A DNA stretch of 55,992 nt, counting the filler, from Streblomastix strix (taxonomy: Eukaryota): assembly GCA_008636045.1 (NCBI GenBank). It is 3 parts of 3 records of this genome, joined end to end, with 100 filler letters (N's around TTAATTAATTAA, not from the genome) between each part and the next. Parts side by side here need not be neighbours in the genome. Positions count along the whole stretch, not along the records: positions 1 to 18,638 come from SNRW01000592.1; 2 more parts are not named here. One strand, 5' to 3'. Made by a program: the position numbers and the translations under genes. A model generated the notes under the pieces. The model had not been told where the DNA came from. It saw only the letters and a list, made by a program, of their open reading frames with translations, and ran no database searches. Positions 1 through 55,992 of the stretch are shown here, piece after piece. Within the stretch, counting starts at the first letter, position 1; every line of letters begins with the position of its first letter.

Positions 1-172
1 TGATAAATTATTACAAATAGTCATTATGATTATTTTTCAAGGCAAACTTTGTGGATAAATTTTTACAGGTTAAACAAAAAGAGGCTCGTATAATCCTTAC
101 GGTTTATTTTTCCGAGTTTGCCACACATATTAAAAATATTGCCAATTTCCTCAATAATTAGTAATTCCGATT
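1..172 (+). repeat. Left terminal inverted repeat of element 1
   Basis: Gapless match to the reverse complement of 18467-18638, with 16 mismatches in 172 nt by hand count. Confidence 0.95.
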
Positions 173-253
173 AACCCCATCCAAATAAACAATAGTTAAT
201 TTATCTATGGGTAATAGATAAAAAATAAATTCATTTTTTTATTTGTGTTACAA

Positions 254-3200
254 ATGTCCAATTTATCGAAATAGGAATTATAAAAGATAATAAAAATATC
301 TAATAATTCTACAATCGGAACTGTTGCTTTACTCAATTAACGAAAGACTGAGTTACTAAAATAACTAAGTTTTCCTAGACGATGGGGAAGATATAACTTT
401 ACTAAAATAGTTTCATTCATCGATGAAAAATAGATGGGTTAATTATAGGATGAAGTTATATAAGAGGACTTATTTAAGAGATAGAAACAAATAGTTAAAG
501 CATCTAACTTTAAAGAAACTAAACAAAAGATAGCTAAGTTATAACACTTTACTTAATAAGAGATAGATGAGTTATAAGAAAAGATATAGTTACATAAAGA
601 TAAAACTGTTCAATAGTAAGACAATTAAAATTATCTTAAGGCTCATATGTTTACTTATCCTTAAGAACCTGTTGATTGTCGAGAAGCTATAGTATAAGCT
701 AGAAGATATAGAGATACTGAAAATATAATTCCAATTAATGATGGGGTATCAATTAAATATTATGATAATAACATTGAAGACTTTGATGATATTATTAATT
801 TAATAAATTAAACTTATGCAAAAAATAATAGAAGAGCTTATAAGATATAATTTATCTTCGGTACTATTTGTGAAGAATTAGAATATGGAAACTTTGTTTA
901 TAAATGTTAACCAATATAAGAAAATTTTATATAAGTACACACTCCATCTATGATAATTAGTAATGAATCACTTGAAGAATATAAATAGTACGTTAAGAGT
1001 TGTGTAATTGAGATGTAAGAATTTTAACAAACCGAATCAACTAATTAAAGATACATTGGCATTTATTCGATGATGGTGAAAGTTAGCTTACTTCCATTAG
1101 CAGGTCTTTGTATGAAAGAGTTAATCGACTAACATTATAATTCTCATAGGTAATAATTATTATATCAAGTTAGCGATTTGAATGATTGCTTCTGGTTATC
1201 ATATTCCAGATTTATATTAAAAGGTAAAGTATCACCTGATCAAATTAGAAGTGAAGCTAAAAAATAAATGAGAAAATTCTATAATCTAACGAAAAAACAA
1301 TACGACAGTTTCATTAACGACTATAAAGGATTTGATTTAACAGATGAACTAAATAAATTCGTTTTAGAGAAAAAGATTAACGTTAATATATTCTAGTATG
1401 ATTAATAGAAGAAGTTCTATTACTAAGGATAGATATTAAATTATAATAAGATGTATGACATTAATTTATCAGATGATTCAGTTGTAGAAGAAACATAGCC
1501 AAAAGAATCAATTTCAACATTCAACATTCTACTAATTTCATCTACTCATGAAAATTAAGATGTGTATCATGTATTCTACGTAATTAACATAGATGGACTA
1601 ACAAGATAAAAATTTTGTCCTCATTATTAATAATAAGCATTTGACCCTAAGGATAATAACTTCAGTAGAGACTATGAAAGTCATGTTAGCTTATGTAAGG
1701 TTAATAGAGGATAAATAATTAAGAAAGTTAAATTAGATGAATAACCTTATCCTTTCTGCCCCATATCTATCGTAATGAAAAATATGCTTATCTTTTAGCT
1801 AACGAGAAAGAAAAATAGTTTAAACCATCTATATATTATATTACAAATGATTTTGAAACTGTTGAACGTAAAGTATTAAAATATTACGGTAAGCTAACAA
1901 ATGTTAATGAAAAGAAATAAGAGGTAATTGACGAACAAAATAATAAATAATTCATCTTCAATAGCTAATGGATATCAGAACTAATTCCACTATCAGTTGC
2001 ATCATCTATTAAATTTAAATGGAGAGATTAATATTAGTAAGACAATTAATACAAATAAATTGAAACTATATTTGGACCTATAGTTTAAAAGACAATCTAC
2101 TTCGACTTACGAAATTGATCTGATTTTATTAATCAATGGTTAGAATAAATATTCGTTGAAGCTTAATAAGTATTGATAGACAACAAAAATGAAAATGAAT
2201 TAATCCCTTATAAATAAAACGTATCTATTATTGTATTCAACTCTTCAAAATTTGATTAAGCTTAAATTCTCAAAATATTTTCATTGTGATAGATAGATAA
2301 TTTAAAATTATATTGGTTATTTCGGTAAATGTAAAATGATTACAGTTGAAAACAACTAATCTCATTAATAAATAAATTTCATTGACGCATTGAACTATAC
2401 TTAACCAACGGACTTAGATTCGTTTGCAAGAGATTTTTGTAACAGTTACAATTAAATAAAAGGTCTATTTCCGTACGAAGGAATCAATTTCGATAACTAT
2501 GACTTTAAGCTATCTAAACAATAGCTCTTCCCAATTAATGCTTTCGCTTCAACTTTGAAAAATAAATAGATGACTGATGATGATTATAAGATATATCTAA
2601 AAGATGCAATTAATTATAATACAAAATGGGACTATCTATAACACTACAATGAATTAGACACGCAAGTAATGATATAACAATTAGATAACTTAATTTATTG
2701 GATCTATTAATGTAAGGTTGATAAGCTTAGTTTCATGAGTCTAGCTGCAAATGTTAATGCGATTAAATATGCTTTAGCATATAAAGATTTCGGTATTAAA
2801 ACTAACAATCCTTAATAATAAACCAAATCAAAACCATTCATATTAACTGAAGCATATTGGAACTATAAAGTTATAGGATATAATAGATAAGACAAAATAT
2901 AACACAGAAGGACAAATAATAATGTAAATATTAATGATTTCAATTATTATAATAATCTATTCGAACATTCAACCTGTTCTATCGGTGATGATAAGTTTAC
3001 AATGAATAATAAGCCTACATTAGATCATATTAATAATAAGATTCCACATACTAAATCAAACTGTTAACCCTGTTTCTTATATAGCAATAGATAAAAATCT
3101 GATAAAGATGAAAAAATAACAAGACTATTTATTTAACTTCGAAGATATTGTAATACTAATAACCTTCCATAAACAATTGTAAATAATGAAGTATATTAAC

Positions 3201-4801
3201 TTTTAAGACGTTTTATTACTGATTGACTATCAAATGTAATGCACCGACAGAATAGAGCATGTATTGATATAATTAAGCTATACTATTATAACTCTGAGAA
3301 TAAAACTATAACAGTTATCAATACCAATCATACTATATCTCATATCTGCGGAGTTGATTTTAACTCATTATACCCTAGTTGTTTCTCATCGTAATACCAT
3401 CCCTTTAATAAATATACTAATGGTATTATGTATTTGTGTGGATCAGTAAGTGGAATAACTGAAGGATTTAAATATTGCTAGAAAAATAATAGAATCAAAT
3501 GATAGATTCAATGAGAAATGTTAATTATTCATAGCATAATTGAGGGGTCATATCGATGAAAGATATGTTAATAATTTTGTTAATTGTCCACTTATAGCAC
3601 GTAACTTTACTTATACAACTGACGAAAAGACTATCGGTAAATATATGTATGATACAATGAAGTAGTGTGGTACTAAGACAGACAAGTAAGAAAGAAAGCT
3701 AACAAATATATTATCATCCCATGGATAATATATGACGTTTAGTTCTTATTAACTATGGTTCTTAATTGATGATTGTCATTTTATAATCGATGATTTTAAA
3801 CAATTAGTTACTTTTAATAAGCATATTAAATTTAATACTTTCGTTAATGTGTTTATGAACAAATGTATAGAAGCTATTAAATAAAAAAATAGTGGTTTGG
3901 ATAAATTTAGTAAGATGATTTTGAATGTTTCTTATGGAAGTGATGGAATGAATACTGAGAAATATAATAAAATAAAACTACTTACAAAAGATAAGACAAA
4001 AGAAACACATACTAAATAAACCTGGATGAATGATCGTAAGTTAGTTGAAAATTTATTTATTGTTTAATTTAGTCCCAAGAATTGTAAGTATAATACATGT
4101 TTATAAGTAGCATATTTTATTTTAGATAATGCTAAATATTGGTATTTTAATTTCATCTATAATTTTATGTATAAATATTTGGATATGACTAAACTTCATT
4201 TCGTCGAAGGAGATACTGATTCAGCTTATTGGGCTATTAGTGGAAAATAAGTTAAGAGGGTTTATTAAGATGGTCAATGTGTTAACTAGTAAGAGTACGA
4301 AGATAACTTACATCAAGGTTTCATCTATGTAATTAAGGATCAATAATTTTACGACACTAACGCAAAGTATTTCTTTTCAACCATCAAAGGTGATAAGTTT
4401 AATGAGAAAAAACTGTTAGGATTAGCTTTCGAAAATGAAGATGATGAGATGTACGCATTAGATTCAAAGAATTATTATATACATACGTTTAAACGTAATT
4501 CATTAGTTGATGTAATTAAACTTAAAGGTGTTAACTTGAAATAGAACAACATAAACAATTTAGATGTAATTGATAATCTTATTAATGGAAAAAATAACAT
4601 AAGGAACTAACATGAGACTAGGATAGATCAATGATTAAATATACGAAGGTGATGTTTCAAAATAATACCATATGAGTAAGTTATTAACAACTAAGAATGC
4701 TTTAACAGTTATAAAATAAAATAGTTGTATTGAAAAATAGTTAAAGTTGTTTACCGTTTATCCATGGATTAACAATTGAATGTTATCTTGATTACCAATG
4801 A
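254..4801 (+). pseudogene. polB: Protein-primed family B DNA polymerase (pPolB) polyprotein, frameshifted
   Basis: Table-6 motifs: Exo I DFET (~1849), Exo II FNSSKFD (~2236), KGLFPYE (~2460), Pol DFNSLYPS (~3297), K..LNVSYGSDG (~3912), EGDTDSAYW (~4206). Collinear with 49068-53648. Several frameshifts and internal TGAs. Confidence 0.93.
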
Positions 4802-4811
4802 GACGATAACT

Positions 4812-5420
4812 CATTTCTTTTTCTTTTATTTTTCACTATGTTTTCTTTTAAGTTCTTTCTATACTTCAATCGATGAAAGCAATTTTTTCTCACTAATATA
4901 ATTCTTTTTAAATTTAACTTATTTTACTTTCTCAGCTTTAGTTAACACATTATTTAACTACTTATACGAACATACTTTATCGTTAATCTTTATACTTATT
5001 TTCATTAATGGAAATTGATTTGAATTAAGAGAATTTAATCCCCAATCCATTGACCCGAGTCTATAATTCATTGCTTAATTCTTATAGATCATTTATATAA
5101 ATTATAATTCTTCAATTTTCTATTATTGATCTTCTTATTATATTAGTGATTATTATTCTTATAGTTAGTTAGTCGACTAAGGTGTTGTAATTGGCGGCGC
5201 AGGCTGTACTCCAATAAATAAATCATCACCTATTTGTTCCTATTCATCTATAGTTATAAGCTATTTATTTTTTTAAAACTCTTATTCTTTTTCTTTTTCG
5301 TTTCTTTCTTCGATATATATTTATCTTTATAATTTTTCATTCACAGGTTATTCTTTAATTCCTAAATCTTATGATTCTTAATTAGCTAAAGCATTGTAAT
5401 TACCATAAGGTTATACGTCT
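4812..5420 (-). pseudogene. 3' half of a core-like protein gene (probable homolog of 46108-47129), fused to the truncated penton
   Basis: GSMDWG / VLTKAEKVK / SSIEVQKELK align by eye with GGLDWG / VLLSKEERL / ASVKAQEQLK of 46108-47129. Lys-rich C-terminus. Confidence 0.45.
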
Positions 5421-6136
5421 TAATAATTATACCTTATATTAAGGTTATATGACTAATCAGCTCCCTATAGGGGTTCGATGGTTGTTATGAAGTTATTACC
5501 TGTAGGTTCATATATTCTTATTAGACCAATACATCGATAAGCTATAGATAAGTCAGGATCATCTATCCAATAGTGATATAAGATAGCATCTAAACGTAAA
5601 TTTATATAATTTAATGCAGAACTACATATATCAGTTCCATTATTTATATTCAAGCTGTATGAGTTTTTCTACTATTTTTATGTATGTTCATTTACACTAT
5701 TATTGAAACAGATAGAATTGGAGTTAGTACTGTTAACTAGTTCAAAATACTATTCCTGTGGATCAATAAAAGAGTTAAAATCAGTTTATTTCAAAGCATT
5801 AACCTATGGGTTATTCATATAAGACCATTTATTTGAATCTAGTGTATGCATATTATTTATTATAGTATTCATCTTAATTCTAATCGGTGGAATTTATTCT
5901 ATATCTTATAGTTTAAATGTTCCATTTGTATTCTTAATTTATTGTTTCAAATTTAATCCTTTTAGATTATATCTTAGTTCTATATAATCATCGTTAATGT
6001 AGAAGCATAAATTTAAAGGTATATTATTCATGCCATCAATTTAAAATTATCTATATCCAGTAGGGGCTTAAGTTATCCATTCAACATAATCCTTTTCGCT
6101 ATCATTGTTAATTATTTCCAATCCTATTTAAGCCAT
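5421..6136 (-). pseudogene. Putative minor capsid (penton) protein, 3'-truncated
   Basis: MAQIGLEIINNDSEKDYVEW...SALNYINLRLDAILYHYWI...IEP...LNIRY is clearly homologous to the N-terminal half of 47561-49033. Homology ends at about 5425. Confidence 0.7.
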
Positions 6137-6159
6137 ATAATCAAAAATAAATTGAATCA

Positions 6160-6744
6160 ATGAATTGATCTCTATGTAGCCGTTTATCTAATTAGGTTCA
6201 TTATTTCCTTTTAATATTATTCATTTGGAATAGTAAAACTAAGTTTTTCATTTTAATACCTCTTTCATTTAACATATCTTTAAAAATATGATTAATTATT
6301 ACTGCTATTGGTAAATTATCGATGTAAACACTAGATCTTTAAACTATTAAAAGATATTTATTAATATTATTTTTATGTAATCTATGTACTTTGTAATACT
6401 TTCCATCAATGTCATCGTTAAATAGTTCAACTGAGTAAACATAATCATATTGTTTATCTTATGGAACTAATCTAGGTTCCATATGTTATATTTTTTTTCT
6501 ATAATCAGTGTTTTCACGTTAAAGTTGTTCGATAATTCTATCTTTATTATCTTCAAAGGATAGATATGTTTGTTAGCTATTTTCATTAAATTGTATATGT
6601 TATTCATCTTTTAAAATCTTTAGCCAATGTAGTTTTCTATTTACTTTTTGTATAATTTTTTAATTATTTTATTTTGCTACTTCGAGTAATTAATTATGCT
6701 AATCGAGTAATGATTATATCGTTTATAGTTGTTCTAAAGACATT
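6160..6744 (-). pseudogene. Viral hypothetical protein, frameshifted
   Basis: Coding-like in table 6 (MEPRLVPQDKQYDYVY...IDNLPIAVIIN). It recalls C-terminal regions of KilA-N-associated proteins of Trichomonas Mavericks (from memory, unverified). Boundaries approximate. Confidence 0.35.
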
Positions 6745-6801
6745 TATTCACAGATAAAAAAACATATAATAAAAATATATAAGCTTAATTAATTATCATA
6801 G

Positions 6802-7344
6802 TCATAGTATACCAACATATTTAGCAATTTCTTCTATTTCATCTATACAATTATTATATAATATAATATCCAGATCGAACTCTTTATTTTTAAATAAAGG
6901 ATATAAATAGTATTTTGCTAATTAATGTAATCTCTCATCTAATTTATTCTTTAAATTTATTTTTTATAATATACCTAATTTGTTCATATCTTTTTCTTTT
7001 ATCTTCTATTCGTCTATTAATTATTGACGTCGTTTTATTTCTATACTAGTTAACAAAGATATTGGTATATTATCAATGTTTGAATCAATACATGCTTAAT
7101 TAAGTTTATCAATTTATTCTTTATAATATTGATTTTTATCCTTTGGATTATTACATTCTCTTTAGATGGAAATATATGATTGTTCATCATTAGTTTAACC
7201 ATTAAGCTTTTCTTCTATTCTATCAAGTTTATCACTAACCTATTTTAATTACACTGATAAATCAAATAGCTATTATGTATCTTCTAGTAATTTATTTATA
7301 GCTTTTGAGTTATCTTCTATATCATCAACTTAGTTATTATCCAT
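6802..7344 (-). pseudogene. Viral hypothetical coiled-coil protein
   Basis: MDNNQVDDIEDNSKAINKLL... is open for about 130 codons, then frameshifts. Confidence 0.45.
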
Positions 7345-7364
7345 TTGTATAGGGTAAAAATAAA

Positions 7365-8517
7365 TCAATTTAACAATGATTCGAAATATAATTAGTCTTC
7401 TTTCTACTGTTAATCAATCTATTATTTTTCTTCTTGAGTTAATTTCTTCAATTAGATCTTTTACATTATATTGTTTATATGAATGGTTCCGCCTAGGAGC
7501 GACATCCATAATTTTATTTAATAAAAAATATTGTATGAATTTTACTAACAATTTTCATAAGTGCAAAAATCATAATTTTGCATATATGTGAAAAACAGAA
7601 AAAAATATAATTTTTTCTTTACGCTATGAGTTGAGTGCAATATGTCTTGAATTTTTATAAATTATATTTTTAAAAATATTTAAATTTATTTTATTTCATA
7701 ATATTTCAGAAACAGACATACGCGCCGACGTAAATTAAAAAAAATAAAAATTCTCAATTTTAGCGAGTAATTTTAGATTTTTATGTCATTTTTCAATAAA
7801 TTTTAATAATATATTTTATTTAATAAATAAATTGAATGACTATTTTTTATTTTATTTGAGAAACGCGTGCAAGATATGACAGTAAAAAATTCAAAACAGA
7901 TTTTCTTGAAAATATTGATTATTAATATGTATATTTATTAGTCATTTACATTTAAATATTTAAAATTAAACAAAATAAATTAAAATAATAATAATATTAA
8001 ATGTCCATCTTGCAAAAATCAAGAATTTCTTTATCTGTCGATTTTCATCGGCACGTATGGATGTTTCTGAAATATTATGATATAAAATAAATTTAAATAT
8101 TTTTAAAAAATATAATTTTTAAAAATTCAAGGCATAATGCACTCAACTCATAGTGTAGAAAAAAAATTATTTTTTTTTCTGTTTTTCACATATATGCAAA
8201 ATTATGATTTTTGCACTTATGAAAATTATTAATAAAATTAATACAATATTTTTTATTAAATAAAATTATGGATGTCGCTCCTGGGCGGAACCATCCATAT
8301 CTATTGGGTAAATATATTGATATTAACTATATTACTTAAGCTATTTAAAATACTTTGTTTTACCATTTTTAGATTCGAGTAATTAATAGAATTGTTTGTT
8401 TTATAATCTTAGACCATTAAACTTATACTCACCAATCTTATCAATAACCTTACCGCTAGTCTTATTATTATCCTGTAATTAGTGGAATTTTTATTTATCT
8501 AATTTTGTATATGTCAT
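7365..8517 (-). pseudogene. 110-aa viral hypothetical gene interrupted by a MITE
   Basis: Removing 7481-8300 gives a clean 333-nt ORF: MTYTKLDKQ...YIYPID|INNIMQKIQLKK...FESLLN*. Confidence 0.8.
7481..8296. mobile_element. Non-autonomous DNA transposon (MITE), ~255-bp TIRs, ATAT target-site duplication
   Basis: 7481-~7735 (GAATGGTTCCGCCTAGGAGCGACATCC...) is the inverse of ~8042-8296 (...GGATGTCGCTCCTGGGCGGAACCATCC). ATAT flanks both sides (7477-7480, 8297-8300). The AT-rich interior is non-coding. Confidence 0.9.
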
Positions 8518-8574
8518 TTATGTAAGTAGTAAAAAAATAAAAAATAAATTAAAATCACTAGTTTTTATATCTCA

Positions 8575-8784
8575 TTATCTCGGTCCGTTAATATATCTAT
8601 CTACCTCACCTGCTAATTTAGCCCCTACTCCCATAGCTGATCCTATCGCAGGATGAATCATTCTTACTGGAGCAGCTAATGTACCTAGAACTTTATTCAA
8701 TGTTGGAGCAACCCAACCTGCAGCTTTAGTTATACCCCCTAATATTTTACTACCGAAATTTTTAAGACCTGACCAGAATCCCAT
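8575..8784 (-). CDS. Small amphipathic virion protein, adenovirus protein-VI-like (putative membrane-lytic, possibly myristoylated)
   Basis: Intact 69-aa ORF MGFWSGLKNFGSKILGG.... WSGLKNFGS resembles the adenovirus pVI amphipathic helix (LWSG[I/L]KNFGS). N-terminal MG. Divergent from the putative MCP. Confidence 0.7.
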   Translation of the reverse strand: MGFWSGLKNFGSKILGGITKAAGWVAPTLNKVLGTLAAPVRMIHPAIGSAMGVGAKLAGEVDRYINGPR

Positions 8785-8812
8785 TTATTATAATAAAAAT
8801 TAATCTAAGTAA

Positions 8813-11192
8813 ATGTTAAACTGTTTCTTTTTATAATCTAAACGTCATTTGCATCAAGCGAATATTTGAAACGATTAGTATCAGCATAACATTCGGATTA
8901 CATTAATTCATACTTATAATTCTAGGAAGTATTATAGGCTTAAACTATCATACCATAATCATTTGGTATATCTAAGTAATAATTCTTCGACTGGGTCAAT
9001 TTCTATGGTAGCATTATTTTTAGCTTTAGCTGTAACAAAAATAATGGTACTAAATTTTGCAAATTAAATAATTCATAAATTACAATGTCTATACATACTT
9101 TTTAGAGAAATTTATTTAACAATTATTCCGACATTGCTTTTAAAAATTTAATTCTTCATAAATAATTTAAGCTAAAATTAAATTTCTATTTAAAATTTTA
9201 ATTTCTTAAAAATATAAAAAAATTGGTAATTTTATATTTTCTTTGTAATCAGTTTTATTTTTGTTATTTTGAAAATTAGTTACTGTTAAGTTAATATATA
9301 GTTCAAATTATACATATATTGAATTATATGCATCTCCAGTTATCTTGTTTGTTACGCATTAATGATACCATCGGAACTGACCTACTAGCCTACGACTTAA
9401 CTTACGAATGATGGTGCTCATTATACTAGAGCTTTTCTTACAGCTAGAGGAACTGCAACATGTTCATGTATTTAAACTTATTAAATCAGTTGGTAAATTG
9501 AGACACTTAAAATACATTAGCGATATAGGTTAATGGAGTAAAAGTAGATGGAGCAGGTGCTAATAATATAAGAATAAAATAAATATCAAATTATAATGCT
9601 ATTGATACAGGAGTATGGGATACACCTTAAACAGTAACAATGTAATCTGGTGCTACAGGTGCAACTTAATAACCATATAATACTAATGAACACATTAAAT
9701 TTTGGTTAGGTTTCTCAACAGCCTGTGGACCTTTTAATTAGATAGCTATATGTAAAGATTCATAGAAATTGTGGGATATTTCAATATATGCTAGAGAGTA
9801 AGCAATAATTGCATCAAACTCATTGACTGATTAATGTACCTCTAATTCTGTAACAGTTTCTCCACTTGAAAGTATAGTTTAAGATAAACGACATTGTGGG
9901 ATGTTTATTGATATACCTGTATCTGCTATTAGTGTTGCCACTGCTTTTAATTATTTAATTCCATATGATATAATAATTTGTGGAGTAATGGATATATACT
10001 AACTGAACCTTATCTTTAATAGCTTTCCTGTATTTACTAGAAATTATGCGTCATTGTATAAATAATTATGGATGTAAGACTTTCTGTAAGATTTGAAAGT
10101 TGTTTGGTTAAATAAGTATAATCCAGTAGATAATACATATCTAGCATATGCAATGATTCCACCGGAGAAACCGGATATAATTTTCTTGAAAAATAGAGAC
10201 GCAGCAGTAGCGTATGATAAATATGCTATTAGATTGGTTAATATGGAAGGTAAACCTATTAAAACTACTATATCTATAGTTACTATAAGTTAAATTAAAA
10301 ATACTAAATTTACTGAATTATATATATAAATAACAAATGTTTAAATATGAAGAATGAAGGTGTAATTATTGATATGATACGTAATTAAAAAATTATTAAC
10401 TTCCCAACATAAATTTTACGTACTTAATCATCTAACAATCCTGCAAGTAATATCGGAGATAGTGGTGGATTTATTTAAACAATAATGTCATTTGCTAACA
10501 TCAAGTCTTTATTTGTTACATTTGCTATATCATAATATCCTACATGGTTCCTCTCTATTCTATTCAAAACTATTGATTTGATTATAAATTAACGTCAAGT
10601 TATTCCGAGTGCTTATCTTGCATTAACTTAAGATGTTTATGGATAAATGTTTGATTGTTTCGTTGATTAAGATGTAGTTAGTGCCTCATCCGATTTATAT
10701 CATTCGTTATTGTTTGAAAACTAATCTATTGATGATAAGAATTATCCTTATGGTTATGAAGGTGGTGCTAGAATGGCTGAGAATGTGTTTTATAATACCA
10801 CATTGTATTAGGGATCTAAAGCAGTTAAAACATTCTATTCAAATAAGATTATGCTAGCATGGAAATTAGCTACTGATGATTCATTTATGAGAGGATATAA
10901 CTCATCTAAAATAGGAGCAAGAACTAATATACAAGTATAAATTGGATTTACACCTATAGATAATATATGTACCGATGAAGTCATAAGACCTGCTCTTCTT
11001 GATTAAAATGATTTTAAATATTTTACATCCACTAGATGTTATCCCAATATTAAGAATGTTAAATTGACACCATTTCCTCATTATCTATGTGATGGAATTG
11101 TTCGAATAATGTTTGATGATAATCCTGATCCATAAGTACTATCGTTAAAGATTATCGGTGAGATAGGTGGAAGTGCAATTAGATCAGGTTGA
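8813..11192 (+). pseudogene. Putative double-jelly-roll major capsid protein, frameshifted
   Basis: About 600 codons of beta-rich coding sequence (KFWLGFSTACGPFNQIAI...FPTQILRT...LAWKLATDDSFMRGYNS...HYLCDGIVRIMFDD...EIGGSAIRSG*). Assignment rests on size, composition and context. 5' end uncertain (8813-9330). Confidence 0.6.
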
Positions 11193-11217
11193 AAACAATT
11201 ATTTTTACTTATTTTAA

Positions 11218-11720
11218 ATGAATCAAGATCAATAAAAAGTATTCAAAGTATTAATGACAAAGATAATCAAAGATAATTTTCAAGATAATAAGCTTATACA
11301 ATAACTTGATAGTATAATAAATGATATTCTATAAAATAGTGAATGTGTAGATAAATCAAAAGCATATTCTCATCCACTTTACTATGAGTTAATTAACCTT
11401 AGTAATAATTTTGATATAATGAATGAAAGATTGTAATAGTTTAAACGATCAAGCGATATAGAATAATACAATAATAAGATATACAATGAAAATCATTAAG
11501 AATATATAAAAACATATAATAAATGTAAAGAAGAGATAAACATTAATCCAAAAAAATCAAAATAAAATAGTACTTATTAATGGATGCAACTAATGAAGAT
11601 TAATAGATATTTAATTAGTTTGTATCAGAATAGAAACATAAGTTGTTTTACGATTATTATTAATTAAATCCAATCATCTTAAAGGATCAAACTGAGCCAG
11701 TATAGTAAGATAGTCAATGT
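11218..11720 (+). pseudogene. Conserved viral orphan A (homolog of 55287-55745)
   Basis: HPLYYELINL vs HPLIQELMRI, and QIFNQFVSEQ...YYQLN vs QIYIQFVNDE...YYQLN. One frameshift; 3' end approximate. Confidence 0.6.
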
Positions 11721-11949
11721 ATTTTATTAATTCTTTACACTTATCTGAAAGTATTAATTCATCACTATCGTAATACTTATCTTAAATTTCTTAGTAGTAT
11801 TAATTCTATTTTTATTGTGTTTCGTTTATTGGTTTATCATTGATAAAACCTGATCCTCTATGTAATGCTTCAAAGATATGATATACCTCATTATCTGATG
11901 CGTTAATCTTTTATCCTAGTTTTTAAGATATTGTAAACAATTATTCCAT
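11674..11949 (-). CDS. Conserved viral orphan B, 91 aa (homolog of 55079-55327)
   Basis: MEQLFTISQKLG...HIFEAL...IKYIDYLTILAQFD vs EQLYQLATNIG...KIFEAL...IQYINNLIILNQVD. Confidence 0.65.
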
Positions 11950-12503
11950 TTATATACAAATAAATTAAATCATTTTTTATTAAGATAAGACTCAGTTATA
12001 CGTATTGAATCTCGTGTATGATCAAGTAAAGCATATAGATGTCGTACTTATTTTTACTTTAGTTCTATATCAAAATCTACCATTTCTTTAGTCTTTTGTT
12101 TATATTCGTTTAATAGTCATGTTTCTAACTGTTTAAGATAATCATACCATGTTTAATCCATTTTAAACAGGGAACAAAAATATAATCAAAGATCAATATC
12201 AACTTCATATTATGGATATCTTTAATCATCAGCTTTTTGTGCTACTCTAGTATTATGTAACTTACATTAATCATTACTAAGTAATTTCAATTATTTAATA
12301 TACTTAACTTTATCGTTAACAATTTTAATATTAGCTTTGTAATCTGTTATTTGTTAATCTGTCAAGAATTATTAACAAAAATATATTTAAAACATTTCAT
12401 AATTATCATGTGGGATATTACTTGTCAATATTATTTCACCTTAATCATTTGTATATACTATCTTATAATTCATTTTGTATATAAATAAAAAAAAGATAAA
12501 ATA

Positions 12504-14630
12504 TCATCTTTCTTAGTAGCATGGATCAAATTGTAAAGCGTGACCTCTCCAGAATATATTAGTTCCATTACTATAGAATCCACCATCTGTTCCTGTACTA
12601 TTTGTACCCCATACGATTGGATTACCTGCTGAGTAGTTAACTGATCCATTAGATGCTCCAGTTGATGCACCAGTTCCAGCTATAACTGATCCATTGAAAG
12701 ATAGAGTGTTTCCATCAGCTGAGATCATTAGTCCTTTATTATCCTATACAGCTTATGATCCAAGTCCTATCTTAAATTATCCATCTGCTGTAACTGCTAT
12801 GTTCCATTAATCAGATAATGTGCCTGTTGATGAATTTGGATCACAACTTATATTATTTTACTGTATGTTTTTATACCTGTTATCGTTTAATCAGATGATA
12901 TATCAACGAATTAATTACCATTGAAAGTTAATGTGTTTCCATTAGCACTAATTTATAATCCTCTAGTTGTTTCAACTGAATCAGATGACAATTTTATTTC
13001 AAAACCTAATGGATTATTAACATAATTACTTGGTGATGTAAATATTTACCATTAGTCTGCTATATTACCATTGATAGATGATCTACTACATCCTAAAAAA
13101 ATCGATGAACCACCTGTACTTTCTACTGTTCTTGCTATTTTCAAACCATCATCATAATTATTTACTGATGGATTTATTTACGTATTACCATATATATTTG
13201 GAAATAATTAGTATATGCTACTTTACACTGTAGGTAATGCTGGTTGTGCATCAGTAGTTAATATATCAGTAATATTACCTTAAAAAAGCACTTATATCAG
13301 TCTATGATATGAACGTATTATAAGTGAAATCATCAATTCTGCCCCAAAATTCACCATATCTATTTATACCAGTTCCAAAATATAATATCCACACGTAATT
13401 AAAACAGAAAGATTGCGATGTGATAAACTAATATTAATAATTATCTATCTCTATATCTTATGTCCAATGTTAATAAAATTATATATTTCCAAATCCAATT
13501 CTAGTATTTATTTTGAATTCTATTGAATTATCAAAAGTAGTATTTAAAGCAATAAATGTACATAATTTAATATATAGGGGTTATTCAATAACTTGATATA
13601 ATTTACTTGCTAAAACTACTTTTTTTAGTTGTCCCATCTGCTAGTAATATGTCATTATCTGTCCCTCCTGTTTTAATAAATTTAGTTGCTGTAACATTTC
13701 CATCGTAAGTTAATTATTAAAGATGAACGTGATCATTTCTACAATAATAATCACTAGTTCCATTAGTTGCAGCAGTAGCATTTACAAGAGGTACATTTGC
13801 ACTACTTGGATCAACATTAAGAGGATGTTAATGCGTAGCACTAGAATAGATATTAGATGTACCTGCTGTTCCAATACGTGAATCTTTTTGTGGAACTCCA
13901 TTACTTAAATTTACATGATGAGTATGATCTGATCTAGCATAAGAATTAGCTGTACCTTCTTCACCTGTAGCAGTATCTTACTGTTGTATGACAGTAGGAA
14001 CTTACAGTGGATGTTTATGATCTGATCAAGAATATTCATTACTTATACTAACATAACCTGATACAACTAATTCTTAAGGTTTTAATTCACTAGCAGGTGT
14101 AACTTAATCAGGTACTATTTAATCTGTTTCATACCAAATTGTATCATATACCCATACTTATAAATCTTCAGCATTATAAGCATAATCACCTTTAGATACA
14201 TCTTTCAAAGCTAATATCTCATCGTTAGTTATAAAATAACCTCTGAAATGAGTCTATCGTGCTAACTCAGTGTTAATAACTGATACATCAGCCTATAGCT
14301 ATCCTATGTCTTAACTGTAAACGATAATTTATTACTATATGTTTTATAACTATTATTCTAGTATTATTATTTTTATATGAAAACATTGTTTATTAGTTGT
14401 ATATTGTTAACTATCAATAGCCCATCTTACGGTAGTTTCATAGCATAGACAGAAGGATTGTTCGTTTAGCAATAGAATAGATTGTTTTAATCATCTATTA
14501 TTAATTAGTAATCATTATTCGAAGCAATACTATTCGAACTATTCTTTTTTGAGTATTACATATAATCACAAATATCTGAATGTATTAATCGTTTGATTAC
14601 TGACAATTTCTATTACGAAAAAGAAGTCAT
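12504..14630 (-). pseudogene. Tail-fibre-like virion protein with HxH repeats
   Basis: Repeats SDHKH, ARSDHTH, ATHQH, RNDHVH; motifs ATKFIKTGGT...ILLADG and DQTITGIKT; twice GLxISAxGNTLxFNG. The C-terminus is homologous to 55772-55992. Frameshifted. Confidence 0.7.
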
Positions 14631-14644
14631 TTAAGTTATATTAA

Positions 14645-15034
14645 ATGAGTATAATATCTTTAATAATGTCAATATTTAACTATATATTCTATGGTGCTAA
14701 CTTCTTATTATCTGTTATTAGTTTATCGATACCAGATCAAGCATAAGAATTAATCAATGTATTTAAAAAACTATAGAGTTATCTTGATGAAATAGTGATT
14801 GCAATTAGCATTATAATATATATTGTTAAATTCTTCAATCATCGTAAAATGTCAATTAAAAAGGATCTATATTGGAGTTAATATACGATTGGTGAGTTGT
14901 ATTAGTTAGTATAATTAGCGATTGACGATAAGTATCGTAAACTGGCTTGGCATTATAGATACTTAATTACTTTAAAGTTGATTAATTAAAACAATTAAAA
15001 TGAATCTATCAGAAATAAAGCAAATATAATTTGA
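14645..15034 (+). CDS. Conserved small membrane protein next to the ATPase (129 aa)
   Basis: Two hydrophobic segments. NYIFYGANF...SIPD...HYRYL is shared with 54685-55068. Confidence 0.7.
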
Positions 15035-16033
15035 TGCGTATAATATGTTAGATGAATATAAAACAAAACCATTAACACCTAAATCTATCTTTCTTATTAA
15101 CGCAAACCATTATATTGCTGGAGCTGTTGGAAGTGGTAAAACAACATTAATGAGTAAACTAATTGTATTATATAAACATATAATTAACCTTTATATATTA
15201 TACTTCTCAAATATGGGACCTAATGAAAGTATGTCATTAAATATAAATGAAAAAAATATATCAATTAGTAACATAACTTATAATGAAGCGATGATCTTCT
15301 TACCATAGTTCGATGAGATTAAATACAAGATTAAAGAGATATAAACTTATTGGAAATTAAGGCAAATGAAAGTTACATATAATAGTCACTACTTTAAATA
15401 ACTTAAATAGAATATGTTCGATATAAATGAATTAAAAAAAGATGAAACCTATTAATAGTTTACAACTAGAATGAAAGAGTAATTTAAAATCTATTGTATT
15501 GAAACATTCAACGAATATAGCTATCCTACAAAAATAATGTAATTTGTCATACCACCGTTAGTTTAAAATGTTAGTTATGAGAATAGATTGAAAATAATTG
15601 ATACATAAGAAATAGATGAAGATGGAGTTACTATAATTAAAACGTTAAAATTACCTATACTTTAAAATGCAAAATAATTATCTACATTAATGATCTTTGA
15701 TGATATTGGTTCAAATACAGATATATAAAGATATACTTCATAGTTATCATGTACAATTACTCATCTTGTCAATGATAGTAGACATTCTAAAAATACATTA
15801 TTCTTTGTTGCATAACGAATGTAGTACTTGTTTAAAACTGCTCGAATATTATGTCATGTGATAGTCCTTGGGGTTAATTTAGGAGATAGTGATTTGAAAT
15901 ATATTTATGATGAGAATAATATAATCACACTATCAGAGTAAAAGCTAATTATATTATATATAATACATTGAATAAGTATGAATTTATTGTTATTAATAAG
16001 TGGTTTTAAAGATTTGAAATTATTAGGTAATGA
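15000..16033 (+). pseudogene. A32/FtsK-like genome packaging ATPase (frameshift near 15960)
   Basis: Walker A GAVGSGKT, Walker B LMIFDD, Arg finger DSRH, conserved FVAQ, KTARIL. Long insert between Walker A and Walker B. Confidence 0.9.
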
Positions 16034-16185
16034 CAAATTTTATTTTTAATTTAAATAATATTTTGGGAAGTAATTAGTTGTATTTCATTAATGATTATAG
16101 CTTGTAATCATCTATTAGGTTGTATGTTAACAATATAGCAAATAAAAATAGATAAAGAAGTGATTAGTGATGAAGTAAGAAATTC

Positions 16186-17225
16186 AATTTACTCGTGAGA
16201 ATTCATGATGTAAAATTAATAAAATAATTACCATTAATTTCAGCATTTAATGGTGAAGGTAAATTTATAAGAGAATTAGAATTGATAATAATTTACCCCT
16301 GCTAATTGATTATACAATCAAAATATTAATTTATATTAGCTGATGAAGCCGTTAAATGCTACATGGTTACTAACCCTGCAAATTTAGGAATAAAATCAGC
16401 ATCAACATACCCTACAGTAACAGGAATACTAGTAGAACCGCCTTATGATACCCAATGGAGATATACGCTAATATAAACTACTCCAATACAATTAACGACT
16501 AATGAACCTTAACTTAAACCGACTATATAATCTTCTGCGTGAAAGGTTCCACTTTTTGTTGTAATTGGTGCTATAATTTAATCATTGAATTTAAGTGAAA
16601 TACAATAGAAATTAATAATTAGACCTTTAATATCATATGCTTAATCTTCTTATTTTTATATTCCAAATTATGATGAAGTAGATCCAACTTTCCATACACC
16701 ATCTCTATTCGTAGGGTCAATATTACAGCCAGTAAGTACAAAACTATCCCAATTTGCTTTATTTTTCAATATCCTGATACCTTAATCTAATATAGTATCA
16801 TTCGGTTCAATAATTAATTAACCCATCGCACGAGGATACTATTTTGGTAATAAATCACCTACATCAATTATATCACCATTATCTAATAACAATTAATTAA
16901 TTGTTCCATTATTTTTTATAAATTAATTCGCTTATATTGATTGTGTGAACTATTTTTATCCTGTTACTGTTTGATCAGTATTTATTGTCATTAAATTAGA
17001 TAAATCAACTTCCTTAGTTTTCATGTATTAACTGAAATAAGTAAACAATTTAATAATCTCTGTATCAATGAAAGAGGTTAATTATTTTTATAATTTCTCT
17101 AATTACTTTACTTCCTTTTATTTTTATTATATCTCTTACAGTTAATTTTATTTATTAATTAACTCCTCTTCAGTTGGTTCGATTATTGATTCCATTTGTT
17201 TAAAAGTAAACTGATCAGAATTCAT
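16186..17225 (-). CDS. Second tail-fibre-like protein (3' end may be frameshifted)
   Basis: N-terminal coiled coil, then TDQTVTGQKQF and ANQFIKNNGT..LLLDNG motifs shared with 12504-14630, then a beta-rich C-terminus. Confidence 0.6.
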
Positions 17226-17865
17226 TTATATTTATTTCTGATTATGGCTTATCTGATAGTATAGCGAAGTTCATGTTAAAACGATATAGCTTCTCAACTG
17301 AGTTCCAAAGAACATTATCAATTACACTAATACTTACATTTTTAATTAGTACATCCATTACTCTAACAAAGTCTTTCTTCTTATATTTCTTTGCCATACA
17401 TGAATGTAATTACATTAATTGTTCATCTAATACTATTTCAATATCATCTTCGTTTTCGTATGTAATCAATGACCAAAATTTATTGTAGTTATCGCTATTC
17501 AATATGAAATCAACTCCTCGTTTTCTTGATGTAGTTACTCTCCAAATACAATCAATAACAAATTTAAGTACTTCTAGATTTGGATGAGCTAAGAAAGTAT
17601 TTTTAACTGCATCGTCAGGTTCAACTTAAGCAGTTTCTCGTTCTACTTCTTTGTATTTATTTTTATTGTAATGTCTCTTAGGTCTAACTTCATCTTTAAT
17701 GATATCATCTTTAATTTCTTATTAAGGAGTTGATAAGTTTCTCAAGGCTTAATCAATCGATTATAATCTAAGTTTATCTTCCTCAGATAACTCTATCTTC
17801 ATGTTTTCGATTTATTTCTTTGATTTATTTATAATGTGTTAATTCCTCTCGATACTTGAAATCAT
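17215..17865 (-). CDS. Viral hypothetical protein (216 aa)
   Basis: Uninterrupted table-6 ORF MISSIERNQH...INEF*. Confidence 0.65.
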
Positions 17866-17896
17866 TTAAATCTATTAAATATTTTATTATTGATAA

Positions 17897-18118
17897 ATGG
17901 ATAAATCGTAAGCCTTAAGAAAATTAAAAGAAAATGGAACTATATTTGAAAGCTTCATTGGAGGCTATCTAATGTAAATAGGTAAATAGATTAAGATATA
18001 TGAAGATGGATAAAAAGAGTCTTAAAGTATTAACACAAGCTTAGTAAAATAAGTAGTTAAAGATGCCCGTAATAAAAGAATAAAAATAAGTCGAACGATT
18101 AATGTATCAAGACGATGA
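17897..18118 (+). CDS. Viral hypothetical protein (73 aa, basic)
   Basis: Open table-6 ORF MDKSQALRKLKENG...SRR*. Confidence 0.5.
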
Positions 18119-18450
18119 AAACGAAAGTGAAGAAGAATAAGAAGTATAAGTTCCAATAGTTAAAAAGGAAGATTAAGGTAATATAAAAATAACCTACTAT
18201 TAATTATTCTACTCCAAAGATAGATCTTGAAGAACTAATTAAATTGCGAACTGAAAACTAATTTATCAAGAAATAGCATATCGAAGCATAAAAGTAAATT
18301 AATAAATATAGGAATAAACTTAAATCAATGAAACAAGTTAAAGAACCTTCAATTAAAGAATAACCTATTGAATAATATCAAACTTAAGAATAACGAATTT
18401 AAGAATAAGTTAGTGAAAGATATATTAATGAATTCGAGCTATTTTAATGA
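18102..18450 (+). pseudogene. Viral hypothetical acidic/coiled-coil protein
   Basis: MYQDDENESEEEQ..., one frameshift, ends ...INEFELFQ* just inside the right TIR. Confidence 0.45.
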
Positions 18451-18466
18451 TTATTTTTGGAGTTTA

Positions 18467-18638
18467 AATCGGAACTACTAATTATTGAGGAAATTGGCAA
18501 TATTTTTAATAAGTATGGCAAACTCGGAAAAATAAACCGTAAGGATTAAGCGAGCCTCTTTTTGATTAACCTGTATTAATGTTTCCAAACAGTTTGCCTT
18601 GAGAAATAATCATAATGACTATTTGTAACGATTTATCG
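18467..18638 (-). repeat. Right terminal inverted repeat of element 1
   Basis: Reverse complement of 1-172. Confidence 0.95.
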
Positions 18639-18738
18639 NNNNNNNNNNNNNNNNNNNNNNNNNNNNNNNNNNNNNNNNNNNNTTAATTAATTAANNNNNN
18701 NNNNNNNNNNNNNNNNNNNNNNNNNNNNNNNNNNNNNN
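18639..18738. other. Artificial contig linker
   Basis: N44-TTAATTAATTAA-N44 six-frame-stop spacer. Confidence 0.99.
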
Positions 18739-18994
18739 ATATTGGAACATTGACACCAAATATAAATTGAGTATTCTGATGAGGATTATATTGAGATGAT
18801 AATTGTAGATCAGAAGTAGCATTGCCAACACTAAGAGTAACAAAACTCATCACAAATTCTACATACTATTGGAATAATTATATTTTATTGTCATTAATTT
18901 TATTTTAAAATTTATTAATAAATATTTATTTAAACGTAATTACATAAGCTTATTTATTTTATGTGTAGATATTAAGTAATAAGGATGATTAAAA

Positions 18995-19309
18995 TCAATT
19001 TTTGCTTCTATTTGTAGATATTTCATAGCATAAAATCCTGAAATTTAAAAAATTAAAATTAGAAGAATTAATTGATAATAATATATTAATCACAAACGAA
19101 AGTGAGATCATTATCGCGCCAAGAGTGAAGGTAACTGCAAATAGTAGATAAGCAGATGAGCATGAAAACTGTGTAACATTTGTAGTTACCTTGGCTCTAT
19201 CCCATTCTGATGGATTGCTATCATAGGTTAAAAATGCGCAGATAAATGGAAAAAGCGAGAAGGCCATCACTGCTATGCCAAAAACAGTTCCACAACTATT
19301 TTTAACCAT
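18995..19309 (-). CDS. Possible small membrane protein (host)
   Basis: 104-aa ORF with two hydrophobic stretches and no recognisable motif. The opposite strand is also open in table 6. Confidence 0.25.
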   Translation of the reverse strand: MVKNSCGTVFGIAVMAFSLFPFICAFLTYDSNPSEWDRAKVTTNVTQFSCSSAYLLFAVTFTLGAIMISLSFVINILLSINSSNFNFLNFRILCYEISTNRSKN

Positions 19310-19879
19310 TTCTTGGGTGAAAATAAAAGTATAAATATAATAATGATAAATAATATTGAGTATTTAAATATGTATATAATATTTTTGAGGTAAAATTGGA
19401 TTTGTGAATTGAATGATACGGATTTTCGCAATATTTTTTTCTGCTTTAATTTCCAAACGTAAACATTTAGTCAAATATTATATTATTAGTAAAAATAATA
19501 TTATTAAATTAAAAATGTTATTTGATCACGCATACATTTAATTTGTACTGGTATATATGCGAAAAATTGAAGTAAAGGAAAATAATATAGTCAGGGCGCC
19601 GCTCGCCGCTTTCATGAAATTTTGAAAATTAAGCATATTATATAACTAAAATATTGAATTTGTAAATTTTTATGCAACTTTAATAAAAATATCTCCCAAA
19701 GTATATATTACTAAATAATGAATAATTTAAAGAGAAAATAAATAGAAGAATGATAAAAAATCTGAAAAATACAATATGAGTATTATTATTTTAAAGTTGT
19801 AAAAAATTATTAAATAAAAATGAAATGAAAATATGAAATGATAATATGAAATGAAACGATGAAATGGAGTTAAATTTTC

Positions 19880-21516
19880 ACAAATTAAGAGATATGGTAT
19901 CTATATCATTATTTTTATATATCCTTTATCTTTGGATATTCATTTTCAGATGATGTGCTTGTAGAATACTGTACAGGTAGTTGAGAATGTTGTGATGCAG
20001 ATGTAAGTGTATTTCTTGTTAATGGATGTGAATCAGAAGTAAAGAAGTAATCTTACTAAGGTGAATAGATATTTAATGTGGAATGCTAATGAGATGAGTT
20101 TGAATTGAATATTTCTGAAGAGGATGGGTCAGCAGGATAAAGAGTAGAAGAAGAATATTATGATTTAGATATTAAATTTAAGAAATCTTCTTACCTCTTC
20201 CATTATTAAACTTCATTCTTCCAATTTCTTTATTCATTTTCAATTCCAATCATTAAATCAATATCATGAGTTTCATTACGATTATATCCATATGAATAAT
20301 TACTATTTGTTTCTGGATCTTTATATTTAGAATTTCTTTGATATTAATCAATTTCTTTTTCTTTTTCTTTTTATGCAATTCTTCTCTAATCATTATTATA
20401 ATAATCTTTTTCCTCAATTAATATTAGATTATTACTCTTTGTATGAACTTGAATATTCTTCTCTTTTTCTAAGGAAATATATTCTTTCTTTTCATCAATA
20501 TCATTTCTCTTCTATTTTTATTAGTTATTAAGAATTGATTATGGTTTGACTGGTATTAATAATAATGAAGGATCAATATATCCTGATTATGGTTAATGAA
20601 TAACAAGAGTATTAATTGTATCTCTTTATTATATATCTTTATTATTAATATTATTTTCGTTGATTTTTATAGTTTATTTTTATTCTAATATAATTTCTTA
20701 TTTCTTATTATCTTATTAAGATTATTATAATATTTAGTTTGAAATGAATTATTCATTGGATTATTATTAATTTTAACAGCATTCTTAATCATTTATAGTA
20801 GGTGTTTTAGTAATCCAAATAAGCTATGGTCTTTCAGGAGATATATAAGGATATATGCCAGATGTTAATGAAGATAAGGGTGTAATTTACAAGAATGATA
20901 AAGAAGAATTCATTTCTAATGATTAAACATTAACTATAGAATCATCAAGTTTCTTAGATGGAGTTATTTAGCATTAATAAGAAGAATCAATTAAAGTTTA
21001 ATTATCTTAATTTTATTATTCACAATCAATCTTACAATCTATATTCTTAGAAGCATCTTATTCAGTTGTTTCAGTAACTTGATTAATAAGGACATGATTT
21101 TGGAGAGATACAGATGTTTGTCTTGTTGGTAACTAAAGTAAAGGTTCATGAACAGTTTCAATAGTTATTTATTCAGGTTCAATTTATTTATTTATTTATT
21201 TGAATGATGGTGAAGGTGGATTTGATAAACTTTTGAGTTTCTGATGAGATTTTTATTTAGATTATTTGATCTTCTTTTAAATGTGAATGTTTTGATCTTT
21301 ACATGTAGATATTGGTCTGGATTCAGGAACTCATTCAGAAAATTTAGAATCATCTGATTAAATTGATGTAGATAAAACTACTCGATGAATATGTATGGGT
21401 GGTGCTCCAAGAAGAGGTTTCTCTTTCTACTTTTCAATTTTACAATCAGTTCGAAGTGGAAGATCTAGTTGTGGTGGGCGTGGAAGGAGAGGTTCTCGAG
21501 GAGCAAGAACAGTCAT
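19880..21516 (-). pseudogene. Chimeric low-complexity host gene (S/Q/P-rich)
   Basis: Starts MTVLAPREPLLPRPPQLDLP, has an in-frame TGA at about 21332, and carries a copy of 29287-29767. 3' end uncertain. Confidence 0.45.
20184..20656 (-). repeat. Inverted segmental duplicate of 29287-29767
   Basis: Near-identical on the reverse strand apart from a 9-bp indel. Confidence 0.92.
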
Positions 21517-22291
21517 AATAAATACTGGATTTATAAAATATGAATAATATATATTGGACGAAATCTGTATCATTCATAAAATATTAAAAATTTAAAAATT
21601 AATAACGATGCAACGAGTAAAACTATGCATATTGGATGGTATCAATATTGAATTTGAATAAATATAAATAAATATATATGAAATTTAATAATTCATGAGT
21701 GGATTAGGATTTGAAGTAAGCATGTCGTTTAAAGATAAAAAGAATTATTCAAATTTTCAGTGAAGTCAGGAATGCAATTCCTATTCATATGTTAATTGGA
21801 TAAGGTAATTATTAGAGAGAGAAATGATGATATATATAAAAAAATGGAAGAAATAGTTGAAACTATTCAATACGGCGAGAAAATAGGTGGTGAAGTTGAA
21901 AAGATTATGTTAGCGTAATTGGCAGGGATGGTAAGCAAATTTAATTAGAATCATTTCAAATGAGAGTACAATTGCGTTTGGAATGTGGGCAGTGATAGTG
22001 GGATGAATTTGAATTGCAAAATTCAATTCTATTTGCCAAACTTTCTCTAACTTAGTACGAGATTATTATTATTTCCAGTTATATTTGCACTTGCACACTT
22101 TCATTTTTTCTGCTTTATAAACCATCCTTTGTGAATATGAAAGTATTCCAACTTTTAGATATAAAAACAAACGAAATATTCGTTTTACAGTCCAACCAAA
22201 TGCTCAATCTACAATTAATCCCTCTAAAATAATGTATTTTGTTCGTTTATAATGTTTTATATTATTAATTTTATATTATCTACTAATTTTA
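21457..22291 (+). repeat. ~835-bp direct duplicate, copy 1 (of 27394-28228)
   Basis: Near-identical from GGAAGATC[T/A]AGTTGTGGTGGGCG to TACTAATTTTA. Confidence 0.95.
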
Positions 22292-22331
22292 TTTATTTAG
22301 TTCATTTTTAATTTAATCCACTGTATTTAAC

Positions 22332-24186
22332 ATGACTAACAAAAATCAATTGATTTTGAATTTTATAGAAGAGTATATTAACATTATTAATTCAGAATCT
22401 TAGAAATAACAGTTGAATTTTTAAGATAAAAAGATAGAATTCATTAAAGATAAATCTGAGAAATTCTCAAAAGATGTATATATGTTCTCAAGAGTAAGAT
22501 CTATTCTAGAGAATGAAGTAGAAGTGGCGATTTTGTTGTTGCTCAATCTATTGGTTAGAAAATGATCATTTTCGAACCATCATTTTCATTATCTATTTTT
22601 TAAAATATATTATTTTTTTTTAAATTTATTATTTTTATTTTATTTATTAGATGAAACCATTAATTAAATTAAATTCATTTGAATTAGATTGAACATTTGA
22701 TGAAAAATAATCAAATTCTGATATATATATATATATATATATTCATCAATATTAAAATCTCTTTTTGATCTTTCTATTGGAGGAGATAATTTTTATTTTT
22801 ATTTATATTTCTTTATCTATTCATTTCTATTAAATAATTATCCAGGAGTATCATCAGTTATTGCCTGTGGATAGACAGGGTCAGGAAAAGTAATACAACT
22901 TATTATATTATATATAAAATAAAACTTGCAAATATAATAATTACTTTTATTATTTTATAAATTATTTTAGACATATACAATAACTGGAATGGTTGAATAA
23001 TTTTCATTGGATTTATATAAATTAATTGGACCAAGTCAAAGAGTTCATTTGAAAGCAATTGAAATACTTGGAGACTGTGTTGAAGATCTTTTGAATCTTG
23101 GAAAATAAATTGAAATTAAAGAAGATTGATTCTCTGAGATTTTGTATCATGGTGCAGAAGAAATAGAAATTGAATCACCAAAATAGTTTTTCGATATAGT
23201 ATAATAAGCCTTCTTACATCAACATACAGCAAGTACAGTTCGTAATGCTACATCATCACGTTCTCATGCCATCTTATTAGTGAGTATTGTTGAGAAGAAT
23301 CCAGAATAATTAGCATTAGGAGTAAAAGAAGGAAGATTATTCTTAGTTGATTTAGCTGGATCAGAAAGAAGATCAGATAAAGTTTAACATAATAAAGAAA
23401 GAATGAGAGAATCCCATCTTATCAATGAATCATTAATGACTCTGAAGGATTGTATTAGAACACGTTCATGTACAAGATAGACTTGGAGTGGTGGACATTT
23501 GCATATTCCATACAGAAATTCAAAACTGACTTTTGATCTCCGTGGTAATTTTGAATTAGCAACAACTCGTCCTCACAAATTACATCTTATTGTTTGTATT
23601 TCTCCAATTTAATCAGATTCTTCTCATTCAATTAATATTCTTAGATATGGATAAGGTTTAATGGCAGCATAACCTGCTATTATTATTGGTGATGACCAAA
23701 AATCCAGCAATTTGGACTCGTTAATAAGATTTTGATGAAATAATACGAATGAGTAAGAATAGGATTGATCCTGAATCATTGTTACCTAATCCTGGAGATA
23801 ATGGAACTACATTAGTTGATATTCCAGAATAAGACTTCATATAACGTGTTATTGAAGGGGAAAGAAAGAGAAGAGATAAATTACGAGAAAAAAGAAGACA
23901 TTTTGGAATTGATGGAACAATGAATCAAAAGAATACAATAATAAAAGATGGAGAATAAGAATGCATTGATTAAATGAATAAAGAAGAAGATATGATCATT
24001 CCTGTAACTCCTTTTGAAGCTAAATAACTCTATACAAGAATCTGAGGAATGGTTATTGATGCAAAAACCAAATTGCGCAGATAGAAAAGTGAATTAACAG
24101 ACAAAATTAAAACATATCGAATTTCAGAATAGGAATGTGCAGATGAATTATTAAAGCGCATGAAAGAAGAAGGGTATAAATGTTGA
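22332..24186 (+). pseudogene. Kinesin motor gene, kinesin-13-like, inactivated
   Basis: P-loop GQTGSGK|TYT split by a GT-AG intron (22890-22970), NATSSRSHAI, LVDLAGSER, INESLMTLKDCIR, HIPYRNSKLT. In-frame TGAs (~22690, ~23128) and a 1-bp deletion at about 22520. Confidence 0.88.
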
Positions 24187-24407
24187 TCTTGATCTTGTTT
24201 CCTTTAAAGAATTCTTTGATATCTAACTTCTATCTATTTTTAGTATTAATATATAATCTGCTAGCTATTATTTTATTGCTATTTTAATAAATAAATAAAT
24301 ATAACAAAAATATAAATAATAAATTTATCTTTGCTGAAAAGTTTCAATGTGAGGTGTACATTAATAAGTAAAGTTAATTCATAATATTATATCACGAATA
24401 AAGCATT

Positions 24408-27400
24408 TCAAACAGAGACAATATTATTTGCAGAAGTAACAATAGCAGCGTTTAATGGATTTTAAAAAGCATCGGTGGGATTAATATACATATATTAGCT
24501 TTATTATATTGGTGGAAGAGAAGATTTCTAATTAAAATTTGAAGATTAATTACTATTAAATTGAATAGATTTATTTGAATTAAAAGTAATATTTGTAGTT
24601 GGAATTGAAATAGGATTTGATGATTACTCTTAATCTTTATCTTATGTTAAAGAAGATTTAACTGATGATATTTCAGTTTTTAAAGATGTAATTAAAGATC
24701 CATTTAATGAATTATTTATTTTCTAATTTGATAATTTCTTTAATATAATTAATCCTGTCTTTGTAATCCATTCAGATACACCTCTCGTTTCTTCGCTTCC
24801 AACATGAATTCCATCATATTATTATGAAGTTATAATTTATTATTATTTTTATTCTTATTATAGTTCTTCCTATTTTCCTTCGTCCATTTATTATCTTTAT
24901 CTCATTATTTTCTAATTTCTATTTAAGATATTATCTTCAATATTCCACCAACGATTAATTATTCTAAATATTTAACAATATTATTCATGAGATTATGGAG
25001 ATAATAATGTTCCATCTTTTATTCTGCAATTATGAAAATCCTGAATCGACGTATATACCGACTAACACTGTGCATGAAATATACGAGCTGAAAATATATA
25101 GAGAATAAAATAGAATAAATATAATTTAGTAAAAATAAATTATTTATTTATTTATTAATATATATATTCATTATACCAATAACAAGAGAACAAATTACTG
25201 CTGGTTTTCCATGTCCATCTTCTGAATGAATAAATATGCATTAGCGACCTTCAATAATACGTGTTGATATCCAATCAACAAGACGCATTATTTTCTCATC
25301 TTCATCTTCTTAATCATTTTAATATTCACTATTACTATCTTCATCAGATTTTGAATTTCCTTTTTCAATATTATTTTTACTTCCATTTCTACTGTATAAA
25401 TGAACCCATTCTGGCATTTATTCTTTTTAATGTGCATACATTGGAAATTCAATATATATCATATTATCAATTGATTATCTGTATTTACGTTATTATATTG
25501 ACATTTCTTCTGATTATTAATGAATATTTATTCCTGATCTTTTTCTCCAACTTTTTTCTCGCTTTTATTTCTATCTAATCTTATTAGTTATTTCAACCAA
25601 TTCTTAATTTGATTTTATTCTTCTTTGTTCTCTTTATTCTTCTGTTGTTATAGATTTATCTAAAGACTCATTTGAATCACATCTACTTCCATCAATTTCT
25701 AATTATCCTTCAAATTTATCCATATGTTTATGATGTTATTTTCTCATTATTTCTAATGCAGTATCATGAATCTATTTTTCTTCTTTTTCTTTTTCTTTTC
25801 TTTCATTTTCTTCAATTTTTTCTTTTATTAATACCTAATTCAATATATTCACACATTCATTCTTTAAAATCTTAATAGCTGCATCAAAATAATTTCCACT
25901 TTTTGCTTCTTTTTCAATTCGATTAAGTTTAGATTTTTGAAAATGAATATTCCTTTATTCATTTAAAGTATTCTTTCCTCTTTTATCATTTCTATTTCTG
26001 ATTCCATTTTCAATTCCTATCCCGATTCCAAGACTCTGTCCTTCACTTATTCTTTATTATTAATAATCTTCAGATTAAGTATCAATATTCTGTTATACAA
26101 TCTCAGAATCAATATCAAAATCTTATTCATCATATGGTCTAACTAAATTAATAAATATTTCAATGTCAGATTAAAGGATCAAATTAATATCTCTGACTTA
26201 TGGATTATTGCCCATCAGAAGGAACTTTGGAATTACCCAATTTGTAGTTGGTGTTGGACCAATAAATAATTATTTATTTTATAGTATTTACATATTAGTA
26301 TATAATGGATTATGAAGAATATCATTAATATTGTCTGATAAATTAACTTATGAATTAATTTAAGCTTAAGATATTTACTATGATACTTAAATTGCAGAAT
26401 GCTATATTAATGATATTGGAGAATGAAGTGGAATAGGTTCTGATGAAAGTGGAAATCTATCTGACATTCTTCTACCTAAATAACAATAGAAGGCTCCTTA
26501 TCCTCCAAATGGCCATATTTATTATTCTTTATTATTATAATCTTTTTATTATTAAAATTATTATTCTATTTATTTCTTTCTATGAGCTTAATCCATATGA
26601 ATTTTAGGAATAATTTCATTTCTTTGCATTTGATCTTATAATGCACTCCTTATTCCAATTATATATTTGTCATCCTTTGATTAGTCTCTATTATTAATAA
26701 TCTAGTTCTTTTTAGGTATAAATGTTGGTTTGGCAATAATCTTTATCTCTTTAATAGAGTTAGTTTCATTAGAATTAACAATTCCAGATTCTTAGAATAA
26801 ACGATATTATGGTTAAGAATGAGACATTCCCTCTGGGACTTATTCAATATGTTTCTATGCATATATATGAATTTGTCTTCTAAGAGTTTTTCTATTTTCT
26901 TCATAATATTATGTCGCTTCTTCAATTGCTTATTTATATCTAATACTTGATCCAATTAACAAATAAATAGCTTCTTCTGGTGGAGTATGAAGTAGATCGC
27001 CTTGCTTATAAAATTTAATTATTGTTTCTATCGAAATCATTTTGAGGGGAATTAAAATAGATATTGTTGCAACTTAAGTTGGATCAGATGTTATTTCTAG
27101 ATATACTTGATATATATTAAAATAAATAGATTAAATGAAATATTTCAATAAACCTTTTTCACGTTAGATCAGCTTTTCACATTCTCTACATAATAAAAGT
27201 AATTCTAATTTTCTTTATAAGGCTTTGATGAAGACTTAGTTGCTGAAAATGCAAACATCGAGTTGTGGTTTCACAAGACCACAAAGCTAACAAATTTTAT
27301 TCATAAGCTCAATTTAGTTATGATATCTTTAATAATAATAATAAAATAATAATAATACAAATAAATAACAAATATTTTAATGTCGATAAAATATGGAAGA

Positions 27401-27454
27401 TCAAGTTGTGGTGGGCGTGGAAGGAGAGGTTCTCGAGGAGCAAGAACAGTCATA
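24408..27454 (-). CDS. Multi-exon PTP/DSP-fold protein, probably catalytically dead
   Basis: TNWVIPKVLLMGNNP (~26210-26255), IFIHSEDGHGKPAVICSL (~25180-25240) at the HCxxGxGR position, SPQSHEQ Q-loop. Introns near 25090-25175 and 27110-27152. Start uncertain. Confidence 0.55.
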
Positions 27455-28228
27455 ATAAATACTGGATTTATAAAATATGAATAATATATATTGGACGAAA
27501 TCTGTATCATTCATAAAATATTAAAAATTTAAAAATTAATAACGATGCAACGAGTAAAACTATGCATATTGGATGGTATCAATATTGAATTTGAATAAAT
27601 ATAAATAAATATATATGAAATTTAATAATTCATGAGTGGATTAGGATTTGAAGTAAGCATGTCGTTTAAAGATAAAAAGAATTATTCAAATTTTCAGTGA
27701 AGTCAGGAATGCAATTCCTATTCATATGTTAATTGGATAAGGTAATTATTAGAGAGAGAAATGATGATATATATAAAAAAATGGAAGAAATAGTTGAAAC
27801 TATTCAATACGGCGAGAAAATAGGTGGTGAAGTTGAAAAGATTATGTTAGCGTAATTGGCAGGGATGGTAAGCAAATTTAATTAGAATCATTTCAAATGA
27901 GAGTACAATTGCGTTTGGAATGTGGGCAGTGATAGTGGGATGAATTTGAATTGCAAAATTCAATTCTATTTGCCAAACTTTCTCTAACTTAGTACGAGAT
28001 TATTATTATTTCCAGTTATATTTGCACTTGCACACTTTCATTTTTTCTGCTTTATAAACCATCCTTTGTGAATATGAAAGTATTCCAACTTTTAGATATA
28101 AAAACAAACGAAATATTCGTTTTACAGTCCAACCAAATGCTCAATCTACAATTAATCCCTCTAAAATAATGTATTTTGTTCGTTTATAATGTTTTATATT
28201 ATTAATTTTATATTATCTACTAATTTTA
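27394..28228 (+). repeat. ~835-bp direct duplicate, copy 2
   Basis: Near-identical to 21457-22291. Confidence 0.95.
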
Positions 28229-28263
28229 CTTATTTAATTTATTTTTACTTTAGAATTATAAAT

Positions 28264-30471
28264 ATGAGCTCTTAACTGACAAATAAAGAAACTGCAACCG
28301 GCATAGTATTTTTTATTGTTGCAATTGCAGTGTTTATTATTATAGTTACAATTGGAGGACATATTGTTGCTGTACGTTGGAGAAAATACGAAAGATAGAA
28401 ATAAAACATTTAGATTATATAATAAAAATAAATTGATGAAATTAAAGAGAATTAATCAGATTAATAGCCTTAAAAATAAAGAAAATAAGCAGAAGATATG
28501 AATGGTAACAAACTTACAGATATTTAGAGGAAGGAAAAGATCATCGCTAAAGAGAGAGAAAAAGAAGAAATAGAGCTGCAGAAACTGATTAGAGATTAGA
28601 AGCTTATTAATTAGAGTGAAATTAGAGATTAGAAGCTTATTAATTAGAGTGAAATTAGAGATTAGAAGCTTATTAATTAGAGTGAAATTAGAATTTAGAA
28701 ACACGAAAGAGTAAAATATGAATAGAAATAGCCCAGAGATGGGTAAAGAACTGTAAATGTACCTCCATCAACTGCAATTTCAATTTCTGGTGAAACAACA
28801 AGTCTTAATACCTAATAAATAAGTAGGCCAATATAATAAACAGCATTTCTAAATGAATATGTAGATCAACCGATTGAATTAGAAAATAAATCTAAAAGAA
28901 GCAATAGATATTATAATTAAGGTTAAAAACAATAAGTGAAGAAGGAATCCTTTCAAAGAAAACAAGATATTATTCTACCAATTCAGGAGTAGAAAAGTCC
29001 ATATAAGGAAGATAGGAATGTTCATAGGAGAAGAAATAGTCTTCCAATGAGTGCAGAATTTAGAAATATAAATAGTAGGGCTAAATTAATGTAAATAAAT
29101 AAATCAAGGAAACAGAATTATGTTGATGATTTTGAGATTGATTAATAAACTGGTCTAATTGAATTAGTTCCACCTCATTACTGGGAAACAAGAGAATAAT
29201 AAAGAAGATAAAAGATTGCTCAATGGAAATAGAATACAGCATATTAATCTTCTAATAAAAGAATTTAACCTGATCATAATGATATTAATAATATTAATAA
29301 TAAAGATATATAAGATATATAATAAAGAGATACAATTAATACTCTTGTTATTCATTAACCATAATCAGGATATATTGATCCTTCATTATTATTAATACCA
29401 GTCAAACCATAATCAATTCTTAATAACTAAAAAAAATAGAAGAGAAATGATATTGATGAAAAGAAAGAATATATTTCCTTAGAAAAAGAGAAGAATATTC
29501 AAGTTCATACAAAGAGTAATAATCTAATATTAATTGAGGAAAAAGATTATTATAATAATGATTAGAGAAGAATTGCATAAAAAGAAAAAGAAAAAGAAAT
29601 TGATTAATATCAAAGAAATTCTAAATATAAAGATCCAGAAACAAATAGTAATTATTCATATGGATATAATCGTAATGAAACTCATGATATTGATTTAATG
29701 ATTGGAATTGAAAATGAATAAAGAAATTGGAAGAATGAAGTTTAATAATGGAAGAGGTAAGAAGATTATAAAGCATCATAAGAAGGAAAATTGACTTAAA
29801 TAAAGAAAAATGAAAAAGAAATTAGTAGGAAGAATTCATCATTAAAGGAAAATAGCAAATAATAGTCAAAAGGATCAAAATCAGATCGTCATTCGTCAAA
29901 TTCACATCACGAATCACATCCACCTTCTAATTCTCATTCTACCAAACAATAATAGAAAATAATTAAAAATTAGATTGAATCTAATTAAGATAAAGATTTG
30001 AAGGATCAGAAATCTGTGAGAAAGAAAGAAGAAGAATTGAAGATTAAAGAAGAATAAAAAAATAAGAAGAAAAATAAAACTGGAACAAATGAAAAGAAAT
30101 AAGATGTTTAAAGAAATGATGTTAATACAATTCAGAAAGATAGTATTAACCAAACAATGAAGGAAAAAGAGAAAGATGTCTCTTATCAGAGCACAAGATC
30201 AAAATCTAAGAGTGATTCTTCATCTTCTAGGCATCATTCACATAGGTCTTCATCTGATAAAGAATAGATTCACAGTGTCAGATCAACTGATAGTAGAAGA
30301 GTTTAGTCAGATTCTGATGAGTAGGAATAGATAAGCGATTAAGATATCATTGTTGAAGCCAATGTTGAGAGGGGGAGTTAAAGGGACTATTTTAATGGGG
30401 AAAGAGAAGAGGACAGTTTATTTGGTTACAGCGTCTTAGAGAGTAATGCACACAAGGAGGGTATTGATTGA
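28264..30471 (+). CDS. Single-pass membrane protein with long disordered tail (735 aa; upstream exon possible)
   Basis: Open table-6 frame. TM segment GIVFFIVAIAVFIIIVTIGGHIVAV followed by RWRK. Q/E/K/S-rich tail. Confidence 0.75.
28588..28692 (+). repeat. 33-bp coding tandem repeat x3 (IRDQKLINQSE)
   Basis: ATTAGAGATTAGAAGCTTATTAATTAGAGTGAA repeated three times. Confidence 0.95.
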
Positions 30472-30595
30472 AAAAAGAATATTGACAATATTTGAGTGGA
30501 CTTCTTGTTCATTATCATCATTTTCTCTATCACATCATACACTTCTTTGTTACAAACTCTAAATTTATTGATTTATAATAAACGACTAAGATAAA

Positions 30596-30892
30596 TAATA
30601 TATTTTAAAAAATAGATAATGAAAATGATGGTTCGAAAATGATCATTTTCTAACCAATAGATTGAGCAACAACAAAATCGCCACTTCTTACTTCATTCTC
30701 TAGAATAGGTCTTACTCTTGAGAACATATATACATCTTTTGAGAATTTCTCAGATTTATCTTTAATGAATTCTATCTTTTTATCTTAAAAATTCAACTGT
30801 TATTTCTAAGATTCTGGATTAATAATGTTAATATACTCTCCTCTAAAATTCAAAATCAATTGATTTTTGTTAGTCAAGCTCAATACAGTGGA
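30596..30892 (-). pseudogene. Duplicated kinesin first-exon fragment (inverted copy of 22318-22613)
   Basis: Encodes FSRVRPILENEVRSGDFVVAQ and keeps the RVRP motif and the frame that the 22332 copy lost. Confidence 0.85.
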
Positions 30893-31147
30893 AATAAAGT
30901 AAAATATGGATATAAAGTATGGTAAAGTTGAGAAATGTGTATCAAATCAATCAAAAAATATTCAAAATCTGTAAATATACTTTAATAAGTCAATCATTTT
31001 ATAAATATTCATTGATATTTTCTTTAATTTCAATTTATTTTTATATCATATTATATAATTTATAAATTTTTAAAAGAATAAAAGTGAAATTATTATAAAT
31101 ATAGATAAATATTCAAAATAAAAAATAGTTTATAAATTCTTATATAC

Positions 31148-34100
31148 TCATTTTGGTTGAAAAGACTGTTATATTAAATTCAAATCTTTTCTTCTTAATT
31201 CATAATGAAGTTAATCAATTTCTGATCTAAAATGATATCTTTCTGATTCTAATATTGCACGAAGTTCTTCAATCTATTGTTTAAGTAGGGATAATTTTGG
31301 AATATGCTCAAAATTACATTTTCTTTAATTAGAATCAATTTCATTTTGAATTGACAAAAGTTTTGTTTCATATTCTTTTATTTAAATATTTAATTTAGAT
31401 AATTAAGATTTTAGGTATTAACATTCTTTATTTGTCTACTATATCAATTCATTTTCATTTTATTAATTCTAATTCATTCTCTGGTATAATGAATCAAATT
31501 AAATATCTCTTTATATTTTATTCTTTTCATATTCAGAAATTTCATGTTACAATTTTCTTTTCTTGCTTCTTTCTTCATCAATTGTTTGTACTAATAATTA
31601 TATTTTTTATTTTAATTCAAAGTCATTTCTTTAATAATCAGCCAACTTCCGATCTTGTTCATCAAATTGTAATTTATATTTATCATGTTTCAATTTCTGA
31701 TTTTCAATAAATTAATTTTACTCATTTTGAATATTTACATTTCTTTTATCATTTTCATTCTCCTTCATTCTTTCTTATTATATATTATATGTTTTAATTT
31801 TTATTTCCATTTATGTTTATTTGATAATTAAATCACGTATTTCGACTTCAAGTTATTCAATTCTCTTTTATTATTAATATACTTTATTCTTTTCAAATTC
31901 CAATTATCTATCTTTCTCAACTTCATTTATTTACATTTTATGCTTTTCAAAACTTAATTATCGTTCAATTGATTCTTTCTCAATTTTGCTCTTATTAATA
32001 ATATCGTTAAGTTATTAAATATGTTACTATTATGATGATGATTAGAATTAATTTAATTTTTTTATTTCATCTTTTAATTCAGTTATTTATTATTATAATA
32101 TCAATGTTTATGATTAGTCTCCATTCATATGATGCTAATAAAAGTTAGATTTAACATATTAATATTATTAATCATTCTTCTATTACTATTACTATTTAAA
32201 CAGTTCAATTTCAAAATATTTTATTTTCCCCTCATTTTCATAATATTTATTCTCAATTAAGAATTTCTCTTGTTTTTCTTATTTTATTTATTCCTCTAAT
32301 CTGTCTTTTTCTATTCTTAATAAAATATCAGCATTTTTTAACTATTCAACAATTTAGTTTAGTTCTTCGATTTCCCTTATTTTAATTCTTTCTTTTCTCT
32401 AAATTTCCATTTCTTTTCTTTCTTCATTTAATTTATTTTCTCTGATTTTATTTTCTTATTCAATTTCTAACTTTTCATATTATTATTATTATTAAAATTT
32501 TTGTTATTCGAATTAGTTTATTAAAAAATCCTTTTTGTTTATTTGATTTCTCAATTATTCAATTTCATATTCATTAGAATTTCTTTCTTCTGCAATTTCC
32601 TAATATTAAATTTTTAAATCATTTAATTCAGATTTTGTTTTATTTAATTAACTTTCATTTCTTTCAAGCTATTATTTTAATTATGAAGATATTTATATTT
32701 GTTCTAGATATTTTATAGATTAATTATCTTCATTATTATCAACATTTTTATTTATATTTTCTTTTTTATCCATTTTATTATTAGTATCTAAATCTTACAA
32801 TATTTTAAATTAAGAGTAAATTGAAGAAGAAGAAGAATTTAAAACTTCATTCAATGGTTGTATAAATTATATTAATCTATTAATATGCAAATTTGATTAA
32901 TGAAGTGAATATTGTTATGTATGTTACTAATGCAGATATTAGGATGAATCAGATTATGTTAATTATTATGGTTGAGATGATTTCAATTTAGATAATAAAA
33001 GAAGAATTGAAGGTGGAGATGTATATTTAATTAAGTTATTGTTCTATACATCTATATTTCTATTATTTATTTAGTTTTATTTCAATATAATAATTTCATT
33101 TCCTACTTATTCTAATTAATTAAATAAATCTTTTACTTAATTCAATGTTGATTATATTATTTATTCTACTTATTATCTTTCATTGCTTATTAACTTCCTT
33201 TCTTCTTCAATATCTTTTATTAATACATCTTTTTCTTATTTCAATCTTTTTTCTTCTTCATTTTATATTTATTGTTGTTTTTGCAATGTCTATTGGGTTT
33301 CATTTAATATTTTAAGTAATTCAACATTTTGATCCTTTTCAATTCTAATTTCTTATTCTCTCTATTTTGCATTGTCTTTCCAGGATTATGTTTCTTCTAT
33401 TATTTACTAAAGTCTTTATTCATTTTATTCTTTTTCTATTATACTTTATTCTTTTTGTTATTTAATTGCTTAATTTTATATTAGCTTTTCTTAATTAATT
33501 ATTTTCTCGGATTATTAATATTATTAAATTGTTTCATTTAAATTCTTAATTTATTATTCTAATCTATCATGCTTATTCTTTAATTCAAGCTTTTATTAGT
33601 CAAACTATTCTTTGACCCTATTAATTCTCATTAAATTTTCCTATTCATTAATTTAATTTAATTTAATTTCTTATTCAAATATCAATCTTTCATATTCTTA
33701 TTTCTAATTGTAATTTTCTTCTTTCATTCTTTTTATTTCAAATTCTTATTACTTTTAAATTTATTCATATTAAACATTTCTTTCTCTGTTTTTGTCTTCA
33801 TTTGATTTTCTTTCATTAATTAATTCTTGTTCATATTAAGTTATTCTTTTCTATTAAAGTTCATTAAATTATTCTTGATAATCTATAGGCACAGATTAAG
33901 CTGCAGAAACTGGTTAAATTATCTTTTCATTTGTTTTATATTATTCCATCTGAACGTTAATTTAATCATACTTCTAATTAATTTTCATAACTTTTTCTTC
34001 AGCATTATCAGCTCTAGATTTTTCATTTTGTAGTAATATCTTATTTAATTATCGTTCAGATTCTATTTCTTTTTCACTCTAATTCAATTTTTCATAAAAT

Positions 34101-36847
34101 TCATTTTATTAATTTAATACCATTTGTTATTATTTTTATAAAGATTCTTATAATAATTATATTTATTCTAATAATTATTTATTCTCCAACTCTGCATTAT
34201 TAAGTTATTCTTATTAAATGGAGATCTTTTCTGAATATTGTTAAATCTCCACATCTCCTTTTCTCAATATTTAATCTTCTATATCAACTTATACATTATT
34301 ATTCTCATCTTTTTTTATTTATTCACTTTCATTGTTCTTCTATTACATTTATTACTCCTTCTCTTATATATAAACTTATTATTATTGTATTTCCGCTGTT
34401 TGCATTTATATTTTATCTTTCAAAATTAATATTTCTTCATTCATGCTATTTTAATTTTATTCATATTTTAATATAATCTTATTTAATTATTGTTGTTAAT
34501 CTCCTTATTCTTATAATTTTCTATTTAATAATTCTAATTCTTATATTTAGTTATATTATTTCTCAATTTATTCTTATTATTCTAATAACTGCTATTTCAA
34601 ATTCAATTGTTATTTTTATTATGAAATAAAAGAATCTCTTTCTTCTTTAATTCTTTAAGATCGATTTTCATTAAAACTCAATTATTCCTATAAATTTATA
34701 ATTTGATCATCTCTATTCTATATTTGTTCTTCAAGACCAATAACATGCTATCGTAATAAAACAGTTTCCGATTCTTTTTCATTTTGTTCTCTTCTTTCTA
34801 TTTCTTATTATAAATTCATCTAAAGTGTGCATATTTAACTTTTATCTTTCTGTTCTCTTTGAGTTTATTCTCTTCTTTATTGATTTAAGTGTTGGTATAA
34901 CTGTTCAATGTTATTTTTCTAGATTGATTCTTTAAATGCAGATTATTCAATTTTTTTCTGTTTCTTTTATAATTCTACTTATAATCTTTATGTTATTATA
35001 TCATATTATACAAGAAGAAATTCAATATGACTATTTTCTTTAATTAATAATTAAATTCTTTTTTATAATACTTTCATTTTCAATGAATATTCTTATTCAA
35101 TTTCATATATTATCTTTCAATGAGTTTTAATTGATAATTATTTTATTAATTATTAAAATTGAGATTGTGAATTATTTGACTAGATATCTTTTGATGATAT
35201 GAGTTATTATTATAATGATAATATCGGTTTTAATTCTTTTTATTCTTCATTCTTGATAAGTTATTATTATTAAATTAAATAATTCTGGTTATTTTTAGTT
35301 TAATTAAATTTAGTTGCTTAATCTAAGTCATTAAAAGAAGAAAATAATGAGTTTGAAACCTTTGGTTCAGGAGTTTTTGATCTTTTTTTATAAAATATTC
35401 CATTTTTCTTCTTAATTATTATTTGTTTGTCTTCTTTCAATTGCTAATCAACAGTATTATTTTCTTTACTATTATCATATTATTCATTATGCTCATTTTA
35501 ATCAATAAGTAAATTAAGATGGTCAGGAAGAGAAGCTGTTAAAAATGGAATATTAAATTATACTGTGCTTTTCATTTTATTAGTTTTTTCTTTATTCAAA
35601 TCAAATAATTCATTTTATGCTATTTCTTAATTGTATTAATGCTGTTAGTGATTATTATTAGTCTAAAATGTATCCTAATCAATAATTTTTTCATTATTTT
35701 TTATTGCATCATCAATTACAACATCATCTTCCTCAAATTCTCCTGAATATCTTGAATTGAATTTTTGTTATTCAATATTATCCTTATTTATATTTTCACA
35801 ATCTTAATATTCTTATAAATCTTCTTCTTCTTTTCTTATTATTTACCTTTGCCTGTAAAATTAAACTAATTCATTTTGAGGAATAAATTCATCTTAGAAA
35901 CCTTCTGTTTTATTATTTGGTTCTTATTCATTATTTTAATTGTGTTATTTCATTTTCAATATCAATCTTTCATATTCGCTCCAAAGTCCCAAACCTTCTC
36001 CAGATAATAATTCATCTATTCCATCTTTCTTCTTATTATATACTTACTATCTCAATAGATTCATTCATTTATTGATATTTAGTTCTTATTGTTAAATTTA
36101 TTCAATAATAGTCTTATCATATTCTTATTCTAATTATGAATTATTCTTTTATTCCATCAATTTAATACCAACAGATCTTCCTCTGTATCTCAACAATTAT
36201 GAATCTAATCTACTTATTTCTTCTCTTAATTTCATATTTTCTTCTTATTTATCTAAAAGTTAGGTTTATTATTATTTAATAATATTATCTTAATCATGAT
36301 ACTTATTATTATCAATTTATTAATTACTTTCTCAATATTCTTTTAGATTGCTCTTATATGTTTATTAGCTTCCATTAGATGATTCTTATAAGACAACCTA
36401 CTATGGCAATGAGTTTTATTGTTAATCAATAATATTAATAACAGTTTATGGTTTTGAAATTTCAGTTGCTATATTATTCTAATCATTAAAATTTGTATTT
36501 CCAAATTAATCTTAACTATTTTCACTAATTTCTTCATTATATTCTAATGATTCTTATAAGACAACCTACTATGATTATGAGTATTATTGTTAATCAATAA
36601 TATTAATAACATTTAAAGGTTTTGAAATTTCAATTGCTATATTATTCTAATCATTAAAATTAGCATTTCCAATTTTATCTTAACTATTTTCAATAATTTT
36701 TTCATTTTATTAGTTTTGGAAGAATAAATCTGCTTCTAAATCCTTGTCCCAAACATTTTCTTCTTATTTCTATAAATCTTGATTATTTTCTTCAATAATA
36801 TTTTCCTCATTTTCTGTTTCTATCTTTTAATAAGCGTTTGTTTCCAT
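31148..36847 (-). CDS. Large Q/E/K/N-rich coiled-coil protein (~1,899 aa)
   Basis: METNAYQKIE... to ...SFQPK*; 5700 nt. Both ends were translated by hand; the interior was not fully checked for frame breaks. Confidence 0.7.
36381..36710. repeat. 168-bp (56-aa) tandem duplication within the coiled-coil gene
   Basis: GATTCTTATAAGACAACCTACTATG recurs at 36381 and 36549 with collinear downstream sequence. Confidence 0.85.
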
Positions 36848-37324
36848 CGCTGTTGATAAATCTCTTCTTTAAAATATATTATTAACAATACCTATTAAAA
36901 TGTATAGACACACATATAAAATATGTGTTGTATATAATGTATAGTCCTTTATTTGTTAAGAAATTAGAAAAATAAAAAAAATTCCAATTTCGGTTTAATT
37001 CCATTATTTTAATTTAAATAAATGTTAATATTCAATGTTTGGGTTAGGATCTAACTCAATCGTAAATATATGTGCAAACAATGAAACTACTATATATAAT
37101 AAAAAAATAAGGAATGAATTGATACACTCCATTAAATGTTTGAATTAGGAAAAAATATTTTTGATCGGTTCACCGATAGATGAATTCATTTCAATTGTTA
37201 TTTAGAATAAAAAGATTTTAAGCTAAAAATTATTTAGGTAGGGATAATAATACTTACTATTGGAAATTTAATTCCTCTGCTGCTGAAACTGATCTCGAAA
37301 AATAATTCTGAAAATTTGCTTGTA

Positions 37325-37424
37325 NNNNNNNNNNNNNNNNNNNNNNNNNNNNNNNNNNNNNNNNNNNNTTAATTAATTAANNNNNNNNNNNNNNNNNNNN
37401 NNNNNNNNNNNNNNNNNNNNNNNN
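37325..37424. other. Artificial contig linker
   Basis: N44-TTAATTAATTAA-N44. Confidence 0.99.
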
Positions 37425-38664
37425 CAAAAGGACCCACCAGACAACTAAAGTGAGGGAGAGTCAACTTGGTCAGAGGATCAAGCCCCATAACACCAAGTAG
37501 CAATGTCATAGTCCAAATAAATTACATAGTAAGCACAAAGAGCACAATAAACACAGATACAACCAAAGTAATAAACCACAACTCAAACGCCTAAAAAAAG
37601 GAAGAAGAGACTAACTACCAAACCAGTACGATATTGATGAAGAAGAAATAATTAAAGAAAGACTTGCCGCACTTTAGAAAAAGAAGGAAGACTTGAACAT
37701 ACATGACTCAGATAATGATTGGTAACAATTGATTGGAGCAATAGACAACAATAATAACCTAACACCCTGGTCAGCCCAGAAACAATTACAAGAAATGTTG
37801 CCGGAATCAATCCTCAACTAAACTACAAAATAACAATAATAAGCAACTGGTTCTAAGACCTAACAAAGGATAATCTCGCCACTACCAAGGATGATTAGCA
37901 CAGGAATGAACAAAGATAAACCAACTATCTAATCATAACTGTCAGTCACTCCAATACAAAAACCTCAGCATAGATCTAGAATGAGGTAGAGACTGAAGAA
38001 AGCTGAGAGAGAATTAGAATTGCTGAAAGCATAATAATAGCTCCGGCAATAAGAAAACAATGATCTCATCAATTAAAATGTTGAAATGCCTGATATTCAG
38101 GGAACTGTTGGACAGCTAACTGGTCTGTAACCGAGTCCAAGCGCTGAAGGCCCAGGCTTAAATGCAGGGCTGAAGCCAGTGGAAGCGGGATTAATATCAG
38201 CCAGTAATAGGGAAAGAACAGAACCTTAAATAAGTGAAGGTCATGATGATAATGCTGATGAGGAAGAAGATGAGTAAACCGATGAAGCAGCATTAAACCA
38301 AAATAAAGACTATAGAGTTAATATAATCTCATAGCCCCTAGTTCAAGAGAATCTAGGCACATAATCATAAGATATTCAGGGCTTGAATGCTTTGAATTAA
38401 ATGGAAAAAGATGATGCAGGCCCTGCTCCAGTTGGAGTACAGGAGAAGCCTAAGAGAGGAAAAGAAAGTAAAAAAGTAAAACCAGAAGGCTTGACTGCCT
38501 CTGAAGAACCAAGCTAGGGCAACAATGCCCAAGCTCAAACAAAGACAACTTCCAAAGTTCCAAAAACCAAAACTACTTCCAAGAAAAGTACGAAGAAAGC
38601 TTAATAGGTAATACCCGAACCAAAAAACTATAATAACGAGGGCGAAGGGGAGTAGGATCCCTGA
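37425..38664 (+). pseudogene. gag: ORF1 (gag-like), low complexity, frameshifted
   Basis: Q/E/K/P-rich coding sequence directly upstream of pol. Called by position only. Confidence 0.5.
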
Positions 38665-38738
38665 TCGGGCAGGGACACTCCAAACAAGGGAGATCAGCGT
38701 TGAGGTCTCCCTCTGGAATAGAGGAGAGGAGCGCGCTG

Positions 38739-40736
38739 ATGATAATGGCTCCTCAGAAGAGGGATGAAAGGATTGGAGAATTAATATATAAAGAGAAAGC
38801 AGATGGAATGGGAGGAAAGACTAAAAGATTTAAGTAAATATGGGAATAAGTAGGGAAAGGAGAATTCATAAATACTGGATTTTATCCGAGATTTAAAGAC
38901 TATAATAGCTAGTAAAGACTAGAGGAAAATAGAATGATAATCCCGTTTAAGGGAACATAAGAAGAAAAGAAAGCATATCAAGAAATGTTGAGAGAGGAAT
39001 TGGAAGAAAAAATAGTAGTGCCGATTCAATAAGACTAAGTTAAATGGTGGAATCGCACATTCCTAATAAAGAAACCCAACGGAACATGGAGAAAGATTCT
39101 GGATGCGAGTAAGTTGAATAAAGAAATAGAGAAATTACATTTCAAAATGCATGGACTAGAGGAAGTACAATACCTAGCAAACTAAATGGATTATGCAACA
39201 TCTCTCGATCTTAAATCAGCATTTCACCACATCACAGTATCTCCAAACTCAATACCATACCTAGTATTAAATTTTAATAATAATAATTACGCATATTAAG
39301 CAATGCCATTTGGAACTAAACATAGCCCAATCTTCTTCGCAGAGGCAATAGAATCAATCCTGAGATAAATAAGAATACACTCAGAAATTAAAATACTGAA
39401 CTATTGTGACGATATACTGTTAATCCATTAAGATAAATAAATACTTAAAACATAAACAATGGAAATAATGAAGACATTGGAATAGTTCGGATGGACAGTC
39501 TCAATGGATAAATGCGAAACAGAACCGAAATAAATAATAACATTCCTGGGATGGATATGGAACTTGAAAGAGATGAATATAGGAATGTCAGAAGAGAGAA
39601 AGTCAAAGATGATATAGGAATTGAAAGACTGGTGTAATACAATATATAAGAACAAGAACGTAAAGATAAGATAATTAGCAGCATTGATTGGTAGACTGAA
39701 CTTCCTGAGACCCCAGATAAAGGAGGCGTCGCTGTACCTAATAGAATTGGACAAAGCGAAAACACCAGCATTAAAGACAGGATCATGGGATGGAATAATG
39801 ATTGTGAATAGAGTAGTAATCAAGGAATTGAAATGGTGAATAAGGAGAATAGGGGATAACCAATCATAATCACTGATTCACAGAACAATAACATGCATGC
39901 TAACAACGGACGCATCACCATAAGGCTGGGGAGCGACGCTAATATATGAGAACCAGATAGAACTGTTACAACACGACTGTTGGAGCGAAAAGGAAGCGGA
40001 AATGGTAAGCAACGCTAAAGAAATAAAAGCTATTTATTACGGGCTACTACGTTTCGAGCAAGTCTTCAAGAAGATGCGAGATCAGGCAATCTTGATACGT
40101 TCCGACAACACAACAGCAGTCTACGATATTGGGAAATGGAAAGCGAAGGAATTTCTGACAGAAAAAATATAGCAGGTATTTTATCTAGTCAAGAGACTTA
40201 AACTACAAATTACAACAATCCACATTCCAGGAAAACTGAACTCAACAACAGACTCACTCTCGAGACTATGCAGATCGGGAGATTACGCACAGAAGGACGG
40301 AATGATTTAAATGATTTGCAGGACATGGAACTACATGCCACAGATAGACATATTCGCAATACAATATAACAAACTAATTAACAACTACATAACAGTGGAT
40401 TTCAACGATCTGGGGACACACTTCCATAACGCGTTCAACTACAAATGGAGTAAAGTTAAATTATACATCCATCCACCAATACCAGTATTAAGTAGAGTAT
40501 TACAGAAGATGAAACAAGATAAAGCACAGGGAATAGTAATAGCACCGATTTGGCCGGGACAATCGTGGTACACCAAACTAAAGAATTTATCCACCAAATT
40601 CCTTTTCCTTGGACAAGCAGATAAGATCCTGGAGATGGGACAGAGAATGAAAGACAATGATCAAAAACTTCCACCAGGCAATGTGGGCGCCTTCCTTTTG
40701 GACCTGTCGCAGACGTTGGAAGAGACTTACTAATGA
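38739..40736 (+). pseudogene. pol: pol: reverse transcriptase + RNase H + adenine-methyltransferase-like domain
   Basis: WRKILDASKLN, LDLKSAFHHI, MPFG..SP, YCDD; RNase H TDAS..GWGA, E, SDN, HIPGKLN..DSLSR; MTase-like IDIFA...YIHPP...APIWPGQSWY. One in-frame TGA at 39837. Confidence 0.93.
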
Positions 40737-41800
40737 GATGTATGAAGATAAGAGGATTCTATGAAGATGGAGTTAACTTACTATTTAAAGGATAAAGATT
40801 TAATACAGTTAAGAGAGATTTTTATTCCCTAGCACTATTACAGGATTGGTTGGATATAGAAAGAATAACAATTGAAGAAATGATGAAGAAAGATGCAGAA
40901 GTAATATTAACTGAAGTAATCGCTTTCGATACAAGATAAAACAACTCAGTCGCATCAGCTAAATCACATAAAGCCTGCATAACTACAATGCTATCTCTAA
41001 TATATAAAGAGAATTTAGCAACCTCAACAATTTCAAAACTAATTAATAAAGCACTGGCAAATGCAACAATACCACACAGATGATATTAAAACATCTGGAA
41101 CATCTAAATACTATTTAACCATTGGAGAGAATCAAAACAAAACAAATATTTAAACAGTTATGACTTATAAGTTAAGATATCCTCCTTACTGATGTCAGTA
41201 TGCTTCTTCAGACCAAACGAAATAGCTGAAATAAGACTGAAATTCTCGAATGTTGACAAAACAGAGAATCAAGCATCACTAAGACTAGCACCAAAACATG
41301 CAAATGCAATCGAAACATATGAAGTATATGATACAGATAATGAAAGCTTGAGTCCAAAGCTAGCAATATATGAATGGATTGACGGACTAAAGAAACAATT
41401 TTCAAAAGGTACAGACTTTTTATTGTGACATAAAGGGTTTAATAAACCAACAACTACAAAAGATATCAGTCTACAACTTACAAAACTATTAAGAGAACTG
41501 AAGATAATAGGAGCATCAGTGTATTCAATACAACACTCAGCAACAACAGAACTTGCAAAGTTAGGTATTCCTGAAAGAGATCTCGCTACCTTTACTCATC
41601 ACTCCTAAAACTCACGTACAGTTCAACAATATTATATCTTCGCATCGTCAATAAGAGCAAACGAAATAGCTAGGTAATTAACAAATAATCCAGGCCATGA
41701 TAATGAAAGGTTAAACTAGGTATCTCAATAAAGAGGTGAGATAAGGAGAGAAGGGGGTAACCAATTATTATCCTCGTCTCCCTTGGAGACAAGGTAATGA
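40733..41800 (+). pseudogene. Tyrosine recombinase
   Basis: FRPNEI, YSIQHSATT (expected R lost), FTHHSQNSRTVQQYY. In-frame TGAs at about 41081 and 41426. Confidence 0.88.
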
Positions 41801-41832
41801 TTTGTTATCCCCGTATCTCCTAATCTCACCTC
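41719..41832. repeat. DIRS internal complementary region (ICR) / 100-nt hairpin
   Basis: 41719-41746 repeats 42643-42670 directly; 41798-41832 is the reverse complement of 42657-42691; 41733-41832 folds back on itself. Confidence 0.85.
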
Positions 41833-42642
41833 TGGGCCACCCAAAATATGTATCCGAACCCGAGGTGAAATAGAAATAAGGAGAGAATTCCCTAGAGAAC
41901 TGAAGGATCGAACAAGCGGAATGATGCTGAAGGTGCGCTGGAGCGCATGGAATGATAATGCTGAGATAAGGACACTACCTTGTCAAAGTTTGATATGATT
42001 GATATAACGAATTATCGATAAAGAGATGTTGTCAACGAGTTGCATCGACGAATATGAAGAAGAAATACACAGATGAGTGAAATTAAACCAATCCTTAAGG
42101 AATGATCAAACAGTTAATGAAGAATCAACGCATTTAATTTAATATTTTAACAGTTTAACAATTATTTTATACTTATACCATTATTCCCTGAGGTTTTTCT
42201 ATGAGATTCTATATTTTCTTTTCCTCTTGAGAGCAGTTAAACTATTAATTTATTAATTTTATTGGGGTTTTTTTTTACTCTTAGTTATTTATTTTCTCCA
42301 CGAGAGAAGTTTTTTCAATACAATTTTTTACTCTCAGTTTAGTTTTTTTCTAAAATTTTTACTAAATTTATATATATATTTAACTGCGTTTTTTATTAAC
42401 GTTAATCATTATTTTTCCCAGAGGGTTTTTATTATTTAATTTTTTCCCACTCTGACTATTATATTTTTTAATTTCTTCTTGTCTTGCCTCGTCTTGCCGA
42501 ACTCTCTTTACCGAGACTCGGATGTAATTTTATATTACTTTTGTAAAGTTGTTGTTTTCTTTTTTGAATTCTTTGCCACATCAAATAGGCCAACCCATAG
42601 GTCGGATTCCTGTACACGAACCGACCGTATTGGAGCCACAAT

Positions 42643-42691
42643 GGTATCTCAATAAAGAGGTGAGATAAGGTGATACGGGGATAACAAATCA
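42643..42691 (+). repeat. DIRS right terminal repeat end
   Basis: GGTATCTCAATAAAGAGGTGAGATAAGGTGATACGGGGATAACAAATCA matches both ICR halves. Confidence 0.8.
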
Positions 42692-42819
42692 ATATTTCTT
42701 TATTGATTGTTTATTTTTTGATACAATTTTAAAAATTTGATATGATACTTAATTTAGCATATAATTAAACTTAATATAAAACATTTAAAAAATTCCTCTA
42801 GCTAATTAATCTAATCAAT

Positions 42820-43607
42820 TTAAAAATTTATTTTCTCAATCTAAATTCGTCGTGTTCATATAAGCGATTCCATCAGGATCGGTGGATGCTATGATTATTG
42901 CATCTGCACAGATTTCTTCATTTCTATCAATAATATTGAATAAATATATTAATTGAATGAGATTAATTAAAATAAAAAATATTATTTGAATTATTCTAAT
43001 ATTTATTTATTAATTTATTTAATTAAATATAATAATAATAATACCCTTTAAGCACAAGAACATCTCCAATTTGGATCTTGTAGGTCTCAATCTATTCAAA
43101 CTCTTTCCCACGAAACATACAAACAGCTTTTCTATTCATAATTCGGTCTGCTTTGTGTCTTCTTAGATCTTTAATTCCATCTTTCTGAATACCAATCCCT
43201 ATTACAAGTCCAACTGGAATAATCGCTGTTACTGGAGAGAATACACCTACTCCTGGTCTGTTAATGTATAGTCAATATAATAAAATAAAATATAATTAAT
43301 ATAAATATAATTAAAATAAATAAATAAACGAATAAAATATTAATATTAAATGAAAAATATTTTCAAACAGTAAATTCATTATCATTTGGAATAGGAAGTT
43401 GAAGTTAGATACTCGTCGAAGCTTTTCGAATATCGCAACTGGAAGGAAATTCCACCATATGCATTTCGCAGTATGAACAGTGTTATCTGTAAATTATGTC
43501 TCGTTTTCACGATCAAAGATTTGGAATTTGCGTCCAAATGGCGAAGTTGCACTACTATTAGAATCTTGTTTAACAGTTTATGATTCTTTGGTATTTGACT
43601 GAGACAT
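42820..43607 (-). pseudogene. P4-ATPase (phospholipid flippase) 5' fragment, 3 exons
   Basis: FTDNTVHTAK..WNFLP...RRVSNF, KDLRRHKADRIMN, IQIGDV, EEICADAII, YMNTTNLD*EN (canonical NLDGETNLK). Truncated. Confidence 0.85.
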
Positions 43608-44672
43608 GTCTAAATATTGCAAAAAAGCAAAAATTATTATTATTATTAAATTACTATGTGAAAGAAATTCCAGAAAACAATAAAAAAAATTAATTAGCAA
43701 TTAGTTTCGAATAATTATATTAAAATTAATATTTAAATACAAATATAAGCAAACAATCAAAATCAATATGGAAAAATTAATATTAAAATATTTAAAATTA
43801 ATATTTTATAGAAGATAAATTTGATTTTAAATTGACAGAAATTCAACCATCTTTAAAAAAAAATATTCAAAGTTCAAATTTAAGAAATAATATATTTTAA
43901 AACCGCAAAATAACGCGAATATTTAAAATTTAAACATATTAATGAAAAATATAATTGTTTTCAAGAGCATAACTAGTTTTGCTTCTATCGTGTTCAGTAA
44001 AACGATTTTTGATGCAAATTATTAAAATATTACTAATAAAAAAGCATTCTTTTCAGATATAGTTAAATTATATCTGAATATAAGTTAAATCTCAAGATAT
44101 CCAAACAGCAAAATTTTATTCAGATTAATCAATTATCTGAGTAGTATAGTAAGAAGAAGTTTGCCGTAACTTCAAAATCATATTAATCCATATCAATTTG
44201 CCCGCGATTATTGAATCTGCGTGACAAATTGATTTTTTTTAATATGATTTTTAAACTTACAGCAATCAATCTTCATAAAATATATATGACAATCCATATT
44301 ATCAATCCTGCGTGCAGATTCTGAGGATTAATCTTAAAAATTAACGCAACGATAAACGTTGCGGATTAATTATATGTTTTGTCATATATATGAACGATAC
44401 AAATTATTCAAGCGCCTGTTCTTAATTTATAATTAAAAAATATAAAGATTAAACCAATAAAGTTGGTCTTTTTAATAAATTGTGCGGCGTAGCGTAAAGG
44501 ATTGTTTGTTAGGTTTAATTTTTGGGGTAATATTTTATAAAAATGTGTTTGAGTAATAATTCAAAGAATTACTGAATAAAAATTTACGTTTTTCGATTAA
44601 GGCAATTTTAATTAGCGTTATGGGGTCGAGATAAATCTGTTCGCTTATATGAATGATTTATTAATAAAATAA

Positions 44673-45830
44673 ATGTAAAAATATATTATATAATTTATAG
44701 ATGATAAAGCGTTTAAAGTCTAAAAATAAAATTAGTGGATTTCATTAAAAATTTGAATTTTGTATTTAAAAAGTTATTCAACATAAATAATTTGGGTGAA
44801 TAATTTGAAGATAAATCTATTTCTTAATGGTATAAGATTTATCTCGATAATTTTTAAAAGTATAATGCAGAACGAATAAAGTAGAACGTTAAACCTTAAA
44901 AACCAAAGGTTTAATAGGATCGATAAAAAATTAAGAATTCATTTAGAAGTAAAGTTAAAAATAAAACCGATATTGTTTAAGACATTAAATTGAAACCATT
45001 AAAGAAGTATTAACGTCCCTACTTCTCACCTGAGTTAGGGAGCTGGGAAATAGATATTATATTTATAATGCATCCAACAATTAATAAAGTAATTCAATAA
45101 TATCTATTTTGCACTAACATTAATACTAAATTCCTAGTAGAATTTCCAATTAAAGATAAATCAGCAAAAATGAACTATTAAAGTGTATTAAATAATTAAA
45201 ATCTAAGTAACTTGTTTCTAATATTAGATCAGATGGTGAATCTGCGTTAGGTAGTAAATAAGTTAAGGATTATTTGAAAGAGAACGACATAAACTTCTTC
45301 TATAATTCATCCCCATTCGTTAATAAAAATAGAGTAGTTGATTCGGTAGTTAGAACGATAAGGAATGCATTTGAAAAAGATCCTTAACAAATGTCTAATA
45401 ACAAGCAATTATTATAAATAGTTGATGATTATAATAACACAAAGCACTCTGCTTTTAAATAGAAATTCTCTCCTAAATAAGTAAATGAGAATGAAGATTT
45501 AGAAGGAATATACATTAGATAAAAAATGAAGGAATTAGCTGATGCAAAAGAATTACAATACAAGAATAATCTATAGGATCTAAAGAAAGGTAGTATAATA
45601 ACTATACATCTTGATTTGAAAAAGACTGCACACGGATTTGAGAAATAACGTAGACAATTTAATGAAATAGCTACATTTATAAAATATGAGCTTGGAAATG
45701 TTGTTTGTGAGCTATTGAAACCATACAACGATATTAAGATTGTTGAAGTACCAATTTATTATACTCATAAGGTCACAAACAATATTGAAACATTAAAAAA
45801 TAAATGTAAGAGAACTTTTAATTAGTTTGA
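44673..45830 (+). pseudogene. int: Retroviral-type (rve) integrase
   Basis: GSWEIDI (D1), IRSDGE (D2, 45232), RVVDSVVRTIRN (third residue, 45340), YNNTKHSAF..FSP. Two frameshifts. Confidence 0.85.
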
Positions 45831-45850
45831 TATTTTTTTTAGATAAATAA

Positions 45851-46102
45851 ATGGATAAAGAAAACTTAAAACTTACTTAAAAGGTTGGAAGACCGAAGAA
45901 ATATTTTACTGAATAGGAAGCGTAAGAAATGGCTAAGAAATAACGTGGTGAAGCTAAGAAGAGATAACGTTTAAAGTAAAAATAATTTAAAGAATAACTC
46001 TCTATTTAGCAAACAATAATAATAGACACATTAAATAAAAAAATATTATCAGATGATATTTTAGAGTAAATTTCTAAATTAATCGAAGATCAAAATCTAT
46101 GA
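45851..46102 (+). CDS. Small basic AT-hook-like DNA-binding protein (83 aa)
   Basis: KVGRPKKYFTEQEA followed by a basic helix. Confidence 0.7.
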
Positions 46103-46107
46103 TCATT

Positions 46108-47129
46108 TCATTTCTTTTTCCTCCAAGTTTATTTTTAAGCTATTCTTATGCTTTAACTGATGCGATGATTCGTTTGGTTGCAACTTTATGTGTTTTAGGT
46201 CTGTCCATATTTAATCGTTCTTCCTTTGATAACAGTACTTTACGTTATCTAGCGTTTAACGCTCCCTAATCAGTAACATTATAATCAACTACTTTATGTG
46301 GCTCATTAGGATATTTTCCATACCATTGATGCACTGGTTTTTATCCCCAATCTAATCCTCCAATATATTATAGATCTTTGTTTATTTCTTTACTATCTTA
46401 AATGAGTTATTTTTACTATTAATTTTATACTTTCTCTTAAGCAATATCTTACTAAAGAGAATTAGTTTATTATGCAAAATCGGTGAATTAATCTGTATCT
46501 GTTTCGAATGGATTAAAGAAGCTATTTTAAGGCTTTTCTTACCATCGATTATATCCTCCAAATTTTTCCATTCTTTCATCTTCACTATCATATATACTTG
46601 GGTCAGGTGCTGATGGTTCTATCTTCGAACTAACATCATGTGATGATTAATTAAAACTATCATTAATATTTTGATTAGTATCAGTATCCGCTTATTACGT
46701 AAGTTGTTATTATTATGGAACTAGATATTGGTTTATCATCTATTAAGCTTCTACATTACTTTCTATTAGATCATTAGGATCATATCCTCCATATTGCCGT
46801 TTTTATCTAACTCCACCTTTATATCCTTATATTTCTGCATCAGCTTCTTATCTCGAAATACTTAGATCAACTTCAATAATTTAATCCACAATCTTTTCAT
46901 ATTAATTTCTAAGTAATTTTTTATTAACATTTTCTAGCTATCCAATATTATATAGAACTTAAAGTACTTTACGTACTTATCTTGAATCAATGATCTATTA
47001 TTTATGTTCATACTTTTATTTTAATTACATATATTCATATATATCTGATGCATGTGGTTAAGTATTTGGTCTTCCTGCTTTCTTTGGCTTTGAACCTGCT
47101 GACTTAGCTCATTTAACTTATCTTTACAT
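46108..47129 (-). pseudogene. Core-like protein with repeated Gly-Gly sites
   Basis: Basic N-terminus (KPKKAGRP); YKGGV, QYGGY, KFGGY, NIGGL, KLGGK. TGA at codon 7; possible frameshift and uncertain 3' end. Confidence 0.55.
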
Positions 47130-47289
47130 TTTAATTGTAGATAATTAGTATTTTAGTAATAAACAAATGGAAACTAAATAATAGCTCAATAAATGTAATC
47201 CGATATGTTGTGACATTCTAATTATCATTTCAAGCATTTTGTTAATAATTACTTTATTGAAATGATATTATTTTTTCTAGATTAAAAGT

Positions 47290-47514
47290 ATGGCAAAAAT
47301 AAATTGTGAAGAATTTATGACTTACTCAGCGTTTTTGAGCTAACTTATATCGCGGGCAACAAAAAATGTTCCCGAGATTTTATTGAGATTTATATTAAGA
47401 TAATACAATAAACGTCTTAAGATGGAACAGTTAAAAGAAATTGTTTAAGTGGTTTCAGAGAGCAGCTAATCAGCGGTAATGAAATTGATATAATATTTAA
47501 ACGAAAAATCTTGA
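47290..47514 (+). CDS. Viral hypothetical protein (74 aa)
   Basis: Open ORF MAKINCEEF...LNEKS*. Confidence 0.5.
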
Positions 47515-47560
47515 GTTTATTTTTAGCAACTATGTTGCCATAAACTTTTTTTATATTGAA

Positions 47561-49033
47561 ATGACTAGCATCGGCTTACAGATTATAAACTCAGATTCAG
47601 ATAAGGATTATGTAACATGGCAAACGACTATCCCAAGTGGAAGTTAAAGCTTTCAAGTTAATAGTATCAATAACATTCCAATTAATTTGACATATTATTT
47701 GAACAATGATTACATAGAAATGTAGCATAATATTGTATCAACTGGTTCAAGAAAAATCTATTTCTAATAGTAGATTGGAGAGGATCAGTTTCATTGTTAA
47801 TTGCTAGATAGATTATCTCCAATACGTATTAGTTTGAATACAGCTTATAATAATGCTTATAATAGTGATCAAACAATATAGGGCTATAAATATAATCCAT
47901 AATTACTATTCCTAACACTGACATAATATGATAATTTTACAGATACAATTGAGAAATATTTTAGGACATAATCAACTTTGAATAATGGAGCGATATGCTT
48001 TAGTAATGCAATTAACAAGCATGTCTAAAAATTATAGAATAATATGTTCTCATTAAACTAGAATTATGGATAAGATTTAGTGAATTCAGCTATCGATTAC
48101 ATTAACCTTAGAATTGATGCATTTCTATATCATTACTGGATCTTAGATTCCACAGTTAGTGAGTTATATCGAATGATAGGATTAATACGATTATATTGTC
48201 CTACATGAAATAACTATATAACATCAATTGAACCTAAATATTTTACATAAGGTAACGGATTATCAATAAGGTACCTATTCGGTAAGTAAGTTGACATAAA
48301 TGCTAATTGTACATTTACTACATCTGATTCTTAACCAATTAATGTATAACAATTAACAATGTAGTAAGTCATTAATAATATTAACACATTTCCAATAAGA
48401 ATTATCAATTCATTACCAGCATTTAGTATTGTTGAATGGTAAAATATTTATACAGCAGTTGGAAGAACTAATTATTATGGACAATTTATACCATAAGTTG
48501 TGACTGATTATTGTTAATAAAATAACCTTTATTGGTTCGCTAATCGTATACTTTTATCTCCAAATCTATACGTACAATTAGTTGGTGGATAAGATCTTTA
48601 TGATGGATAGAACGAGAATTGAGCCAATTAATTGGTTAATTTATCATCAGCTATTAAGTAAATTGATCTCGAAGTATGGTTCTATTAAACTAACCATGAT
48701 AGTTAAAACTTAGAAGTTGATCTTCCAATATTCTGTCCATACATTGGAAATTTTCTAGAGTACCCATAAATGTTGATTATTTGCGTATCTAATTAATTTT
48801 AAGGAATAACTCTTTAATCAATAGGAGGTAATGGATTCTCAAACGTATGCTTTAAATAGAATTTGGTTGATGCACCAGTATTATGGGGATAGAATATGAT
48901 GAGTCAGTAATGTCTTGTGGGATAGAACAAATCGTTAGTCTTTACATTATACGATAACTTTGGAAGGAAGATACCGATGTAAAATATGGATATGTATAAT
49001 AATAATTTACTTCTAGAGATACAATTTTAATGA
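47561..49033 (+). pseudogene. Putative minor capsid (penton) protein
   Basis: C-terminal LVFTLYDNFGRKIPM.N....LLLEIQF matches the pattern of Polinton/PLV penton C-termini (hxLxDxxGxxI). N-terminal half homologous to 5421-6136. Frameshifts and two TGAs. Confidence 0.7.
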
Positions 49034-49067
49034 GCTGTCTAAATAATTTATTTTTATTTTAATCAAA

Positions 49068-52000
49068 ATGTCTTACCTAAAGAAAGCAGAGCTAATTAAA
49101 CTACTCAAAATTAATAATAAAAACATAAATGAATTTTTAAAAGTAAATTAGCTTAAAGATTAACTCAAAGAATATTTAGACAAAATTAATTATAAGAAGA
49201 GAGGAAAAAATAACTACAATAGTTTGATAACACATCTGAAATAAGTTTATAATTATAATCAGTAAATTATTGCAGGTAAAGATTTGGTTAAGCATTTCAA
49301 ATAGAATCAATATGATTAAGATTTATAGAAATATCGTAGAGAATAAGAATAACAATAAGCGGATATCTACTATGATGATTTATAGGAATAGAATCGATAA
49401 TTACATTAAGATTTAACTAATTATCATTCAAATTAATATGAATGAGATTTATAAGAATATCGTAGAGAATAAGAATAACAATATGCTGATGATTATTGGA
49501 CTGATTTAAGCAGTAAATAACTAGAGTAATCCTAAAGAATTATGGATGAAGAATATGATGCGAATCTACAATATTAAATAACTATCAAACAAAACAAAGA
49601 GATTAATGATCGGAATAATTAGTTTAAAGGATAAGACGTTAGAGAACTCGATAATGATGCATGTACTCTATTATATTATCTATCTGAGAATATGGAACAA
49701 TTTATTGCTACAGTTTCTGAAGCAAGATAAGGATTTGCTCGTAAACGTACAATAGGAAAAACAGAAGAAAATGGCAAACTTAGCGAGTTGCACTATAATA
49801 ATGTTATCTAATCATTAAGTGATATCGAAGAGTTTGTTGATAAAGTTTATGAGGAATAGCACCATTAAGCATTCAAAATTCAATTCAATTTTGGAGTTAT
49901 TTACGAATAATTTAAGTCTGATTAGAATGATTAAGTTTTTGTTGACTATGGATATATATTACCTAGAGATCCTCGTATTCAAGAGCATGCTCCAAAAGTT
50001 TTATAATTTGAAGTAGATATTAATGAGTATTAATAATACATCAAATCTGAGATAATAAACATGTAGAATTATACACTAGATAGTACAAGGTAACGTTATA
50101 TAGCTATCTACTCCATGCTAATCAAAACATTTAATCTTTAACCTCAAATTGTTGGAGCTAGCATGAAAGAATTAATTGATTTTCATTGTAATGGTCGTAA
50201 AAATGTAATATATAAAAATACTGGAAATAATAACAATTGTTCTATGGAAGCAGTAGCAAAAGCATTACATCAGGACACTAAGGAGAAACGTTATGAAAGT
50301 GAATTAATTATAAGCATTAGTAGAGAATATTTAGTTTAAGTATTAGAGCTACCATTCGATTCAAAGAGTAGAAAAATGACTGATTTATTGAAGACATTTG
50401 AAGGATTAGATATAACTAAATACGCTAACATAGTATCATAAAAGTTAAAAATTAAATAAGACATTTATTACTACGATAATGAACATAAGAATTATTATAG
50501 AGGATTATAAGTAATGTATTAATAGGAAAATTAAAATGAAGTTATACCTCAAATTGATTTATTAGTTGTTGAATCGATTTGGGAAGGAAATAAGATTTCT
50601 CATGCTTTCGCTATAACTAATAAATAAGCATTAACTGGATTGAAATTTTGTCCACATTGTAACTCAAAAGCATTCGACCCTAAAGATAAAAATTACTCAA
50701 AAGACTATGAGAAACACATTATAAAATGTGAGAATAATGAAGGGAAAATAGTTAAGAAAGTTAAACTGGATTACATCTAAAAGCCGTTTGTCCCACACAT
50801 TATGTAGAATAAAACTTATCAATATCTATTAGCAAATGGAAGATGACATGAATTTAAACCTATACAATACTTTATCACTTATGATCTTGAAACAGTTCCT
50901 AAAATCGTTAATAAAAAGTTCGGTAAATCAAGCTATTAAATGTATGAACTATTTCCTTTATCAGTTGCATCAACTACTCGTAACAAATAAGGTATTAAGA
51001 AAATCTTCTTTAGCTAGTAAGATGGAGATGATTTTATAGTCTAATGGTTAAATTAATTGTTTAAAGAAGCTGAGAAAGTTAATGCTGACAACTATTATAT
51101 TACAGAAGCCTGCACAATTGATGAAACAATTCCTTATTCAATGGAAGTATCAATAGTTGGGTTTAATAGTTCAAGATTTGATATATCATTAATTATATAA
51201 TAGATGTAATGCAAAGATTGGACAATTAGTAATTATATAGGTAGCCCTTCATAAGCAAAGCAAGCAATTGTACATCATAAGAAATTGAATTTGAAAGTGA
51301 AATTTGTTGATATGTTAATGTATCTTTAACCTATGGAACTAAAGTAAGCAGCTAAAGATTTTGGTGATGGATATGAGTATAAGAAAGGCTTATTTCCATA
51401 TGAAGCTTTCAATACTGATAACGTTAATGAAGTACTTAGTAAATCAGAACCATTAACAATGGAAGGTTTCAATTCATCATTAAAGAAGACAAAAATTAGC
51501 TAGAAGGATTATTAAATTTATCTAGAAGATGCAAAACGATTTAAAAATAGATGGGACTACTTACAATTCTATAATGAATAAGATACTTATAAAATGATCA
51601 AACCGTTAATGACTCTAATTAGCTTACAATTTAAATATAAGATTGATATGTTTAGTTTCATGAGTATGGCTGCATGCACTAATGCTATCAAATATGCTAA
51701 AGCCTATGAGGATTTTGACATTAACGGTGTATATCCTAATTTTGAAGATTTATCATAGAAATTCTACTTAACAGAGAACTATTGGAAGAGTAAAGTGCGG
51801 GGATATTAAGTATAAGATAAACATTAAAGAAGATACACAAAAAACAACGTGTAAGATAAGGATTTCGATTATTTCAAACAATTATTCAAAGATTCTAATT
51901 GCAGCATTTGCGGATGTAAATTCACTGTAAATAATAAGCCAACATTAGACCGAATCGATAATTCAAAACGTAATTCAAAAGATAATGTATAACTTTGTTG

Positions 52001-53648
52001 TTTATATTGCAATTGCTTCTGTTCTAACAAAGATAAAAATATAGGTAAATTGTTCATATAATTACGTAAATATTGCATAATAAGATGTTTGCCAACTAAC
52101 CTTACAAATAATGATGTATATCATTTAATCAGATCAGGAATAACAGGTGGATTATCAAATGTAATGCATCGAGTTAATAGAGCAGGAATTGATTTTATTA
52201 AACGATTATATTATAACAAGGAAGCAAAGAAAGTAACAGTTCTAACAACTGATCATCGAATTACTCATGTAGTCGGTGTTGATTTTAATTCCTTATATCC
52301 TAGTGTTATGTCATCAGAGCCACATAAATTTATTAAATATACTGGAGGAAAAATATAAATGTGTGGATCATAAACATGTAAAATTATTGGAGACACTGAA
52401 CATTCAAAATAAACTATACTTCGAATAATTAATATCAAAAAAAGATTTACAGCTGATGGTCAATTATTCATTGCAGAAGTTAAAGGTCATATTGATGAGA
52501 ATTACTTGAACGATTATATTAATTTCCCACCTATTCTAAGAAATTATGAATTTACAACTGATGAAAGAACTATCGGTAGTTATATGTATAATCATATGAA
52601 AGATAATAAGATTAAGACTGATCAAAAATAAAGAAAGCTAACTAATCTATTATCAACGAAAGGAGAATATATGGCATTTAGTTCATACTATTTATGGTTC
52701 TTAATCGACGATTGTCATTTTATTATTGATGATGTGAAATAGATAGTACCGTTTAATAAGCATGATTAATTCAATTTATTTATTAAGGAATTTACTTAAA
52801 ACAGAATTGAAGCAAAATTAGACGAGAATAAGGGATAAGAATAGTTCTTTAAGATAGTTATGAATAGCTCATATGGAAGTGATGGAATGAATACTGAGAA
52901 ATATCATAAAGTTAAAATAATGAATATGAAGCAAACAGAAAGAGCTATAAGATCTAACGCATTCATGGATGAATAAAAGATATCTGAAGACAACTATATT
53001 GTATAGATGAATCCTGAACATTGTAGTTGTAAAACTCCTTTATAGGTAGCATTCTTTATATTAGATAATGTTAAATATTGGTATCTAAATTTTATATATA
53101 AATTCATGCATAAATGCTTAGATATGAATAAGATACATTTTATCGAAGGAGATACTGATTCGGCTTATTGGGCTATTAGTGGAAATTCTAATGAAGATTT
53201 TACGTAGTAATTTAATGCTGTTATAAGTGATCGAGATTTTTATAACGATAATGCTAAGTATTTCTTACCTACAATTAAAGGAAATGTTTACGATGAGAAG
53301 AAAATCCTAGGATTATCATTCGAACGACAGGGAGTGGCTATGTATGCTCGTGCTCCTAAAAATTATATGATAGAAACTAACTACTGTGCTAATTCAAAAA
53401 TAAAATTAAAAGGAGTTAATTAGAAGACTAACAAGATCACTAAAGAGTAGACAGTCGATTGCATTAATGAAGGTTTGATAACAAAATGCACTAATATGAG
53501 ATTGGGATAGAAAAATCATTAGATGAGTTAGTTATCAATTCAGAAAAATGGAATCACAGGAATTCATACAAAAGCTATCGTGCAAGAGAATGAATCATGC
53601 TGTCCTTATTTATTTGGATTAACTGCTAAGGATTATTCGTATGAATGA
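49068..53648 (+). pseudogene. polB: pPolB polyprotein, 1,526 codons in one frame with two premature TGAs
   Basis: YDLET, GFNSSRFD, KGLFPYE, YNEQD, ITGG, DFNSLYPS, KIVMNSSYG, EGDTDS, APKNY, KLKGV. TGA at 49443 and 50844. Confidence 0.96.
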
Positions 53649-53652
53649 AGAT

Positions 53653-54668
53653 TCATTTATTTTTTAAAATTTAGAATTATCTATTCCACTTATTCTGAAT
53701 GATAAACTCATATTTCTTCAGTGTACTCTAAAGTAACTGAAACTCATCAAAATTTAAATTTTATATGGTATTTTCATCGTATATTCATCTTATATCAGTC
53801 TCGCCTAAATTTATACCCAATCAGATTACATAGGTTAATATCCTTGCTGTCTTAAACAAATAAGTTGGACGTTAAGCTATAAAAAAATAGTATTTTTACT
53901 ATGCCTTGAATCACTAACAAGATGCGTTATTGTTTTAGATAATTATGAGCTGAATCTTTATATAGCAGCATTAGAGCCAATGTCATCGAAGAGCATTAAT
54001 GTATGTAATAACGAAGCTTTTTCCAATATAGGTATTTTCATTATTTTTACGTCAACATAATCTTCATCGACTATTTTGAATTTCTTTTAGTAACTAACAT
54101 TTTGAATGAGCGCAGGGATATCGAATCTCAATATCTTGGTCGTCTAATTGTATTTATTAATGGTTTCGATTATTTTTTATTTAAATAGTTCAGCAATTCT
54201 ATTAAGATAGTCATTAGGTTTTTCATTCTTTTTAATCTCATTATTTTATATAATTTGTTCTTCCATTCGCTTAATGAAATCACTAGTATAAGATTATTTT
54301 TACTCATTCATTTTGTACCATGTACACATCTCTCTAGTTGAGTATTTTATCTCATCAAATTCAGGTAGAAATATCTGTGCTTCTCCATACGTCACATTCG
54401 TTAGTTATATATTCTTACTATTAAGGTTTAATGCCATTGTTTCATCTGCTCCAAAATTCGTGAAGTATAATATAAAGGGATCTATCACTTTCTTATATTC
54501 TACAACTAGCTTACACATTAATGTTGTTTTACCACTTCCAACAGCTCCAACAATATAATGATTTCCATTAATAAGGAGCAATGAATTCTTCGTTAATGAC
54601 TTAGTTTTATATTCGTTCAATAGATCTTGATTAGTAAATGTTATATCTTATAATTCTTGTAGTGACAT
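53653..54668 (-). pseudogene. A32-like packaging ATPase
   Basis: GAVGSGKT, LMLFDD, DSRH, FIAQ, KTARIL. Homolog of 15000-16033, with in-frame TGAs near 53787 and 53821. Confidence 0.9.
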
Positions 54669-54684
54669 TTTCAAAAATATTAAA

Positions 54685-55068
54685 ATGAATCCGTGTTAAT
54701 GCAACATTCTATCGATAATCATTAATGTGATGAATTACATGTTCTATGGTGCTAATTTTGTAACATCTATTATATCTGTATCAATTCCTGATAAATTGAT
54801 GGATACAGTTAATGTAATAAAAGTATTATGGAGTCATTTCGATATAGTATTGGTTCCATTAAATATAACGATTTACATTATACAATTCTTTTACAAAAGA
54901 AAAATGGATAAAAATTAACCACGCATTCACTGGTCATAGCTATCTGTAGAATAAATTGAAACATTTCTGAATGAAGCAATAGCCAATAAAGATTTGGAAT
55001 TAGCTACTCATTATAGATATATTCTGTATCTTAAAATGTTAAATTAACCATAAAAATAAATTGTTTGA
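54685..55068 (+). CDS. Conserved small membrane protein (127 aa)
   Basis: Homolog of 14645-15034 (NYMFYGANF, SIPD, HYRYI). Confidence 0.7.
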
Positions 55069-55078
55069 AATTAATTAA

Positions 55079-55327
55079 TTGGAATAACTTTATTAGTTAG
55101 CTACAAATATTGGTTTTAAGTAAAATGCAACCAATTATGAGAATTTCAAAATATTTGAAGCGCTAATCGAAACAAATGATTTAGATTAATAGGAAAAATA
55201 ATTGTATGAATAATTCAAATAACATTACACTTTCATTGAACGAATCCAAGATTAAATTGAAGAGATAATCTAATATATCTAATATATCAATAATCTTATT
55301 ATTTTAAATTAAGTTGATAGTAATTGA
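55079..55327 (+). CDS. Conserved viral orphan B (start codon appears mutated to TTG)
   Basis: Homolog of 11674-11949. Confidence 0.55.
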
Positions 55328-55745
55328 CAAAGTTACTGTATTACTCATCATTCACAAATTAAATGTAAATCTATTTTTCTTCTTCACTAGCTTCAGAGAT
55401 AATGTACTTCATTATTTGTTACGGTTAATTGTTTAGATCTAATGACTTTTTGATTAATAGATATTTATTTTTGAAGTACTTATCCTATTCATTAAATAGC
55501 TTATTTTTATAATCTTCTTCATCAACCATCTTCTTTATAGTTTATAATTATTGCTATTGATTAGTGAACATTTTATTGATTCTCATTAATTCCTAGATTA
55601 ATGGATGGATTGATTCTTTTGCATCATTCTTTAATAAAATTTGTAATGCTTCAGTTGTAATTTTAATTGTGTCATTATCATTAAAGTGCTATTTAACTAA
55701 TTCATTGAATAATTATTTAATTGGTTGTGTTACAGCTTTTTCCAT
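55287..55745 (-). CDS. Conserved viral orphan A (152 aa)
   Basis: Intact ORF MEKAVTQPIK...QDY*, homolog of 11218-11720. Confidence 0.7.
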
Positions 55746-55771
55746 TTATTTCAAAAATAAACTACTACTGT

Positions 55772-55992
55772 TCATGGTGGAACTGATCCTAATGTTACTG
55801 GACGAGCACGCCAGCATATATTAGTTCCATTACTATAGAATCCACCTTCCGTTCCAGTACTATTTACACCCCATAATATAAAATTGCCTGCAGAATAATT
55901 AACTGAACCATTAGTTGCTCCGTTAGATGAACCTACACCTGCAATTACAGAACCATTGAAAGATAATGTGTTTCCATCAGATGAGATCATTA
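55772..55992 (-). CDS. C-terminus of a tail-fibre-like protein (partial)
   Basis: ISSDGNTLSFNGSVIAG...NGSVNYSAGN...GGFYSNGTNI.WR is highly similar to 12513-12728. Confidence 0.8.
   Translation of the reverse strand, partial: MISSDGNTLSFNGSVIAGVGSSNGATNGSVNYSAGNFILWGVNSTGTEGGFYSNGTNICWRARPVTLGSVPP

What the first reader, a model, noticed from the sequence alone, without database searches (positions are those of the whole stretch)
1..18638. Near-complete Polinton-like virus of an apparently undescribed family, hidden by the non-standard code
Seen: TIRs, pPolB, A32 ATPase, capsid-like and fibre-like genes, plus a second diverged member on another contig with rearranged gene order. Established: pPolB, A32 ATPase and jelly-roll capsids define Polintons/PLVs (Preplasmiviricota). 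Inference: this is a virion-forming family endogenised repeatedly in a table-6 protist. It combines phage-like fibres, a pVI-like peptide and orphan core genes, and standard-code annotation misses it.
Basis: partly seen in the sequence, partly recalled or inferred. Interest (0 to 1): 0.88.

Follow-up and report, generated by a model that had tools for sequence, protein, structure and literature searches.

The report
Broken Polinton-type virus, unplaced capsid lineage
This is a broken, likely integrated copy of a Polinton-type DNA virus, likely from the termite-gut protist Streblomastix, written in the host's unusual genetic code; its predicted double jelly-roll capsid protein belongs to a very divergent, likely undescribed lineage that also has unbroken standard-code relatives in environmental sequence.

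Summary
Contig 1 (1-18638) has terminal inverted repeats and table-6 genes for a protein-primed polymerase, a packaging-type ATPase, a major capsid protein (MCP), a likely penton, two fibre-like genes and a 70-aa basic peptide. A second, rearranged member on contig 3 lies beside host DNA and has an integrase-like gene. All 82 close MCP homologues are Streblomastix strix proteins. A confident model of an environmental homologue matches double jelly-roll capsids (Z 17.4). This copy is dead: frameshifts, a MITE in the MCP gene and a deletion through the penton. 'Hidden by the code' is wrong: Bellas et al. 2023 reported 820 table-6 MCP hits in S. strix, and NCBI holds these proteins. Fibres and membrane-active peptides are known in Polintons; pVI homology was not shown. 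What looks new is the capsid lineage. It differs by eye from the S. strix MCP printed in that paper (cluster MMPC_40; no computed comparison). It matches no Pfam, PHROG or PDB sequence, and groups with five deep environmental branches (20-30% identity). One standard-code contig shares four genes with it. Verdict: a probably new lineage of a known kind of virus.

The parts
2..194 (.). Left terminal inverted repeat; the outer end is probably cut off by the contig end
254..4790 (+). Protein-primed DNA polymerase B, broken by at least four frame changes and a TGA. Likely vOTU Cys/His motifs (recalled pattern) near 1181 and 1565; endonuclease VII/HNH-like insert
   Evidence: contig-3 copy PF03175 E 2e-7, phrog_1035 endonuclease VII E 3.8e-12 and phrog_1907 DNA polymerase E 7.7e-11
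4811..5431 (-). 3' part of a separate Gln-rich gene with a basic tail, fused in frame to the penton candidate by a deletion in this copy
   Evidence: P0258 and P0259 match from 5431 downwards only
5432..6136 (-). 5' half (about 235 aa) of the likely penton (minor capsid protein); the 3' half is missing
   Evidence: 47% identical to the 490-aa contig-3 gene; homologue on L002 E 1.7e-14; Atlas leads to V18-19 and DUF5901 clusters
6198..6740 (-). Orphan ORF
   Evidence: coding signal; no family above cut-off
6802..7344 (-). Orphan ORF, coiled-coil-like
7448..8330 (.). Non-coding foldback with arms of about 300 nt (91% over the 216-nt core); likely a secondary non-autonomous insertion
8572..8784 (-). 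70-aa basic peptide gene, head to head with the MCP gene; likely membrane-active (the 'pVI-like' peptide)
   Evidence: homologues follow the MCP gene on L001 and L002, 40% identity, E 8.7e-5
8842..11192 (+). [quoted passage not shown]
8993..9383 (.). 391-nt MITE-like insertion in the MCP gene, 24-nt terminal repeats (19 of 24 match), 3-nt target duplication
   Evidence: other copies join 8986 to 9395 as DNA
11203..11748 (+). Conserved orphan gene, frameshifted; homologue on contig 3 at 55287-55775
11674..12473 (-). Two small orphan ORFs (99 and 95 aa)
12504..14400 (-). Fibre-like gene 1, broken by frame changes and a stop; Thr/Gly-rich repeats
14645..15034 (+). Small hydrophobic protein; homologue beside the ATPase on contig 3
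   Evidence: 38%, E 1e-21
15000..15971 (+). P-loop ATPase of the A32/FtsK packaging type (by motifs); frame open for 323 aa
16203..17225 (-). Fibre-like gene 2, 340 aa, open
   Evidence: shares a short repeat with the L002 fibre (E 0.046), which hits phrog_7911 tail protein at E 3e-5
17215..18450 (.). Two orphan genes (minus strand to about 17860; plus strand from 17934, frameshifted)
18445..18637 (.). Right terminal inverted repeat; related sequence runs past the contig end in laid contigs
44990..45912 (+). Second member: retroviral-type integrase-like gene, frameshifted; named from recalled motifs only
   Evidence: no database hit
47561..49033 (+). Second member: full-length penton candidate, 490 aa in one frame with two internal TGA
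   Evidence: C-terminal motif shared with the L002 protein
49068..53648 (+). Second member: pPolB, with internal stops
53718..55992 (.). Second member: ATPase (-), small hydrophobic gene (+), conserved orphan (-), end of a fibre gene (-), then the contig end

Best explanation
Contig 1 is a mutationally broken, likely integrated copy of a Polinton-type linear DNA virus that uses the TAA/TAG=Gln code of its likely host Streblomastix strix, and its capsid protein belongs to a divergent lineage predicted to fold as a double jelly roll that is likely distinct from the S. strix capsid cluster already published. The intact virus would be an 18-22 kb genome with terminal repeats, copied by its protein-primed polymerase. 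An A32-type ATPase would pump it into an icosahedral shell of the MCP, with pentons and fibres at the vertices. The small basic peptide encoded beside the MCP would help it cross membranes. Insertion into host DNA is likely done by a retroviral-type integrase like the one on the contig-3 member; this copy has lost such a gene or borrowed it in trans. Shown: repeats, code use, gene homologies, breakage, many copies, predicted MCP fold, standard-code relatives. Inferred: integration of this copy, virions, penton and peptide roles, integrase identity.
For: TIRs. Code. 82 of 82 MCP hits among 956 candidates are S. strix, 40-83% identical. 26 S. strix MCPs form one side of a branch (SH-aLRT 100, quick tree) with about five subgroups. 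Six gap-free 652-aa copies are 85-97% identical. The model of homologue P0239 has pLDDT 82.7 and pTM 0.83. Foldseek gives 151 PDB matches at E<=0.001, best 8.5e-11. The VIA top 15 rows are all double jelly-roll proteins, best Z 17.4, rmsd 4.1, 350 aligned. S. strix and environmental MCP profiles align over 589 columns, probability 100. L002 shares 4 of 17 tested ORFs with contig 1 at E<1e-3: MCP, peptide, ATPase, penton candidate. The contig-3 member shares its contig with a host flippase gene fragment (PF16209, E 1e-10) and a retrotransposon.
Against: The confident model is of an environmental homologue (about 25-30% identical to the S. strix proteins). The model of the close homologue P0006 was poor (pLDDT 50) and gave no match at E<=0.001 and no Z above 4.6. 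Contig 1 shows no host flank, target duplication, integrase or protease. The penton candidate has no Pfam or PDB match. The integrase-like gene has no database hit. The window's peptide is not more amphipathic than its shuffles (282 of 2000 reach its value), though the L002 peptide is (2 of 2000). Distinctness from cluster MMPC_40 rests on reading a printed sequence and on absent identifiers and motifs, not on an alignment. L001-L003 show no polymerase or integrase in the DNA held.
Confidence: 0.8

Rival explanations
1. It is a member of the already reported Metamonada (MMN) group of S. strix elements, counted among the 820 MCP hits of cluster MMPC_40.
For: Same host and code. By eye the first jelly roll resembles the printed Histomonas, Trichomonas and S. 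strix MMN sequences at motif level. The clusters were loose (25% identity over 30% of the length) and the S. strix entries came from iterated PSI-BLAST.
Against: None of the four S. strix MCP identifiers seen in the supplement is among the named hits. None of six identifiers of this family is in the visible part of the file (weak, the file is cut). Two MMN-type motifs match 0 of 305 stored proteins while this family's motif matches 128. The printed S. strix example is 562 aa against about 650 here.
Confidence: 0.2
2. Contig 1 is not integrated but an assembled free or episomal linear genome from the sequenced cells, and its breaks are assembly or amplification errors.
For: The contig begins and ends at the same position of the repeat, and no host flank is present.
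Against: The two repeats differ at 13% of sites. The MCP gene carries a MITE with a target duplication that other copies lack. A deletion fuses two genes. Such damage fits a decaying insertion.
Confidence: 0.06
3. The lineage is close to the ancestry of adenoviruses, and the peptide is a true homologue of protein VI.
For: The N-terminus resembles the amphipathic start of pVI (recalled), and the gene is next to the MCP gene in all three loci where both are seen. The poor first model ranked hexons first at E 0.19-0.3.
Against: With the good model the hexon scores Z 7.5 against 14-17 for NCLDV and virophage capsids. There is no pVI match in Pfam, PDB or the Atlas; the nearest named family is cecropin, at a low score. 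Cupiennin-like peptides are already known from adintoviruses. The ATPase looks A32-like.
Confidence: 0.07

Closest known systems
Metamonada (MMN) MCP group of Maverick-Polintons/PLVs in S. strix, Trichomonas, Histomonas and Entamoeba (PMC10120064)
   Same: Same likely host, same use of table 6, double jelly-roll MCP recognised only by structure prediction, motif-level likeness of the first jelly roll.
   Different: Longer MCP (about 650 against 562 aa for the printed S. strix example) with no shared identifiers or diagnostic motifs in what I could see. The nearest relatives found are unnamed environmental proteins, not parabasalid ones.
Polintons/Mavericks (Polintoviricetes; definition in PMC11161782)
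   Same: TIRs, pPolB with likely vOTU motifs, packaging ATPase, MCP, likely penton; integrase-like gene in the contig-3 member. Nuclease insert in pPolB, as reported for nematode and oomycete pPolB2 (10.1101/2023.08.22.554363).
   Different: No Ulp1-type protease motif found in contig 1, contig 3, L001 or L002; no integrase on contig 1; MCP without detectable sequence similarity to profiles in Pfam or PHROGs.
Polinton-like viruses (aquintoviruses, gosseviruses)
   Same: Genome size, fibres with phage-like repeats, flexible gene order.
   Different: Most PLVs lack pPolB and RVE integrase (PMC11161782). Eight pattern scans of IMG/VR, the main source of the 2026 framework, found no relative (insensitive test).
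Adintoviruses (PMC8502044)
   Same: Small predicted membrane-active accessory protein in the virion module.
   Different: Protist host; no gasdermin-like or PLA2-like gene seen; unrelated MCP sequence.

Membership tests
Preplasmiviricota (eukaryotic, Polinton/PLV grade) | [quoted passage not shown] | tested here: met
   Model of homologue P0239; Foldseek E 8.5e-11; VIA Z 17.4, rmsd 4.1, 350 aligned; homology to the S. strix family
Preplasmiviricota (eukaryotic, Polinton/PLV grade) | [quoted passage not shown] | tested here: inconclusive
   Conserved gene with a recalled penton-like C-terminal motif; Atlas feature neighbours at 0.91 include V18-19 (10% of members) and DUF5901 (13%) clusters; no Pfam or PDB hit; no model of my own
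Preplasmiviricota (eukaryotic, Polinton/PLV grade) | A32/FtsK-type packaging ATPase | tested here: inconclusive
   Walker A, Walker B and RH..Q motifs conserved in 3 of 4 aligned copies, the fourth being frameshifted (motif meaning recalled); phrog_2666 packaging ATPase E 1.3e-5 for the L002 copy; no Pfam A32 hit
Polintons (Polintoviricetes) | Protein-primed family B polymerase | tested here: met
   PF03175 above cut-off on the contig-3 copy; about 50% identity to contig 1
Polintons (Polintoviricetes) | Terminal inverted repeats | tested here: met
   193 nt, 87%
Polintons (Polintoviricetes) | 5-8 bp target-site duplication | not testable with these tools
   The contig ends inside the repeats and no genome is held
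Polintons (Polintoviricetes) | Retroviral-type (RVE) integrase | tested here: inconclusive
   Motif-level candidate on contig 3 only, frameshifted, no database hit; no match to it on contig 1, which has an internal deletion
Polintons (Polintoviricetes) | Ulp1-family maturation protease | tested here: inconclusive
   A recalled catalytic-motif scan found no credible candidate in contig 1, contig 3, L001 or L002; all four are incomplete or carry a deletion
MMN cluster MMPC_40 (PMC10120064) | MCP at 23-25% identity or more to cluster members | tested here: inconclusive
   No MMN sequence could be aligned; identifiers and motifs argue against membership
Adenoviridae-like | Hexon-type capsid protein as nearest fold | tested here: not met
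   Hexon Z 7.5 against 14-17 for NCLDV and virophage MCPs
Adenoviridae-like | Protein VI homologue | tested here: inconclusive
   No match in Pfam, PDB or Atlas; short peptide with only three aligned copies

The most novel reading that the evidence does not exclude
An undescribed family-level lineage of preplasmiviricots, a distant sister of the still unplaced metamonad Mavericks. It has at least five deep branches with unbroken standard-code genomes of about 20 kb, one branch that recoded itself to table 6 and colonised the Streblomastix genome in several waves, and a conserved capsid-linked membrane peptide, possibly without a maturation protease. It would give the missing links for placing metamonad Polintons in virus taxonomy.
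Probability: 0.55. Interest if true: 0.65.

Novelty: new variant of a known kind. Interest (0 to 1): 0.5.

Why it matters
A June 2026 framework for Polinton-like viruses says that Metamonada Maverick-Polintons remain ungrouped because their capsid genes are too divergent, and that more genomes from related organisms are needed (10.64898/2026.06.19.733378). This lineage supplies a second metamonad capsid type with a chain of environmental relatives at 20-30% identity, enough for a confident structure model. It would raise the viral share of the S. strix genome above the published estimate. It also offers a natural comparison of one virus lineage in two genetic codes. The gene kit itself is ordinary for Polintons.

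Tried and rejected
No whole genome is held, so copy number, flanks and intact loci could not be read. Pfam, PHROGs and NCBIfam gave nothing above cut-off for any contig-1 ORF; PDB sequence searches with the MCP and penton alignments gave nothing. The first structure model, from 50 S. strix sequences, was too poor; its ranking of adenovirus hexons was not borne out by the better model. Eight scans of IMG/VR gave one locus, L004, a phage replication ATPase matched only at Walker A and rejected. Two GTDB scans found nothing. These pattern scans need exact short words and are weak evidence of absence. An intron in the MCP gene was considered and rejected: other copies lack the insert as DNA and it has terminal repeats. 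The 441-aa ORF as one protein was rejected as a deletion chimera. No RNA holder was listed, so expression is untested. The complex predictor was not available, so MCP-peptide binding has no verdict. The careful MCP tree did not finish; the quick tree has long branches and no outgroup. Contig 2 holds host-like genes and shows no real similarity to the element. Homology of the contig-3 ORF at 45765-47030 to the Gln-rich gene was not shown. Sources were checked for 10 of the 150 listed profile hits; 61 weaker hits were not listed and could include MMN proteins.
Full report
Layout and code. The window is three contigs joined by N spacers; the finding is the whole first contig, 18,638 nt at about 25% GC. 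Its ends are inverted repeats of 193 nt, 87% complementary. Under the standard code the window has one ORF of 150 aa or more. In nine viral ORF segments chosen under table 6, Gln is written TAA 124 times, TAG 42, CAA 32 and CAG 7. As an independent test, I masked the TAA/TAG codons of two MCP pieces and aligned them to 14 standard-code homologues: Gln was the commonest opposite residue, 63 of 360 against a 4.6% background.

Host. No genome is held for the window. The last third of the MCP found 82 proteins of 493 aa or more among 956 candidates. All are labelled Streblomastix strix, 40-83% identical; NCBI calls them hypothetical and UniRef names 12 of them 'Major capsid protein'. The four runs listed for this DNA are labelled termite gut metagenome, from at most two studies, and one may be the window's own source. 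The host is therefore likely S. strix; this is inferred from homologues.

Gene map and damage. From the left: pPolB (254-4790, at least four frame changes and a TGA), a chimeric ORF, two orphans, a non-coding foldback, a 70-aa peptide, the MCP, three small genes, a broken fibre, a small hydrophobic gene, the ATPase, a second fibre and two orphans. The MCP gene lies in four pieces. It lacks the ATG at the homologous start and carries a 391-nt MITE-like insert with a 3-nt target duplication; other copies skip the insert as DNA. The 441-aa ORF at 4811-6136 joins the first 235 aa of the penton candidate to the last 200 aa of a separate Gln-rich protein, so an internal deletion removed at least about 1.2 kb. 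This copy cannot make virions by itself (inference). Related contigs run on beyond position 18637, so the true termini and any target duplication are outside the contig.

Second member. Contig 3 carries homologues of pPolB, penton candidate, ATPase, two small genes and a fibre end, in another order and orientation. Its pPolB scores PF03175 above the cut-off and holds an endonuclease VII-like insert, as reported for nematode and oomycete pPolB2 (10.1101/2023.08.22.554363, passages). Upstream lies a frameshifted gene with the acidic motifs of a retroviral-type integrase; this name rests on recalled motifs, and four database scans gave no hit. The same contig holds a host flippase fragment and a retrotransposon, which supports integration for this member.

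Copies. A quick tree of 26 S. strix and 14 environmental MCPs puts all S. strix sequences on one side of a branch with support 100, in about five subgroups; the careful search did not finish and there is no outgroup. Six 652-aa copies align without gaps at 85-97% identity, so some capsid frames appear to be still open, although these are predicted gene models.

Relatives outside the host. A profile of 50 S. strix MCPs scored 211 of 1.84 billion representatives at E<=0.001; 150 were listed. I took the ten long divergent ones. They come from Logan, ENA, JGI and NCBI records without organism names, three clusters on contigs of 20-22 kb. A second search added four. They are 20-30% identical to the S. 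strix proteins and mostly 22-35% between branches. A metagenome scan gave 3 loci from 206 stretches. L002 (13.4 kb) has open standard-code frames, and 4 of its 17 tested ORFs match contig 1 at E<1e-3: MCP, the peptide next to it, the ATPase and a 701-aa penton candidate. It also has a fibre with a weak phage-tail hit. No polymerase or integrase lies in the DNA held. Eight IMG/VR scans and two GTDB scans found no true relative.

Fold. A model of P0006 from S. strix sequences alone was poor and gave no significant match. With 101 sequences including the environmental ones, P0239 folded at pLDDT 82.7 and pTM 0.83. Foldseek gave 151 PDB matches at E<=0.001, and every listed row is a viral double jelly-roll capsid at 7-10% identity. 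VIA ranked 15 double jelly-roll proteins first: PBCV-1 Z 17.4 (rmsd 4.1, 350 aligned), Sputnik 14.7, mavirus 14.4, PRD1 11.4, adenovirus hexon 7.5. BFVD agreed. The S. strix and environmental profiles align over 589 columns, so the fold carries over to the window's gene by homology. No known capsid stands out as close kin.

Penton and peptide. The penton candidate is conserved in both window members and L002, and ends in a motif that I recall from minor capsid proteins. Atlas neighbours include clusters with V18-19 (10%) and DUF5901 (13%). Pfam and PDB gave nothing, so this is a likely, untested assignment. The peptide is 40% identical between the window and L002 and adjoins the MCP gene in three loci. 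The L002 peptide is strongly amphipathic (2 of 2000 shuffles) and the window's is not (282 of 2000). No pVI match was found. Binding to the capsid could not be tested.

What is in print. PMC10120064 (passages, one methods section, parts and searches of two supplements) reports S. strix viral elements in table 6, 820 MCP hits, all in cluster MMPC_40 of the Metamonada group. The spreadsheet is cut before the S. strix rows of Table S5 and the figshare data were not visible; they could overturn the novelty claim. The printed S. strix example (562 aa, first 400 shown) resembles this family only at motif level by eye. None of four named S. strix entries is among my hits, and two MMN-type motifs match 0 of 305 stored proteins. 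The 2026 framework (10.64898/2026.06.19.733378; abstract, passages, one methods section; supplements closed) leaves metamonad elements ungrouped and drew on IMG/VR. 10.64898/2026.10.13.758929 (one passage) does not mention oxymonads in its main text. PMC11161782 (first part and passages) gives the Polinton definition used here. PMC12220804 (passages) describes phage-like fibres in PLVs; PMC8502044 and 10.1101/2025.02.07.637071 (passages) describe cupiennin-like genes in adintoviruses. Searches pairing Streblomastix with Polinton or major capsid returned only PMC10120064 and an unrelated Yaravirus preprint; searches returned nothing; others gave the papers above or unrelated ones. Subscription papers are mostly not covered.

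Verdict. The element is real, viral and broken. Viral elements in table 6 in this host are already known, and so are fibres and membrane peptides in this class. The probable novelty is a second, deeply divergent capsid lineage in S. strix with unbroken relatives in the standard code. I put about 0.75 on its being outside the published cluster. Interest 0.5.

Noticed in passing
window 8993-9383: MITE-like insertion with 24-nt terminal repeats and a 3-nt target duplication inside the MCP gene; laid contigs hold similar sequence, so it may be a host transposon family.
   Followed up: partly
window 7448-8330: Non-coding foldback with arms of about 300 nt and a short AT-rich spacer; a second insertion or an internal regulatory or origin element.
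   Followed up: partly
window 37425-41300: GC-richer retrotransposon with reverse transcriptase (PF00078, E 1e-23), weak RNase H and adenine methylase hits, DIRS-like by recall; short repeats at 39818, 41719 and 42643.
   Followed up: partly
window 43272-43970: N-terminal fragment of a host phospholipid flippase (PF16209) between the retrotransposon and the second viral member.
   Followed up: partly
window 20184-30905: Contig 2 has a 472-nt inverted duplication (99%), a 217+101-nt inverted pair and a 300-nt exact direct repeat around two related Gln-rich host-like genes; a recent inverted duplication or an assembly artefact.
   Followed up: no
L002 5380-7293: Three tandem paralogous orphan genes of about 200-220 aa between the ATPase and the penton candidate; no homologue found in the window.
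   Followed up: no
L002 25-46, 3808, 7290, 9553: A short repeated motif recurs in intergenic spots beside structural genes; a possible late promoter or terminator signal. The contig's left end also has 105-120 nt tandem repeats.
   Followed up: no
P0062: A S. strix gene model fuses this MCP to an HNH_3 nuclease and a piece of the pPolB N-terminus; likely a mis-joined model, but it shows a free HNH gene between MCP and polymerase in another copy.
   Followed up: partly
window 49305-49508: 126-nt tandem duplication in the 5' part of the contig-3 polymerase gene; 93-nt repeats also occur in the contig-1 fibre at 13824-14060.
   Followed up: no

Follow-up and report, generated by a model that had tools for sequence, protein, structure and literature searches.

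A small gene beside the capsid gene in a Streblomastix strix Polinton-like element encodes a predicted membrane-penetration peptide, probably related to the C-terminal fragment of virophage capsids

A 70-aa protein, P0002, is encoded beside the major capsid protein gene of a Polinton-like element in the genome of Streblomastix strix. The best explanation of our data, which we hold with fair confidence, is that P0002 is a candidate penetration peptide of an oxymonad Polinton-like virus and is likely homologous to the C-terminal fragment of virophage capsid proteins. The gene itself is almost certainly real and conserved, and its product is predicted with good confidence to be membrane-lytic. 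Its likely function is that of a virion membrane-penetration peptide.

The window, i.e., the whole stretch of 55,992 nt that was analysed, consists of three joined contigs with N-padded spacers at 18639–18738 and 37325–37424. Contig 1 (1–18638) is almost exactly one 18.6-kb Polinton-like element with terminal inverted repeats; it contains genes for a protein-primed PolB, a P-loop ATPase and a capsid protein. The features expected of a Polinton-like virus are thus present, namely terminal inverted repeats, protein-primed PolB, packaging ATPase and double jelly-roll capsid, the last of them on the basis of names and weak fold matches. The following features are referred to below:

2–194, left terminal inverted repeat, 87–88% identity to the right arm
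26–4786, plus strand, region whose homologue on contig 3 matches Pfam DNA_pol_B_2 above cut-off
8572–8784, minus strand, P0002 ORF of 70 aa, ATG at 8784, TGA stop at 8572–8574
8650–8655, minus strand, H44–P45 kink, P45 invariant in alignment A2
8725–8778, minus strand, amphipathic helix, residues 3–20, hydrophobic moment 0.60, charge +3, shuffle P 0.005
8734–8745, minus strand, ILGG, a proposed adenain site, not conserved and rejected
8749–8775, minus strand, motif WSGLKNFGS (W4–S12), common to mastadenovirus pVI residues 41–49 and some virophage capsid tails
8842–11192, plus strand, major capsid protein gene, a broken copy in which the start position reads ACG, 394 bp are inserted and the frame shifts twice
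8993–9386, MITE-like insert of 394 bp in the capsid gene, ~23-bp imperfect inverted ends and a 3-bp flanking duplication
14946–15971, plus strand, P-loop ATPase, matching P-loop families below cut-off only, likely the packaging ATPase
18445–18637, right terminal inverted repeat, 87–88% identity to the left arm

It should be mentioned that the middle part of the element contains a long inverted repeat with 216-nt arms (91% identity), shortly downstream of P0002 (7477–8300).

The ORF and its N-terminal sequence were found on the minus strand where they had been predicted, head-to-head with the capsid gene, and 57 bp separate the P0002 ATG (8784) from the start position of the capsid gene (8842). 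The prediction of an intact ORF was correct, while its length is 70 aa instead of 69 aa after correction of the genetic code. The protein is Gly/Ala-rich, cationic (net charge +6) and helical, and the GC content of the ORF is 40% vs 25% for contig 1. In the element TAA and TAG encode Gln, since an intact homologue has Gln opposite 36 of the 41 table-1 stops of the capsid alignments. The same code was described for endogenous viruses of S. strix (Bellas 2023, PMC10120064). In the aligned stretches the number of stops fell from 123 under table 1 to 5 under code 6. Thus, the apparent decay of contig 1 is mostly due to the alternative code. The true damage amounts to ~2 lesions per kb (11 lesions in 5.6 kb of three neighbour genes), and a 213-bp ORF would escape it by chance with P ~0.66. 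Therefore the intact state of this copy provides no evidence of selection and was rejected as a sign of it. A second copy of the ORF was not found within the window.

The neighbouring capsid gene was identified from UniRef names and from weak fold matches (best E 5e-3) that are led by the double jelly-roll capsids of mavirus, ASFV and PBCV-1, the underlying model being poor (pLDDT 42). Its sequence profile had no match in PDB, no sequence likeness to virophage capsids was detected, and a search of IMG/VR for relatives of the Streblomastix capsid found none. According to a 2026 preprint (10.64898/2026.06.19.733378), capsids of Metamonada have been confirmed by modelling only. Within the window, the MITE-like insert of the gene occurs once. 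An amphipathic tail at the C-terminus scored in none of 82 capsid homologues from Streblomastix, some of which are partial. Five pairs of consecutive locus tags, located on contigs of equal length, link a P0002-type gene with a capsid gene. In five gene models (P0263, P0306, P0038, P0041 and P0051) the small ORF is fused on the same strand with the capsid gene or with a gene like that at 12546–14310; these are likely model artefacts and no real fusions, and in some subfamilies the small ORF and its neighbour are probably co-oriented.

Searches for relatives of P0002 revealed 33, 85 and 222 matches. In the first of them 30 of the 32 non-self matches were labelled Streblomastix strix; the 85 proteins were obtained at E ≤ 0.001 by HMM search. 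The Streblomastix proteins form several subfamilies with identity down to ~50%. A sister family of stand-alone proteins of 75–76 aa, encoded on contigs up to 20 kb in length, aligned with the Streblomastix family in hhalign at 98%. Pfam scans of P0002, its family and 45 virophage tails revealed no meaningful family, P0002 itself giving no match. No significant match was obtained in PDB with P0002, the family profile or the tail profile, and the single sequence of P0002 retrieved only thrombopoietin (E ~0.9). In the phage collection all matches had E ≥ 0.2. Of 118 matches in a metagenome pattern scan, 117 were unrelated bacterial proteins (EAL-like, labelled by eye) and one was a true relative, L171, on a 639-bp stretch. 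As a lead, the Atlas gave clusters in which Parabasalia predominate (scores 0.89 and 0.91). One stand-alone relative, P0101 (66 aa, a single sequence), has a short leader ending in GG followed by the helix, a layout between a free gene and pVI.

On sequence scores, the nearest relative of P0002 is the released fragment of virophage capsid proteins, which is closer than adenovirus pVI (35 vs 14 bits). Among 88 pattern matches of an IMG/VR scan with the family alignment five loci were confirmed; all five encode Sputnik-type capsid proteins (Pfam above cut-off), and the match is located in the C-terminal tail, where the motif starts directly after a GG-type site. The last residue of the Sputnik chain 3j26 is the aligned Gly that immediately precedes the helix, and the natural cut is thereby placed right in front of it. 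To reduce the bias towards the motif, a larger tail set was taken from capsids found on core motifs, of which the best 80 of 303 yielded 61 distinct complete ones; as the ranking was by likeness to a motif-bearing seed, this set leans to the motif clade. Among these 61 tails from the best 80 of 303, a helix with a moment of at least 0.45 stands at the tail start in 53 (vs 6% of shuffles), GG is found at the aligned cut in 44, a basic end (charge at least +3 in the last 15 residues) occurs in 47, as in pVI, and PHP, comparable to the H44–P45 kink of P0002, is present in 19.

An HMM of the 56 tails (from the best 80 of 303) that had not first been found through the motif assigned 35 bits to P0002. 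Its medians, each followed by the 95th percentile for shuffles with the residue-class pattern preserved, were 35.2 bits for the Streblomastix family (22.5), 38.1 for the sister family (24.8), 14.1 for pVI (10.6) and 7.7 for segments of tape-measure-like phage proteins (10.2). With an HMM of the 25 most distant tails from the same best 80 of 303, P0002 scored 22.9 bits and its family 23.1 against a control 95th percentile of 16.1, whereas neither the sister family (12.7 vs 12.8) nor pVI (3.5 vs 4.7) exceeded its control. After removal of residues 1–13 the score of the Streblomastix family became borderline (10.3 bits vs a 95th percentile of 10.0), and that of the sister family stayed above its control (17.1 vs 12.7). 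In hhalign P0002 aligned with the virophage tails at 97%, and the likeness extends to the His/Asn–Pro kink, as seen when L235 is compared with the sister family and L316 with the PHP tails.

Stand-alone versions were also revealed outside Streblomastix. An aquatic Polinton-like contig (L175, the same as L314) encodes a 123-aa version beside structural genes. On two other aquatic Polinton-like contigs, L315 and L316, picked by capsid similarity, the capsids have no tail and no protease was detected; L316 encodes a stand-alone protein beginning Met-Gly-Phe-Phe that ranked first among 72 ORFs with each of the three HMMs (~27 bits), and L315 contains only weak stand-alone candidates. Thus, the helix exists both as a capsid tail and, where the capsid is tail-less, as a free gene. 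Taken together, homology of P0002 to the virophage capsid tail appears quite probable. It should be mentioned that small basic proteins with a common terminal LHKGEMVIP motif are encoded at L314:3357–3566 and L316:3992–4330, with three in a row in L175/L314; they are possible core proteins. The capsid C-termini of L001–L005 and L176–L255 show a pVI-like order of GG, amphipathic helix, Gly-rich linker and basic terminal peptide.

In mavirus, GG cuts in the capsid protein were described and an endosome-rupturing amphipathic helix was proposed for its fragment MCP-C1; in native virions the tail fragments went undetected (Born 2018, PMC6048507). P0002 shares with virophage capsid fragment 1 an N-terminal amphipathic helix, the SG[LI]KxFG motif (in one clade), the Pro kink and a Gly/Ala-rich second helix. 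The virophage fragment is released at GG by a viral cysteine protease (PMC6048507). In contrast, P0002 is not fused to a capsid C-terminus with GG release; it is a separate Met-Gly gene accompanied by a highly divergent tail-less capsid, it lacks a basic end piece following a second GG, and no protease was found. In contig 1, which is damaged, HMMs of virophage proteases and adenain detected none, their sensitivity across families being low (best control E 2.5e-4).

The amphipathic helix that had been proposed was supported by the comparison of sequences, which showed it to be conserved. Its hydrophobic face is formed by F3, W4, L7, F10, I14, L15 and I18, and its moment of 0.60 equals that of pVI (0.60) and falls within the range of four virophage tails (0.57–0.64). 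In 84 full-length homologues positions 3, 4, 7, 14, 15 and 18 are at least 98% hydrophobic, with swaps of W/F, L/I and I/V; as these homologues were filtered on an N-F-G-like triplet, positions 9–11 do not count as independent. The AlphaFold model, one long helix (pLDDT 70, pTM 0.28), was uninformative. From these features, the helix of P0002 probably works like the lytic helix of pVI.

The proposed mechanism starts from two observations: both here and in other copies the gene adjoins the capsid gene, and a tail of this kind is missing from the capsid protein. The P0002 protein may be packed within the capsid beneath the capsomers. Since it begins with Met-Gly followed directly by the helix, removal of Met would yield a free N-terminus like that made by the GG-cutting protease in virophages and adenoviruses, so that a protease would not be needed. 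On uptake the protein would be released and lie flat in the vacuole membrane via F3, W4, L7, F10, I14, L15 and I18, with the lysines at the interface, and this surface-parallel insertion would rupture the membrane by positive curvature, the mode of rupture described for pVI (PMC4113798).

Two other functions were considered. P0002 might only bind the capsomer base as a scaffold or cement for assembly, or tether the genome, with no lytic role. Linkage to the capsid gene agrees with this, as does the C-terminal domain of the mavirus capsid protein, a scaffold that confers assembly competence (Born 2018, PMC6048507); however, a free N-terminus that is strongly cationic and amphipathic, together with the likeness to lytic peptides, points elsewhere, and pVI performs both jobs, i.e., the roles are not exclusive (PMC8310329). 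A purely structural role therefore seems unlikely to us. Even less credible is a lytic factor acting outside the virion, either a peptide for exit (lysis) or one of antimicrobial type directed against bacteria of the host: the likeness to antimicrobial peptides would fit, but P0002 has no leader before the helix, is encoded among structural genes, and has its best relatives within a capsid protein.

As regards the candidate penetration peptide, the original prediction compared it with adenovirus pVI and held it to be homologous to or convergent with this protein. A closer relative, the virophage capsid fragment, had been missed, as had the alternative genetic code. The sequence WSGLKNFGS is identical in the pVI chains of PDB and in IMG/VR adenoviruses; ~0.04 exact 9-mers shared with a library of the size of PDB would be expected. 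P0002 matches pVI at 9 of 12 positions, and its F3 and G11 correspond in the alignment to L40 and G48 of pVI, mutants of which impair lysis (PMC8310329, PMC4113798). In PDB six of the nine matches of the family profile were pVI (E 0.76–8.8, residues 3–16). The match with pVI spans 9–19 residues, and nothing aligns beyond pVI residues 40 to ~57. None of the 26 members of alignment A2 matched Pfam MCPVI (PF02993) at E ≤ 10. Common to both are WSG[LI]KNFGS, the equal hydrophobic moment and a gene adjoining the capsid gene. Unlike pVI (201–312 aa), P0002 has 70 aa, below the pVI-type length of ~200–300 aa with a basic C-terminal cofactor peptide, and lacks the PPxY region and the C-terminal protease cofactor. 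A propeptide with an adenain GG before the helix is also absent: P0002 starts as Met-Gly-helix, and its sole GG is inside the helix. P0002 falls outside the pVI family, and its homology to pVI is a possibility to which we give slightly less than equal weight.

One may suppose that P0002, the virophage tail and the pVI helix all derive from one lytic helix of a Polinton/virophage/adenovirus ancestor that was fused or split; this extends the best explanation given above and is not opposed to it. SG[LI]KxFG is kept within each lineage, being present in 42 of 51 pVI (taken from 56 hexon-selected loci), in 16 of 61 virophage tails (from the best 80 of 303) and in most Streblomastix copies. In the same 51 hexon-selected pVI the exact motif was found in 33 and a near form in 47, including that of one divergent adenovirus (L309, whose hexon is 63% identical to the query). 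Exposure by a GG cut and a basic end (47 of 61 tails, best 80 of 303) are features that pVI has in common with the virophage tail, and the layout of P0101 (short leader, GG, helix) is pVI-like. The tail HMM (best 80 of 303) assigned 13.0 bits to the hexon-selected pVI, above the control 95th percentile of 9.7, and 10.8 bits vs 8.2 to 17 pVI without the exact motif.

On the other side, hhalign did not place pVI above motif-matched controls. For the Streblomastix family pVI reached 95.9% over 19 columns vs 96.3% for tape-measure-like controls, picked for the same motif as P0002; for 45 tails (from the best 80 of 303) the controls reached 73% vs 34% for pVI, and the sister family vs pVI gave 37%. 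The 45-tail profile was derived from the 56 tails (best 80 of 303) by exclusion of 11, mostly short ones without a clear helix plus a near-duplicate. The pVI score with the distant-tail HMM (best 80 of 303) is below control, as given above, the alignment ends near pVI residue 57, and the exact 9-mer is present in 29 of 83 Streblomastix-type copies and in 0 of 56 tails (from the best 80 of 303) not found via the motif. Common descent of all three helices is conceivable and remains short of probable.

Alternatively, the three might have arisen separately, since cationic amphipathic helices with a Gly start use a narrow set of letters. A motif scan revealed 51 loci, of which 36 are pVI, four virophage tails, three off-motif and eight long phage proteins classed as tape-measure-like from their length and Trp-periodic repeats. 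With a joint profile, tape-measure proteins and designed coiled coils outranked pVI. The 45-tail profile (from the best 80 of 303) gave 15 PDB matches, among them pVI (six, E 0.47–1.4), a 46-aa birnavirus peptide (2imu, E 0.31) and the antimicrobial peptide 1fry (E 0.64), all three of them membrane-active. Matches level with pVI support a lytic function and at the same time demonstrate that convergence is able to make such a signature. Besides, 1fry agrees with P0026, a member of one of the subfamilies, in 8 of 13 positions, comparable to the 9 of 12 for pVI and P0002, and at the level of a lead Atlas ranked cecropin (0.78) beside pVI (0.76). The birnavirus peptide is presumably pep46. Described as pore-forming, pep46 is, like the virophage fragment, cut from the C-terminus of a capsid precursor (PMC5297794); it scored as well as pVI. 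It belongs to a dsRNA virus with an unrelated capsid and protease, and is most likely an analogue that shows how far convergence can go. However, 2imu and 1fry reached only ~14–15 bits with the 45-tail profile (best 80 of 303), the 56-tail HMM (best 80 of 303) separates the stand-alone families (medians 35–38 bits) from tape-measure-like segments (7.7), and the likeness runs on to the His/Asn–Pro kink (L235, L316). Pure convergence of all three is therefore rather unlikely.

A cleavage site and an N-terminal modification had also been proposed for P0002. The sequence ILGG does fit the adenain consensus as given in PMC6048507. It is present in 43 of 83 full-length Streblomastix-type homologues and in 0 of 17 members of the sister family, and it lies inside the helix, which a cut would divide, whereas the GG sites of pVI and virophages directly precede the helix. 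With this conservation and no protease detected in the element, adenain cleavage at ILGG was rejected and is very improbable. Gly2 is conserved (75 of 83 Streblomastix-type and 17 of 17 sister homologues). The PROSITE myristoylation pattern excludes a large aromatic residue at position 3 and calls for a small residue at position 6. It was matched by 0 of 26 and 0 of 17 homologues, with Phe3 in all 43; position 6 is small in 20 of 26 and 0 of 17. Myristoylation is thus doubtful, and Gly2 may instead serve to give a free N-terminus after Met removal.

Predicted membrane-active core proteins ("Macc") of MELD viruses are already in print (PMC8502044, 10.1101/341131, 10.1101/2024.03.25.586562). Like P0002, the Macc proteins (adintovirus Cupiennin, PLA2X and GasderminX; adomavirus LO6) are small predicted membrane-active proteins of the virion module of a Polinton-like virus; the reports, which we set beside P0002 by description, concern mainly animal viruses, and pVI did not cluster with Macc proteins. 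In the full-text literature searched, which left most subscription papers outside its scope and included PMC12220804, PMC11296320 and 10.64898/2026.06.19.733378, we found no report of the P0002 family or of a sequence link between the stand-alone proteins, the virophage tail and pVI, nor any mention of a pVI relative from a protist virus.

The P0002 family provides a candidate entry peptide for protist Polinton-like viruses. P0002 is also the first candidate that we found for a sequence bridge to pVI, and the argument from fusion or fission supports the membrane-lytic function proposed in 2018 for the tail of virophage capsids. We put forward, tentatively, that one ancient lytic helix underlies the entry of Polinton-like viruses, virophages and adenoviruses: as a free Met-Gly gene where the capsid is tail-less and no protease is needed, as a GG-released tail, and as the core of pVI. 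If so, endosome escape of adenoviruses would predate animals, and Polinton-like viruses would have a recognisable entry gene. If the likeness is due to convergence, unrelated non-enveloped viruses have reached nearly the same helix.

Finally, a second Polinton-like element was revealed on contig 3 (49542–54740), with PolB above the Pfam cut-off and a P-loop ATPase; the part of it present in the window contains no P0002-type ORF. Retroelement ORFs, encoding reverse transcriptase and RNase H-like sequences, are located at 38739–40736.
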